From NCBI GenBank assembly GCA_010909165.1, contig VJWM01000126.1:496001-560000 (forward strand): a stretch of DNA of 64,000 nucleotides, in the 5' to 3' direction. The first letter of the stretch is position 1. Each line of letters begins with the position of its first letter. Positions 1-64,000 of the stretch are shown here, one piece after another. Below the pieces are notes generated by a model. It was given only the letters and a program-made list of their open reading frames with translations, had not been told where the DNA came from and did not search any database. This DNA comes from Anthoceros angustus (lineage: Eukaryota; Plantae; Anthocerotophyta). The position numbers and the translations under genes were made by a program.

Positions 1-24
1 ATACAACTTTGAGCCTGCACAGAA

Positions 25-821
25 ATGGCCATGGTTCGGATTGCCATGCTCACGTGCTGCGGCTCACCCTTGACCCTGAGCGGAATTGTGCCGAGATGGG
101 CTGGCCAGATGCGGGGAATGCTGCCAGGTGAAGTGCACCAACGACGGATGCAACGACACGCCCACCACTGTCGTGATGACGGATCAGTGCCCGGGTGGCG
201 TGGGAAGCCCCATTTCGATCTCAGCGGCTCTGCATTCGAAACCTCGCTGCCGCCGGCCGATCGTCTGACCTCGTCACGCTGGGCGGGTCCCGGCTGCTCC
301 GGATACATCCCTGAGGCTGTAATGACAATGCAATGCTTCGAATAGACGATGGCATGGATGCGTTGCGCGCAGGGTGCCTTGCTCCTACGGTTCCCAGACT
401 GTGGCATTCGACATGGACGCGAATTGCAATCCCAATTGGGTCGCCTTCGTGGTCGAGTTTCAAGCAGGCGATGGAGATCTCCACTCTGTCGAACTCAAGG
501 TTAGGAAAAGCTATGCATGGTGTCTCGGTTTTGGACACTGTTGATTACTCTTGGATGGCATTGGCTTTCATGAGTTGAAACCAGCCACAAGATCTCACAT
601 GTGGTGAATGTTGGGGTGGCAGGATGCGTCTTCAGCTTGGCAGGCAGTGAGTCACAATTGGGGAGCCAACTGGCAATTCTTCGGGAGCCTTAACGGCCCC
701 GTTTCTGTTCGGCTCAAATCCCTCCAATACTGCCGACCAAGTGCTGGTTGCCAAGGATGCCATTCCAGCTGACTGGACACCTGGCCACACCTACCAATAC
801 CAAGACCAGTTTAGCTACTAG
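25..821 (+). pseudogene. EXPB: Beta-expansin (EXPB-like), degenerate, copy 1
   Basis: CGECCQVKCT..TTVVMTDQCPGG, KPHFDLSGSAFG (HFD motif), VPCSYG..WVAFVVEFQAGDGDLHSVELK, GT-AG intron, then AWQAVSHNWGANWQF..GPVSVRL..DAIPADWTPGHTY..FSY*. Frameshift before the HFD motif; N-terminal part of the DPBB domain is eroded. Confidence 0.85.
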
Positions 822-1583
822 GAAAATTTGATGCACCGCACATTTGGGTCGGGTCCTGCATCCAGTGCGCCCACAATCAAAGCTTGGGTGCATTTGTACG
901 TAGTGCTTTTCAAACTGTACTATTATTCTAAAATTACATTATTCTCACATTCCTGATTCTGTGTTTGAGGGAAACAACAGCAACCCATCTTCAACTTACC
1001 AGCAGTGTTACCAGTTTTTTTGACGGAAACACTAGCAAATTGGCTTCAAGTAATTTACGGGCCTGTCCAGCGGTTCAAGCTTATTGAAAGAATGATAATG
1101 ACCCATCCAGCTTCACAAATGTTCCAAGTGTATCTCATCCTGCATTCGAGCTCGGGTATTCAGTAATGGACAAACAGAAGCCTCACATCCGCCCAACTGT
1201 GAGTTCACACAAGGCTGTAGGGCTGTACCTGACCGAAACCTGAAGACTTCAGTGAAGGCTCGGATCTTGTGTCGGGTGCTCAGGCACACTTCTTCTGATA
1301 ACTGCAACGACATGCTGAACAGGAAAAGATTTGTTAGCAGTCCCACCAAAGAAACTAATGCCTGAAGGCAAGAATACGAATCAAGCGTTGTTTGAGGTTA
1401 GGAGGTTGCGGAACTCATGTTAGAAGAACCGCCGTAATATGTATGTACTGAAAGCAGAGTGTTTCCGCTCCACATACGGTTGGTTACGGTTTCCGCACCT
1501 CCTGCTCCTTCCTGCAATATTAAATCCTCACGATCCAATCCAACTTTCAACGTCCGATTTGGGTTTAATTTGGGGTCCCCGAG

Positions 1584-1779
1584 TGGGGTGCGCCAGGCAA
1601 TGGAAGTAGTGCAAGCCCAAAGCGACGCTCGAGGAGCCGTGGTAGCAAGCTACCACTTGAGGCCTCGCCCCGAGAGAAATTAGATTAATATCATGTGGGT
1701 CGATGACCCACGTATCAGATATTAAACTGATAAGAACAGATACTACACTTGATCTTAGCCAAAAGGCCGAGAAAGGTAT
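1584..1779 (-). ncRNA. U2: U2 spliceosomal snRNA, type A
   Basis: Reverse complement reads ATACCTTTCTCGGCCTTTTGGCTAAGATCAAGTGTAGTATCTGTTCTTATCAGTTTAATATCTGATA, the plant U2 5' end with branch-pairing GUAGUA; stem III hairpin and loop IV UUGCACUAC present; about 196-198 nt. Confidence 0.97.
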
Positions 1780-1801
1780 ACCTCCCTCTCGCAGGTCAGG
1801 G

Positions 1802-1849
1802 TCTATATGGGCCAGAGGTGTTACGGTTTGTTCCCTACCGATATGGGGT
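1802..1849 (-). promoter_or_regulatory. Plant snRNA promoter (USE-like ACCCCATATCG + TATAGA) of U2-A
   Basis: USE-like element (consensus RTCCCACATCG) at about -60 to -70 and TATA at about -28, 31 bp apart, closer to Pol II than Pol III spacing. Same at 15521-15568, 29402-29449, 30674-30721 and 50943-50990. Confidence 0.8.
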
Positions 1850-2382
1850 AATACCCTATATGGTTATCGTTTCGTTTGACACTAGCTGGTCTTGAGGTCC
1901 TCTCAACGCTTTGCTTCTATGTTTTTCGTGGGTACCCAATAAGAAACCGTCTCCACTATCCTTCATCGCTAGTATGTAGTGGGCATCTGCTACATTTTGT
2001 TGTCTGCAAAATTGTTGCCATAGTTGCTCCCGCCTCCGGAGACCCGTCCCCACCCACAAATTTTCCGGGAAGTGGAACTCCTTACACGCTGCACCTAGAG
2101 GCTTGGTTGTTTGTCAAGGCTTGAATCCCCAAAGTGAGGTGGCGGGAGCTCTCGTAGAATCCCTATAGACACACCGATTTGTTAGGTCCACAACAACGGG
2201 TCCGATTGCCACACCGTGGCCATCGTTTTGTCCGGATATGGCCATCTTTGCCGGGCCCTTATCTTTGCCCGTGCCTTTCCTGGGTCATCATTAGCACGGT
2301 CTCGACCATCTCAAGGATTACTTTACCCCAAAGGATCCCTCTAGCGAGTCTGTTTCTTTTGGCGGCGGTGGCAAAGGGAGAT

Positions 2383-3032
2383 CACTACTAGGAAAAGTAT
2401 CCTTTTACAACGGATTTTACAACGAGTTTTACAACACTTTTACAACGACCGTTGTAAAATTGTTGTTGTAAACACCCCTTAGTAATATACGTTGTAAAAA
2501 CGTCAAACGTCAAACGTCAAACGTATATACTACATAAACGTATACGTCCTTGCATATAGTATACGAGCATGGTATACACTGTTGTAAAATGGACCGTTGT
2601 AAATATTCTAAATCCTTGTAAATTCTACCATTGTAAGTTATGTATGCCGTTGTAAATATAGATGGCCTTGTTATTGAAACCATTGTAAATTGAGCCCTTG
2701 TAAAACTTTGTACCATTGTAAACATCTCCACGAATTCAAACTATTATAAATAACAATAAATTAACCCATTACAAACTCCAATATTGTCAATAAAATATAC
2801 CATTGTAAAACGTTTCCGTCAAATGCAAACCCTTGTAAAAATGTATACTATTGTAAATTCTCATTGTAAATATTTCCCCAAAATTCAAATCGTTGTAGAT
2901 AATTCAACCCATTGTGAATTTCGTTGTTGTAAAGAGTTTCTGCCTTTGTAGATTTCTCCCGCCAAAATTCAAAACATTGTTAATAATTTAAACCAATATA
3001 AATTCTGACGTTGTAAATAATTTAGGTCATAC
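2383..3032. mobile_element. CACTA (En/Spm) terminus with subterminal repeats, unit I
   Basis: Starts CACTACTAGGAAAAG and is followed by ~650 bp dense in TTGTAAA/TTTACAA motifs in both orientations. Confidence 0.88.
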
Positions 3033-3215
3033 TAAATAGTAAATAGTAAATAGTAAATAGTAAATAGTAAATAGAAAAAGCCCATCCAGGAGGGGACAAT
3101 CGAAGGGGACCACGGGGGTCGACGTGGAGAGGAGCAACTGAGCTCCCTACCTAAAGTCACCTACTGCACCCACAATGTCATATGCAGGAAGAATAACCGG
3201 CCTGCAAATCACGGA
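3033..3215 (-). mobile_element. CRE-like 3' UTR plus 6 heptamer tail units; ORF deleted (also 16758-16935, 52274-52470, 52688-52892)
   Basis: Matches 31972-32135 of the longer unit III copy. Confidence 0.8.
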
Positions 3216-3227
3216 GGTAGAGGAAGA

Positions 3228-5696
3228 TGTGTCACCTGAGCATCTGACTCTTCAATTCCATACTCTGCAGCAATCAAGTCGTTCCACATAGTTAAAGCCT
3301 TCATCTTCTTCCCATTTGAGTGCTTCTGTTGAACCATCCAAGGGGCAGGGTGTCCACTCTCCTTCCAATATGCATTCAACTTCTTCAGCCATGAACCAGG
3401 TTTGGAGGCCACAGTAGCAATCTCCTGAGCTGTGGGGCTCTTACCAAACCTACCTTCATACCGGGCCACAAAGACCTTTTGAACTCCATTGCCAAAATGA
3501 GCGAAAGGTTTGATCCTGTTTGTTGCATCCACCTTCTGCTGGGATGGGGCCACTATCCCGTCCCTCTTGTCACGTTCTCCTTCAAGAAAATCTGCTAGTG
3601 CTCCTCCTTCAGTTGGGCCTCACCTTCTTGACTCCATCCAAAAGTTCCTAGCTTCTCTCACATTGTTCCTCCAAAACTTTATACGGAGAAAAAGCGCATC
3701 GCAATGGCATCCATAGTCCAAGGACCAGATATCAATCTGCGAATGTTAGATTCCACAAGGAGTCTCGTACCTCGTCTCATCCCAAAAGCTTTGTACCAAT
3801 GAATTGCAAAAATCTCATGCTCCAACACCGGTCTCTCATGTGCACCCAGAATTGGTGTCACGCTTGATGAATCCTACAGCCAGCGCAAAAGCAATACGGC
3901 CATAGTTAGAATCTAACAATGAAACACTAACCACTCAAAGCTTGAACATCAAGCTTTGAATATTCAAGCTTGAACATCAAGCTCTGAATATTCAGGCTTG
4001 AATATCAGGCTTGAATATTCAGGCTTGAACAGCATGCTTGAATATTCAGGCTTGAACAACATGTGTGAATATTCAGGCTTGAACAACATGTGTGAATATT
4101 CAGGCTTGAACAACATGCCTGAATATTCAGGCTTGAACATGCGATCTAAACAACAGGCCTGATGACACACTCCTATGGTACACTAGGAACTACCGTAGGA
4201 AAACAAGATGGTGGCACTCGAATCTACTAGTGGAAAAAGAAAGTAAATTAAATCAACTTACGACAGGACATATATCCTCTTGGAATATCATACTCCACAT
4301 CAAAATTTCTTGATGCTTCACACGATGAAGGACAAGTTTATCGACATCTTTTGCACGATGCGCCTCCTTACATATCGCACACGCCTTTAACCCTCTTGCT
4401 CACGGTCTTCTTCAATACTTGAGAATGGGGTCCTCGACCTCTTGGAAGGAGTGGAGCTTCCTTAGGTCCTTCATGAATCTCCTGTCACAAGGGGAATCAT
4501 CGCCATTGGCTTGACTATCACGCACTTCATACACCTCATCATAAGGCGTGACATTCAAATCTGGATGGACACAAGGGTTTGTACACAAGGCATAGACCCC
4601 ATAGGCACAAAATCAATCGCAGCATGGTGGACAAGGCGAATTGTGGAATTCCGCTAGGATCTAGTGGGAGGTCTCAAGAGACATTATTTAGCGGTCTACC
4701 GCTAAATAATGTTACTGGGTGTCCTACACCCTTGGCCCGCATCCCCAATCTCCACTAGCCCTACGGGGCATATGATGCCATGCTTGTGTGGATATCTTGC
4801 CATGAAGAGGATACAGCCATCTCAATGACCCACTCGGCATTTTCTTCAATTTTTCACCCTAGATGCGTGTGCAAGCTTCAATTTTGATCGTGGCACCTCG
4901 CAGCCGATCGTGGCACTTTGGACACCTCGAGTCTTCTCTAGATGTTGGCAGTGCAAGGGGCTCACGCCTACGTCTCGCTTGCCTCATCACGACACGCATC
5001 TCGCCAGGATGCATATGCGAAATCGACATATGGGCCTTCCCATGCAAACGTGTGCGGGGCATGCAGTGCCGCCATCCCCATGTGTCAAGTGTGGCGGCGC
5101 AATCCCCATCCCCACGCTGCAGTGCGTGACGCCATCTCTTTTACTTGGCCCTTCGCCCCTACCTCTACACCTGCCACGAGAAGATTCCCTTGCCCCTTTC
5201 CCACGCCCACGTCTGTGGTCCTCTTCTGTACCACCACGGACGGTCCACGAATGATTCTTGCTGAAGATACATAGGGAGACTTCCCACACTTGCCTCATCC
5301 TCGCACAATACTGCTAGTGCATTCGACGACATATTGGCTCTCGGAATCTGCATCAGATAGCTCTTTCTCGAGAATGTGAGTTGCCTCCGTCCTTTTGGAT
5401 TTGAGCTTGATCCATTTCTCCCTCAAGCCTGACGCTGCACCACCCAACATTGTTTTTGCAGCCAACAAGTTCCTGCTATTCACACCCTGCTGTGAGTCCT
5501 CGAGCCCCATACCACCAATCGCCGCGTCGACAGCAGCATCTCCACATGTGAGGGCTGTTGTTGCCAAACGTCTAATGTCTGTATTTGCCTCCGCTTGAAA
5601 TATCGGCTTCTTGTGTTTGGGCATCCGACTAATGAAGAAATGTGAGTGGCAAAGACACAAAATCAAGATATACCATGCACGACAAGCAAGAAGCAA
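3228..5696 (-). pseudogene. CACTA TnpA/Transposase_24-like multi-exon gene, unit I
   Basis: Consensus across copies: IKFWRNNVRREARNFLDGVKKVRPKSVKEEHWQIFLKE..NRIKPFAHFGNGVQKVFVARYEGRFGKSPTAQEI, resembling the Ptta/En/Spm W-R..RP..W..H.G..P.R pattern; next to the CACTA end; frameshifted. Confidence 0.6.
3935..4140. repeat. ~27-bp minisatellite (GAATATTCAGGCTTGAACAACATGTGT), probably intronic; also 17652-17849, 34549-34673, 63571-63765
   Basis: Directly visible tandem units containing the palindromic parts GAATATTC and TTCA(A/G)GCTTGAA. Confidence 0.9.
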
Positions 5697-6471
5697 GCAG
5701 ACAAAGGTGGAGTATTGTGTTGAAGTTCTAGCTCGTGTACCGCGGATCAGTCCTCGTCAGTATAGTGTCGCCACTATCCATATTTGTAAAACCCGGATCG
5801 GATGCACTCTTTACGATGAAGTGGTCGCTATGAACCTAAAGGCAAAGACATGTCGTTGAGGAAGACAAGGTAGCTACCGCCACCAGGGAATGCAACCGAG
5901 CAGACCCGCTCAAAGCTTTCATGGAAAAGACGGTTCGAACGCAGCTTAGGTTTTAGTATCGGTTTTGTACAATGGTGGCGGTTGGAGAACTCTCGTGAAA
6001 AAATGGTTGCTAGCATATACGGTACAAAGTATGCGAAGCATTCGGTTTCTCTTGAGAATGCCAACAGCAACGCAATTTTGTTTCTGTCTCTCAAGAATCT
6101 TGAAAGGCACACGGCTTCCATAATGCAGGACAATGTTATACAGTCTAATGATGAAACTTTTGCTCGAAAACTTACAAGTCTTCCTTGCCAAGTTTGCGCT
6201 GTTTGTTTCCATCGAATCACGAGATGAACACGAAACTCAGAACGGCTAAGTATCGACCTAGGTAGATTGCAAAATCCTAAAAAGTGCAGCACATCACCAT
6301 CAATGGTGCGGTTTCATTTGGTCTACTTGTGACTCATTTACTTTAGCCAACGCTCCAAGAACACAAAGTCCAAGTCTGCAAGGCATAATTCCAGCAAACG
6401 GCATAACTTTGATAAAATTGTGGAAGAATGGAGTGCAAGTCGTTCGATTAAGATCCTCCACACTCTAGACA

Positions 6472-6550
6472 GAGGAATCACCATGCCTCCTGGTGAGAGC
6501 TCCAAGTTTGAGAGGAATCACCACGCCTCCTTGTGAGAGCTCCAAGTTTA
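6472..6550. repeat. ~40-bp tandem repeat GAGGAATCACCACGCCTCCTGGTGAGAGCTCCAAGTTCGA (x2; x2 at 20253-20327; x3 at 39441-39558)
   Basis: Seen directly. Confidence 0.9.
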
Positions 6551-6938
6551 GTCACGCGGAGGCGTGTACGAATAGATTATTATTCCTAATCTAGTAGGTT
6601 TTCATATAGAGATGCATATAGTGTAGTGGACAAGGTCAAACACTTGGTCTCGAGTTTGAATCTGATCTCGCGCACATGTCGACTAATAGATTGTTTCTCC
6701 TAATCAAATAGGGTTTCGTATGTATTGGTGTTCATGGGGTCAAGTCTCTGAGAGACATGTAAGTGTAGAATATTATTTCCAATTAAACACGTTTCCGCAG
6801 GGATGGTATTATGAGGGTTCGAGTTCTTTGCCGTACAATCCATATGCTATGTTATGGCTCGAAACCCTATGTATGTACATACTTGGGTACCAATGTATGC
6901 TACTTGGGTATCTCCAATACTACAGTATTACTTTTAAT

Positions 6939-7030
6939 TTTATGAATTATTGTATAGAGATGAAATTTTTTATGAATTATTGTATAGAGATAAAAAAAAT
7001 TTATGAATTATTGTATAGAGATGAAATTAG
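6939..7030. repeat. ~30-bp tandem repeat TTATGAATTATTGTATAGAGAT.. (x3; also ~20830-20910 and ~40005-40065)
   Basis: Seen directly. Confidence 0.85.
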
Positions 7031-7040
7031 TGTTGTGGTT

Positions 7041-7537
7041 GGTGTTATGTCCTATGTATACGCGATTGTTTTTCAAGGGGGTCTAGACCCCCTTTCGAAT
7101 CGCTCAAGTGTTGGGGGCTAGTTGTTTGTTGGCTATGGAGAAGCCCACCCCCGGGGTCCGCCCTATTGGAGTGAGAGAGGCTTTTTGCGGCTTGTTAGTC
7201 GCAGCATAGCCATCTTGCTTCGGGAGCAATTCCAGGGGCACTTCACACTAATTCGGCATCGCCTCGGGGTGTGAGTCCGTGGCTTTTGGCGTGGGCGTTA
7301 TGGAGTCTCATCACGATTGGCTCGCCTGCGTGGATGTCGAGAATGCTTTTAACACGGTCTCGGTGGCCATTTTGACGAGTTCAAGGGCGTAGGTGGACAT
7401 GTGACATTTTGCTTATCCCTTTGGTTCACCCTCCCAGTCTTCTTCCAATCTCTACTATCAGCATGGGCCCGCGGTCGAGGGGGTTTCGGTGTTGGCCTTA
7501 GTAGCTGGCACAAGGCGGGGATCCATTGGGATTGTTT
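7041..7537 (+). mobile_element. CRE-like RT N-terminal fragment, unit I
   Basis: Homologous to 20930-21447 with more indels. Confidence 0.75.
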
Positions 7538-7587
7538 TGTTGATGTTGTTTGCACGATTTGGAGTTTCTCGACGCTTTTCTAGTTCG

Positions 7588-10500
7588 ATGGCTCTTAAAA
7601 GAAAACCCTCTTGGGCGTCTTTGGACCAAAAAGAAACAAGGTTCTATGGCCAAAGTCACGGCTAAGCTGTACACACGATAACGTATCAAAACAACAATTC
7701 TTCACACTACAACCCACCCACTGCAGGATGATGGTAAAGTTGATGGTGTCCTTGTGCACAGTGAGGGAACTTATTTGGTGCTTAAGAAGGCCACTCCCAA
7801 ACCGCCAAGGCACTTCTCATCCAAGAAGGATGCGCGTGCTGAATTTTGTTCAAGAGAAGAAGGGTGGACACCGACTGCCATTGGTGGAGGGCCCGCTTTG
7901 GAGATTACTAAGTGTTCTTGGGATGAGAGGGGTTTGAGTATGTTGGTGAGAATGACCATTTGATAACTGTGATTCCAAAGTTCTTAGCACAGTGAGAGTT
8001 TGTCTGCAGTCGAAATGTATGTAGTGCTGTACAACAAGATGCCTTATAGGTTGGTCAATTTTCCATGCCTGTACTGGTTCCTGACCCTACAGTGATACCT
8101 GATCAGGAATGTCTTGATTTGTTTGAGAGATTGAGGAGTGCGGGTCTTGAGGATGATTTTGCTATGGGCATGGAGGAAATTGATGACGAGGCTAACTTCA
8201 GAGAACAGGGGTTTGACCTCTCTGTCCCCGAGGGTGCTGTTAATGATGCTTTGAGTGGTGGTGAGGACAAGTCCAAACGCCAAAGTAATTGGTGCCAGAG
8301 TCGTCTTAAGGCTTTCATGAAAGTCAGTGGTGTTTGGGGTTAGGATAGCGCAATAGAGGACATCCCTTATAAGGACTTAAACCTTATATTGATACCCTTT
8401 TCCATAAGTTTGGGGCTTAAAAACAACTCTATATTCTCTCAAAACATAAGCTCTGCCCTTCTTTTGTTTCGTCTCTCATGTAAGTTGTTGATTTTGACCT
8501 TTTGTGCGATGTCCTTCTTTCGAGGATTCAATCGAATCTTAGAGAAAGTGTACGGACGAGCTTGGATCCGACATACCTATGATAAACATGTTTCACGGAA
8601 TATTCCATGGGGCTTAGCTGGCGTCGATGAAAATCAGCAAGGACCTTAGAACTGCTTCATGTTGAAAGGAGGTTGTCGATATCCGATGATGATGAGCGCA
8701 TACTATCCCATAGAGATCATCAATGTTCTTTTGGGTGTGGTGCCCAAAATGGTACTTCTCTTGTCAGTGTTTTGGGATGATTTTGTTGCCTTGTTGTTGC
8801 AACGCGTTTTGCCTTGCCTTGGTATCGACATTCAATTGTCTCGGTTTGCGTATTTCTGCATGAATCGATTTGGAGTTCGTGGCGAAGAGGAGTTACATAA
8901 CCTTTAATTAGGGACTTTTCATTTTCATCACATTCGGGCGGACAATTTATGCGATGTTTATTACGTTGTGTTTCATGATTTTGTTGTGATGTAATCTTGT
9001 ATAGTGTTGGCGCTTCGTTTTTGTCACGATATGAAGATATCCTAACAATTTGAGGATATCCTAACAATTTGAGGACTTGCGAGATATGACCGTTAAGTAA
9101 GCAAAAGCAGTACCGCAGAGGGGTTCTAGTTCCTAGTGAACGAAGATCTTCCAAGGAGTTGCTCAATGAAGAACTTACTCGGATGCAGGATGATCTGCGG
9201 GGTGTGCTTCCGTCAACTGTCCTGAATATGACTCCAGAAGTAGTATTTGCCAGTTAGCCGGAAGATGTAAGTGTATTCATGCATGAGGAAAATCTATTTG
9301 TTCTTTGAAAATGTTTTGATATTGTGAGTTATGTACAGGCCTGCGGTCAATGTCCCTTACAAGTGCAACGCATTGAGAATGTTAGCAATAATAAGTTTGT
9401 GGACTGTTTTTCCAAAATCGTGTCTTCATTCTGTAATGTGTTCTCTGACTCCCATTTTAATTGTCGGGGTCTTTGTTTACCCCGATATCCATCATGAAAG
9501 TAGACCGCAGTTCTAACTTTTCCCTTATGTAGTGATACTCAACAGCTATATGTTTAGTTCTAGAATGAAAACAGGATTTCGTGCAAGTGCAATGGCACCA
9601 CGCTATCACTAAACAAGATGTAGGCTTAAGTTGAGGATGGTGAAGTTCACTCAAAACTAACTGGACCACACTATGTCTTTAGAACCGAGGTTAGCACTGC
9701 ATCGTATTCGATTGACAAAGCTATAGTAGGTTGTTTCTTACTTGACCAGGATATTGGTGCTCCTCCCAAGAGTAATACATACAATCTGATTTCGTGTGTC
9801 GGGGTCACAAAGATAGTCGGCATCGATATGCCGTTAGAGTTAATGTGTTGATAGCTGGTGTATGCTTGAACATCAGTCCTGTGTACATAGTGCCTTTAAG
9901 GTATCTAAATATACGCTTAATGGACATCCGTGCTCACGCCGTGTTCTCCAAGAATTGTGAGGTGACTTCAAAAGATATATCCGGTCTCGTAAAATTGCAT
10001 AAATATATTAGAGTGCCAACATGTATGGAATCGACATTTCTAGCTTTTCTTCATTTTGGGACTCATATCCGAGGTAAGCCTAACACCACTTGCAAAGGTG
10101 TGGGTGCAGCTTTGCATCCTCAAGTCCAAATTTAGCTAAACTCTCCTTAATATACTTGGTTTGAACTATACTTAGAGTCTTATTACCTCTATTTCGTATA
10201 ATATTAACACCAAGTGCATATGTCATTTCTCCTAGATCGGACATCTCAAATAGAGTCCTAAGCCATGCTTTAGTTTCGGCTAGGAGAGTGAGGGAGTTTG
10301 TTGCCATAAAAACATCATCAACATAAAGTAGAAGATAAAATATATCATTGCGGATATTAGGATGTACATACAAGCATCACCGGCTTTGCTTAAATCCTCT
10401 CCCAATAAGTTGTACATGTATGGTTAAATTCCAATTCTTGCCTGACTGCTTAAGGCCATACAAACCTTTGATGAGTCGGCATACCCAATCTTCTTTGCCT

Positions 10501-12475
10501 TTGACTTCGTAACCCTCGGGTTGTCTCATGTATATTTCCTCTTGCAGCGCCCATACAAATATGTTGTCTTAACATCCATCATGTGGAGTTCAAGATCATG
10601 TTGGGCACATAAGGCAAATATCATTCGAAGTGTGGCAAATTTGGCTCTTGGGGCATAAGTGGCCCAAGGTATGTAATCTAGACCAGAATTTGTGTAAACC
10701 TCGCTACTAGGCGTGCCTTATACCTTTCTATAGAACCATCTCCTTTTCTTTTAATTTTGAATACCCATTTGCTGGTTACTATCTTCCTACCCCTAGGTGG
10801 TTTGACCAATTCCATGTAGAGTTATTAACTAGGGAATTATATTCGAATCTACTACCTTCCATAAGTCTTTTCGGAGAAGAGAAAGCTTGTTTTAAGGTAA
10901 GAGGTTCTTCGGGTCTATAGTTGCCTTGTAGACCTTGAGAATAAAGTGATATAGGGGTATAGGATCATCAAAACAGCTAGGTATCCTAAAGGAGGTTCCT
11001 TCCAACTGCAGGACTGAGATAGTAGGTCGGGATCTAAGGTTGTACCTTTGTGCAGTGCATCATCCACGGAGGCGGGATCAGGATCTGCGGCTCCACAATG
11101 TCATCCTCCGAGGGTCATCAAACTCATCATCATGAGTGTCAAGCTGGCGCCTCTGGGATGTCAACATCGAGGTTGAGTTGTACGGTTGTGGAATAGATGC
11201 TAACTCCTCCTCCTCCGCATAATAGGTTCAACTAAAGGAACACGAGAAGCGGGAATGGGAAATGGAGTGAAATAATCAATTATCATCAAAATAAGAAGGG
11301 TCAATGGTCTCATCAAGAGGAGGACCAATATCAGCTCCTTTGGGGAAAAGAGGTAAGACTCATGAAAAGTAACACTCGCGTATAAAAGTTGCCTTGTAGA
11401 AGGGTTGAACAATTTGTACCCTTTGATACCTTGTGTAGCCAATGAAAAGTGTACTTAGCTTTGGGATCCAACTTCTTACGCAATGCTTTGGGAATAAAAA
11501 CATATGCGGGGATCCAAAAATTCAAGGTGGTCAATAGAAGGCTTCTTGCCAATGAATGCTTCATATGGAGTCATACCTTGAAGCTGATGTAGGCAATCGA
11601 TTCATGAGATAGGTTCTAGGAGGGCCTCGCCCAATAAGCCTTAGATAACTTAGCTTGTACCAATAAGCAACCTGTGATCTCTTGGGCGTAGATTCTTGTT
11701 CTCCACGCCATTTTGTTGAGGAGTGTAGACAAGCGTAAGTTGTTGAGCTATACCTTCACTCGACAAAATCCTCAAATTCAGATGTAAACTCTCCACCATT
11801 GTCAACGTAAGGTCTTGAGTTTGTGATCCAAGTCTCTCACCCCATTTCATGTAGTCCTTGAAGAAGTGAAAGGCATCACTCTTGTTTTTCGGGATGTAGG
11901 AAAAGACAAAGCGAGAAATCATCATGAAGGTCAAAAATATCTACTACCACTAAAGGAGGGTGTAGACAAGGGTCCACAATGTCATGTGCACTATCTCTAA
12001 AGGTGACTTGGCCCTTTGTGGAGATTTATTTTGAAAGGCTCTTGATGTCGTTTAGTGAGGACACAAGATTCACCAAGGTAGGTGTTCAACCTTTGCAAGG
12101 TTGAACACCTATAGCTACCTTGGTGCTAATCTTGAAAACTCAAGCGGCACGAAAGAGCAATAGGACATGCATTGGTGGAAAGGCAATAGAATCAAAAGAT
12201 TGATAATGGGGCTCGAGGGGTCTCCACCGCTACCCACGAAAAACCGTCGGGATCGATAGAAGTGATCTTATCTTCCCTTTATTACTTTCGAGTGAAAACT
12301 AATGTTTGTGTTTGATTATGTTATTACCTTACAGGAAGATGAAGAATTTCTTGAAGCCCTCGCTTCATCAACTTCCGCCAACTATGATAATGTTGGACAA
12401 GTTGTGCCAACAAAACAAGTGGTCGTGAAAATTATATTTTCAATTTCTACAATTATGATCAATTTTCCAAAATAA
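7588..12475 (+). pseudogene. Crypton-like recombinase gene, unit I (catalytic core deleted, copia-interrupted)
   Basis: FGVRG exon and LARYD exon (Y at 9085) are present; segment equal to 43388-43891 is missing at 9037/9038; copia at 9514-12134. Confidence 0.78.
9514..12134 (-). mobile_element. Ty1/copia internal fragment (integrase-RT-partial RNase H), no LTRs, unit I
   Basis: Consensus with unit II: CESCVLTK..RAKSPLEIVH.DI.GP, KNKSDAF, TPQQNGVE, YLLLYVDD..FEMSDLG, RTKHIAVEYHYIREK. Confidence 0.92.
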
Positions 12476-13139
12476 GGTAAATATTTTGCTTAAGTATATG
12501 TGCCTCTATTACCGAATCGCTCAAGATGTCCTAGTTATATGCTTAATTTACATTGTTTTGTAGGTTTTAGTATTCCAATAATGGGGTCAATCTATTATGG
12601 TATTTACTCTATATTTTTAATTTTATTTCATACCATTCTAGATATATAGGTAACTTTGCAAAGAATAAATTTATTTGTCGGTTTCTTGTAAATCCTGGAT
12701 CCGCATGAATATTACTTAATGGAATATGTTTTACCGCCAAATTAGCGATTTTGGTCGGATTTCTAGTCAATGATCTTCTATTTAGATTTACCTAATATTC
12801 ACCTGGTTACCCATTTTTCCAACTCTGCTGTCCTGATTTCAACATTGATGGTGAAATATTTTCACCTATCAGTGCATATTTTCTATTCTATTGTAATAAA
12901 TTTGATCCTACTCAGCAAAATAATGATCTTCAATTTACCTCCTCCACCCTGGAAGAAAATCGAGCGAGCGCGTCGAGGCCCCATACGAGGCAGCGACTTT
13001 ACATACTGAAAGCAGAGTGTTTCCGCTCCACAAACGGTTACGCTTTCCCGCACCTCACGCTCCTTCCTGCAATATTAAATCCTCACGATCCCATCCAACT
13101 TTCAACATCCGATTTGAGTTTAATTTGGGGTCCCCGAGG

Positions 13140-13337
13140 TGGGGTGCGCCAGGCAATGGAAGTAGTGCAAGCCCAAAGCGACGCTCGAGAAGCCGTGGAA
13201 GCAAGCTACCACATAAAGCTCCTCGCCCCGAAAGAAATTAGATTCATATCATGTGGGTCGATGACCCACATATCAGATATTAAACTGATAAGAACAGATA
13301 CTACACTTGATCTTAGCCAAAAGGCCGAGAAAGGTAT
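13140..13337 (-). ncRNA. U2: U2 snRNA, type B (promoter lacks USE)
   Basis: Same U2 core with type-B substitutions in the Sm region and stem III. Confidence 0.95.
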
Positions 13338-13733
13338 ACCTTCCTTTCGCAAGTCAGGGTCTATATGGGCCAGAGGCGTTAGGGTGTATTATACACGCCG
13401 TCCATGACTCCTGGCGGGCGGGCCTGTAAAACGCCGCGCTCCTGTCCTGGCGGGATGGCGAAATTAAAAGCGAATGAAGCAAGTGTCTCGGAAGCAGGCG
13501 ACTGTACCATCCATATATCATCGCAACATTTGATTGGAGAACCCGTGCACGGCGCACGCAGGCAAGCTCGGTAGCAACCAAGATTTCTGGCAATCGCTCC
13601 TCGGAGTTCAGGAAGGCTGCTGTAAATCCATGGTATTTTGCCTCCTTCCTCAAGCCATCGTCTCCGGATCGTCTTCGTCGAAGTGTTTAACAGCTTCGTC
13701 CCCAGATAGATACAACTTTGAGCCTGCACAGAA

Positions 13734-14531
13734 ATGGCCATGGTTCGGATTGCCATGCTCACGTGCTGCGGCTCACCCTTGACCCTGAGCGGAATTGTGC
13801 CGAGATGGGCTGGCCAGATGCGGGGAATGCTGCCAGGTGAAGTGCACCAACGACGGATGCAACGACACGCCCACCACTGTCGTGATGACGGATCAGTGCC
13901 CGGGTGGCGTGGGAAGCCCCATTTCGATCTCAGCGGCTCTGCATTCGGAAACCTCGCTGCCGCCGGCCGATCGTCTGACCTCGTCACGCTGGGCGGGTCC
14001 CGGCTGCTCCGGATACATCCCTGAGGCTGTAATGACAATGCAATGCTTCGAATAGACGATGGCATGGATGCGTTGCGCGCAGGGTGCCTTGCTCCTACGG
14101 TTCCCAGACTGTGGCATTCGACATGGACGCGAATTGCAATCCCAATTGGGTCGCCTTCGTGGTCGAGTTTCAAGCAGGCGATGGAGATCTCCACTCTGTC
14201 GAACTCAAGGTTAGGAAAAGCTATGCATGGTGTCTCGGTTTTGGACACTGTTGATTACTCTTGGATGGCATTGGCTTTCATGAGTTGAAACCAGCCACAA
14301 GATCTCACATGTGGTGAATGTTGGGGTGGCAGGATGCGTCTTCAGCTTGGCAGGCAGTGAGTCACAATTGGGGAGCCAACTGGCAATTCTTCGGGAGCCT
14401 TAACGGCCCCGTTTCTGTTCGGCTCAAATCCCTCCAATACTGCCGACCAAGTGCTGGTTGCCAAGGATGCCATTCCAGCTGACTGGACACCTGGCCACAC
14501 CTACCAATACCAAGACCAGTTTAGCTACTAG
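13734..14531 (+). pseudogene. EXPB: Beta-expansin (EXPB-like), copy 2
   Basis: Near-identical to copy 1; same motifs and lesions. Confidence 0.85.
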
Positions 14532-15300
14532 GAAAATTTGATGCACCGCACATTTGGGGTCGGGTCCTGCATCCAGTGCGCCCACAATCAAAGCTTGGGT
14601 GCATTTGTACGTAGTGCTTTTCAAACTGTACTATTATTCTAAAATTACATTATTCTCACATTCCTGATTCTGTGTTTTGAGGGAAACAACAGCAACCCAT
14701 CTTCAACTTACCAGCAGTGTTACCAGTTTTTTTGACGGAAACACTAGCAAATTGGCTTCAAGTAATTTACGGGCCTGTCCAGCGGTTCAAGCTTATTGAA
14801 AGAATGATAATGACCCATCCAGCTTCACAAATGTTCCAAGTGTATCTCATCCTGCATTCGAGCTCGGGTATTCAGTAATGGACAAACAGAAGCCTCACAT
14901 CCGCCCAACTGTGAGTTCACACAAGGCTGTAGGGCTGTACCTGACCGAAACCTGAAGACTTCAGTGAAGGCTCGGATCTTGTGTCGGGTGCTCAGGCACA
15001 CTTCTTCTGATAACTGCAACGACATGCTGAACAGGAAAAGATTTGTTAGCAGTCCCACCAAAGAAACTAATGCCTGAAGGCAAGAATACGAATCAAGCGT
15101 TGTTTGAGGTTAGGAGGTTGCGGAACTCATGTTAGAAGAACCGCCGTAATATGTATGTACTGAAAGCAGAGTGTTTCCGCTCCACATACGGTTGGTTACG
15201 GTTTCCCGCACCTCCTGCTCCTTCCTGCAATATTAAATCCTCACGATCCAATCCAACTTTCAACGTCCGATTTGGGTTTAATTTGGGGTCCCCTGAGGGG

Positions 15301-15498
15301 TGGGGTGCGCCAGGCAATGGAAGTAGTGCAAGCCCAAAGCGACGCTCGAGGAGCCGTGGTAGCAAGCTACCACTTGAGGCTCCTCGCCCCGAGAGAAATT
15401 AGATTAATATCATGTGGGTCGATGACCCACGTATCAGATATTAAACTGATAAGAACAGATACTACACTTGATCTTAGCCAAAAGGCCGAGAAAGGTAT
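15301..15498 (-). ncRNA. U2: U2 snRNA, type A
   Basis: Full 198-nt U2 with USE+TATA upstream. Confidence 0.97.
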
Positions 15499-15520
15499 AC
15501 CTCCCTCTCGCAGGTCAGGG

Positions 15521-15568
15521 TCTATATGGGCCAGAGGTGTTACGGTTTGTTCCCTACCGATATGGGGT
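15521..15568 (-). promoter_or_regulatory. USE+TATA promoter of U2-A, unit II
   Basis: Identical to 1802-1849. Confidence 0.8.
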
Positions 15569-16112
15569 AATACCCTATATGGTTATCGTTTCGTTTGACA
15601 CTAGCTGGTCTTGAGGTCCTCTCAACGCTTTGCTTCTATGTTTTTTCGTGGGTACCCAATAAGAAACCGTCTCCACTATCCTTCATCGCTAGTATGTAGT
15701 GGGCATCTGCTACATTTTGTTGTCTGCAAAATTGTTGCCATTGTTGCCATAGCTGCTCTGCTCACGGAGACCCGTCCCCACCCACAAATTTTCGGGAAGT
15801 GGAACTGGGCTCCTTACCGCTGCACCTAGAGGCTTGGTTGTTTGTCAAGGCTTGAATCCCCAAAGTGAGGTGGCGGGAGCTCCTCGTAGAATCCCTATAG
15901 ACACACCGATTTGTTCGGTCCACAACAACGGGTCCGATTGCCACACGGCCATCGTTTTGTTCGATATGGCCATCTTGATTGGGCCCTTATCTTTGCCCGT
16001 GCCTTTCCTGGGTTCTGTGAGCACGTCTCGACCATCTCAAGGATTACTTTACCCCAAAGGATCCCTCTAGGCGGTTCTGGGTGTTTCTTTTGGCGGAGGT
16101 GGCAAGGGAGAT

Positions 16113-16757
16113 CACTACTAGGAAAAGTATCCTTTTACAACGGATTTTACAGTGAGTTTTACAACACTTTTACAACGACCGTTGTAAAATTGTTGTAAAA
16201 CACCCTTAGTAATATCGTTGTAAACATCAAACGTCAAGCGTCAAACGTATATACTACATAAGCGTATCGTCCTTGCATATAGTATACGAGCATGGTATAT
16301 ACTGTAAATGGACCGTTGTAAATATTCTAAATCCTTGTAAAATTCTACCATTGTAAGTTATGTATGCCGTTGTAAATATAGATGGCCTTGTTATTGAAAC
16401 CATTGTAAATTGAGCCCTTGTAAAAACTTTGTACCATTGTAAACATCTCCACGAATTCAAACTATTATAAATAACAATAAATTAACCCATTACAAACTCC
16501 AATATTGTCAATAAAATATACCATTGTAAAACGTTTCCCGTCCAAATGCAAACCCTTGTAAAAAAATGTATACTATTGTAAATTCTACTGTTGTAAATAT
16601 TTCCCCCCAAAATTCAAATCGTTGTAGATAATTCAACCCATTGTGAATTACATTGTTGTAAAGAGTTTACGCCTTTGTAGATTTCTCCAAAATTCAAAAC
16701 ATTGTTAATAATTTAAACCAATATAAATTCTGACGTTGTAAATAATTTAGGTCATAC
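16113..16757. mobile_element. CACTA terminus with subterminal repeats, unit II
   Basis: CACTACTAGGAAAAG at 16113 plus TTGTAAA array. Confidence 0.88.
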
Positions 16758-16949
16758 TAAATAGTAAATACTAAATAGTAAATAGTAAATAGTAAATAGT
16801 AAATGGAAAAAGCCCATCCGAGGAGGGACAATCGAAGGGGACCAGGGGTCGTGGAGAGGAGCAATCGAGCTCCCTACCTAAAGTCACCCTCACCCACAAT
16901 GTCATATGCGGGAAGAATAGCGCAAACCACGGAGGTAGAGGAAGATGTG

Positions 16950-19525
16950 TCACACGAGCATCGACTCTTCAATTCCATACTCTGCAGAATCAAGTCGTTC
17001 CACATAGTTAAAGCCTTCATCTTCTTCCCATTTGAGTGCTTCATTGAACCATCCAAGGCGGTGTCCACTCTCCTTCCAATATGCATTCAACTTCTTGACC
17101 ATGAACCAGTTTGGGCCAGAGCAATCTCGATGGGGCTCTTACCAAACCTACCTTCATACCGGGCCACAAAGACCTTTTGAACTCCATTGCCAAAATGAGC
17201 GAAAGGTTTGATCCTGTTTGTCGCATCCACCTTCTGCTGGGATGGGGCCACTATCCCGTCCCTCTTGTCACGTTCTCCTTCAAGAAAATCTGCTAGTGCT
17301 CCTCCTTCACAGATTTGGGCCTCACCTTCTTGACTCCATCCAAAAAGTTTCTAGCTTCTCTCCGCACATTGTTCCTCCAAAACTTTATGTTACTAGAGAA
17401 AAACTGCATCGCAATGGCATCCATAGTCCAAGGACCAGATATCAATCTGCGAATGTTAGATTCCACAAGGAGTCTCGTACCCTCAGTCTCATCCCAAAAG
17501 CTTTGTACCAATGAATTGCAAAAAAATCTCATGCTCCAGCAACACTGGTCTCTCATGTGCACCCAGGAATTGGTGTCATGCTTGATGAATCCTACAACGC
17601 AGAAAAAGCAATACGGCCATAGTTAGAATCTAACAATGAAACACTAACCACTCAAAGCTTGAACATCAAGCTTTGAATATTCAGCTTGAACATCAAGCTC
17701 AATATTCAGCTTGAATATCGAGCTTGAATATTCGACTTGAACATCAAGCTTTGAATATTCGTGCTTGAACAACATGTGTGAATATTCGTGCTTGAACAAC
17801 ATGTGTGAATATTCGACTTGAACATCAAGCTCAATATTCGAGCTTGAACATGCGATCTAAACAATAGGCCTGATGACACACTCCTATGGTACACTAGGAA
17901 CTACCCGTAGGAAAACAAGATGGTGGCACTCGAATCTCCTAGTGGAAAAAGAGAACAGAAATTAAATCAACTTACTTGACACAGGACATATATCCTCTTC
18001 GGGAATATCATACTCCACATCAAAATTTCTTCGACACTTCACAGGATGAAGGACAAGTTTATCGACATCTTTTGCACATCGCCTCCTTACATATCGCACC
18101 GCTTTAACCCTCTTGCTCACGGTCTTCTTCAATACTTGAGAATGGGGTCCTCGACCTCTTGGAAGGAGTGGAGCTTCCTTAGGTCCTTCATGAATCTCCT
18201 TGTCACAAGGGGAATCATTGCCATTGGCTTGACTATCACGCACTTCATACACCTCATCATAAGGCGTGACATTCAAATCTGGATGGACACAAGGGTTGTA
18301 AGGCATTGTACACAAGGCATAGACCCCAGAGGACCGCAGGCATGGTGGACAAGACGGGAATTATGGAATTCCCCACTGTAGGATCTAGTGGGAGGTCTCC
18401 CAGTAGACATTATTTAGCAGGTCTACCTGCTAAATAATGTTTGCCTGGGGTGTCCTGCACCCTTGGCCTGCATCCCCAATCTCCACTAGCCCTAGCTGAG
18501 GGCATATGATGCCATGCTGGTGTGGATATCTTGCCATGAAGAGGATACCTGGCCATCTCAATGACCCACTCTGGCATTTCCTTCAATTTTTCACCCCTAG
18601 ATGCGTGTGCAGGCTTCAATTTTGATCGTGGCACCTCGTGGCACGGCGATCGTGGTACTCTGGACACCTCCGAGTCTTCTCTAGATGTTGGCAGCAGCGA
18701 TGCAAGGGGCTCACGCCTACATCTCGCTTGCCTCATCACGGCCCGCATCTCGCCAGGATGATATGCCGTGAAAATCGACATGGGCACCTTCCCATGCAAC
18801 GCAGCAGCAGTGCAGTGGGCGCCATCCCCATGTGCTGCAAGTGTAGAGGCGCAATCCCCATCCCCACGCACTGCAGGTGCAGCGACGCCATCTCTTTTAC
18901 TTGGCCCTTCGCCCCTACCTCTACACCTGCCACGAGAAGATTCCCTTGCCCCTTTCCCACCGGCCCCACGTTCAGGGTCCTCCTCCTCTACCACCCTCGA
19001 CGGTCCTGAATGATTCTTGCTGAAGAAACATAGGGAGCCTTCCCACAGTTGCCTCATCCTCGCACAATACTGCTAGTGCATTCGACGACATATTGGCTCT
19101 CAGATTCTACATCAGATAGCTCTTTCTCGAGAATGTGAGTTGCCTCCGTCCTTTTGGATTTGAGCTTGATCCATTTCTCCCTCAAGCTGTTGCACCACCC
19201 AACATTGTTTTTGCAGCCAACAAGTTCTGCTATTCACACCTCGAGTCCTCGAGCCCCATACCACCAATCGGCGCGATCGACAGCATCTCCACATATGAGG
19301 GCTGTTGTTGCCAAGCGTCTAATGTCATGCCTCCGCTTGAAATATCGGCTTCTTGTGTTTGGGCATCCGACGAATGAAGTTGTGAGTAGCGAGGCGACAC
19401 AAAATCAAGATATACACCATGCACGACAAGCAAGCAAGAAGCAAAGACAAAGGTGGAGTATTGTGTTGAAGTTCTAGTCTGCAACGTGACCTAGTCCTGC
19501 ACTGTATAGTGTCGCCACTATCCAC
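16950..19525 (-). pseudogene. TnpA/Transposase_24-like gene, unit II
   Basis: ORFs 17293-17562, 17962-18315 and 18410-19057 are homologous to unit I. Confidence 0.6.
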
Positions 19526-20929
19526 GTTGTAAAACCCGGATCAGATGCACTCTTTACGATGAAGTGGCTACTATGAACCTAAAGGCAAAGACATGTCATT
19601 GAGGAAGACAAGGTAATGGCTACCTGGCCACGGGCGGGAATGCAACCGAGGAACTAGACCCCGCTCAAAGCTTTTGCGGGAAAAGACGGGTTCGGAACGC
19701 AGTTAGGTTTTAGCTGTCGGTTTTGTACAATGGTGGCAGTTGGAGAACTCTCGTGAAAAAAATGGTTGCTAGCATATACGGTACAAAGTATGCGAAGCAT
19801 TCAGTTTCTCGCTTGCAGGAATGACAACACTGGCAACGCAATTTTGTTTCTCTGTCTCAGCAAATCTTCGAAAGGCACAGACGGCTTCTGTACAATGCAG
19901 GACACTGTTATACACAGTCTAATGATGAAACTATTGCCAGTCGAAAACTTACAAGTCTTCCTTGCCAAGTTTGCTGACTGTTGTCATCTCGAATCCTCGA
20001 GAACAAGAACACGCAAACTGTAACGGCTAAGTATCGACCTAGGTAGATTGCAAAATCCTAAAAAGTGCAGCACATCACCATCAATGGTGCGGTTTCATTT
20101 GGTCTACTTGTGACTCATTTACTTTAGCTAACGCTCCAAGAACACAAAGTCCAAGTCGCAAGGCATAATTCCAAGAAAGCGGCATAACTTTGATAAAATT
20201 GCGGAAGAATGGAGTGCAAGTCGTTCGATTAAGATCCTCCACACTCTAGACGGAGGAATCACCATGCCTCTGGTGAGAGCTCCAAGTTCGAGGAATCACC
20301 ACGCCTCCTTGTGAGAGCTCCAAGTTTAGTCGCGGAGGCGTGTCTGAATAGATTATTATTCCTAATCTAGTAGGTTTTCATATAGAGATGCATATAGTAT
20401 AGTGGACAAGGTCAAACACTTGGTCTCGAGTTCGAATATGATCTTGCGCATATGTCGAGACTTGTTCTAATAGATTGTTTCTCCTAATCAAATAGGGTTT
20501 CGTATGTATTGGTGTTCACGGGGTCGTCTCTGAGAGACATGTAAGTGTAAAATATTATTTCCAATTAAACACGTTTCCGCAAGGATGGTATTAGTCTGGT
20601 GGATAAGATCATGCACTGCAAATAAGAGTTTGAGGGTTCGATGGTATTAGTCTGGTGGATAAGATCATGCACTGCAAATAAGCGTTTGAGGGCAAAGAAC
20701 GCTTATTTGAGGGTTCGAGTTCTTTTCCGTACAGTCCATATGCTATGTTATGGCTCGAAACCCTATGTATGTACTTGGGTACCAATGTATGCTACTTGGG
20801 TATCTCAATACTACGATTACTTTTAATTTTTATGAATTATTGTATAGAGATGAAATTTTTATGAATTATTGTATAGAAATAAAAAATTATGAATTATTGT
20901 ATAGAGATGAAATTAGTGTTGTGGTTGGT

Positions 20930-21447
20930 GTTATGTCCTATGTATGCGATTGTTTTTCAAGGGGGTCTAGACCCCCCTTTCGAATCGCTCAAGTGTTAGG
21001 GGCTAGTTGCTTGTTGGCTATGGAGAAGCCCACCGGGTCCGCCCTATTGGAGTGAGAGGCTTTTGCGGCTTGTTAGTCGCAGCATAGCCATCTTGCTTCG
21101 GGAGCAATTCCAGGGGTACTTGAGTCCACACTAATTCGGCATCGCCGCTCCGGGGGGGTGTGAGTCTGTGGCTTTTGGAGTGGGGGCGATTATGGAGTCT
21201 CATCCTGATTGGCTCGCACTGCAGGTGGACGTCGAGAATGCTTTTAACACGGTCTCCGGGGTGGCCATTTTTGACGAGTTCAAGGACGTAGGTGGACATG
21301 TACAGCTTGCCAGTCTTATCCCTTTGGTTCACTCCTTCTGCGAGTCTTCTTCCAATCTCTACTATCAGCATGGGCCCGCGGTCGAGGGGGTTTCGGTGTT
21401 GGCCTTAGTAGCTGGCACAAGGCAGGGGGATCCATTGGGATTGTTTT
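20930..21447 (+). mobile_element. CRE-like RT N-terminal fragment, unit II
   Basis: LGASCLLAMEKP..VRPIGV..SPH*FGIAAPGGCESV..HPDWLALQVDVENAFNTVS..LYYQH..GTRQGDPLG; ends before the catalytic DD motif. Confidence 0.85.
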
Positions 21448-21502
21448 GTTGATGTTGTTTGCACGATTTGGAGTTTCTCTGACGCTTTTCTAGTTCCTGT
21501 AG

Positions 21503-24500
21503 ATGGCTCTTAAAAGAAAACCCACTGGGCGTGCTGGACCAGGCAAGAAACAAGGTTCTATGGCTGAAGTCACGGCTAAGCCGTACACATGATAACGTAT
21601 CAAAACAGCAATTCTTCACACTACAACCCACCCACTGCAGGATGATGGTAAAGTTGATGGTGTCCTTGTGCACAGTGAGGGAACTTATTTGGTGCCTAAG
21701 AAGGCCACTCCCAAACCGCCAAGGCACTTCTCATCCAAGAAGGATGCCCGGCGTGCAGCTCAATTTGTTCAGAAGAGAAGAAGGGTGGACACCCGACCTG
21801 TGCCATTGGTGGAGGGCCCGCTTTCGGAGATTACTAACTGTGTTCTTGGGACTGAGAGAGGGGTTTGAGTATGTTGGTGAGAATGACCATTTGATAACTG
21901 ACGATTCCAAGGTTCTTAGCATGAGAGTTTGTCTCATGCCCAAAATGTATGTAGTAGTACAACAAGATGCCTTATAGGTTGGTCAATTTTCCATGCTGTC
22001 TTGGTTCCTAACCCTACGGAGACTTGATCGAATGTCTTGATTTGTTTGAGAGATTGAGGAGTGCGGATCTTGAGGATGATTTTGCTATGGGCATGGAGGA
22101 AATTGATGACGAGGCTAACTTGAGAACTGGGTTTGACCTCTCCGTCCGAGGGTGTTAATGATGCTTTGAGTGGTGGTGAGGACAAGTCCAAACGCCAAAG
22201 TAATTGGTGCCAGAGTCGTCTTAAGGCTTTCATGAAAGTCAGTGGTGTTTGGGGTTAGGATAGCGCAATAGAGGACATCCCTTATAAGGACTTAAACCTT
22301 ATATTGATACCCTTTTTCCACCAAGTTCGGGGCTTAAAAAAAAACTCTATATTCTCTCCGGAAACATAAGCTCTGTACCCTTCTTTTTGTTTCGTCTCTC
22401 ATGTAAGTTGTTGATTTTGACCTTTTGTGCAGGCTGATGTCCTTCTCTCGAGGATTCAATCGAATCTTAGAGAGAAAGTGTATTCGGACGAGCCGGCTTG
22501 GATCGACATACCTATGATAAACATGTTTCACGGATATTCCATGGGGCTTAGGCAGGTCTCGTAATGAAAATCAGCAAGGACCTTAGAACTGCTTTCATGT
22601 TGAAAGGAGGTTGTGATGATGATGAGCGCATACTATCCCAGAGACCATCAATGTTCTTTTGGGTGTGGTGCCCAAAAATGGTATTTCTCTTGTCGCTGTT
22701 TTTTGAGTTGATTTTTGTTGCCTTGTTGTTGCAACGTTTTGCCTTGCCTTGGTATTTGACGTTCCAAAATTGTCTCGGTTTGCGTATTTCTGCATGAATC
22801 GATTTGGAGTTCGTGGCGGAGAGGAGTTACATAACCTTTTAATTAGGGACTTTTCATTTTCATCACATTCGGGCGGACAATTTGTACAATATGTTTATTA
22901 CGTTGTGTTTCATGATTTTTGTTGTGATGTAATCTTGTATAGTGTTGGCCTTTCGTTTTTGTCACGGATATGAAGATATCCTAACAATTTGAGGACTTGC
23001 GAGATATGACCGTCGGGGCAAGCAAAACAAAGTAGCAGAAGGGTTCTAGTTCCTAGTGAGCGAAGATCTTCCAAGGAGTTGCTCAATGAAGAACTTACTC
23101 GGATGCGGGATGATCTGGGTGTGCTGCCAATCGTCCCCGAATATGACTCGAGTAGTATTTGCCAGTTTAAGATGTAAGTGTATTCATGCATGAGGAAAAT
23201 CTATTTGTTCTTTGAAAATGTTTTGATATTGTGAGTTATGTACAGCTGGGTCAATGTCCCTTACAAGTGCAACGCATTGAGAATGTTAGCAATAATAAGT
23301 TTGTGGACTGTTTTTCCAGAATCGTGTCTTCATTGTAATGTGTTCTCGACTCCCATTTTAATTGTCGGTCTTGCGGTGTTGCTACCCCGATATCCATCAT
23401 GAAAGTAGACCAGTTCTAACTTTTCCTTATGTAGTGATACTCAACAGCTATATGTTTAGTTCTAGAATGAAAACAGATTTTGCAAGTGCAATGGCACCGC
23501 TATCACTAAACAAAGATGTAGGCTTAAGTTGAGGATGGTGAAGTTCACTCAAAACTAACTGGACCACACTATGTCTTTAGAACCGAGGTTAGTACCACTA
23601 TTCTGATTGACAAAGCTATAGTAGGTTGTTTCTTACTTGACCAGATATTGGTGCTCCTCCCAAGAGTAATACATACCCGATCTGATTTTCGTGTCGGGTC
23701 AAGATAGCATCAATATGCCGTTAGAGTTAATGTGTTGATAGCTGGTGTATGCTTGAACATCGCCTGTACATAGTGCCTTTAAGGTATCTAAATATACGCG
23801 ACATCCAAAGGCTCACGCCTGTGGTTCTCCAAGAATTGTGAATGACTTCAAAAGATATATCCGGTCTCGTAAAATTGCATAAATATATTAGAGTGCCAAC
23901 AACATGTCGGTATGGAACTGCGACATTTCTAGCTTTTCTTCACTATTTTGGGACTCATATCTCGAGGTAAGCCTAACACCACTTGCAAAAGGTGTGGGTG
24001 TGCTTTGCATCCTCAAGTCCAAATTTAGCTAAACTCTCCTTAATATACTTGGTTTGAACTATACTTAGAGTCTTATTACCTCTATTTCGTATAATATTAA
24101 CACCAAGTGCATATGTCATTTCTCCTAGATCGGACATCTCAAATAGAGTCCTAAGCCATGCTTTAGTTTCGCTAGGAGAGTGAGGGAGTTTGTTGCCATA
24201 AAAACATCATCAACATAAAGTAGAAGATAAAATATATCATTGCGGATATTAGGATGTACATACAAGCATCACACCGGCTTTGCTTAAATCCTCTCCCAAT
24301 AAGTTGTACATGTATGGTTAAATTCCAATTCTTGCCCGACCGCCATACAAACCTTTGATGAGTCGGCATACCCAATCTTCTTTGCCTTTGACTTCAGAAC
24401 CCTCGGGTTGTCTCATGTATATTTCCTCTTGCAGCGCCATACAAATATGTTGTCTTAACATCCATCATGTGGAGTTCAAGATCATGTTGGGCACATAAGG

Positions 24501-26364
24501 CAAATATCATTCAAGTGTGGCAAATTTGGCTATCATAAGTGGCCCAAGGTATGTAATCTAGACCAGAATTTGTGTAAAACCTCGCTACTAGGCGTGCCTT
24601 ATACCTTTCTATAGAACCATCTCCTTTTCTTTTAATTTTGAATACCCATTTGCTGGTTACTATCTTCCTACCCCTAGGTGGTTTGACCAATTCCATGTAG
24701 AGTTATTAACTAGGGAATTATATTAGTCTACTACCTTCCATAAGTCTTTTTCGTGAGAAGAGAAAGCTTGTTTTAAGGTAAGAGGTTCTTCGGGTCTATA
24801 GTTGCCTTGTAGACTTGAGAATAAAGTGATATAGGGGTATAGGATCATCAAAACAAAGCTAGGTATCCTAAAGGAGGTTCCTTCCAACTGCAGGACTGAG
24901 ATAGTAGGTCGGGATCTAAGGTTGTACCTTTGTGTGTGCATCATCCAGGAGCGGGATCAACGGCGGATCTGCTGGCTCCACAATGTCATCCTCCGAGGGT
25001 CATCAAACTCATCATCATGAGTGTCAACGCCTCTGGCCGGGATGTCCCATCGTTGAGTTGTACCAGTTGTGGAATAGATGCTAACTCCTCCTCCTCCGCA
25101 TAATAGGTTCAACTAAAGGAACACGAAGGTGAATGGGAAATGGAAATGAAATAATCGATCATCAAAAATAAGAAGGTCAATGGTCTCATCAAGAGGAGGA
25201 CCAAGCCTATCACCCCACTGTGGGGAAAAGAGGTAAGACTCATGAAAAGTAACACTCGGGCGTATAAAAGTTGCCTTGTAGAAGGGTTGAACAATTTGTA
25301 CCCTTTGATACCTTGGTAGCCAATGAAAGTGTACTTAATGCTTTGGGATCCAACTTCTACGCAATGCTTTGGGAATAAAAACATATGCGGGGATCCAAAA
25401 ATTCAAGGTGGTCAATAGAAGGCTTCTTGCCAATGAATGCTTCATATGGAGTCATACCTTGAACTGATGTAGGCAATCGATTCATGAGATAGGTTGTCTA
25501 GGAGGGCCTCGCCCAATAAGCCTTAGATAACTTAGCTTGTACCAATAAGCAACCCGTGATCTCTTGAGGCGTAGATTCTTGTTCTCCACGCCATTTTGTT
25601 GAGGAGTGTAGACAATCAGAAGTTGTTGAGCTATACCTTCACCGACAAAATCCTCAAATTCGATGATGTAAACTCTCCACCATTGTCGGAACGTAAGGTC
25701 TTGAGTTTGTGATCCAGAAGTCTCACCCCATTTCATGTAGTCCTTGAAGAAGTGAAAGGCATCACTCTTGTTTTTCGTGATGTAGGAAAAGACAAAACGA
25801 GAGAAATCATCATGAAGGTCAAAAATATCTACTACCACTAAAGGAGGGTGTAGACAAGGGTCCACAAATGTCTGTGCACTATCTCTAAAGGTGACTTGGC
25901 CCTTTGTGGAGATTTATTTTTGAAAGGCTCTTGATGTCGTTTAGTGAGGACACAAGATTCGCACCAAGGTAGCTATAGGTGTTCAACCTTTGCAAGGTTG
26001 AACACCTATAACTGTCTTGATCTTGAAAAACTCAAACGACACCGTAAAGAGCAATAGGACATGCGAAGACTGCAGTGGCAATAGAATCAAAAGATTGATA
26101 ATGGGGCTCGAGGGGTCTCCACGCTACCCACGAAAACCGTCGGGATCGAAGTGATCTTATCTTCCCTTTATTACTTTCAGAGTGAAAACTAATGTTTGTG
26201 TTTGATTATGTTATTACCTTACGGGAAGATGAAGAATTTCTTCAAGCCTCACTTCATCAACTTCCGCCAACTATGATAATGTTGGACAAGTTGTGCCGAT
26301 CAAAACAAGTGGTCGTGAAAATTATATTTTCAATTTCTACAATTGTACTAATTTTCCAAAATAA
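21503..26364 (+). pseudogene. Crypton-like recombinase gene, unit II (same deletion and copia)
   Basis: Starts MALKRKPTGRAGPGKKQG; deletion junction at 22976/22977; ends FNFYNCT.NFPK*. Confidence 0.78.
23417..26025 (-). mobile_element. Ty1/copia internal fragment, unit II
   Basis: GRKIVTSKWVFKIKRKGDGSIERYKARLVAR; same junctions as unit I. Confidence 0.92.
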
Positions 26365-27027
26365 GGTAAATATTTTTGCTTAAGTATCTGTGCCTCTATT
26401 ACGAATCGTTCGATGTCCCTAGTTATATGCTTAATTTACATTGTTTTGTAGGTTTTAGTATTCCAATAATGGCGGTCAATCTATTATGGTATTTACTCTA
26501 TATTTTTAATTTTTATTTCATACCATTCTAGATATATAGGTAACTTTGCAAAGAATAAATTTATTTGTCGGTTTCTTGTAAATCCTGGATCCGCATGAAT
26601 ATTACTTAATGGAATATGTTTTATCGCCAAATTAGCGATTTTGGTGGATTTCTAGTCAATGATCTTCTATTTAGATTTACCTAATATTCACCTGGTTACC
26701 CATTTTTCCAACTCTGCTGTCCTGATTTCAACATTGATGGTGAAATATTTTCACCTATCAGTGCATATTTTCTATTCTATTGTAATAAATTTGATCCTAC
26801 TCAGCAAAATAATGATCTTCAATTTACCTCCTCCACCCTGGAAGAAAATCGAGCGAGCGCGTCGAGGCCCCATACGAGGCAGCGACTTTACATACTGAAA
26901 GCAGAGTGTTTCCGCTCCACAAACGGTTACGCTTTCCCGCACCTCACGCTCCTTCCTGCAATATTAAATCCTCACGATCCCATCCAACTTTCAACATCCG
27001 ATTTGAGTTTAATTTGGGGTCCCTGAG

Positions 27028-27221
27028 TGGGGTGCGCCAGGCAATGGAAGTAGTGCAAGCCCAAAGCGACGCTCGAGAAGCCGTGGAAGCAAGCTACCAC
27101 ATAAAGCTCGCCCCGAAAGAAATTAGATTCATATCATGTGGGTCGATGACCCACATATCAGATATTAAACTGATAAGAACAGATACTACACTTGATCTTA
27201 GCCAAAGGCCGAGAAAGGTAT
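27028..27221 (-). ncRNA. U2: U2 snRNA, type B
   Basis: As 13140-13337, with small deletions. Confidence 0.93.
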
Positions 27222-27617
27222 ACCTTCCTTTCGCAAGTCAGGGTCTATATGGGCCAGAGGCGTTAGGGTGTATTATACACGCCGTCCATGACTCCTGGCG
27301 GGCGGGCCTGTAAAACGCCGCGCTCCTGTCCTGGCGGGATGGCGAAATTAAAAGCGAATGAAGCAAGTGTCTCGGAAGCAGGCGACTGTACCATCCATAT
27401 ATCATCGCAACATTTGATTGGAGAACCCGTGCACGGCGCACGCAGGCAAGCTCGGTAGCAACCAAGATTTCTGGCAATCGCTCCTCGGAGTTCAGGAAGG
27501 CTGCTGTAAATCCATGGTATTTTGCCTCCTTCCTCAAGCCATCGTCTCCGGATCGTCTTCGTCGAAGTGTTTAACAGCTTCGTCCCCAGATAGATACAAC
27601 TTTGAGCCTGCACAGAA

Positions 27618-28413
27618 ATGGCCATGGTTCGGATTGCCATGCTCACGTGCTGCGGCTCACCCTTGACCCTGAGCGGAATTGTGCCGAGATGGGCTGGCCA
27701 GATGCGGGGAATGCTGCCAGGTGAAGTGCACCAACGACGGATGCAACGACACGCCCACCACTGTCGTGATGACGGATCAGTGCCCGGGTGGCGTGGAAGC
27801 CCCATTTCGATCTCAGCGGCTCTGCATTCGGAAACCTCGCTGCCGCCGGCCGATCGTCTGACCTCGTCACGCTGGGCGGGTCCCGGCTGCTCCGGATACA
27901 TCCCTGAGGCTGTAATGACAATGCAATGCTTCGAATAGACGATGGCATGGATGCGTTGCGCGCAGGGTGCCTTGCTCCTACGGTTCCCAGACTGTGGCAT
28001 TCGACATGGACGCGAATTGCAATCCCAATTGGGTCGCCTTCGTGGTCGAGTTTCAAGCAGGCGATGGAGATCTCCACTCTGTCGAACTCAAGGTTAGGAA
28101 AAGCTATGCATGGTGTCTCGGTTTTGGACACTGTTGATTACTCTTGGATGGCATTGGCTTTCATGAGTTGAAACCAGCCACAAGATCTCACATGTGGTGA
28201 ATGTTGGGGTGGCAGGATGCGTCTTCAGCTTGGCAGGCAGTGAGTCACAATTGGGGAGCCAACTGGCAATTCTTCGGGAGCCTTAACGGCCCCGTTTCTG
28301 TTCGGCTCAAATCCTCCAATACTGCCGACCAAGTGCTGGTTGCCAAGGATGCCATTCCAGCTGACTGGACACCTGGCCACACCTACCAATACCAAGACCA
28401 GTTTAGCTACTAG
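27618..28413 (+). pseudogene. EXPB: Beta-expansin (EXPB-like), copy 3
   Basis: Near-identical to copy 1; last exon corresponds to ORF 28201-28413. Confidence 0.85.
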
Positions 28414-29182
28414 GAAAATTTGATGCACCGCACATTTGGGTCGGGTCCTGCATCCAGTGCGCCCACAATCAAAGCTTGGGTGCATTTGTACGTAGTGCTT
28501 TTCAAACTGTACTATTATTCTAAAAATTACATTATTCTCACATTCCTGATTCTGTGTTTGAGGGAAACAACAGCAACCCATCTTCAACTTACCAGCAGTG
28601 TTACCAGTTTTTTGACGGAAACACTAGCAAATTGGCTTCAAGTAATTTACGGGCCTGTCCAGCGGTTCAAGCTTATTGAAAGAATGATAATGACCCATCC
28701 AGCTTCACAAATGTTCCAAGTGTATCTCATCCTGCATTCGAGCTCGGGTATTCAGTAATGGACAAACAGAAGCCTCACATCCGCCCAACTGTGAGTTCAC
28801 ACAAGGCTGTAGGGCTGTACCTGACCGAAACCTGAAGACTTCAGTGAAGGCTCGGATCTTGTGTCGGGTGCTCAGGCACACTTCTTCTGATAACTGCAAC
28901 GACATGCTGAACAGGAAAAGATTTGTTAGCAGTCCCACCAAAGAAACTAATGCCTGAAGGCAAGAATACGAATCCAAGCGTTGTTTGAGGTTAGGAGGTT
29001 GCGGAACTCATGTTAGAAGAACCGCCGTAATATGTATGTACTGAAAGCAGAGTGTTTCCGCTCCACATACGGTTGGTTACGCTTTCCCGCACCTCGTGCT
29101 CCTTCCTGCAATATTAGATCCTCACGATCCAATCCAACTTTCAACGTCCGATTTGGGTTTAATTTGGGGTCCCCCGAGGGGG

Positions 29183-29379
29183 TGGGGTGCGCCAGGCAAT
29201 GGAAGTAGTGCAAGCCCAAAGCGACGCTCGAGGAGCCGTGGTAGCAAGCTACCACTTGAGGCTCCTCGCCCGAGAGAAATTAGATTAATATCATGTGGGT
29301 CGATGACCCACGTATCAGATATTAAACTGATAAGAACAGATACTACACTTGATCTTAGCCAAAAGGCCGAGAAAGGTAT
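29183..29379 (-). ncRNA. U2: U2 snRNA, type A
   Basis: Full U2 with USE+TATA. Confidence 0.96.
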
Positions 29380-30077
29380 ACCTCCATCTCGCAGGTCAGG
29401 GTCTATATGGGCCAGAGGTGTTACGGTTTGTTCCCTACCGATATGGGGTAATACCCTATATGGTTATCGTTTCGTTTGACACTAGCTGGTCTTGAGGTCC
29501 TCTCAACGCTTTGCTTCTATGTTTTTTTCGTGGGTACCCAATAAGAAACCGTCTCCACTATCCTTCATCGCTAGTATGTAGTGGGCATCTGCTACATTTT
29601 GTTGTCTGCAAAATTGTTGCCATAGCTGCTCGCTCACGGAGACCCCGTCCCCACCCACAAATTTTCTGGGAAGTGGAACTGGGCTCCTTACCTGCTGCAC
29701 CTAGAGGCTTGGTTGTTTGTCAAGGCTTGAATCCCCAAAGTGAGGTGAGCGGGAGCCCTCGAGATCCCTATAGACACAATTTTGTTCGGTCCACAACAAC
29801 GGGTCCGATTGCCACCTGGCCAGCCGTGGCCATCGTTCGGCCACGGTCGGAAGATGAGACTAAAACAATCAGCGCTTTGCCTCCATCCGACGCGGGCAAT
29901 CCCATTTGGACATCTTCTTGCCTTTTTTATGCGGATATGGCCATCTTCTCCGGGCCCTTATCTTTGCCCGTGCCTTTCCTCGGGGTGCATTAAGTCACGA
30001 CCATCTCAAGGATTACTTTACCCCAAAGGATCCCTCTAGGCTATATGTTTGTTTCTTTTGGTCATGGCAAAGGGAGA

Positions 30078-31971
30078 CACTACTAGGAAAAGTATCCTTT
30101 TACAACGAGTTTTACAACACTTTTACAACAACCGTTGTAAAATTGTTGTTGTAAACACCCCTTAGTAATATACGTTGTAAAAACGTCAAACGTATATACT
30201 ACATAAACGTATACGTCCTTGCATATAGTATACGAGCATGGTATACACTGTCGTAAAATGGACCGTTGTAAATATTCTAAATTCTTGTAAATTCTACCAT
30301 TGTAAGTTATGTATGTACTGAAAGCAGAGTGTTTCCGCTCCACATACGGTTGGTTACGCTTTCCCGCACCTCGTGCTCCTTCCTGCAATATTAAATCCTC
30401 ACGATCCAATCCAACTTTCAACGTCCGATTTGGGTTTAATTTGGGGTCCCCAGGTGGGGTGCGCCAGGCAATGGAAGTAGTGCAAGCCCAAAGCGACGCT
30501 CGAGGAGCCGTGGTAGCAAGCTACCACTTGAGGCTCCTCGCCCGAGAGAAATTAGATTAATATCATGTGGGTCGATGACCCACGTATCAGATATTAAACT
30601 GATAAGAACAGATACTACACTTGATCTTAGCCAAAAGGCCGAGAAAGGTATACCTCCATCTCGCAGGTCAGGGTCTATATGGGCCAGAGGTGTTACGGTT
30701 TGTTCCCTACCGATATGGGGTAATACCCTATATGGTTATCGTTTCGTTTGACACTAGCTGGTCTTGAGGTCCTCTCAACGCTTTGCTTCTATGTTTTTTT
30801 CGTGGGTACCCAATAAGAAACCGTCTCCACTATCCTTCATCGCTAGTATGTAGTGGGCATCTGCTACATTTTGTTGTCTGCAAAATTGTTGCCATAGCTC
30901 TGCTCACGGAGACCCCGTCCCCACCCACAAATTTTTGGGAAGTGGGCTGCTGGGCTCCTTACCTGCACCTAGAGGCTTGGTTGTTTGTCAAGGCTTGAAT
31001 CCCCAAAGTGAGGTGGCGGGAGCTCTCTCCCTATAGACACACCGATTTGTTCGGTCCACAACAACGGGTCCGATTGCCACCCCGTTGAGCCATCGTTCGG
31101 CCACTGTCGGAAGATGAGACTAAAACAATCAGCGCCCTTCGTCCCTCCATCAGGCAATCCCATTTCTGACATCGCACTTCTTTACCGAAAGCCTTTTGTC
31201 CGGATATGGCCATCTTGATTGGGCCCTTATCTTTGCCCGTGCCTTTCCTCGGGGTGCCGAGCACAGTCTCGACCATCTCAAGGATTACTTTACCCCAAAG
31301 GATCCCTCTAGGTTATGGTTTCTTTTGGCGGCTGCAGTGTAGGGAGACACTACTAGGAAAAGTATCCTTTTACTTGAGTTTTTAACACTTTTACAACAAC
31401 CGTTGTAAAATTGTTGTTATAAACCTATAGTAATATCGTTGTAAAAGCGTCAAGCGTATATACTACATAAGCGTGTCGTCCTTGCATATAGTATACGAGC
31501 ATGGTATACTGTTGTAAAAATGGACCGTTGTAAATATTCTAAATTCTTGTAAATTCTACCATTGTAAGTTATGTATGCCGTTGTAAATATAGATGGCCTT
31601 GTTATTGAAACCATTGTAAATTGAGCCGTTGTAAAAACATTGTACCATTGTAAATATCTCCACGAATTCAAACTATTGTAAATAACAATAAATTAACCCA
31701 TTACAAACTCCAATATTGTCAATAAAATATACTATTGTAAAAAGTTTCCCGTCCAAATTCAAACCCTTGTAAAAAATGTATACCATTGTAAATTCTACTG
31801 TTGTAAATATTTCCCCCCAAAATTCAAATCATTGTAGATAATTCAACCCATTGTAAATTCTGTTGTTGTAAAGAGTTTCTGCCTTTGTAGATTTCTCCCG
31901 CCAAAATTCAAAACATTGTTAATAATTTAAACCAATATAAATTCTGACGTTGTAAATAATTTAGGTCATAC
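30078..31971. mobile_element. CACTA termini in unit III: truncated copy at 30078-30315, full copy at 31348-31971
   Basis: CACTACTAGGAAAAG at 30078 and 31348; the first is cut short by the local duplication. Confidence 0.85.
30455..30651 (-). ncRNA. U2: U2 snRNA, type A (local duplication)
   Basis: Duplicate of 29183-29379 across the TATGTATG junction at 30308-30315. Confidence 0.95.
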
Positions 31972-33583
31972 TAAATAGTAAATAGTAAATAGTAAATAGT
32001 AAATAGTAAATGGGAAAAGCCCATCGGAGGGGACAATAGAAGGGACGGGGGGTCGGCGTGGAGAGAACAGAGCTCTACCTAAAGTCATCACCCACAATGT
32101 CATATGGAGGAAGAATAACCGCGCAAACCACGGAAGTACCTCATGCCGCCTTGTGGAGGATCGCCGTTGAGGCGCCCGTTGAAGGGCAATTGAAACCCGT
32201 TATCGGAAATATCTTTTGTGAAAATACGAGAGGGGCGGCCCGCACATGTCTGTAGCATGGTAAACTTTGTGACTTGACAAATTTGTTAAAGTCCTCAGCC
32301 ATTGCCCCATACGTTTCTAGTGCAAGTGGAATAAAGAGGTGGCCCGCTTGCATCCTGCTATGTTTGCGGACCTTAAGAGCATTGCTCGGTGACCCAACGA
32401 GCGGTTAGTGATGACCTGAGCGGAGATGGTGTCACGTGTAGGATCGGTAACCACCACATCTGCCACCAAAACCTAGTCGCCACGGACAAGGTTCAAGTCA
32501 GCCCTGATTGAACGACCTGTACGGAGAGTATACACCCGCTCTCTCCAGGCCATGTAGCCGCTTTCGCGAGCGGTGGCGAACATGACATCGCGGATGGCAT
32601 CGTGAGTGGCAATGCGATGACCCCCGTGGGGACAAGAGCAAGGTGTACCCCAGAATCATCGAGGGCAAAGCCGCACTCGCAAGTAAGGAGCGAAAAAGCC
32701 CGCGGTGGAGCACGCCAGGCGGAATCGCATCGCGATGGTGAAGGTGGTTGGTGCGATGTGAAACCCGCATGCATGGGCGGGCCAAGCAAGCTGCGCCTTC
32801 CCATAACAAGAGCGAGCCACGCTCTTGTGGACACGGGAATGGAGGTCCTAGAGGAGAGGAAGCTGGCGGCGCTCTCGGCGGGAATGCACGCAACCCCTTG
32901 AAACCATCAATAATAAATGTCGAGAAAGTAGGGAAGTCCTTGAGCATCCATGATAACATGTCCCTAACTTGCCTCAAGGACGTTTGGAGAAGGTTCCCTC
33001 CTCCACACGTCGAGATCCTCGAGAAAGGGCTGTCATGGAGGATGAGCGAGAAGCCAAAGCGGGAGGGCCCAACCGCCTGTGAAAGCCGAAGAGACCTCCA
33101 ACGAGAGCAGACCTATGCCTCCAAATTGTATAGGTAGGGACACTTGCCAGCGGGCCAGATCGCCCACAGGGCACTCAAAAGCCCCTGAGCCTAGGATGTC
33201 CCCAAGAGTATCCTTAATCTTCCTATCAAACCGCTGTAGCCGGGACAAAAGGGTCGGGGACGGAGGCAGCGTATGGATGTGGTAACCAGGGCACTTGGCA
33301 AAATAGGAGGAAAGAATTCCAAAGGCCACCTGTGTATCCTCTAGCAAAGGGAGGTCCTCGACATGGGAGAGGTCCTCTGCGAGAGCCTGGTCCAGGAAGC
33401 TCTCGATGAAGTCAGGGGAACCGAAGGGGACCCCTAGAATCCGCAGTCCCAAAGCTTGAGCAATCTCCCTAGCAGGAAACTACAAAATAGGTAGATTCCC
33501 CGACAGAGACCAGACGCAGCACTTGGACAGCTTGACCTTCAAGTCCACCAAAGAAAGCTCATGAGAGAAGAGCTCAAAGGCCT
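31972..33583 (-). mobile_element. 5'-truncated CRE-like (R2 superfamily, RLE) non-LTR retrotransposon with heptamer tail
   Basis: RT C-terminal part (LKVKLSKCCVWS..GLRILGVPFGS..QVSLPIQFGGIGL), CCHC knuckle CECG..DSGVHL.CPHGGHRIATHDAIRD, RLE region RADL..VADVVVTDPT..FIPLALETYG, C-terminus RVSIALQRA..ILHKAA*, ~130-bp 3' UTR, then (CTATTTA)n. Several frameshifts. Confidence 0.85.
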
Positions 33584-33755
33584 ACCTATAGTAGTCTACT
33601 GTAATTAATATGTAATTGCTGCCAACTTCCAACCATCTCCAATTCATCATAAGAGGCCTGAAAAAATACAGACATCAAAGAGGTGTTCATCATTAGATTC
33701 GAGCCCTCGCAATAGCTTTGTACAATCAAAATGTTCAATAGACCATTACCTACAA

Positions 33756-36260
33756 TTATGCAGAAGCATTAGTCTTCTGCACAGACCGAGGAAGCATATG
33801 GTTTAGCATAAAGTCATCATCTTCAACAATGTTGTGATAGATTGCCTCCATCACCTTAGCATCTGACTCTTCAATTCCATACTCTGCAGCAATCAAGTCG
33901 TTCCACATAGTTAAAGCCTTCATCTTCTTCCCATTTGACTGCTTCTATTGAACCATCCAAGGGGCAGGGTGTCCACTCTCCTTCCAATATGCATTCAACT
34001 TCTTCAGCCATGAACCAGGTTTGGATGCCACAGTAGCAATCTCCTGAGCTGTGGGGCTCTTACCAAACCTACCTTCATACCGGGCCACAAAGGCCTTTTG
34101 AACTCCATTGCCAAAATGAGCGAAAGGTTGTTGTAGCCACCTTCTGTTGGGATGGGGCCACTATCCCATCCCTCTTGTCACGTTCTCCTTCAAGAAAATT
34201 TGCCAGTGCTTCTCCTTCACAGATTTGGGCCTCACCTTCTTGACTCCATCCAAAAAGTTCCTACCTTCTCTCTGCACATTGTTCCTCCAAAACTTTATGT
34301 TACTGGAGAAAAACTGCATCGCAATGGCATCCATAGTCCAAGGACCAGATATCAATCTGCGAATGTTAGATTCCACAAGGAGTCTCGTACCCTGTCTCAT
34401 CCCAAAGCTTTGTACCAATGGATTGCAAAAATCTCATGCTCCGCTTTGGTCTCTCATGTGCACCCGGGGTGGTGTCACGCTTGATGAATCCTCTGACCGC
34501 AAAAGCAATACGGCCATAGTTAGAATCTAACAATGAAACACTAACCACTCAAAGCTTGAACATCAAGCTCTGAATATTCAGGCTTGAACTTCAAGCTCTG
34601 AATATTCAGGCTTGAATATCAGGCCTGAATATTTAGAGCTTGAACAACATGCCTGAATATTCAGGCTTGAACATGCGATCTAAACAACAGGCCTGATGAC
34701 ACACTCCTATGGTACACTAGGAACTACCCATAGGAAAACAAGATGGTGGCACTCGAATCTCCTAGTGGAAAAAGAGAACAGAAATTAAATCAACTTACTT
34801 GACACAGGACATATATCCTCTTCGGGAATATCATACTCCACATCAAAATTTCTTCGACACTTCACAGGATGAAGGACAAGTTTATCGACATCTTTGCACG
34901 TAAGCCCTCACATATACGCACACTTTAACCCTCTTGCTCACGGTCTTCTTCAATACTTGAGAATGGGGTCCTCGACCTCTTGGAAGGAGTGGAGCTTCCT
35001 TAGGCCCTTCATGAATCTCCCTGTCACAAGGGGAATCATCGCCATTGGCTTGACTATCACGCACTTCATACACCTCATCATAAGGCGTGACATTCAAATT
35101 TGGATGGACACAAGGGTTGTCAGGCATTGTACACAAGGCATAGACCCCAGAGGCACAAAATCAACCGCAGGCATGGTGGACAAGACGGGAATTGTGGAAT
35201 TCCCCACTGCAGGATCTAGTGGGAGGTCTCGGTGGACATTATTTGCAGTGCTGCTAAATAATGTTTACTGAGGTATCCGCACCCTGCATCCCCAATCTCC
35301 ATTAGCCCTAGGCGGGGCATATGATGCCATCTTTGGTGTGGATATCTTGCCATGAAGAGGATACAGCCATCTCAATGACCCACTCGGCACTTCCTTCAAT
35401 TTTCACCCCTAGATGCGTGTGAGGCTTCAATTTTGATCGGCACCTGGCGCATCTAGTCGTGGTACGGACACCTCCAGTCTTCTCTAGATGTTGGCAGCAG
35501 CGATGCAAGGGCTCACGCCTACATCTCGCTTGCCTCATCACGGCCCGCATCTCGCCAGGGACAGCAGATGCCGTGAAAATCGACATGTGGGGCACAGCCT
35601 TCCCATGCAAACGTGCAGCAGGTACAGTGCCGCCATCCCCATGCTGCCCGTGCGGCAGGCGCAATCCCATCCCGCGGCTGAGGTGCAGTGCCATCTCCAC
35701 CTACCGCACTGCGGCCCTCCTGAACACTGTGCCTACGGCGGGCGCCATCCCCATCCCCACGCGTTGCAGGTGCAGCGACACCATCTCTTTTGCCTGGCCC
35801 TTTGCCCCTACCTCTACACCAAGATTCCCTTGCCCCTTTCCTGCCACGTCCGTGGTCCTCCTCCTCTACCACCCTGGACGGTCTGAATGATTTCAAGAAG
35901 ATACATAGGGAGACTTCCCACACTTGCCTCCTCATCCTCGCACAATTCTGCTAGTGCATTCGACGACATATTGGCTCTCGATTCTACATCGGATAGCTCT
36001 TTCTCGAGAATGTGAGTTGCCTCGAATCCTTTTGGATTTGAGCTTGATCCATTTCTCCCTCAAGGACTGCACCACCCAACATTGTTTTGCAGCCAACAAG
36101 TTCACCCGCTATTCACACCTGTGAATCCTCAAGCCCCATACCAATCGGTAGCGTCGACAACAGCATCTCCACATGTGAGGGCTGTTGTTGCCAAGCGTCT
36201 AATGTCTGTATCTGTCTCCGCTTGAAAGATCGGCTTCTTGTGTTTGGGCATACGGGTCAA
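33756..36260 (-). pseudogene. TnpA/Transposase_24-like gene, unit III (keeps C-terminus EESDAKVMEAIYHNIVEDDDFML..NASA*)
   Basis: Continues past the point where the other units are deleted; stop at 33756-33758. Confidence 0.6.
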
Positions 36261-36464
36261 AGGGTTTTGAGTAGCGGGGTGTCTAAACACAAAATCAAGA
36301 TATACAGCCATGCCTGAGAAGCAAGCAAGAAGCAAACAGACAAAGGTGGAGTATTGTGTTGTAGTTCGCCCGTACTGCGGACCTAGTCTCGCATCAGAGA
36401 AGTCGCCACTATCCATGCTGTAAATCCCGGATCAGATGCACCCTTTACGATGAAGTGGCTGCTA

Positions 36465-38594
36465 ACAGTGTTTCTCAGCATAGGGTTTGTCTCCAAACCC
36501 CATTTTGGCCCCAACCATCCATAAATGCACATGTCTCATTCCACTGTTTTCAGTGATTTGCGAACCCACAGCCCATGCATCCGAGCCCAAGGAAGACCTA
36601 ATGTGCCCACCGTCCGCACAAATGACGGACACACTTTTGTATCAAGTGGCCGGATGATTGGCGCACTTATGCTCCAAAGAGCTGGAGTGCACCGAACGTC
36701 CGGCGCACTTATACTCCAAAGAGGTGCAATACACCGGGTTTGGAGAGGGTTGCGTCAATACTTGTGTAGGCAAGCACTTTCGTTCAAGTTGCTTGTGCAC
36801 ACTTGCCACCGCACCAACACTCACATCAATTCTCTTTTCAAACCCGTGATTGAGCAATCCCGGGGCATACCCTCGACTGGCCCCTCCGTGTCGGAGATAA
36901 GCCGCACTTAGATCCGGCAGATTGCCTGGGCAGAATTGACAAGGTAAAGGATGGTGAGGCCTCCTCAACCGCTCTTGATCAAACTCTTCATAGCTTACAT
37001 TTCTTCTTGTCAAGTCCGTCGCTTTCAACCTTAATCTATCCATGGGTGGCACATGGAGCAAGTCGATCTTAAATTCAAAATCTCTGGCGAAGCTTGGCTA
37101 TAGTTCGTCTGAACACCTAGCGCCACACGTAGTGGGCGCCATGGTATAGACAGTCCTCCTTCGAGCCTCACCAAATACTCACCATTTGGTCAAAACCCCA
37201 TTTCGGCGACTAGCCCTCTTTCTTCACACGGCTCTCACTAGGGCTCGCGGTGGCGAGATGCTCTCTTATGCTTGTGTTCGATCGCATCCGATGTGCTTTC
37301 ATTACTCAAGGAAAAATCATCTATTCTATTTATTTTCTTGCTTCTCCGCAAAACATTGTGAAACATTGTCGCCTTCAAAAGGTTGGCCATTAGAAACCAC
37401 CATCATACATGTCGAATTTTGGAAAATGTAGCTCATCTAGAAACCAAGGCCTATGCATCTATCGTGCATCAAACTCGAATGAGCCGGACATTTGGCGCAC
37501 CAATCAAAGAGATCCAGCAAGTCATCGGAAGGGCACATAGAGTAAGGCCAAAAGGTTTTACATGTTGTATACAAAGCGAATGTGGGAATATAACATCAAC
37601 CAACAAATGATTTTCAAAAATAATATTCATGACTTTACGCCTAGATGGGATGATTTACAAATTTTTCAAACCACTAAAATCAACACTCCATCCTAGTATT
37701 GATCGCCTCTAGGTTGCTTAAGAGTGGAGTTGTTACAAAGTTTTCAAAGCGCCAAAACAAGCAAGCCATCCTAGCACTAATCGACCCAAGAGTGCATAAC
37801 CGGAAGTTCTAAAGCACCAAAGTCAAGCACCCCATCCATCTTCCGACGTGCTTAACTGGAGTTCTTACACCATTGAGTCTATCTGCACCTATCCAGTGTT
37901 CAATAAATATAGAGATCAAAAGATATATACAGGACGTCACATCCACTCCACCATTTCCATCTCTGGGCCCACAAGATTGGGGTCTCATCGAAAACGCGCG
38001 GACGTCCGGCGCATGAACTCGCGCCAATGTGCGCGTCCATTGTTCCAATTCCTTCTATGTTTTCACTCTAACAATGGAGATCCGGGGTTGTGTACTCACG
38101 AGTGCACGGGGCGTCAGCTACTTTTAGAGTCGTAGTTTGGTCCTCTCGAGATGGCCATGATCAAGCTATCGGTTAATGTTCTCTCACAATTCGCGGCGGA
38201 CGTCCGTGCGATTTGCTCTTTCGACGGTGCTACTTTTGCGTGTTGGTTGCGCGGACGTCCGGCGGTTTTAACTTTCTGGACTAATTTTGTTTGGTTTGCC
38301 TCTGTTCACCTGCTAGGAAGTACTATCGCTGCGAAAGAGGTGTTTAGGATTCCTAGCACCTGTTAAAAATCCTTGAAATCCCTTCCTTGTGAAGGTGAAA
38401 TCCGCGAACCTTCTTCGGCTTCAACCCTATTAGCATAAGTATTCACGAGAAAATAACATGGTCAATGTCTTTCAGTACATGTCTAAAGAGTGGTTTTGCT
38501 AAAGATGATGCATTTTGGCCCGTTTTAGGTCATTTTTGGTCTTTGGGACCCAAACCTTTAATGGAGAATAACCCCTATCTTTGAGAGCTGTTTA
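36465..38594. mobile_element. ~2.1-kb TIR element private to unit III, superfamily unclear
   Basis: Absent from units I and II (empty site ..CTATGAACC). About 50-bp imperfect TIRs: ACAG..TCTCA..ATAGGG..TCTCCA..TTTGG.CCCAA. TA at both flanks. Internal minus-strand ORF remnant (~36642-37320) not recognised. Confidence 0.7.
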
Positions 38595-40079
38595 TATAAA
38601 CCCAAGGCAAAGACATGTCGTTGAGGAAGGCAGTAATCTACTACAGCCACAGCGGGAATGCAACCGAGGTACTAGACCACACTCAAAGCTTTGGCGGGAA
38701 AAGGCAGTTCGGAGCGTTAGGTTTTAGTATCGGTTTTGTACAATGGTGGCGATTGGAGAACTCTCGTGAAAAAAATGGTTGCTATATACGGTACAAAGTA
38801 TGCGAAGCATTCATCTCTTACAAGTTTGTACAATGGTGGCGGTTGGAGAACTCGTGAAAAAATGGTTGCTAGCATATACGGTACAAAGTATGCGAAGCAT
38901 TGATCTCTTGCAAGTTTGTACAATGGTGGCGATTGGAGAACTCTCGTGAAAAATGGTTGCTAGCATACTACGGTACACGATGTCACGAAGCATTGATCTG
39001 CTTGCAGAATGCCAACAGCAACGCAATTTTGTTTCTCCGTCTCGGCAAATCTTGAAGGCACGGAAAACCGGCTTCTGGCAACGCAGGACACTTATTATAC
39101 AGTCTAATGATGAAACTATTGCTCGGAAACTTACAAGTCTTCCTTGCCAAGTTCTTGCAGCACTGTTGTTTCCATCGATCACGGAGAGCGATAAACACTG
39201 AATGTGACTAACATTAATCTTGACCAAGGTAGATTGCGAAATCCTAAAAAAGTGCAGCACATCACCATCAATGGTGCGGTTTTATTTGGTCTACTTGTGA
39301 CTCATTTACTTTAGCCAACGCTCCAAGAACACAAAGTCCAAGTCTGCAAGGCATAATTCCAGCAAACGGCATAGCTTTGATAAAATTGCGGAAGAATGGA
39401 GTGCAAGTCATTCGATTAAGATCCTCCACACTCTAGACATAGGAATCACCACGCCTCCTGGTGAGAGCTCCAAGTTCGAGAGGAATCACCACGCCTCCTG
39501 GTGAGAGCTCCAAGTTCGAGAGGAATCACCACGCCTCCTTGTGAGAGCTCCAAGTTTAGTCGCGCGGAGGCGTGTACGAATAGATTATTATTCCTAATCT
39601 AGTAGGTTTTCATATAGAGATGCATATAGTGTAGTGGACAAGGTCAAACACTTGGTCTCGAGTTCGAATCTGATCTCGCGCGCACGTCGAGGCGTGTACT
39701 AATAGATTGTTTCTCCTAATCAAATAGGGTTTCGTATGTAGTGGTGGGCACGGGGTCATCTCTGAGAGACATGTAAGTGTAGAATATTATTTCCAATTAA
39801 ACACATTTCCGTAGGGATGGTATTAGTCTGGTGGATAAGATCATGCACCGCAAATAAGCGTATGAGGGTGCAAATAAGCGCATGAGGGTTCGAGTTCTTT
39901 GCCGTACAGTCCATATGCTATGTTATGGCTCGAAACCCTATGTATGTACTTGGGTACCAATGTATGCTACTTGGGTATCTCCAATAGTACAGTATTACTT
40001 TTAATTTTATGAATTATTGTATAGAGATAAAAACATTTATAAATTATTGTATAGAGATGAAATTAGTGTTGTGGTTGGT

Positions 40080-40597
40080 GTTATGTCCTATGTATACGCG
40101 ATTGTTTTTCAAGGGGGTCTAGACCCCTTTCGAACCTCAAGTGTTGGGCTAGTTGTTTTGTTGGCTATGGAGAAGCCCACCGGGTCCGCCCTATTGGAGT
40201 GAGAGAGGCTTTTTTGCGGCTTGTTGGTGGCATTGCCATCTTGCCTCGGGAGCAATTCCAGGGGCACTTTAGTCCACACTAGTTCGGCATCGCCGCTCCT
40301 GGGGGGGTGTGAGTCTGTAGCTTTTGGAGTGGGGGCGATTATGGAGTCTCATCCTAATTGGCTCGCACTGCAGGTGGACGTCGAGAATGCTTTTAACACG
40401 GTCTCCGGGGTGGCCATTTTTGACGAGTTCAAGGACGTAGGTGGACATGTACAGCTTGTCAGTCTTGTCCCTTTGGTTCGCTCCTTCTACGAGTCTCCTT
40501 CCAATCTCTACTATCAGCATGGGCCCGCGGTCGAGGGGGTTTCGGTGTTTGCCTTAGTAGCTGGCACAAGGCAGGGGGATCCATTGGGATTGTTTTG
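40080..40597 (+). mobile_element. CRE-like RT N-terminal fragment, unit III
   Basis: ORF 40221-40601 ..GGCESVAFGV..HPNWLALQVDVENAFN..GTRQGDPLG. Confidence 0.85.
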
Positions 40598-40651
40598 TTG
40601 ATGTTGTTTGCACGATTTGGAGTTTCTCTGACGCTTTTCTAGTTCCTGTAG

Positions 40652-43600
40652 ATGGCTCTTAAAAGAAAACCCATCGGGCGTCTTGGACGGGCAAGAAACA
40701 AGGTTCTATGGCTGAAGTCACGGCTAAGTCCATTACACATGATAACGTATCAAAACAATTCTTCACACTACAACCCGGGATGATGGTAAAGTTGATGGTG
40801 TCCTTGTGCAGTGAGGGAACTTATTTGGTGCGTAAGAAGGCCCAAACCGCCAAGGCACTTCTCATCCAAGAAGGATGCGGTGAATTGTTCGAGAAGAAGG
40901 GTGGACACCCGACACATGCCATTGGTGGAGGGCCACTTTGATTACTCATGTTCTTGGGGACTGAGAGGGGTTTGAGTATGTTGGTGAGAATGACCATTTG
41001 ATAACTGACGATTCCAGGGTTCTTAGCACTGCGAGAGTTTGTCTGCAGTCCAGAAATGTATGTAGTGCTGTACAACAAGATGCCTTATAGGCTGGTCTTC
41101 CATGCTTGGTTCGCGACCCTACGGTGATACGATCGTGAATGTCTTGATTTGTTTGAGAGATTGAGTCACGGGTCTTGAGGATGATTTTGCTATGGGCATG
41201 GAGGAAATTGATGACGAGGCTAACTTCAGAGAACAAGGGTTTGACCTCTCTGTCCCCGAGGGTGCTGTTAATGATGCTTTGAGTGGTGGTGAGGACAAGT
41301 CCAAGCCAAAGTACTTGGTGCCAGAGTCGTCTTAAGGCTTTCATGAAAGTCAGTGGTGTTTGGGGTTAGGATAGCGCAATGAGGACATCCCTTATAAGGA
41401 CTTAAACCTTATATTGATACCCTTTTTCCACCAAGTTTGGGGCTTGAAAGACAACTCTATATTCTCTCAAACATAAGCTCTGCCCTTCTTTTGTTTCGCT
41501 CTCATGTAAATTGTTGATTTTGACCTTTTGTGTGATGTCCTTCTTTCGAGGATTCAATCGAATCTTAGAGAAAGTGTATTCGAACCGAATGGCTTGGATC
41601 CGACATACCTATGATAAACATGTTTCACGGAATATTCCATGGGGCTTAGGCATGTTGGTGGATCATGTGAAGGACCTTAGAACTGCTTCATGTTGAAAGG
41701 AGGTTGTCGATATCGATGATGAGCGGCGCATACTATCCCATAGAGACCATCAATGTTCTTTTGGGTGTAGTGCCCCAAAATGGTACTTCTCTTGTCGCTG
41801 TTTCTTGGGTTGATTTTTGTTGCCTTGCTGTTGCAACGTTTTGCCTTGCCTTGGTATCTAACGTTCCAGAATTGTCTCGGTTTGCGTATTTCTGCATGAA
41901 TCGATTTGGAGTTCGTGGCGAAGAGGAGTTACATAACCTTTTAATTAGGGACTTGTCATTTTCATCACATTCAGGTGACAATTTATGCTATGTTTATTAC
42001 GTTGTGTTTCATGATTTTGTTGTGATGTAATCTTGTATAGTGTTGACGCTTTTTTTTTATCACAGATGAAGTATGGAAATTACAAAGTTGATGGTGTCCT
42101 TGTGCAGTGAGGGAACTTATTTGGTGCCTAAGGCCACTCCCAAACCGCCAAGGCACTTCTCATCCAAGAAGGATGCGGCACCGAATTTGTTGAGAAGAAG
42201 GGTGGACACCGACTGCCATTGGTGGAGGGCCGCGGGAGATTACTAAGCGTGTTCTTGGAGAGAGAGGGGTTTGAGTATGTTGGTGAGAATGACCATTTGA
42301 TAACCGACGATTCTGTGGTTCTTAACTGCGAGAGTTTGTCTGATCCGAAATGTATGTAGTGTCAGCATACAACAAGATGCCTTATAGGCTGGTGGCTTTT
42401 CCATGTCGACCTCTCGTGATACGATCGAATGTCTTGATTTGTTTGAGAGATTGAGGAGTGCGGGTCTTGAGGATGATTTTGCTATGGGCATGGAGGAAAT
42501 TGATGACGAGGCTAACTTGAGAACAAGGGTTTGACCTCTGCCCCGAGGGTGTTAATGATGCTTTGAGTGGTGGTGAGGACAAGTCCAAGCCAAAGTAATT
42601 GGTGCAGTCGTCTTAAGGCTTTCATGAAAGTCAGTGGTGTTTGGGGTTAGGATAGCGCAATAGAGGACATCCCTTATAAGGACTTAAACCTTATATTGAT
42701 ACCCTTTTTCCACCAAGTTTGGGGCTTGAAAGACAACTCTATATTCTCTCCGGAAACATAAGCTCTGTACCCTTCTTTTTGTTTCGTCTCTCATGTAAAT
42801 TGTTGATTTTGACCTTTTGTGCAGGTGATGTCCTTCTTTCGAGGATTCAATCGAATCTTAGAGAGAAAGTGTATTCTGAACCAGAGCCGGCTTGGATCTG
42901 ACATACCTATGATAAACATGTTTCACGGAATATTCCATGGGGCTTAGGCCGCGCTGGTCGCGTTGATGAAAATCAGCAAGGACCTTAGAACTGTTTCATG
43001 TCGAAAGGAGGTTAAGCTGATATCTGATGATGATGAGCGGCGCATACTATCCCATAGAGACCATCAATGTTCTTTTGGGTGTAGTGCCCCAAAATGGTAC
43101 TTCTCTTGTCGCTGTTTCTTGGGTTGATTTTTGTTGCCTTGCTGTTGCAACGTTTTGCCTTGCCTTGGTATCTAACGTTCCAATTGTCTCTCTTTTGATT
43201 TCGCATGAATCGATTTGGAGTTCGTGGCGAAGAGGAGTTACATAACCTTTTAATTAGGGACTTGTCATTTTCATCACATTCGGGCGGACAATTTGTACAG
43301 TATGTTTATTACGTTGTGTTTCATGATTTTTGTTGTGATGTAATCTTGTATAGTGTTGACGCTCGTTTTTTGTCACAGATATGAAGAACGTATGTCGAAA
43401 AATTACAAAGTTGATATGCGCAATTACCAAAGTGAGCATTTCTGGCCAAAAGTTAAAAAATATGAGAAAGACTTTATTGAAACTTTCAAAGCCGTGATTG
43501 ATCAGTCTCCGAAGTGGACTGCAAATGATAAGAATCTCTCTATTCAAGGGTTTCTCTTCAACTCTACCATTGATAATCCAAGATCTAATGTAAGTTTGCG

Positions 43601-46546
43601 TTGATTAGGGCTCGATCTTTTTTGCCTTTTAATGTACTAACTGTAAGTTTTCTTTAACTAGTCTTGGTATGCAAAACTCGGTTTCAAGGAATGCTCTCTC
43701 AATTTATGCAGACTATAGCAGAAGCAACTGGTCTTGATGGGTATTTCACCAACAAGAGCTGTCGTGTAACAATGATTACACGTCTGACCATGGCTTAGGT
43801 GCGCTTTGACGCTGGCAGAAGTGTCACTGGCCACAAGGTGATTTGTGGTAGCCGCGATGTTTGACTTGTTGATGCCATTTTCTTACTTTCTTATCCTAAC
43901 AATTTGAGGACTTGCAGATATGACCGTTCGGGGCAAGCAAAACAGGCAGCTGCAGCCAGGGTTCTAGTTCCTAGTGAACGAAGATCTTCCAAGGAGTTGC
44001 TCAATGAAGAACTTACTCGGATGCGGGATGATGATCTGCGGGGTGCTTCAAATCAATCACGAATGTGACTCGATAGTATTTGCCGATTAGCGGAAGATGT
44101 AAGTGTATTCATGCATGAGGAAAATCTATTTGTTCTTTGAAAATGTTTTGATATTGTGAGTTATGTACACTGCGGTCAATGTCCCTTACAAGTGCAACGC
44201 ATTGAGAATGTTAGCAATAATAAGTTTGTGGTGTTTTCCAAAATCGTGTCTTCATTACGTAATGTGTTCTCGACTCCCATTTTAATTGTCGGTCTTCATT
44301 GCTACCCCGATATCCATCATGAAAGTAGACATGATTCAACGTCGAGTGAACCAAATTTTCCTCCACGCGGGACTTGTCATTTCATACATTCTCAATTTAT
44401 GCTATATTTTATTACGTTGTGTTTCATGATTTTGTTGTGATGTAATCTTGTATAGTGTTGCTTTTTGTCACGATGATATGAAGAACGATGTAAAATTACA
44501 AAGTTGATATGCAATTACCAAAGTGAGCATTTCCGCCAAAAGTTAAAAATATGAGAAAGACTTTATTGAAACTTTCAAAGCCGTGATTGATCAGTCTCCG
44601 AAGTGGACTGCAAATGATAAGAATCTCTCTATTCAAGGGTTTCTCTTCAACTCTACCATTGATAATCCAAGATCTAATGTAAGTTTGCGTTGATTAGGGC
44701 TCTGATCTTTTTTGCCTTTTAATGTACTAACTGTAAGTTTTCTTTAACTAGTCTTGGTATGCAAAACTCCGGGTTTCTGAAGGAATGCTCTCAAGATTTA
44801 TGCAGACTATAGCAGAAGCAACTGGTCTTGATGGGTATTTCACCAACAAGAGCTGTCGTGTAACAATGATTACACGTCGACCATCTTAGGGCTTTGAGCT
44901 GGCGGGTGTCACGCCACAAGGTGATTTGTGGTAGCCATGTTTTGACTTGTTGATGCCATTTTCTTACTTTCTTATCCTAACAATTTGAGGACTTGCGATA
45001 TGACCGTCGGGCAAGCAAAGCAGTTGCGGCGGGTTCTAGTTCTAGTGAGCGAAGATCTTCCAAGGAGTTGCTCAATGAAGAACTTACTCGGATGCGGGAT
45101 GATCGGGGTGTGCTTCCTCCATCACGAATGTGACTCGAGTAGTATTTGCCGATTAAGCGGAAGATGTAAGTGTATTCATGCATGAGGAAAATCTATTTGT
45201 TCTTTGAAAATGTTTTGATATTGTGAGTTATGTACAGACTGCGGTCAATGTCCCTTACAAGTGCAACGCATTGAGAATGGTAGCAATAATAAGTTTGTGG
45301 ACTGTTTTTCCAGAATCGTGTCTTCATTCTGTAATGTGTTCTCTGACTCCCATTTTAATTGTCAGGTCTTGCTGGCTGTTGCTACCCCTGATATCCATCA
45401 TGAAAGTAGACCACAGTTCAACGTCAGCAGTGAACCAAATTTTCCTCCACGCGGGACTTGGCGTCCTGAAGATCAGGTTATTAATGCAAGTTCGTATGTT
45501 ACGGTCGGGTCCTTTTGGATGATCTGTTTTAACCCTATTTTGTGGCTCTTATTGATAGGTGAAGGACTTTGGAGCCATGGATGTTGATAAAGTGCTTGAA
45601 AGCAATGCTCAGGATCTGCAGATCAACAATAGCAGACCATCCACAGGGTCTTTCATTCAAATTCAATATGTTGACAAGGTTAGGTGTTTGCACATTGTTC
45701 TCCGTCCTTCCTATTCCATTTGGAGTTGGTCCGATTACGGCTTGGCGATTTCAAACCCATCCACTAAAGATGCAATTCCAGCCACCAGTTTGAGCAGCCT
45801 TACAGTTCCACATTTCAACATTGATGAAGCTCTGATCCCTGTTGTAGATGCAGTGGCCCCTCAGTTGGAGGCTATTGTGCCAAGTGATTGCGACGAGACA
45901 TCAGAAGTGCAACAGGACAGAATTGTGGCTATATCGCCTTTATATCTAGATATCGTAGTGCAGCGTGGGACTGAGAATGGAAATTCAAGCAAGTTTGAGC
46001 GTCTTCTTTGAGATCTCCGAGGCAGGAGTTGGAGTTTGATGGAGAAATAGGAAAGGGGTTTCAACGGCAAAAGATTTAGAGGTATTGATTGAGCGGCGTG
46101 CAAAGCTGTTGAACTTTGAGTGTCCAAGCAAGAGAAAGCTCGAGATCCAGAGGCGAAAAAATGTGGGAAGGAGACAAGAACACTTCAAACATCAAGAAAA
46201 ACTCAAACAGCACCAGAAAGAGCAATAGGACATGCGAAGACTGCAGTGGGAAAGGCAATAGAATCAAAAGATTGATAATGGGGCTCGAGGGGTCTCCGCT
46301 GCTACCCACGAAAAACCGTCGGGATCGATAAGTGATCTTATCTTCCCTTTATTACTTTCAGGAGTGAAAACTAATGTTTGTGTTTGATTATGTTGTTGCC
46401 TTACGGAAGATGAAGAATTTCTTGAAGCCCTCACTTCATCAACTTCGTACTATGATAATGTTGGACAAGTTGTGCCGATCAAAACAAGTGGTCGTGAAAA
46501 TTATATTTTCAATTTCTACAATTATACGATCAATTTTCCAAAATAA
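40652..46546 (+). mobile_element. Crypton/DUF3504-type tyrosine recombinase gene with introns, unit III (catalytic exons present, internally duplicated)
   Basis: Spliced consensus: NRFGVRGEEELHNL (R, 43223) | QYEERMSKNY (K, 43398) | WYAKLRVSEGMLSRFMQTIAEATGLDGYFTNKSCRVTMITRL (R, 43763) | VTGHKVICG/LARYDRS (H, 43832; intron 43848-43908; Y). Last exon NYIFNFYN(C/Y)TINFPK*. One in-frame TAG at 43796 plus indels. Confidence 0.8.
40788..45460. repeat. Two successive local duplications in the recombinase gene (40788-42092/42084-43415 and 43257-44376/44369-45460)
   Basis: Junction microhomologies AAAGTTGAT at 42084-42092 and GGGACTTG at 44369-44376. Confidence 0.88.
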
Positions 46547-47203
46547 GGTAAATATCTTTGCTTAAGTATATGTGCCTCTATTACGAATACGTTCGATGTC
46601 CCTAGTTATATGCTTAATTTACATTGTTTATGTAGGTTTGATTCCAATAATGGGGATCAATCTATTATGGTATTTACTCTATATTTTTAATTTTTATTTC
46701 ATACCATTCTAGATATATAGGTAACTTTGCAAAGAATAAATTTATTTGTCGGTTTCTTGTAAATCCTGGATCCGCATGAATATTACTTAATGGAATATGT
46801 TTCTGTAAATTAGCGATTTTGGTCGGATTTCTAGTCAATGATCTTCTATTTAGATTTACCTAATATTCACCTGGTTACCCATTTTTCAACTCTGCTGTCC
46901 TGATTTCAACATTGATGGTGAAATATTTTCACCTATCAGTGCATATTTTCTATTCTATTGTAATAAATTTGATCCTACTCAGCAAAATAATGATCTTCAA
47001 TTTACCTCCTCCACCCTGGAAGAAAATCGAGCGAGCGCGTCGAGGCCCCATACGAGGCAGCGACTTTACATACTGAAAGCAGAGTGTTTCCGCTCCACAA
47101 ACGGTTACGCTTTCCGCACCTCACGCTCCTTCCTGCAATATTAAATCCTCACGATCCCATCCAACTTTCAACATCCGATTTGAGTTTAATTTGGGGTCCC
47201 CAG

Positions 47204-47401
47204 TGGGGTGCGCCAGGCAATGGAAGTAGTGCAAGCCCAAAGCGACGCTCGAGAAGCCGTGGAAGCAAGCTACCACATAAAGCTCCTCGCCCCGAAAGAA
47301 ATTAGATTCATATCATGTGGGTCGATGACCCACATATCAGATATTAAACTGATAAGAACAGATACTACACTTGATCTTAGCCAAAAGGCCGAGAAAGGTG
47401 T
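47204..47401 (-). ncRNA. U2: U2 snRNA, type B
   Basis: Type-B substitutions; 5' end reads ACACC instead of ATACC. Confidence 0.93.
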
Positions 47402-47814
47402 ACCTTCCTTTCATAAGTCAGGGTCTATATGGGCCAGAGGCGTTAGGGTGTGTTATACACGCCGTCCATGACTCCTGGCGGGCGGGCCTGTAAAACGCCG
47501 CGCTCCTGTCCTGGCGAAACCGGCAGCGAAGGCGGGATGGCGAAATTAAAAGCGAATGAAGCAAGTGTCTCGGAAGCAGGCGACTGTACCATCCATATAT
47601 CATCGCAACATTTGATTGGAGAACCCGTGCACGGCGCACGCAAACAGCTCGGTAGCAACCAAGATTTCTGGCAATCGCTCCTCGGAGTTCAGGAAGGCTG
47701 CTGTAAATCCATGGTATTTTGCCTCCTTCCTCAAGCCATCGTCTCCGGATCGTCTTCGTCGAAGTGTTTAACAGCTTCGTCCCCAGATAGATACAACTTT
47801 GAGCCTGCACAGAA

Positions 47815-48610
47815 ATGGCCATGGTTCGGATTGCCATGCTCACGTGCTGCGGCTCACCCTTGACCCTGAGCGGAATTGTGCCGAGATGGGCTGGCCAGAT
47901 GCGGGAATGCTGCCAGGTGAAGTGCACCAACGACGGATGCAACGACACGCCCACCACTGTCGTGATGACGGATCAGTGCCCGGGTGGCGTGGGAAGCCCC
48001 ATTTCGATCTCAGCGGCTCTGCATTCGGAAACCTCGCTGCCGCCGGCCGATCGTCTGACCTCGTCACGCTGGGCGGGTCCCGGCTGCTCCGGATACATCC
48101 CTGAGGCTGTAATGACAATGCAATGCTTCGAATAGACGATGGCATGGATGCGTTGCGCGCAGGGTGCCTTGCTCCTACGGTTCCCAGACTGTGGCATTCG
48201 ACATGGACGCGAATTGCAATCCCAATTGGGTCGCCTTCGTGGTCGAGTTTCAAGCAGGCGATGGAGATCTCCACTCTGTCGAACTCAAGGTTAGGAAAAG
48301 CTATGCATGGTGTCTCGGTTTTGGACACTGTTGATTACTCTTGGATGGCATTGGCTTTCATGAGTTGAAACCAGCCACAAGATCTCACATGTGGTGAATG
48401 TTGGGGTGGCAGGATGCGTCTTCAGCTTGGCAGGCAGTGAGTCACAATTGGGGAGCCAACTGGCAATTCTTCGGGAGCCTTAACGGCCCCGTTTCTGTTC
48501 GGCTCAAATCCTCCAATACTGCCGACCAAGTGCTGGTTGCCAAGGATGCCATTCCAGCTGACTGGACACCTGGCCACACCTACCAATACCAAGACCAGTT
48601 TAGCTACTAG
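47815..48610 (+). pseudogene. EXPB: Beta-expansin (EXPB-like), copy 4
   Basis: Near-identical; GGG instead of GGGG puts MAMVRIAML.. in frame with ECCQVKC; the frameshift before HFD remains. Confidence 0.85.
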
Positions 48611-49168
48611 GAAAATTTGATGCACCGCACATTTGGGGTCCGGGTCCTGCATCCAGTGCGCCCACAATCAAAGCTTGGGTGCATTTGTACGTAGTGCTTT
48701 TCAAACTGTACTATTATTCTAAAATTACATTATTCTCACATTCCTGATTCTGTGTTTGAGGGAAACAACAGCAACCCATCTTCAACTTACCAGCAGTGTT
48801 ACCAGTTTTTTGACGGAAACACTAGCTTATTGGCTTCAAGTAATTTACAGGCCTGTCCAGCAGTTCAAGCTTATTGAAAGAATGATAATGACCCATCCAG
48901 CTTCACAAATGTTCCAAGTGTCTCGGAAGCAGGCGACTGTACCATCCATATATCATCGCAACATTTGATTGGAGAACCCGTGCACGGCGCACGCAGGCAA
49001 GCTCGGTAGCAACCAAGATTTCTGGCAATCGCTCCTCGGAGTTCAGGAAGGCTGCTGTAAATCCATGGTATTTTGCCTCCTTCCTCAAGCCATCGTCTCC
49101 GGATCGTCTTCGTCGAAGTGTTTAACAGCTTCGTCCCCAGATAGATACAACTTTGAGCCTGCACAGAA

Positions 49169-49959
49169 ATGGCCATGGTTCGGATTGCCATGCTCACGTG
49201 CTGCGGCTCACCCTTGACCCTGAGCGGAATTGTGCCGAGATGGGCTGGCCAGATGCGGGAATGCTGCCAGGTGAAGTGCACCAACGACGGATGCAACGAC
49301 ACGCCCACCACTGTCGTGATGACGGATCAGTGCCCGGGTGGCGTGGGAAGCCCCATTTCGATCTCAGCGGCTCTGCATTCGGAAACCTCGCTGCCGCCGG
49401 CCGATCGTCTGACCTCGTCACGCTGGGCGGGTCCCGGCTGCTCCGGATACATCCCTGAGGCTGTAATGACAATGCAATGCTTCGAATAGACGATGGCATG
49501 GATGCGTTGCGCGCAGGGTGCCTTGCTCCTACGGTTCCCAGACTGTGGCATTCGACATGGACGCGAATTGCAATCCCAATTGGGTCGCCTTCGTGGTCGA
49601 GTTTCAAGGCGATGGAGATCTCCACTCTGTCGAACTCAAGGTTAGGAAAAGCTATGCATGGTGTCTCGGTTTTGGACACTGTTGATTACTCTTGGATGGC
49701 ATTGGCTTTCATGAGTTGAAACCAGCCACAAGATCTCACATGTGGTGAATGTTGGGGTGGCAGGATGCGTCTTCAGCTTGGCAGGCAGTGAGTCACAATT
49801 GGGGAGCCAACTGGCAATTCTTCGGGAGCCTTAACGGCCCCGTTTCTGTTCGGCTCAAATCCTCCAATACTGCCGACCAAGTGCTGGTTGCCAAGGATGC
49901 CATTCCAGCTGACTGGACACCTGGCCACCTACCAATACCAAGACCAGTTTAGCTACTAG
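49169..49959 (+). pseudogene. EXPB: Beta-expansin (EXPB-like), copy 5 (local 1.35-kb duplication)
   Basis: Duplicate of copy 4 across the CAAGTGT junction at 48915-48921. Confidence 0.85.
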
Positions 49960-50725
49960 GAAAATTTGATGCACCGCACATTTGGGTCGGGTCCTGCATC
50001 CAGTGCGCCCACAATCAAAGCTTGGGTGCATTTGTACGTAGTGCTTTTCAAACTGTACTATTATTCTAAAATTACATTATTCTCACATTCCTGATTCTGT
50101 GTTTTGAGGGAAACAACAGCAACCCATCTTCAACTTACCAGCAGTGTTACCAGTTTTTTGACGGAAACACTAGCAAATTGGCTTCAAGTAATTTACAGGC
50201 CTGTCCAGCGGTTCAAGCTTATTGAAAGAATGATAATGACCCATCCAGCTTCACAAATGTTCCAAGTGTATCTCATCCTGCATTCGAGCTCAGGTATTCA
50301 GTAATGGACAAACAGAAGCCTCACATCCGCCCAACTGTGAGTTCACACAAGGCTGTAGGGCTGTACCTGACCGAAACCTGAAGACTTCAGTGAAGGCTCG
50401 GATCTTGTGTCAGGTGCTCAGGCACACTTCTTCTGATAACTGCAACGACATGCTGAACAGGAAAAGATTTGTTAGCAGTCCCACCAAAGAAACTAATGCC
50501 TGAAGGCAAGAATACGAATCAAGCGTTGTTTGAGGTTAGGAGGTTGCGGAACTCATGTTAGAAGAACCGCCATATGTATGTATGTACTGAAAGCAGAGTG
50601 TTTCCGCTCCACATACGGTTGGTTACGCTTTCCCGCACCTCGTGCTCCTTCCTGCAATATTAAATCCTCACGATCCAATCCAACTTTCAACGTCCGATTT
50701 GGGTTTAATTTGGGGTCCCCTGAGG

Positions 50726-50920
50726 TGGGGTGCGCCAGGCAATGGAAGTAGTGCAAGCCCAAAGCGACGCTCGAGGAGCCGTGGTAGCAAGCTACCACTT
50801 GAGGCTCCTCGCCCGAGAAATTAGATTAATATCATGTGGGTCGATGACCCACGTATCAGATATTAAACTGATAAGAACAGATACTACACTTGATCTTAGC
50901 CAAAAGGCCGAGAAAGGTAT
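50726..50920 (-). ncRNA. U2: U2 snRNA, type A
   Basis: Full U2 with USE+TATA. Confidence 0.96.
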
Positions 50921-51646
50921 ACCTCCATCTCGCAGGTCAGGGTCTATATGGGCCAGAGGTGTTACGGTTTGTTCCCTACCGATATGGGGTAATACCTATA
51001 TGGTTATCGTTTCGTTTGACACTAGCTGGTCTTGAGGTCCTCTCAACGCTTTGCTTCTATGTTTTTTCGTGGGTACCCAATAAGAAACCGTCTCCACTAT
51101 CCTTCATCGCTAGTATGTAGTGGGCATCTGCTACATTTTGTTGTCTGCAAAATTGTTGCCATAGCTGCTCTGCTCACGGAGACCCGTCCCCACCCACAAA
51201 TTTTAAGGAAGTGGGCTGGGCTCCTTACCTTGCTGCACCTAGAGGCTTGGTTGTTTGTCAAGGCTTGAATCCCAAAGTGAGGTGAGCGGGAGCTCTAAGT
51301 AGAATCCCTATAGACACTGATTTGTTCGGTCCACAACAACGGGTCCGATTGCCACCTGCAGCCCATCGTTGGCCATCGTTCGGGGCCACAGTCGGAAGAT
51401 GAGACTAAAACAATCAGCGCCCTTTGCCCTCCATCCGTGGCAATCCCATTTCGCGGACATCGGCACTTCTTTACCGAGAAGCCTTTTTATGCGGATATGG
51501 CCATCTTGATTCCGGGCCCTTATCTTTGCCCGTGCCTTTCCTCATTACGTGCCGGTCTCGACCATCTCAAGGATTACTTACCCCAAAGGATCCCTCTAGG
51601 CGATTCTGGGCTGTTTCTTTTGGCGGCTGCGGTGGCAAAGGGAGAT

Positions 51647-52273
51647 CACTACTAGGAAAAGTATCCTTTACAACGAGTTTTACAACGAGTTTTACAACAC
51701 TTTTAGCGACCGTTGTAAAATTGTTGTTGTAAACACCCATAGTAATATCGTTGTAAAAGCGTCAAGCGTATATACTACATAAGCGTATCGTCCTTGCATA
51801 TAGTATCTGAGCATGGTATACCTTGTGTAAAATGGACCGTTGTAAATATTCTAAATCCTTGTAAATTCTACCATTGTAAGTTATGTATGCGTTGTAAATA
51901 TAGATGGCCTTGTTATTGAAACCATTGTAAATTGAGCCCTTGTAAAAACTTTGTACCATTGTAAATATCTCCGAATTCAAACTATTGTAAATAACAATAA
52001 ATTAACCCATTACAAACTCCAATATTGTCAATAAAATATACTATTGTAAAAGCGTTTCCGTCAAATGCAAACCCTTGTAAAAATGTATACCATTGTAAAT
52101 TCTCTTTTGTAAATATTTCCCCAAAATTCAAATCTTTGTAGATAATTCAACCCATTGTCAATTACATTGTTGTAAAGAGTTTACGCCTTTGTAGATTTCT
52201 CCTTCAAAATTCAAAACATTGTTAATAATTTAAACCAATATAAATTCGACGTTGTAAATAATTTAGGTCATAC
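51647..52273. mobile_element. CACTA terminus with subterminal repeats, unit IV
   Basis: CACTACTAGGAAAAG at 51647. Confidence 0.88.
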
Positions 52274-53004
52274 TAAATAGTAAATAGTAAATAGTAAATA
52301 GTAAATAGTAAATAGTAAATAGTAAATAGTAAATGGAAAAAAAACCCATCCGGAGGGGACAATCGAAGGGGACCGAGGGGTCGGCGTGGAGAGAACAAGC
52401 GAGCTCCCTACCTAAAGTCACACCTCTGATATGTCATATGCGGGAAGAATAGGCACGCAAACCACGGAGAGTAGAGGAAGATGTGTCACACAGCATCGAC
52501 TCTTCAATTCCATACTGCAGCAATTAGATACGTTCCACATAGTTAAAGCCTTCATCTTCTTCCCATTTGAGTGCTTACATTGTTGTAAAGAGTTTACGCC
52601 TTTGTAGATTTCTCCCGCCAAAATTCAAAACATTGTTAATAATTTAAACCAATATAAATTCTGACGTTGTAAATAATTTAGGTCATACTAAATAGTAAAT
52701 ACTAAATAGTAAATAGTAAATAGTAAATAGTAAATAGTAAATAGTAAATGGAAAAAGCCCATCCAGGAGGGGACAATCGAAGGGGACCAGGGGGTCGACG
52801 TGGAGAGGAGCAACTGAGCTCCCTACCTAAAGTCACCTACTGCACCCACAATGTCATATCGGGAAGAATAACAGGCACGCAAACCACGGAGGTAGAGGAA
52901 GATGTGTCACACAGAGCATCGACTCTTCAATTCCATACTGCAGCAATTAAGTCGTTCCACATAGTTAAAGCCTTCATCTTCTTCCCATTTGAGTGCTTAC
53001 ATTG
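52162..53004. repeat. Local ~420-bp tandem duplication (subterminal zone, heptamer tail, CRE UTR)
   Basis: Junction TTACATTG at 52575-52582. Confidence 0.88.
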
Positions 53005-56000
53005 AACCATCCAAGGCGGTGTCCACTCTCCTTCCAATATGCATTCAACTTCTTGACCATGAACCAGGTTTGGGCCTTCCAGTAGCAATCTCCATTGTGG
53101 GGCTCTTACCAAACCTACCTTCATCAGCCACAAAGACCTTTTGAACTCCATTGCCAAAATGAGCGAAAGGTTTGATCCTGCTTTATCCACCTTACTGGAT
53201 GGGGCCACTATCCCGTCCCTCTTGTCACGTTCTCCTTCAAGAAAATCTGCTACTGCTCCTCCTTCACAGATTTGGGCCTCACCTTCTTGACTCCATCCAA
53301 AAAGTTCCTAGCTTCTTGTGGACTACGGACTTCCCTGGGGGGTTAGAAATTAGGTAGGATTTTGTTTTTTTTGTGGGAGCGAAGGATAAAATGAGGCGAA
53401 AAAGGAGGAAATAAGCCCGGTTAGCACTCCGGACGGCACTCGGAGTATACTCTGACTCGGAGTGAGGAACGACTAGACCTCGATGGCGGCGCATAAGGTA
53501 ACGGGTAAGTCCGACCCACCTGTGACCAAGGTGATAAGTACGCCAGTGAAAGTAACTTAGAAGTTGGGCGTAAGGACGGACTAGGGCGACGCCACGTGGG
53601 CGACCACAGTGGAGGGCGGGCATGCGCCGGGTCAGACTGTAATGCTGTGAGGCCGTTATAGCGGTATTCACGCCCGCGGGCCGCGGCGCGAGGCCGCAGT
53701 ACGGGCGAGTAAGGCCGAGCACGCAGCAGAGGGGCCGGTAAGCCATGCACTGCCACGGACAGGAAGAGGCGCCCCGCCCAGTTACTCCGGCGTGGTCGCG
53801 GAAGAAGGTCTCACGCAGCCTGAGACACTCGCGATCTCGCGCCCGCAACCGCTCGCGGTATCTCGGGACACTGACGCTCGCGCGGCTCACCGCTGAGGTC
53901 GAGAAGCGAACGCGCGAAGGAGGCTCAACGCGCTGCCAGCCTCCAAGCGGCCGAACCAAGGAGGAGAAGGCGATGGCACCCAAAAGCCAGCGGAAGTTTG
54001 GGAGCCATGGAACCTTGTGGAGCGCAACATTGTGACCCGCGCTATCCGGACTTTGGGCCTGCCCAGGAAGCGGAGAATTGGTGCAGGAGTGGCATTTGGA
54101 TGTGTTCCAAATGGTCCGACATTTGACAAGGTCACCGTCCGGAGTTTGCCCAAGATGTCGGGCGGTCAACAAGGAGGTGCGGTCCAAGAACCTCCGGAGG
54201 ACCCAAGGCGATGGACCTTGGAGGTCTGGCGGCCTAGCCCAAGGAGGAAGAGGGGAGGGTGCCGAGCCCTCAAGGCGAAGGGAAGATAGGTCCAGACAGA
54301 GCCGGCGCTAAGGCGGACGCAACGACCACCAACGGGTCGATATCCGACCGCTGGATGGGGGCCGGTGGCCCGGATCATCGCCCATCGAACCTACTCACCA
54401 AGGTGGATCACCTTGGTGATAATCTATTGGTGTTCCCGCGCGCTGCGCCGGGGAAGAGGGCGACTGGGAAGGATTATCTTCGCCCGGTTTAGCGAGGCTC
54501 AAGCTCGGGGCGAAGCCTCGCCATCTGGCCCCCCATACCGATCCATGTATGGGGCATTTCAACTCCTCAAGGAAGGAGAGCTTGAGCGAGCCCAAAGGAC
54601 TGAGGCCTCAAGTGGAGCGGCAAGGGCGCCGAGGCGGGAGGCGGTCGTCGAAAACCAAACGGACTGGAGGAGGACGATCGAGGATTCCTGACTCCATACG
54701 GAACGGACCCCTCACCACCCAGTATGGGAAGCAATTCCCGCCTCCCTCAGGTGCCCCAACCCAGGCAGCCCGATCCGGCGAGGCGGCCCAGGCCCGGCCC
54801 CGCCAGCCATCACTCGGTGAGGCCGGACAGGAGAGGCCGAAGCGCAAGACCACGGCCTGTGCGGCACCCAGTCGGTGCAGTACCTCTTCCCTGCGGGTGG
54901 CAAGCGGAGGAAGCGATGGGAGGCGAGAAAGGGGCCAGCGCGAGGCGAGAGGACAGCGGCGGCGCATCGAGGCAGTCTGTCGCCCGGGAAGGGGCAAAAG
55001 GCGTGCTCCGGACTCCATCACCTCCGCCGAGCCCTGTGGAGGAAAGGGCGAGAAGGAGCTGCGCCAAAGGGCCAAGGAGGGGAAGCTCCGAGCCAGACTC
55101 GTGACCTAAGGGTCCCGATTGTCCGAGAACCCACCCCGACTTGCTCGGATCATGGTATGGAGGTCCTTGACGGACCGTGAGATGCCGGCCCCGCCACGGA
55201 CTTTGTGGGAGCCTCACTCAGCAGGCCGTGGAGGAAACACGGCGGTCCTGCCACCGCCATGGACGGTATGCCTGGGGTCTCGGGATGGCCGAGAAGGCCT
55301 GTGGAGGTGGAAGCCACCCGAGGCGCATGGTGCTCCTCCGTGAGCAGCTGGAGGAGCCCAGAGGCGAGAAGGAAGGCCAAGCCTCAGATTGAGGAAGGAA
55401 AACGCCGGAGGCGGAGAGGGAGGTCCGTCCATCCGCAAGGACCGGACTAAATTCCTTCACCGAGGAACAAGCAGCAAGGAGGCCCAAGCGCGGGCGGAGG
55501 ACCTCTGCAGGCAGAGGGGCGAGCGCAACAGAAGCGAGGCGCCGGCGCAAGAACGGGCGCGGATCTCGCGAGGCAGCCTGACCGACCAGAGCCAAGCTCG
55601 AGAGGCTCAGGTGAAGGTGGCCAAGGAGGCGGAGGCCACGGCGAAGGCCGATCGCGATCACTATCGGCGTGATCGGAACCGGTGGAGGCGGCCGAGAGCC
55701 GCGCCAATCAAGGCCGAGCAAGTGGTCATGGAGCAAGCACGGCCGAGCCGTGAGGAGGCATCGGAGGCCAGACCCGGGAGATTGGGGACCCCTCAGCACT
55801 GCAGGAGGTAGAAGGCGGAGGAGGCGGAGGACAACAAGGACACCTTGGAGGTCTGGCGGCCTAGCCCAAGGAGGAAGAGGGGAGTGGTGCGGGCCCCTCA
55901 AGGCGAAGGGAAGATAGGTCCGACCACGGCGATGCTAAGGCACAGGGCCAGCGGACCCTGTGTTGGGCGATATCCTGTTGGGCGGTCGAGTCGAGGCGGT

Positions 56001-59000
56001 GGCGGATCGCCGTCCTTTGGAACCTACCAAGGTGGATCACCTTGGTGATAATCTAATAGTGTTCTGCAGCGTTGCGGGGAAGAGGTGAGGAAGGATTATC
56101 TTACGGTTTAGCGAGGCTCAAGCTCGGGGCGAAGCCTTCGCCATCATCCCCATACGATCCATGTATGGGGCATTTGAACTCCTCGGGAAGGAGCTTGCGC
56201 TCGGGAAAGGGCTGGAGGCCCTGGGAAGTGGAGGCGGGCAAGGCCGGAGGAGGCAGTCGTCGAAAACCAAGCGGACTCGGGAGGAGGCGGGGAGGGATTC
56301 GGACTCCATCGTGGGCGGACCCCTCACCACCCAGTATGGGAAGCAATTCCCGCCTCCTCCTTCCGTGCCCCAACCCAGCAGCCGATCCCGAGGCGGCCCG
56401 GCCGGCCCGCCATGGCCATCACTCGGTGAGGCCGGACCGGGAGAGAGAAGCGCAAGACCCACACGGCTGTGGCGGCGAGTCGGTGCAGTACCTCTTCCCT
56501 GCGGGTGGCAAGCGGAGGAAGCGATGGGAGGCGAGAAGGCCGAGGCGGAGGACAGCGGCGCATCGAGCCGGTCATCGCGCGGCGGGGAAGGGGCAAAAGG
56601 CGTGCTCCGGACTCCATCACCTCCATGAGCCCGGGAGAAAAGGCGGAGAAGGAGCTCATGACCAAAAGGGCCAAGGAGGAAGCTCGAGCTCGGCCTCGGG
56701 ACCTAAGGGTCTGATTGGGTCGGAGAACCCGGTCGGACTTACTCGGGCTGGTATGGAGGTCCTTGACGGACCGTGAGATCACTCCGCTCACGGACTTTGT
56801 GGGAGCCTCAGGCGGCCGTGGAGGAAACACGGCGGGTCACAGCTACCGTCATGGACGGTATGCTCTGGGATCTGTGGGATGGCCGAGAAGGCCGGAGGTG
56901 GAAGCCACCGGGCGCATGGTGCTCCTCCGGGAGGCGGAGGCTGGAGGCCAGGCGAGAAGGCGGCTCTCGGCGGATTGAGGAAGAAGCGGGAGGCGGAGGG
57001 AGGTCTGGTCCATCGCAGGCCGGACCAAATTCCTTCAGTGGAGGAGCAGTGAGCGAGCCAAGGAGGCGGGCGGAGGACCTCTGCAGGCGGAGGAGAGCGT
57101 CGGCGGCGAAGGAAGGAGAGCTTGAGCGAGCCAAGGAGGAGGCGGAGGACCTCGGGAAGGAGGCGGCCGTGGACGAGCCAAGGCTGGAGGCTCGGTGAAG
57201 GTGGCCAGGAGGCGGAGGCCACGGCAGCCGATCGCGATCACTCGGCGTGATCGGGCCGGTGGAGGAGGCGGCCGGAGCCAATCGAAGGCCGAGCAGTGGC
57301 GCGGAGCAAGCAGTCGGCCGTGAGGAGGCAGGCCGGCACCGGGAGATTGGGGACCTCGAGTGCAGTGCGGGAGGTAGAAGAGGCTGGAGGACAAGGACAC
57401 CTTGGGTTGCAACTCCAAGATGCACGGAGCAGCAGGGTTCTCAGCGAGAATCCAAGACTTCGAGCGAGAGGTGGAACGCCCAGCCCGCTTGAAGACGGAG
57501 GAGAATAGGCGCGGTGCAAGGAGTTCGACGCCGCAAGGTTGCAGCAGGATGGCGGAGCCTGACGGGGATACCGCCCGCCTGGAGAAGGAAGTGGAGGACC
57601 TCCGGAAAGAATAGACGGAGGGAAGAAGGCGGGGAGGAAGGATTATCTTCGCCCGGTTTAGCGAGGCTCAAGCTCGGGGCGAAGCCTTCGCCATCATCCC
57701 CATACGATCCATGTATGGGGCATTTGAACTCCTCGGGAAGGAGCAGCGGCGCTCGGAAAGGGCTGGAAGTGGAGGCGGGCAAGGCGGAGGAGGAGGCGGT
57801 CGTCGAAAACCAAGCGGACTCGGGAGGAGGCGGAGGAGGATTCGGACTCCATCGTGGGCGGACCCCTCACCACCCGAAGTATGGGAAGCAATTCCCGCCT
57901 CCCTCCTCAGTGCCCCAGCAGGCCGATCCAGCGAGGCGGCCCAGGCCCGGCCAGGCGGCCCGGCCATCACTCGGTGAGGCCCCGCCGGACGGGAGAGAAG
58001 CGCAAGACCACGGCTACCAGCGGCAGTCGGTGCAGTACCTCTTCCCTGCGGGTGGCAAGCGGAGGAAGCGATGGGAGGCGAGAAAGGCCGAGGCGAGAGG
58101 ACAGCGGCGGCGCATCGAGCAGTCTGTCGCCCGGCAGGAAGGGGCAAAAGGCGTGCTCCGGACTCCATCACCTCCGGAGCCCGGGAGAAAAGGCGGAGGA
58201 GGAAGGAGCTCATGACCAAAAGGGCCAAGGAGGAAGCTCGGGCTCATCGGGACCTAAGGGTCTGATTGGGTCGGAGAACCCGTCCGGACTTACTCGGCTG
58301 CGGTATGGAGGTCCTTGACGGACCGTGAGATCTCCCTACGGACTTTGTGGGAGCCTCTCCACGGCCGTGGAGGAAACACGGCGGGTCACAGCTACCGTCA
58401 TGGACGGTATGCTGCAGGATACATGCGGGATGGCGAAGGCCGGAGGTGGAAGCCACCGGGCGCATGGTGCTCCTCCGGGAGGCGGTTGGAGGAGCCGAGG
58501 CGAGAAGGAAGGCAGCTCGGCGGATTGAGGAAGAAGCGGGAGGCGGAGAGGAGGTCTGGTCCATCGCAGGCCGGACCAAATTCCTTCAGGAGGAGGCAGT
58601 GAGCGAGCCAAGGAGGCCCAGCGGAGGACCTCTGCAGGCGGAGGAGGCGGTTGGAGGAGGAGGCGGCCTTGGCGCAAGCGGGGCAGGCGCGGATCTGGAG
58701 GCGGCCGTGGACGAGCCAAGGCTCGAGGTGAAGGTGGCCAGGAGGCGGAGGCCACAGCGCCGATCGCGATCACTATCGGCGTGATCGGGCCGGTGGAGGA
58801 GGCGGCGGCAGCGAAGGCCGAGCAAGTGGCAGCAAGCAGTCGGCCGTGAGGAGGCTGGAGGCCCGGCCACGGGAGATTGGGGACCTCGAGTGCAGTGCGG
58901 GAGGTAGAAGAGGCGGCGGAGGCTGGAGGACAACAAGGACACCTTGGGTTGCAACTCCAAGATGCATCGGAGGCGGGGGTTCTCAGCGAGAATCCAAGAC

Positions 59001-62000
59001 TTGACGAGAGGTGGAACGCCTCCGGCTCCGAACGGAGGAGAATGGCGGCGGTGCAAGGAGTTCGGCGTCGCAAGGTTGCGGCGGGATGTGGCGGAAGCCG
59101 AGTCGGACGGGGATCTGGCCGCTGGAGAAGGAAGTGGAGGACCTCGGGAAAGAATAGCGAAGGGAAAGCCTTTGGAGGAAAAGTCGGTTGCTCGTCCGGC
59201 CAGGAAGGTAGGAGCTCACCCATGGCCCGCATCATGAGCCGAACAACGACGGAGGAGGAGAACGCCAGCCAAGGTTGCAAGAGGTAACTGAGGCAGCCTT
59301 GACGGCCTCAAGAGTCCGCCTACACTGTAAGCTTGGCCACGGAGACAAAGGCCAGGCCGGGCGATCCGCCACGAGCACCTGAGGAGGGAGTACCGTGCCC
59401 GGCTCATGTGGAGGAGGCGATTCCAAGTCGATTCCGACCGCCTACTACCACGCAGAGCTCCTCAAGGCTCGAGGTCCCGCGCCACCCCAGGCAGGAGGTG
59501 GACTCCAAGGGATGGAAGGAGGAGCGAGAGGACGGACCCGGGACAACCGCTGGAGAAGGAAGTGGAGGACCTCGGGAAAGAATAGCGAAGGGAAAGCCTT
59601 TGGAGGAAAAGTCGGTTGCTCGTCCGGTTGCGAGGCGAAGGGAGCTCGGCTCCATGGCCCATGGCGGCGGGAACAACAGGAGGAGGAGAGCGTCGGCGGC
59701 GAAGGTTGCAAGGTAGCAGGCGGCCTTGGCGGCCTCAAAGTCCGCCCGCTCGGTGGTAAGCAGCCCGCGAGGCAGGCCCGGCGATCTGCTCGATTCTGGA
59801 GCACCTGGAGGAGGAGAATGCGGGTGCTCGGGCTCATGTGGAGGCGATTGAGTCGATTCCGACCGCCTACTACCGAGCTCCTCAAGGCTCTGGAGGTCTG
59901 CGCCACCCTAGGCGGGAGGTGGACTTCGGAAGGATGGAAGGAGGCGAGAGGGCGGACCGGGGCAGCCTGGCGGAGTCCTAGGAGCGCTGCTTGACGACGG
60001 CAGCAAGCAAGGAGAGCCGGAGGAACCGGAGGAGGAAGGGGCGCCACACCGAGGTAAGCCCTCGGCACCCTCGCATGGAAGGACGAGGGAGGATCTTGAG
60101 AGGAAGGGTGCAACCGGGCATTCGGGAACCAAGGGAGGGCTCATGTGGAGGCGATTGACAAGTCGATTCCGACGCCTACTACCGAGCTCCTCAAGGCTGG
60201 AGGTCTGCGCCACCCTAGGCGGGAGGTGGACTTCGGAAGGATGGAAGGAGGAGGCGAGAGGGCGGACCGGGGGCAGCAACAGCAGGAGTCCTAGGGCTGT
60301 TTGGCAGCGGCAGCGGCGGGCGAGGCGGCGGAGGAGGAGGAGGGGCGCCACAGGAGGTAAGCCCTCGGCACCCTCGCATGGAAGGGGCGAGGAGGATCTT
60401 GAAGGGAAGGGTGCAACCGGGCATTCGGGAACCAAGGGAGGCTCGTGGATGAACCCGTGGCTAGCCCGGAGGAGGCATGCCGAGCACGAGGTCGGACTTT
60501 GTCCTGACCCGAGGAAGGCCGATCCCGAGGTCCGCCTCAAGGAAGTCCGACTTAGGGATCCAGACTCAGTGAGTCCGACCCGAGGTCCGGACCCTGTGGA
60601 AGGGTTGGGTCCAAGACCGACCCCAGAGGCCCGGCCCCGAGGACCTGACTCAAAGAAGGCCGGACCTAGAGGTCCGGACCCCAGAGGGAAGACCTGACCC
60701 GAGGTCCGGACCGAGTCGAGACAGTGGTCCCGAGGTCCAAACTCGGGAGTGGGGAGAGCCACCACACCAACCCCAGCAGATCCAACCTTGAGGGCCCACG
60801 CAGGGCCCGCCAGAGAGAGAAGAGGGAGGACGAGGAAGACTTGGTGGTGACGCCGTTGTCGAGGCCGGACCCGGAGGCGGAGGACCTCTGCAGGCGGAGG
60901 AGGAAGGGTCCCGCCGATCATCCGATTGGGTGCATGACCGGAGGCTCGGCTTTGGGCCGCCGGTGCCAAGAAGGAATCAGGGGCTATCCACCACCACCGA
61001 CCACGCGATAGGTGAATAGGCAGGTAGTAGGCGGCCGGCGGACGAGCCAAGGAGGCTCGGTGAAGGTGGCCAGGAGGCGGAGGCCCAGGCCGATCGCGAT
61101 CACTGGGCGTGATCGGGCCGGTGGAGGAGGCGGAGAGGGAGGCGGCCAATCGAGCAAGTGGCGCGGGCAAGCAGTCGGCCGTGAGGAGGCTGGAGGCCGG
61201 CACCGGGAGATTGGGGACCTCGAGTGCAGTGCGGGAGGTAGAAGGGGCGGGCGGAGGCTGGAGGACAACAAGGACACCTTGGGTTGCAACTCCAAGATGC
61301 ATCAGGCGGCGGGGGTTCTCAGCGAGAATCCAAGACTTGACGAGAGGTGGCCTCCAGCTCCGGAAGACGGAGGAGAATGGCGGTGCAAGGAGTTCGGCGT
61401 CGCAAGGTTGCGGCGGGATGTGGCGGAAGCCGAGGAGTCGGACGGGGATCGGCCGCTGGAGAAGGAAGTGGAGGACCTCGGGAAAGAATAGCGAGGGAGA
61501 AAGCCTTTGGAGGAAGTGATTGCTCGTCCGGTTGCGAGGAAGCGGGGAGCTCGGCTCCATGGCAGGCGGGCTGGAACAGCAGGAGGAGGAGAGCGTCGGC
61601 GTGAAGGTTGCAAGAGGTAGGAGGCGGCCTTGGCCTCAAGAGTCCGCCCGCTCGGTGGCAAGCAGCAGGCAGGCGGCGGTGGCGATCTGCTCGATTCTGG
61701 AGCACCTGGAGGAGTGCGGTGCTCGGGCTCATGTGGAGGAGGCGATTGGGTCGATTCCGACCGCCTACTACTGTGAGCTCCTCAAGGCTGGAGGTCTGCG
61801 CCACCCTAGGCGGGAGGTGGACTTCGGAAGGATGGAAGGAGGAGGCGAGAGGGCGGACCGGGGGCAGCAACAGCAGGAGTCCTAGGGCTGTTTGGCAGCG
61901 GCAGCGGCGGGCGAGGCGGCGGGAGGAGGAGGAGGGGCGCCACAGGAGGTAAGCCCTCGGCACCCTCGCATGGAAGGGGCGAGGAGGATCTTGAAGGGAA

Positions 62001-64000
62001 GGGTGCAACCGGGCATTCGGGAACCAAGGGAGGCTCGGTGGATGAACCCGTGGCTAGCCCGGAGGAGGCATGCCGAGCACGAGGTCGGACTTTGTCCTGA
62101 CCCGAGGAAAGGCCGATCCCGAGGTCCGCCTCAAGGAAGTCCGACTTAGGGATCCAGACTCAGTGAGTCCGACCCGAGGTCCGGACCCTGTGGAAGGGTT
62201 GGGTCCAAGACCGACCCCAGAGGCCCGGCCCCGAGGACCTGACTCAAAGAAGGCCGGACCTAGAGGTCCGGACCCGGAGGAAGGCCGGACCTAGAGGTCC
62301 GGACCGAGTCGAGACAGTGGTCCCGAGGTCCAAACTCGGGAGTGGGGAGAGCCACCACACCAACCCCAGCAGATCCAACCTTGAGGGCCCACGCAGGGCC
62401 CGCCAGAGAGAGAAGAGGGAGGACGAGGAAGACTTGGTGGTGATCGTTGTCGGCCGCACCGCCGTGGCGCAGGCTGCACTGAAGAGGAAGGGTCCGCCTC
62501 GCGGATCATCCGATTGGGTGCATGACCGGAGGCTCGGCTTTGGGCCGCCGGTGCCAAGAAGGAATCAGGGGCTATCCACCACCACCGACCACGCGATAGG
62601 TGAATAGGCAGGTAGTAGGCGGCCGGTTAGGCACACCGAAATGGCCCTCACCGTAATAGAGGTGTAATAAAGGCGCCGACCTTCGAGTATAAGAGGGCTA
62701 AGGCCTAATAAATCATCTTTCTCTTGGTGTTGATGCGCGTTCTTGCGGACCTTTGTGTGTCTTCTTGCTAACGTGAGTCCCGAGTCACCGAAAGGTGCAC
62801 GGCTCCCGGGAGATTGATCGGTCCCGTGACGACCTAACGTGTTGTGGTGTGGAAGGGTGATCGGACCCGTGCTCGTCGGGCAGCGGCCCGGCAGACGTGG
62901 GCGTGTGGCCGGAGGAACTCGGGAGGCGTCTGAGCCGGAGGAACTCGGGAGGCGTCTGAGCCGGACGGAGAGGCCCGCGAACGACGAGGAGGTCCGACTG
63001 TAACCCGCGCTGCCTTTTCTAAGACCGATGAGTGTAGCGTGAGGGAGAGAGGAAAGGACCGGATGTGTGAGTGACGAATGTGAACGATACGGACGCGAAC
63101 GGGTCCTTAAACGCTTGGCCATACCGGCCCCAGACGGTGAACGCGAGTAGTTAGGAGTATGTGCGTGAGGCCGAACGAGCGCGGTAGGAATCACCAAACG
63201 TAAACGGAGCCTATCATTCCCCTTGGGAACGGACTTCTTCCTACAACGACACGGGATTGTGCGCTATAGCCATCACCGAAAGTCGCCACACTTCTCTCCG
63301 CACATTGTTCCTCCAAAACTTTATGTTATCGAGAAAAGCGCATCGTAATGGCATCCATAGTCCAAGGACCGGATATCAATCTGCAATGTTAGATTCCACA
63401 AGGAGTCTCGCACCCTCGAGTCTCATCCCAAAGCTTTGTACCAATGAATTGCAAAAAATCATGCTCAACACCGGTCTCTCATGTGCACCTGTGAATTGGT
63501 GTCACGCAGTGAATCACGGTAGAAAGCAATACTGACCATAGTTAGAATCTAACAATGAAACACTAACCACTCAAAGCTTGAACATCAAGCTTTGAATATT
63601 CTTGAACATCAAGCTCGAATATTCGAGCTTGAATATCGAGCTTGAATATTCGCTTGAACAAGATGCTTGAATATTCAGCTTGAATAACATGTGTGAATAT
63701 TCGTGGGCTTGAACAACATGTGTGAATATTCGTGCTTGAACAACATGCCCGAATATTCGAGCTAACACGCGATCTAAACAACAGCGATGACACACTCCTA
63801 TGGTACACTAGGAACTACCCGTAGGAAAACAAGATGGTGGCACTCGAATCTACTAGTGGAAAAGAGAACAGAAATTAAATCAACTTACTTGACACAGGAC
63901 ATATATCCTCTTCGGGAATATCATACTCCACATCAAAATTTCTTCGACACTTCACAGGATGAAGGACAAGTTTATCGACATCTTTTGCACAGCATGCGCC
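52905..64000 (-). pseudogene. TnpA-like gene, unit IV, split by the 53317-63290 insertion
   Basis: Sequence resumes at 63291 exactly as at the empty site in unit II (17355). Confidence 0.65.
53317..63290. mobile_element. 9974-bp GC-rich insertion with TGTGG...CCACA ends and 5-bp TSD CTTCT (integrase-type signature); coiled-coil ORF remnants; internal tandem duplications
   Basis: CTTCT at 53312-53316 and 63291-63295; single CTTCT at the empty site 17355-17359. Plus-strand remnants such as RLEKEVEDLRK and MVLLREQLEE. No gag/pol motifs or paired LTRs recognised. Confidence 0.85.

Follow-up and report, generated by a model that had tools for sequence, protein, structure and literature searches.

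The window analysed here is a stretch of 64,000 nucleotides of Anthoceros angustus DNA, and on its forward strand, between 42.4 and 44.1 kb, lie the remnants of a gene in several exons that encoded a Cre-like tyrosine recombinase (copy IIIa). Partial copies of the same gene lie at 40.8–42.1 kb and 44.4–45.5 kb, and others are found in both upstream 13.8-kb repeat units. A search of 2,878 six-frame pieces of the whole window with a family profile built from 12 uncharacterised proteins returned matches that are collinear and confined to the forward strand, which places the motif set far above chance, and copy IIIa, joined with an X at every break, scores 194 bits against this profile (E 2e-61, profile positions 112–439). 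All of the catalytic motifs (R, K, K-x-x-R, H and Y) listed in a preliminary description of this DNA were recovered on the forward strand. FGVRG..E lies at 43214–43240 and is repeated from 41905, 8869 and 22803; YEERMSKN lies at 43380–43403; the K-x-x-R box, FTNKSCRVTMITRL, at 43745–43786 with a second occurrence from 44839 in copy IIIb; and the His box, TGHKVICG, at 43826–43847. The segment GLARYDR is unbroken in unit I (9073–9093) and unit II (22993–23013) but disrupted in unit III, where IIIa has lost 1 nt of it and IIIb 2 nt. For the left end of the interval first proposed (40652 to ∼41190), no connection with the recombinase gene can be demonstrated.

Copy IIIa begins with remnants of an N-terminal, core-binding-like domain (42388–43124; tblastn with P0001, aa 243–326, E 2.8e-5; profile positions 112–232 in the X-joined alignment), in which frameshifts and two in-frame stops (42648–42650 and 42945–42947) break the reading. 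The Arg-I box exon (43199–43299; profile positions 239–273, 21.8 bits) contains NRFGVRGEEELHNLL followed by GGQFV and ends in phase 2 at CA/gtatgt. Removal of intron 1 (43300–43378; 79 nt, GTATGT...CAG, phase 2) produces the in-frame join FV-Q-YEER, and in the independent homologue L007 an intron interrupts the identical codon in the same phase (GA/gtaagt...ttag/G), a position that is kept across ∼35 per cent protein identity. Exon 2 (43379–43589; 76.4 bits, E 3e-22), with the catalytic Lys box (YEERMSKNYKV...IDNPRSN), is the sole lesion-free exon of this copy. Excising intron 2 (43590–43661; 72 nt, GTAAGT...TAG, phase 0) joins PRSN to SWYAKL, which is collinear without gaps with the NPRSNAWFSS of the family. 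Exon 3 (43662–43847; profile positions 349–383; IIIa–IIIb alignment) runs from SWYAKL through FTNKSCRVTMITRL to the His box in VTGHKVICG and is damaged by a frameshifting 4-nt deletion near 43680–43687 and a TAG stop at 43796–43798. Intron 3 (43848–43908; 61 nt, GTAGCC...GAG, phase 1) was derived with the same limits as in the preliminary description, and its removal joins TGHKVICG to LARYDR and regains the H-9-Y spacing of the family. Exon 4 (43909–44068; profile positions 405–441) holds the Tyr nucleophile within RYDRSGQAKQAAA and extends to a TGA stop; comparison with units I and II places a 1-nt deletion at ∼43916 that shifts its frame relative to exon 3. Removal of these three short GT-AG introns regains the reading frame; the splicing that had been predicted is canonical, and for intron 1 its position and phase are shared with an independent homologue.

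The other copies are more fragmentary. Copy IIIb (44369–45460, forward strand) is a local tandem duplicate of 43257–44376 (self-BLAST, 90.7 per cent identity) that is without an Arg box, has lost short stretches of exon 2 and 2 nt of the Tyr box, and begins exon 3 in frame (SWYAKLRVSEGMLSRF to FTNKSCRVTMITR) before a 7-nt deletion; its profile matches score 19 and 34 bits, the latter from exon 3. Copy III0 (40788–42067, forward strand) duplicates 42084–43380 in the same manner (89.7 per cent identity), contains N-terminal remnants and an Arg box (41875–41970, 23.8 bits) and ends ∼30 nt into exon 2, at the duplication junction. In unit I (8050–9200, forward strand) N-terminal remnants and an Arg box (8839–8904) are followed by a deletion of ∼500 bp that reaches from the beginning of exon 2 through intron 3, and then by GLARYDR and a stop (9073–9096). 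The unit II copy (21990–23200, forward strand) shares this deletion, and its Arg box (22773–22892; 44.3 bits, E 1.7e-12) is the only one with the RGGxEL form of the family. Every recombinase copy in the window is dead through frameshifts, stop codons, the ∼500-bp deletion or truncation, which bears out the earlier remark that no single copy is intact.

The window contains eight U2 snRNA genes, and those around these copies begin with ATACCTTTCTCGG, a plant-type 5′ end. The window copies were multiplied by segmental duplication within this U2 array and not by transposition. One recombinase copy landed or resided between clusters of U2 genes and was then multiplied passively: the 13.8-kb array unit was first duplicated in tandem, and two local tandem duplications within unit III followed. 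All copies gathered deletions, frameshifts and stops. In all three units the recombinase copy is also preceded closely, on its own strand, by a fragment of a reverse-transcriptase-like (RT) reading frame; in unit III it occupies 40221–40601, contains QVDVENAFNTVS followed by GTRQGDPLG, and was judged to be unrelated to the recombinase gene.

Beyond the window the protein family is very sparse and taxonomically patchy. A phmmer search with exon 2 against 1.84 billion proteins (cluster representatives) returned 12 matches (best E 7.5e-8). Members of the family, including the 12 proteins of the profile, come from two ferns (Adiantum capillus-veneris and A. nelumboides), one liverwort (Calypogeia fissa) and a number of transcriptome or metagenome contigs. 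Three Adiantum copies, 98.5–98.7 per cent identical, reside on three different chromosome-scale contigs, and all three gene models are without the His/Tyr segment. In Calypogeia the two paralogues have diverged deeply (50 per cent identity). Unbroken and apparently intron-free reading frames are carried by the transcript-like contigs of P0008 (2.2 kb), P0001 (2.8 kb) and P0030. At the locus L005–L010, 13 synonymous against 55 non-synonymous differences and distinct premature stops in two versions show that there too the recombinase has decayed independently. No RT- or DDE-family gene was called beside the recombinase at L003, L004, L007/L008 or two Adiantum places. A terminal F.NC.. motif, claimed at the outset, is real in the family, where NCxVxI occurs near the C-terminus of P0002, P0007, P0008 and P0032; its counterpart in the window is a weak candidate, SHFNC (at ∼45351, 9453 and 23354), with no match to the profile.

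Comparison with curated domain families supports a tyrosine recombinase and qualifies the Crypton/DUF3504 label that had been attached to it. The DUF3504 model (PF12012) spans profile positions 3–160 of 162 in its best match (25.3 bits, E 1.8e-5) and matches 6 of the 22 sequences scanned at E <= 0.1; since even the best score among the 22 falls short of the Pfam gathering threshold (29.7 bits), "DUF3504-type" is to be read as closest relative and not as membership. Phage_integrase (PF00589) matches seven of the 22 at the same cut-off (best 19.6 bits, in member 1; best E 6e-4), again below its threshold (27.1 bits), and single pieces of the window do not match it. No other Pfam family recurs among the 22 sequences. 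The third search that had been proposed, with the Starship "Captain" domain DUF3435 (PF11917), gave no match at E <= 0.1 in the same set, and a sequence search of the PDB with the family profile likewise returned none.

Structure prediction, also proposed earlier, points to the same identity. The AlphaFold model is of a family member, P0001 (residues 185–545; pLDDT 82.8), and not of a broken window copy; in Foldseek against the PDB its ranks 1–17 are all Cre or the engineered variant Tre (probability 1.00, E 5e-7, TM 0.56–0.67), over ∼345 aligned columns that cover both domains. Tn1549 Int, XerA, IntI, lambda Int and the DUF3504 protein QRICH1 rank below, and an earlier, poor model had also pointed to Cre. 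The family member is thus predicted to adopt a two-domain fold with a catalytic domain of the Cre/lambda-Int type. The catalytic residues, R, K, K-x-x-R, H and Y, are all present and in order in the family and, taken across copies, in the window. Within the family their motifs vary little or not at all, and the active site is complete, with Arg in RGG, a Glu, Lys in SKNYK, Lys-x-x-Arg in NKSGR, His in TGH and Tyr in RYD. In both family and window the spacing K-3-R-23-H-9-Y equals that of Cre H289/R292/W315/Y324 in the established numbering. The canonical R-H-R-Y tetrad of Cryptons is absent from the family alignment, in which every member has Lys at the His-II position, giving R-K-R-Y (NKSGR or NKSCR). 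A complete active site is consistent with the usual chemistry of tyrosine recombinases, in which the Tyr of an unbroken protein would attack the phosphodiester to form a 3′-phosphotyrosyl link and strand exchange would run through a Holliday junction, and we infer that unbroken relatives would have recombinase activity.

We favor, with a probability of roughly 60 per cent, the reading that the copies in the interval have all decayed from a single ancestral gene with introns, which encoded a Cre-like tyrosine recombinase of two domains and belongs to a small, unannotated land-plant family; the enzyme is most likely that of a Crypton-like DNA transposon. Its most likely role would be excision and integration of an element that encodes this enzyme only. 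That the family is a transposon family would fit the near-identical Adiantum copies on different chromosomes, the patchy taxa, the independent decay and the lack of called RT genes alongside at homologue loci with gene calls, and Crypton-type mobility is plausible. Against it, all window copies are segmental duplicates, and the old Calypogeia paralogues, the annotated genes downstream of them and the transcript-like contigs could equally come from a family of host genes. The sub-threshold Pfam matches, the empty PDB sequence search, the Lys at His-II and the truncated Adiantum models weigh against the favored reading as well. The window copies are fossils, traces of a land-plant lineage not described before.

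The main competitor, which we consider clearly less likely, is an immobile host gene family derived from ancient domestication of a recombinase, as in the DUF3504 genes of animals, with a pseudogene that lies in the U2 array by chance. The unbroken frames on the spliced-transcript-like P0008 and P0001 contigs, the deep divergence of the Calypogeia paralogues, the annotated genes downstream of the recombinase (an abhydrolase gene at ∼3 kb at L003, a CBS-domain gene at ∼10 kb at L004), and the conservation of both the intron 1 position and phase and the NCxVxI motif all speak for such a family. However, its members keep all catalytic residues, which domesticated DUF3504 genes are reported to lose characteristically (PMC3212892), and near-identical copies on three Adiantum chromosomes, neutral decay in two independent lineages and the very sparse distribution also speak against it.

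Contamination of the contig or gene by fungal or animal DNA, or an integrated viral integrase, is very improbable. The plant origin assumed from the start is supported by the named homologues, which sit on contigs of 7.8–178 Mb in fern and liverwort genome assemblies, and by the eight U2 genes with their plant-type 5′ end, and the spliceosomal introns also speak against a foreign source. None of the three outcomes that the preliminary description had set against its own reading (no recombinase match in sequence or structure, unsupported introns, fungal or animal contamination) came about, and that reading is supported. DUF3504 Cryptons ("Glomhoppers") are abundant in Glomeromycota, which reside in bryophyte thalli and fern roots (PMC13465315), but the DUF3504 similarity seen here is too weak for recent transfer from that group. 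The protein does resemble phage integrases structurally, yet the viral matches are generic phage integrases that are no closer than Cre. Least probable of all is a DIRS/Ngaro-type retrotransposon, in which recombinase and Ty3-like RT/RNase H share one element: the same-strand RT fragment ∼600 bp upstream would suit it, but the motifs of that fragment (D..NAFN, GTRQGDPLG) are of the non-LTR/LINE and not the DIRS/Ty3-like kind, its RVT_1 match has an E of only 0.29, homologue loci with gene calls have no RT gene beside the recombinase, and the best Pfam relative, DUF3504, is a Crypton-derived domain.

No Cryptons of land plants are reported in the literature searched. A tentative extension of the favored reading, which we rate as possible but doubtful, is that land plants harbor an old Crypton-like lineage of their own, at a minimum in ferns, in liverworts and in the source of the window, and that unbroken, expressed copies in some liverworts may still catalyse site-specific recombination, with an Arg-Lys-Lys-Arg-His/Tyr site like that of topoisomerase IB. 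If this is true, embryophytes would have their first Crypton lineage, and it might serve as a new source of recombinases native to eukaryotes. In a bolder form, early land plants and Glomeromycota, symbionts rich in DUF3504 Cryptons, may have exchanged the lineage.

Among known systems, Cre of phage P1 (e.g. PDB 1ma7, 5u91 and 3crx) is the best structural match, with N-terminal helical and catalytic domains and the last four catalytic positions spaced 3/23/9 in both proteins. The two differ in that sequence identity is 12–16 per cent and PDB chains are not matched at the sequence level, in that the family has Lys for H289 and His for W315, and in that its gene is eukaryotic and intron-interrupted. 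Type IB topoisomerases have an active site of Arg-Lys-Lys-Arg-His plus Tyr. They resemble the family in the Lys at the position of the tyrosine-recombinase His-II, whereas the fold and domain layout of the family are Cre-type and no topoisomerase appears among its structural matches. The CryptonA/DUF3504 group (Kojima and Jurka 2011, PMC3212892; Glomhoppers, PMC13465315) is, like the family, a eukaryotic tyrosine recombinase in which introns are possible; it has no RT or DDE partner, and none is called beside the plant gene at the homologue loci with gene calls. DUF3504 gives the lowest Pfam E-value and aligns nearly end to end, QRICH1 is among the structural matches, and the motif pattern (..RG..E.., ..SK.., TN[HK]S.R.T, TGH.S....Y) is alike. 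The plant family differs in its sub-threshold score, its R-K-R-Y site, its land-plant hosts and its putative mobility, and its C-terminal tail, acidic or variable, is long and finishes with an NCxVxI motif, whereas animal Cryptons are described without a C-terminal domain. CryptonF-1_cRei of the chlorophyte alga Chlamydomonas reinhardtii is of the CryptonF type and is compared with the plant family by description only; it is the only Crypton of green plants in the broad sense with observed activity, and its insertion and excision at a short CAYCG target (PMC9977147) show that elements of this kind can function in Viridiplantae.

This stretch of a plant genome preserves, as a fossil, a Cre-like tyrosine recombinase gene with introns, and the preliminary description, which had read an intron-containing Crypton/DUF3504-type tyrosine recombinase at 40652-46546, holds in its essentials. 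Every one of the catalytic motifs that it listed is present on the plus strand in a stop-to-stop translation. A family profile built from 12 members, run on the six-frame translation of the window (2,878 pieces in all), matched the plus strand only, and in the same order in each tandem repeat unit, with scores of 76.4 bits for exon 2 (E 3e-22), 44.3 bits for the Arg box of unit II and 33.7 bits for exon 3 of IIIb, one of the local copies in unit III. When the in-frame pieces of IIIa, the fullest copy, were joined with an X at every break and without repair, the resulting reading scored 194 bits over profile positions 112-439 (E 2e-61, for one sequence). Chance motif matches are rejected on these E-values. 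A tblastn comparison of the family proteins with the window gave collinear plus-strand matches from the N-terminal region (..GGEDKSKRQSNW..) through the Tyr box.

None of the window's copies can encode a protein, because all are broken by frameshifts, stops, deletions or truncation; the preliminary description had rightly called none of them intact. The central exons are kept in unit III only; in an alignment of five partial copies, units I and II have in common a deletion of ~500 bp that starts ~10 nt inside exon 2 and extends as far as the end of intron 3, and unit I also has a stop directly after GLARYDR. Two local tandem duplications within unit III (40788-42067 matching 42084-43380, and 43257-44376 matching 44369-45460) account for its three copies III0, IIIa and IIIb. 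III0 is cut off within exon 2, IIIb is without the Arg box and has several small deletions, and in IIIa the N-terminal half has frameshifts and two stops, RGG has become RGE, exon 3 has lost 4 nt near its start, a TAG stands at 43796, and the Tyr box is short of 1 nt. Duplication of a single ancestral locus, rather than transposition, accounts for all of the window's copies, which have no function.

Intron 1 (43300-43378; 79 nt, GTATGT...CAG, phase 2) joins ..GGQFV-Q-YEERMSKN.., and intron 2 (43590-43661; 72 nt, GTAAGT...TAG, phase 0) joins ..NPRSN-SWYAKL.. with no gap relative to the family. Removal of intron 3 (43848-43908; 61 nt, GTAGCC...GAG, phase 1), which the preliminary description had already named, gives TGHKVICG-LARYDR with the family's H-9-Y spacing. 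Independent support for intron 1 comes from the metagenome homologue L007 (~35% protein identity), in which an intron falls in the same codon and phase (..GFV GA/gtaagt...ttag/G TAT AAT GAA..). The gene for the liverwort protein P0029 has an intron at another place, just before RGG, and the N-terminal half of the window gene probably holds at least two more introns.

The window is eukaryotic and strongly repetitive, and self-comparison resolves a tandem unit of ~13.8 kb, with unit I at 1-13709, unit II at 13710-27593, unit III from 27594 to ~47790 (larger through insertions and local duplications) and further partial repeats beyond it. Rfam identifies eight full-length U2 snRNA genes (146-168 bits), all on the minus strand, at 1583-1779, 13139-13337, 15300-15498, 27027-27221, 29182-29379, 30454-30651, 47203-47401 and 50725-50920; with two or three per unit they form an array, and the recombinase pseudogene occupies its spacer. 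This array is of higher order, the ~13.8-kb unit containing U2 sub-repeats of 1.27-2.16 kb. The U2 genes start with ATACCTTTCTCGG, which we take to be the plant form. No exact copy of TCCCACATCG, the canonical upstream element of plant snRNA genes, was found in the window; CCCCATATCG, with two mismatches, lies at about -60 together with a TATA-like box upstream of one U2 gene only (30651), in an arrangement resembling a plant snRNA promoter. In this setting the dead copies are useful as a marker of the family, and they provide a dated record of the growth of the U2 snRNA array.

Several other features accompany the array. Units I and II have, immediately downstream of their recombinase pseudogene, minus-strand ORF fragments that by eye resemble the integrase and reverse transcriptase of a Ty1/copia-type element (9457-11934 and 24172-25865); they are absent from unit III, where unrelated sequence takes their place at 45460-46198, and the difference goes back to an insertion or to a deletion later than the unit duplication. 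Minisatellites inside the repeat units have periods of 27 bp (~7 copies; 3940-4139 and 17656-17851), 90 bp (2.7 copies; 38735-38977) and 415 bp (2 copies; 52162-53004). A block of 65% G+C at 54000-62600, whose plus strand is strongly skewed towards purines and G, is made of ~1.5-kb repeats with 79-95% identity and has long ORFs on both strands, the longest reaching 550 aa (59908-61560, minus strand); Pfam gave no match for the two long ORFs scanned, both on the minus strand.

Ten single exon pieces of the window gave no recombinase match in Pfam, the pieces being too short, and external homologues were therefore needed. With the intact exon 2 piece (43344-43601) as query against 1.84 billion cluster representatives, phmmer returned 12 proteins (best E 7.5e-8), namely hypothetical proteins of the fern Adiantum capillus-veneris, whose five models lie on contigs of 150-178 Mb, and of A. 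nelumboides, one unnamed product of the liverwort Calypogeia fissa, and unnamed JGI/Logan contigs. A search with the family alignment gave, among its best five proteins, four more members (P0029-P0032), namely a second Calypogeia paralogue and three Logan proteins. In a word-indexed protein search the catalytic region of the family protein P0008 gave no new member among the best five proteins, and the 86-residue exon 2 piece had no match within a length window that leaves out full-length relatives; the family profile yielded no confirmed locus in metagenome and viral contigs. Full-length members have 448-642 residues and the common motifs RGGxELY, ERLSKNYKV, NKSGRTTxVTRM and TGHKSxGAYxRYD, several have a C-terminal NCxVxI, and those of ferns and liverworts carry neither a name nor a Pfam domain. 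Intact members include P0008 and a Calypogeia protein of the CAM6118231 type. A quick tree built on the core region places the window copy on a long branch, with 28-38% identity to all members; it groups weakly with the metagenome protein P0003 and stands apart from the fern clade and the liverwort-type clade, so that the source species has its own lineage of the family.

Three A. capillus-veneris models (P0002, P0013 and P0014; loci KAI5075093, KAI5080618 and KAI5071405), 98.5-98.7% identical and on three chromosomes, are all without the same ~29-residue segment bearing the His box and the Tyr nucleophile, which could reflect a non-autonomous or inactivated subfamily or a common annotation artefact. 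The loci L005-L010 were rejected as separate copies, being one locus of a eukaryote, adjoining a TauD-domain gene, that was sampled in six JGI metagenomes. Its two versions are 97% identical, with 13 synonymous versus 55 non-synonymous changes and different premature stops, and it is an independently decaying copy of the recombinase family with a neutral substitution pattern.

We infer that the family is probably a mobile element, given that its full catalytic set is kept, unlike that of domesticated DUF3504 genes (PMC3212892), that near-identical Adiantum proteins occupy three chromosomes, that the family is very sparsely distributed, and that it has decayed independently elsewhere (L005-L010). 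A host gene is favoured by the age of the Calypogeia paralogues, with an annotated gene ~3 kb downstream of one locus (L003) and a second ~10 kb downstream of the other (L004), by intact contigs that resemble transcripts, and by the one conserved intron. A DIRS-type element is rejected on the type of reverse transcriptase motif and the homologue contexts, because the RT-like fragment at 40221-40601 carries LINE-type motifs and no RT-family gene was called next to the recombinase gene at the homologue loci with gene calls. That short fragment recurs on the plus strand at 21168-21452 and ~7400-7600; in every unit it precedes the recombinase remnants by ~600 bp and has the motifs D..NAFN and GTRQGDPLG. 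U2-targeting LINEs (Utopia, Keno) are known from other eukaryotes, without plant reports (PMC4640811), and a tie to Utopia elements was set aside on that ground.

For Cryptons, the tyrosine-recombinase DNA transposons, Kojima and Jurka list fungi, animals and stramenopiles as hosts (PMC3212892), the 2026 Glomhopper paper adds Glomeromycota (PMC13465315), and Chlamydomonas has active CryptonF elements (PMC9977147). No description of a land-plant Crypton lineage was found in the literature searched; an unpublished Repbase entry may exist. The interest lies in the family to which the fossil points, not in the dead copies: the pseudogene led to a fern and liverwort family of ~450-640-residue proteins and, if intact members are active, these would add one more transposon superfamily to embryophyte genomes, explain one class of the 'hypothetical proteins' annotated in non-seed plants, and offer new recombinases for study.

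The closest known relatives of the window gene are the CryptonA/DUF3504 group. Across 22 family sequences only two Pfam families recur, both below the gathering score: DUF3504 in 6 (best E 1.8e-5, 25.3 bits, profile positions 3-160 of 162) and Phage_integrase in 7 (best E 6e-4), with DUF3435 absent. The label 'DUF3504-type' stands for the closest relative only; formal membership of PF12012 fails on score. The family profile had no match among PDB sequences. A first AlphaFold model, of full-length P0008 from 12 sequences, reached a pLDDT of only 42, and its best PDB matches were already Cre; a second, of the domain-trimmed P0001:185-545 from a 22-row alignment, reached a pLDDT of 82.8 and a pTM of 0.63. 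For the latter, Foldseek places Cre or Tre, an engineered form of it, at every one of ranks 1-17 (E 5e-7 to 6e-6, TM 0.56-0.67), and with ~345 aligned columns the match spans both domains; Tn1549 integrase, XerA, integron integrase, lambda Int and the DUF3504 protein QRICH1 follow, and a viral structure library gave generic phage integrases no closer than Cre.

The motifs sit at the places of recombinase residues in the predicted model, RGGxE after a helix, SKN in a flexible loop past a beta hairpin, NKSGR opening a helix, and TGH and RYD in the last helices. The family proteins are predicted to fold like Cre with a full active site and an unusual His-to-Lys change, the single departure from the canonical tetrad being a Lys at the His-II position (R-K-R-Y, not R-H-R-Y), where type IB topoisomerases likewise have Lys. 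The K-3-R-23-H-9-Y spacing of the family, which the window copy keeps if the TAG is counted as one residue, is the residue-number spacing of Cre H289, R292, W315 and Y324.
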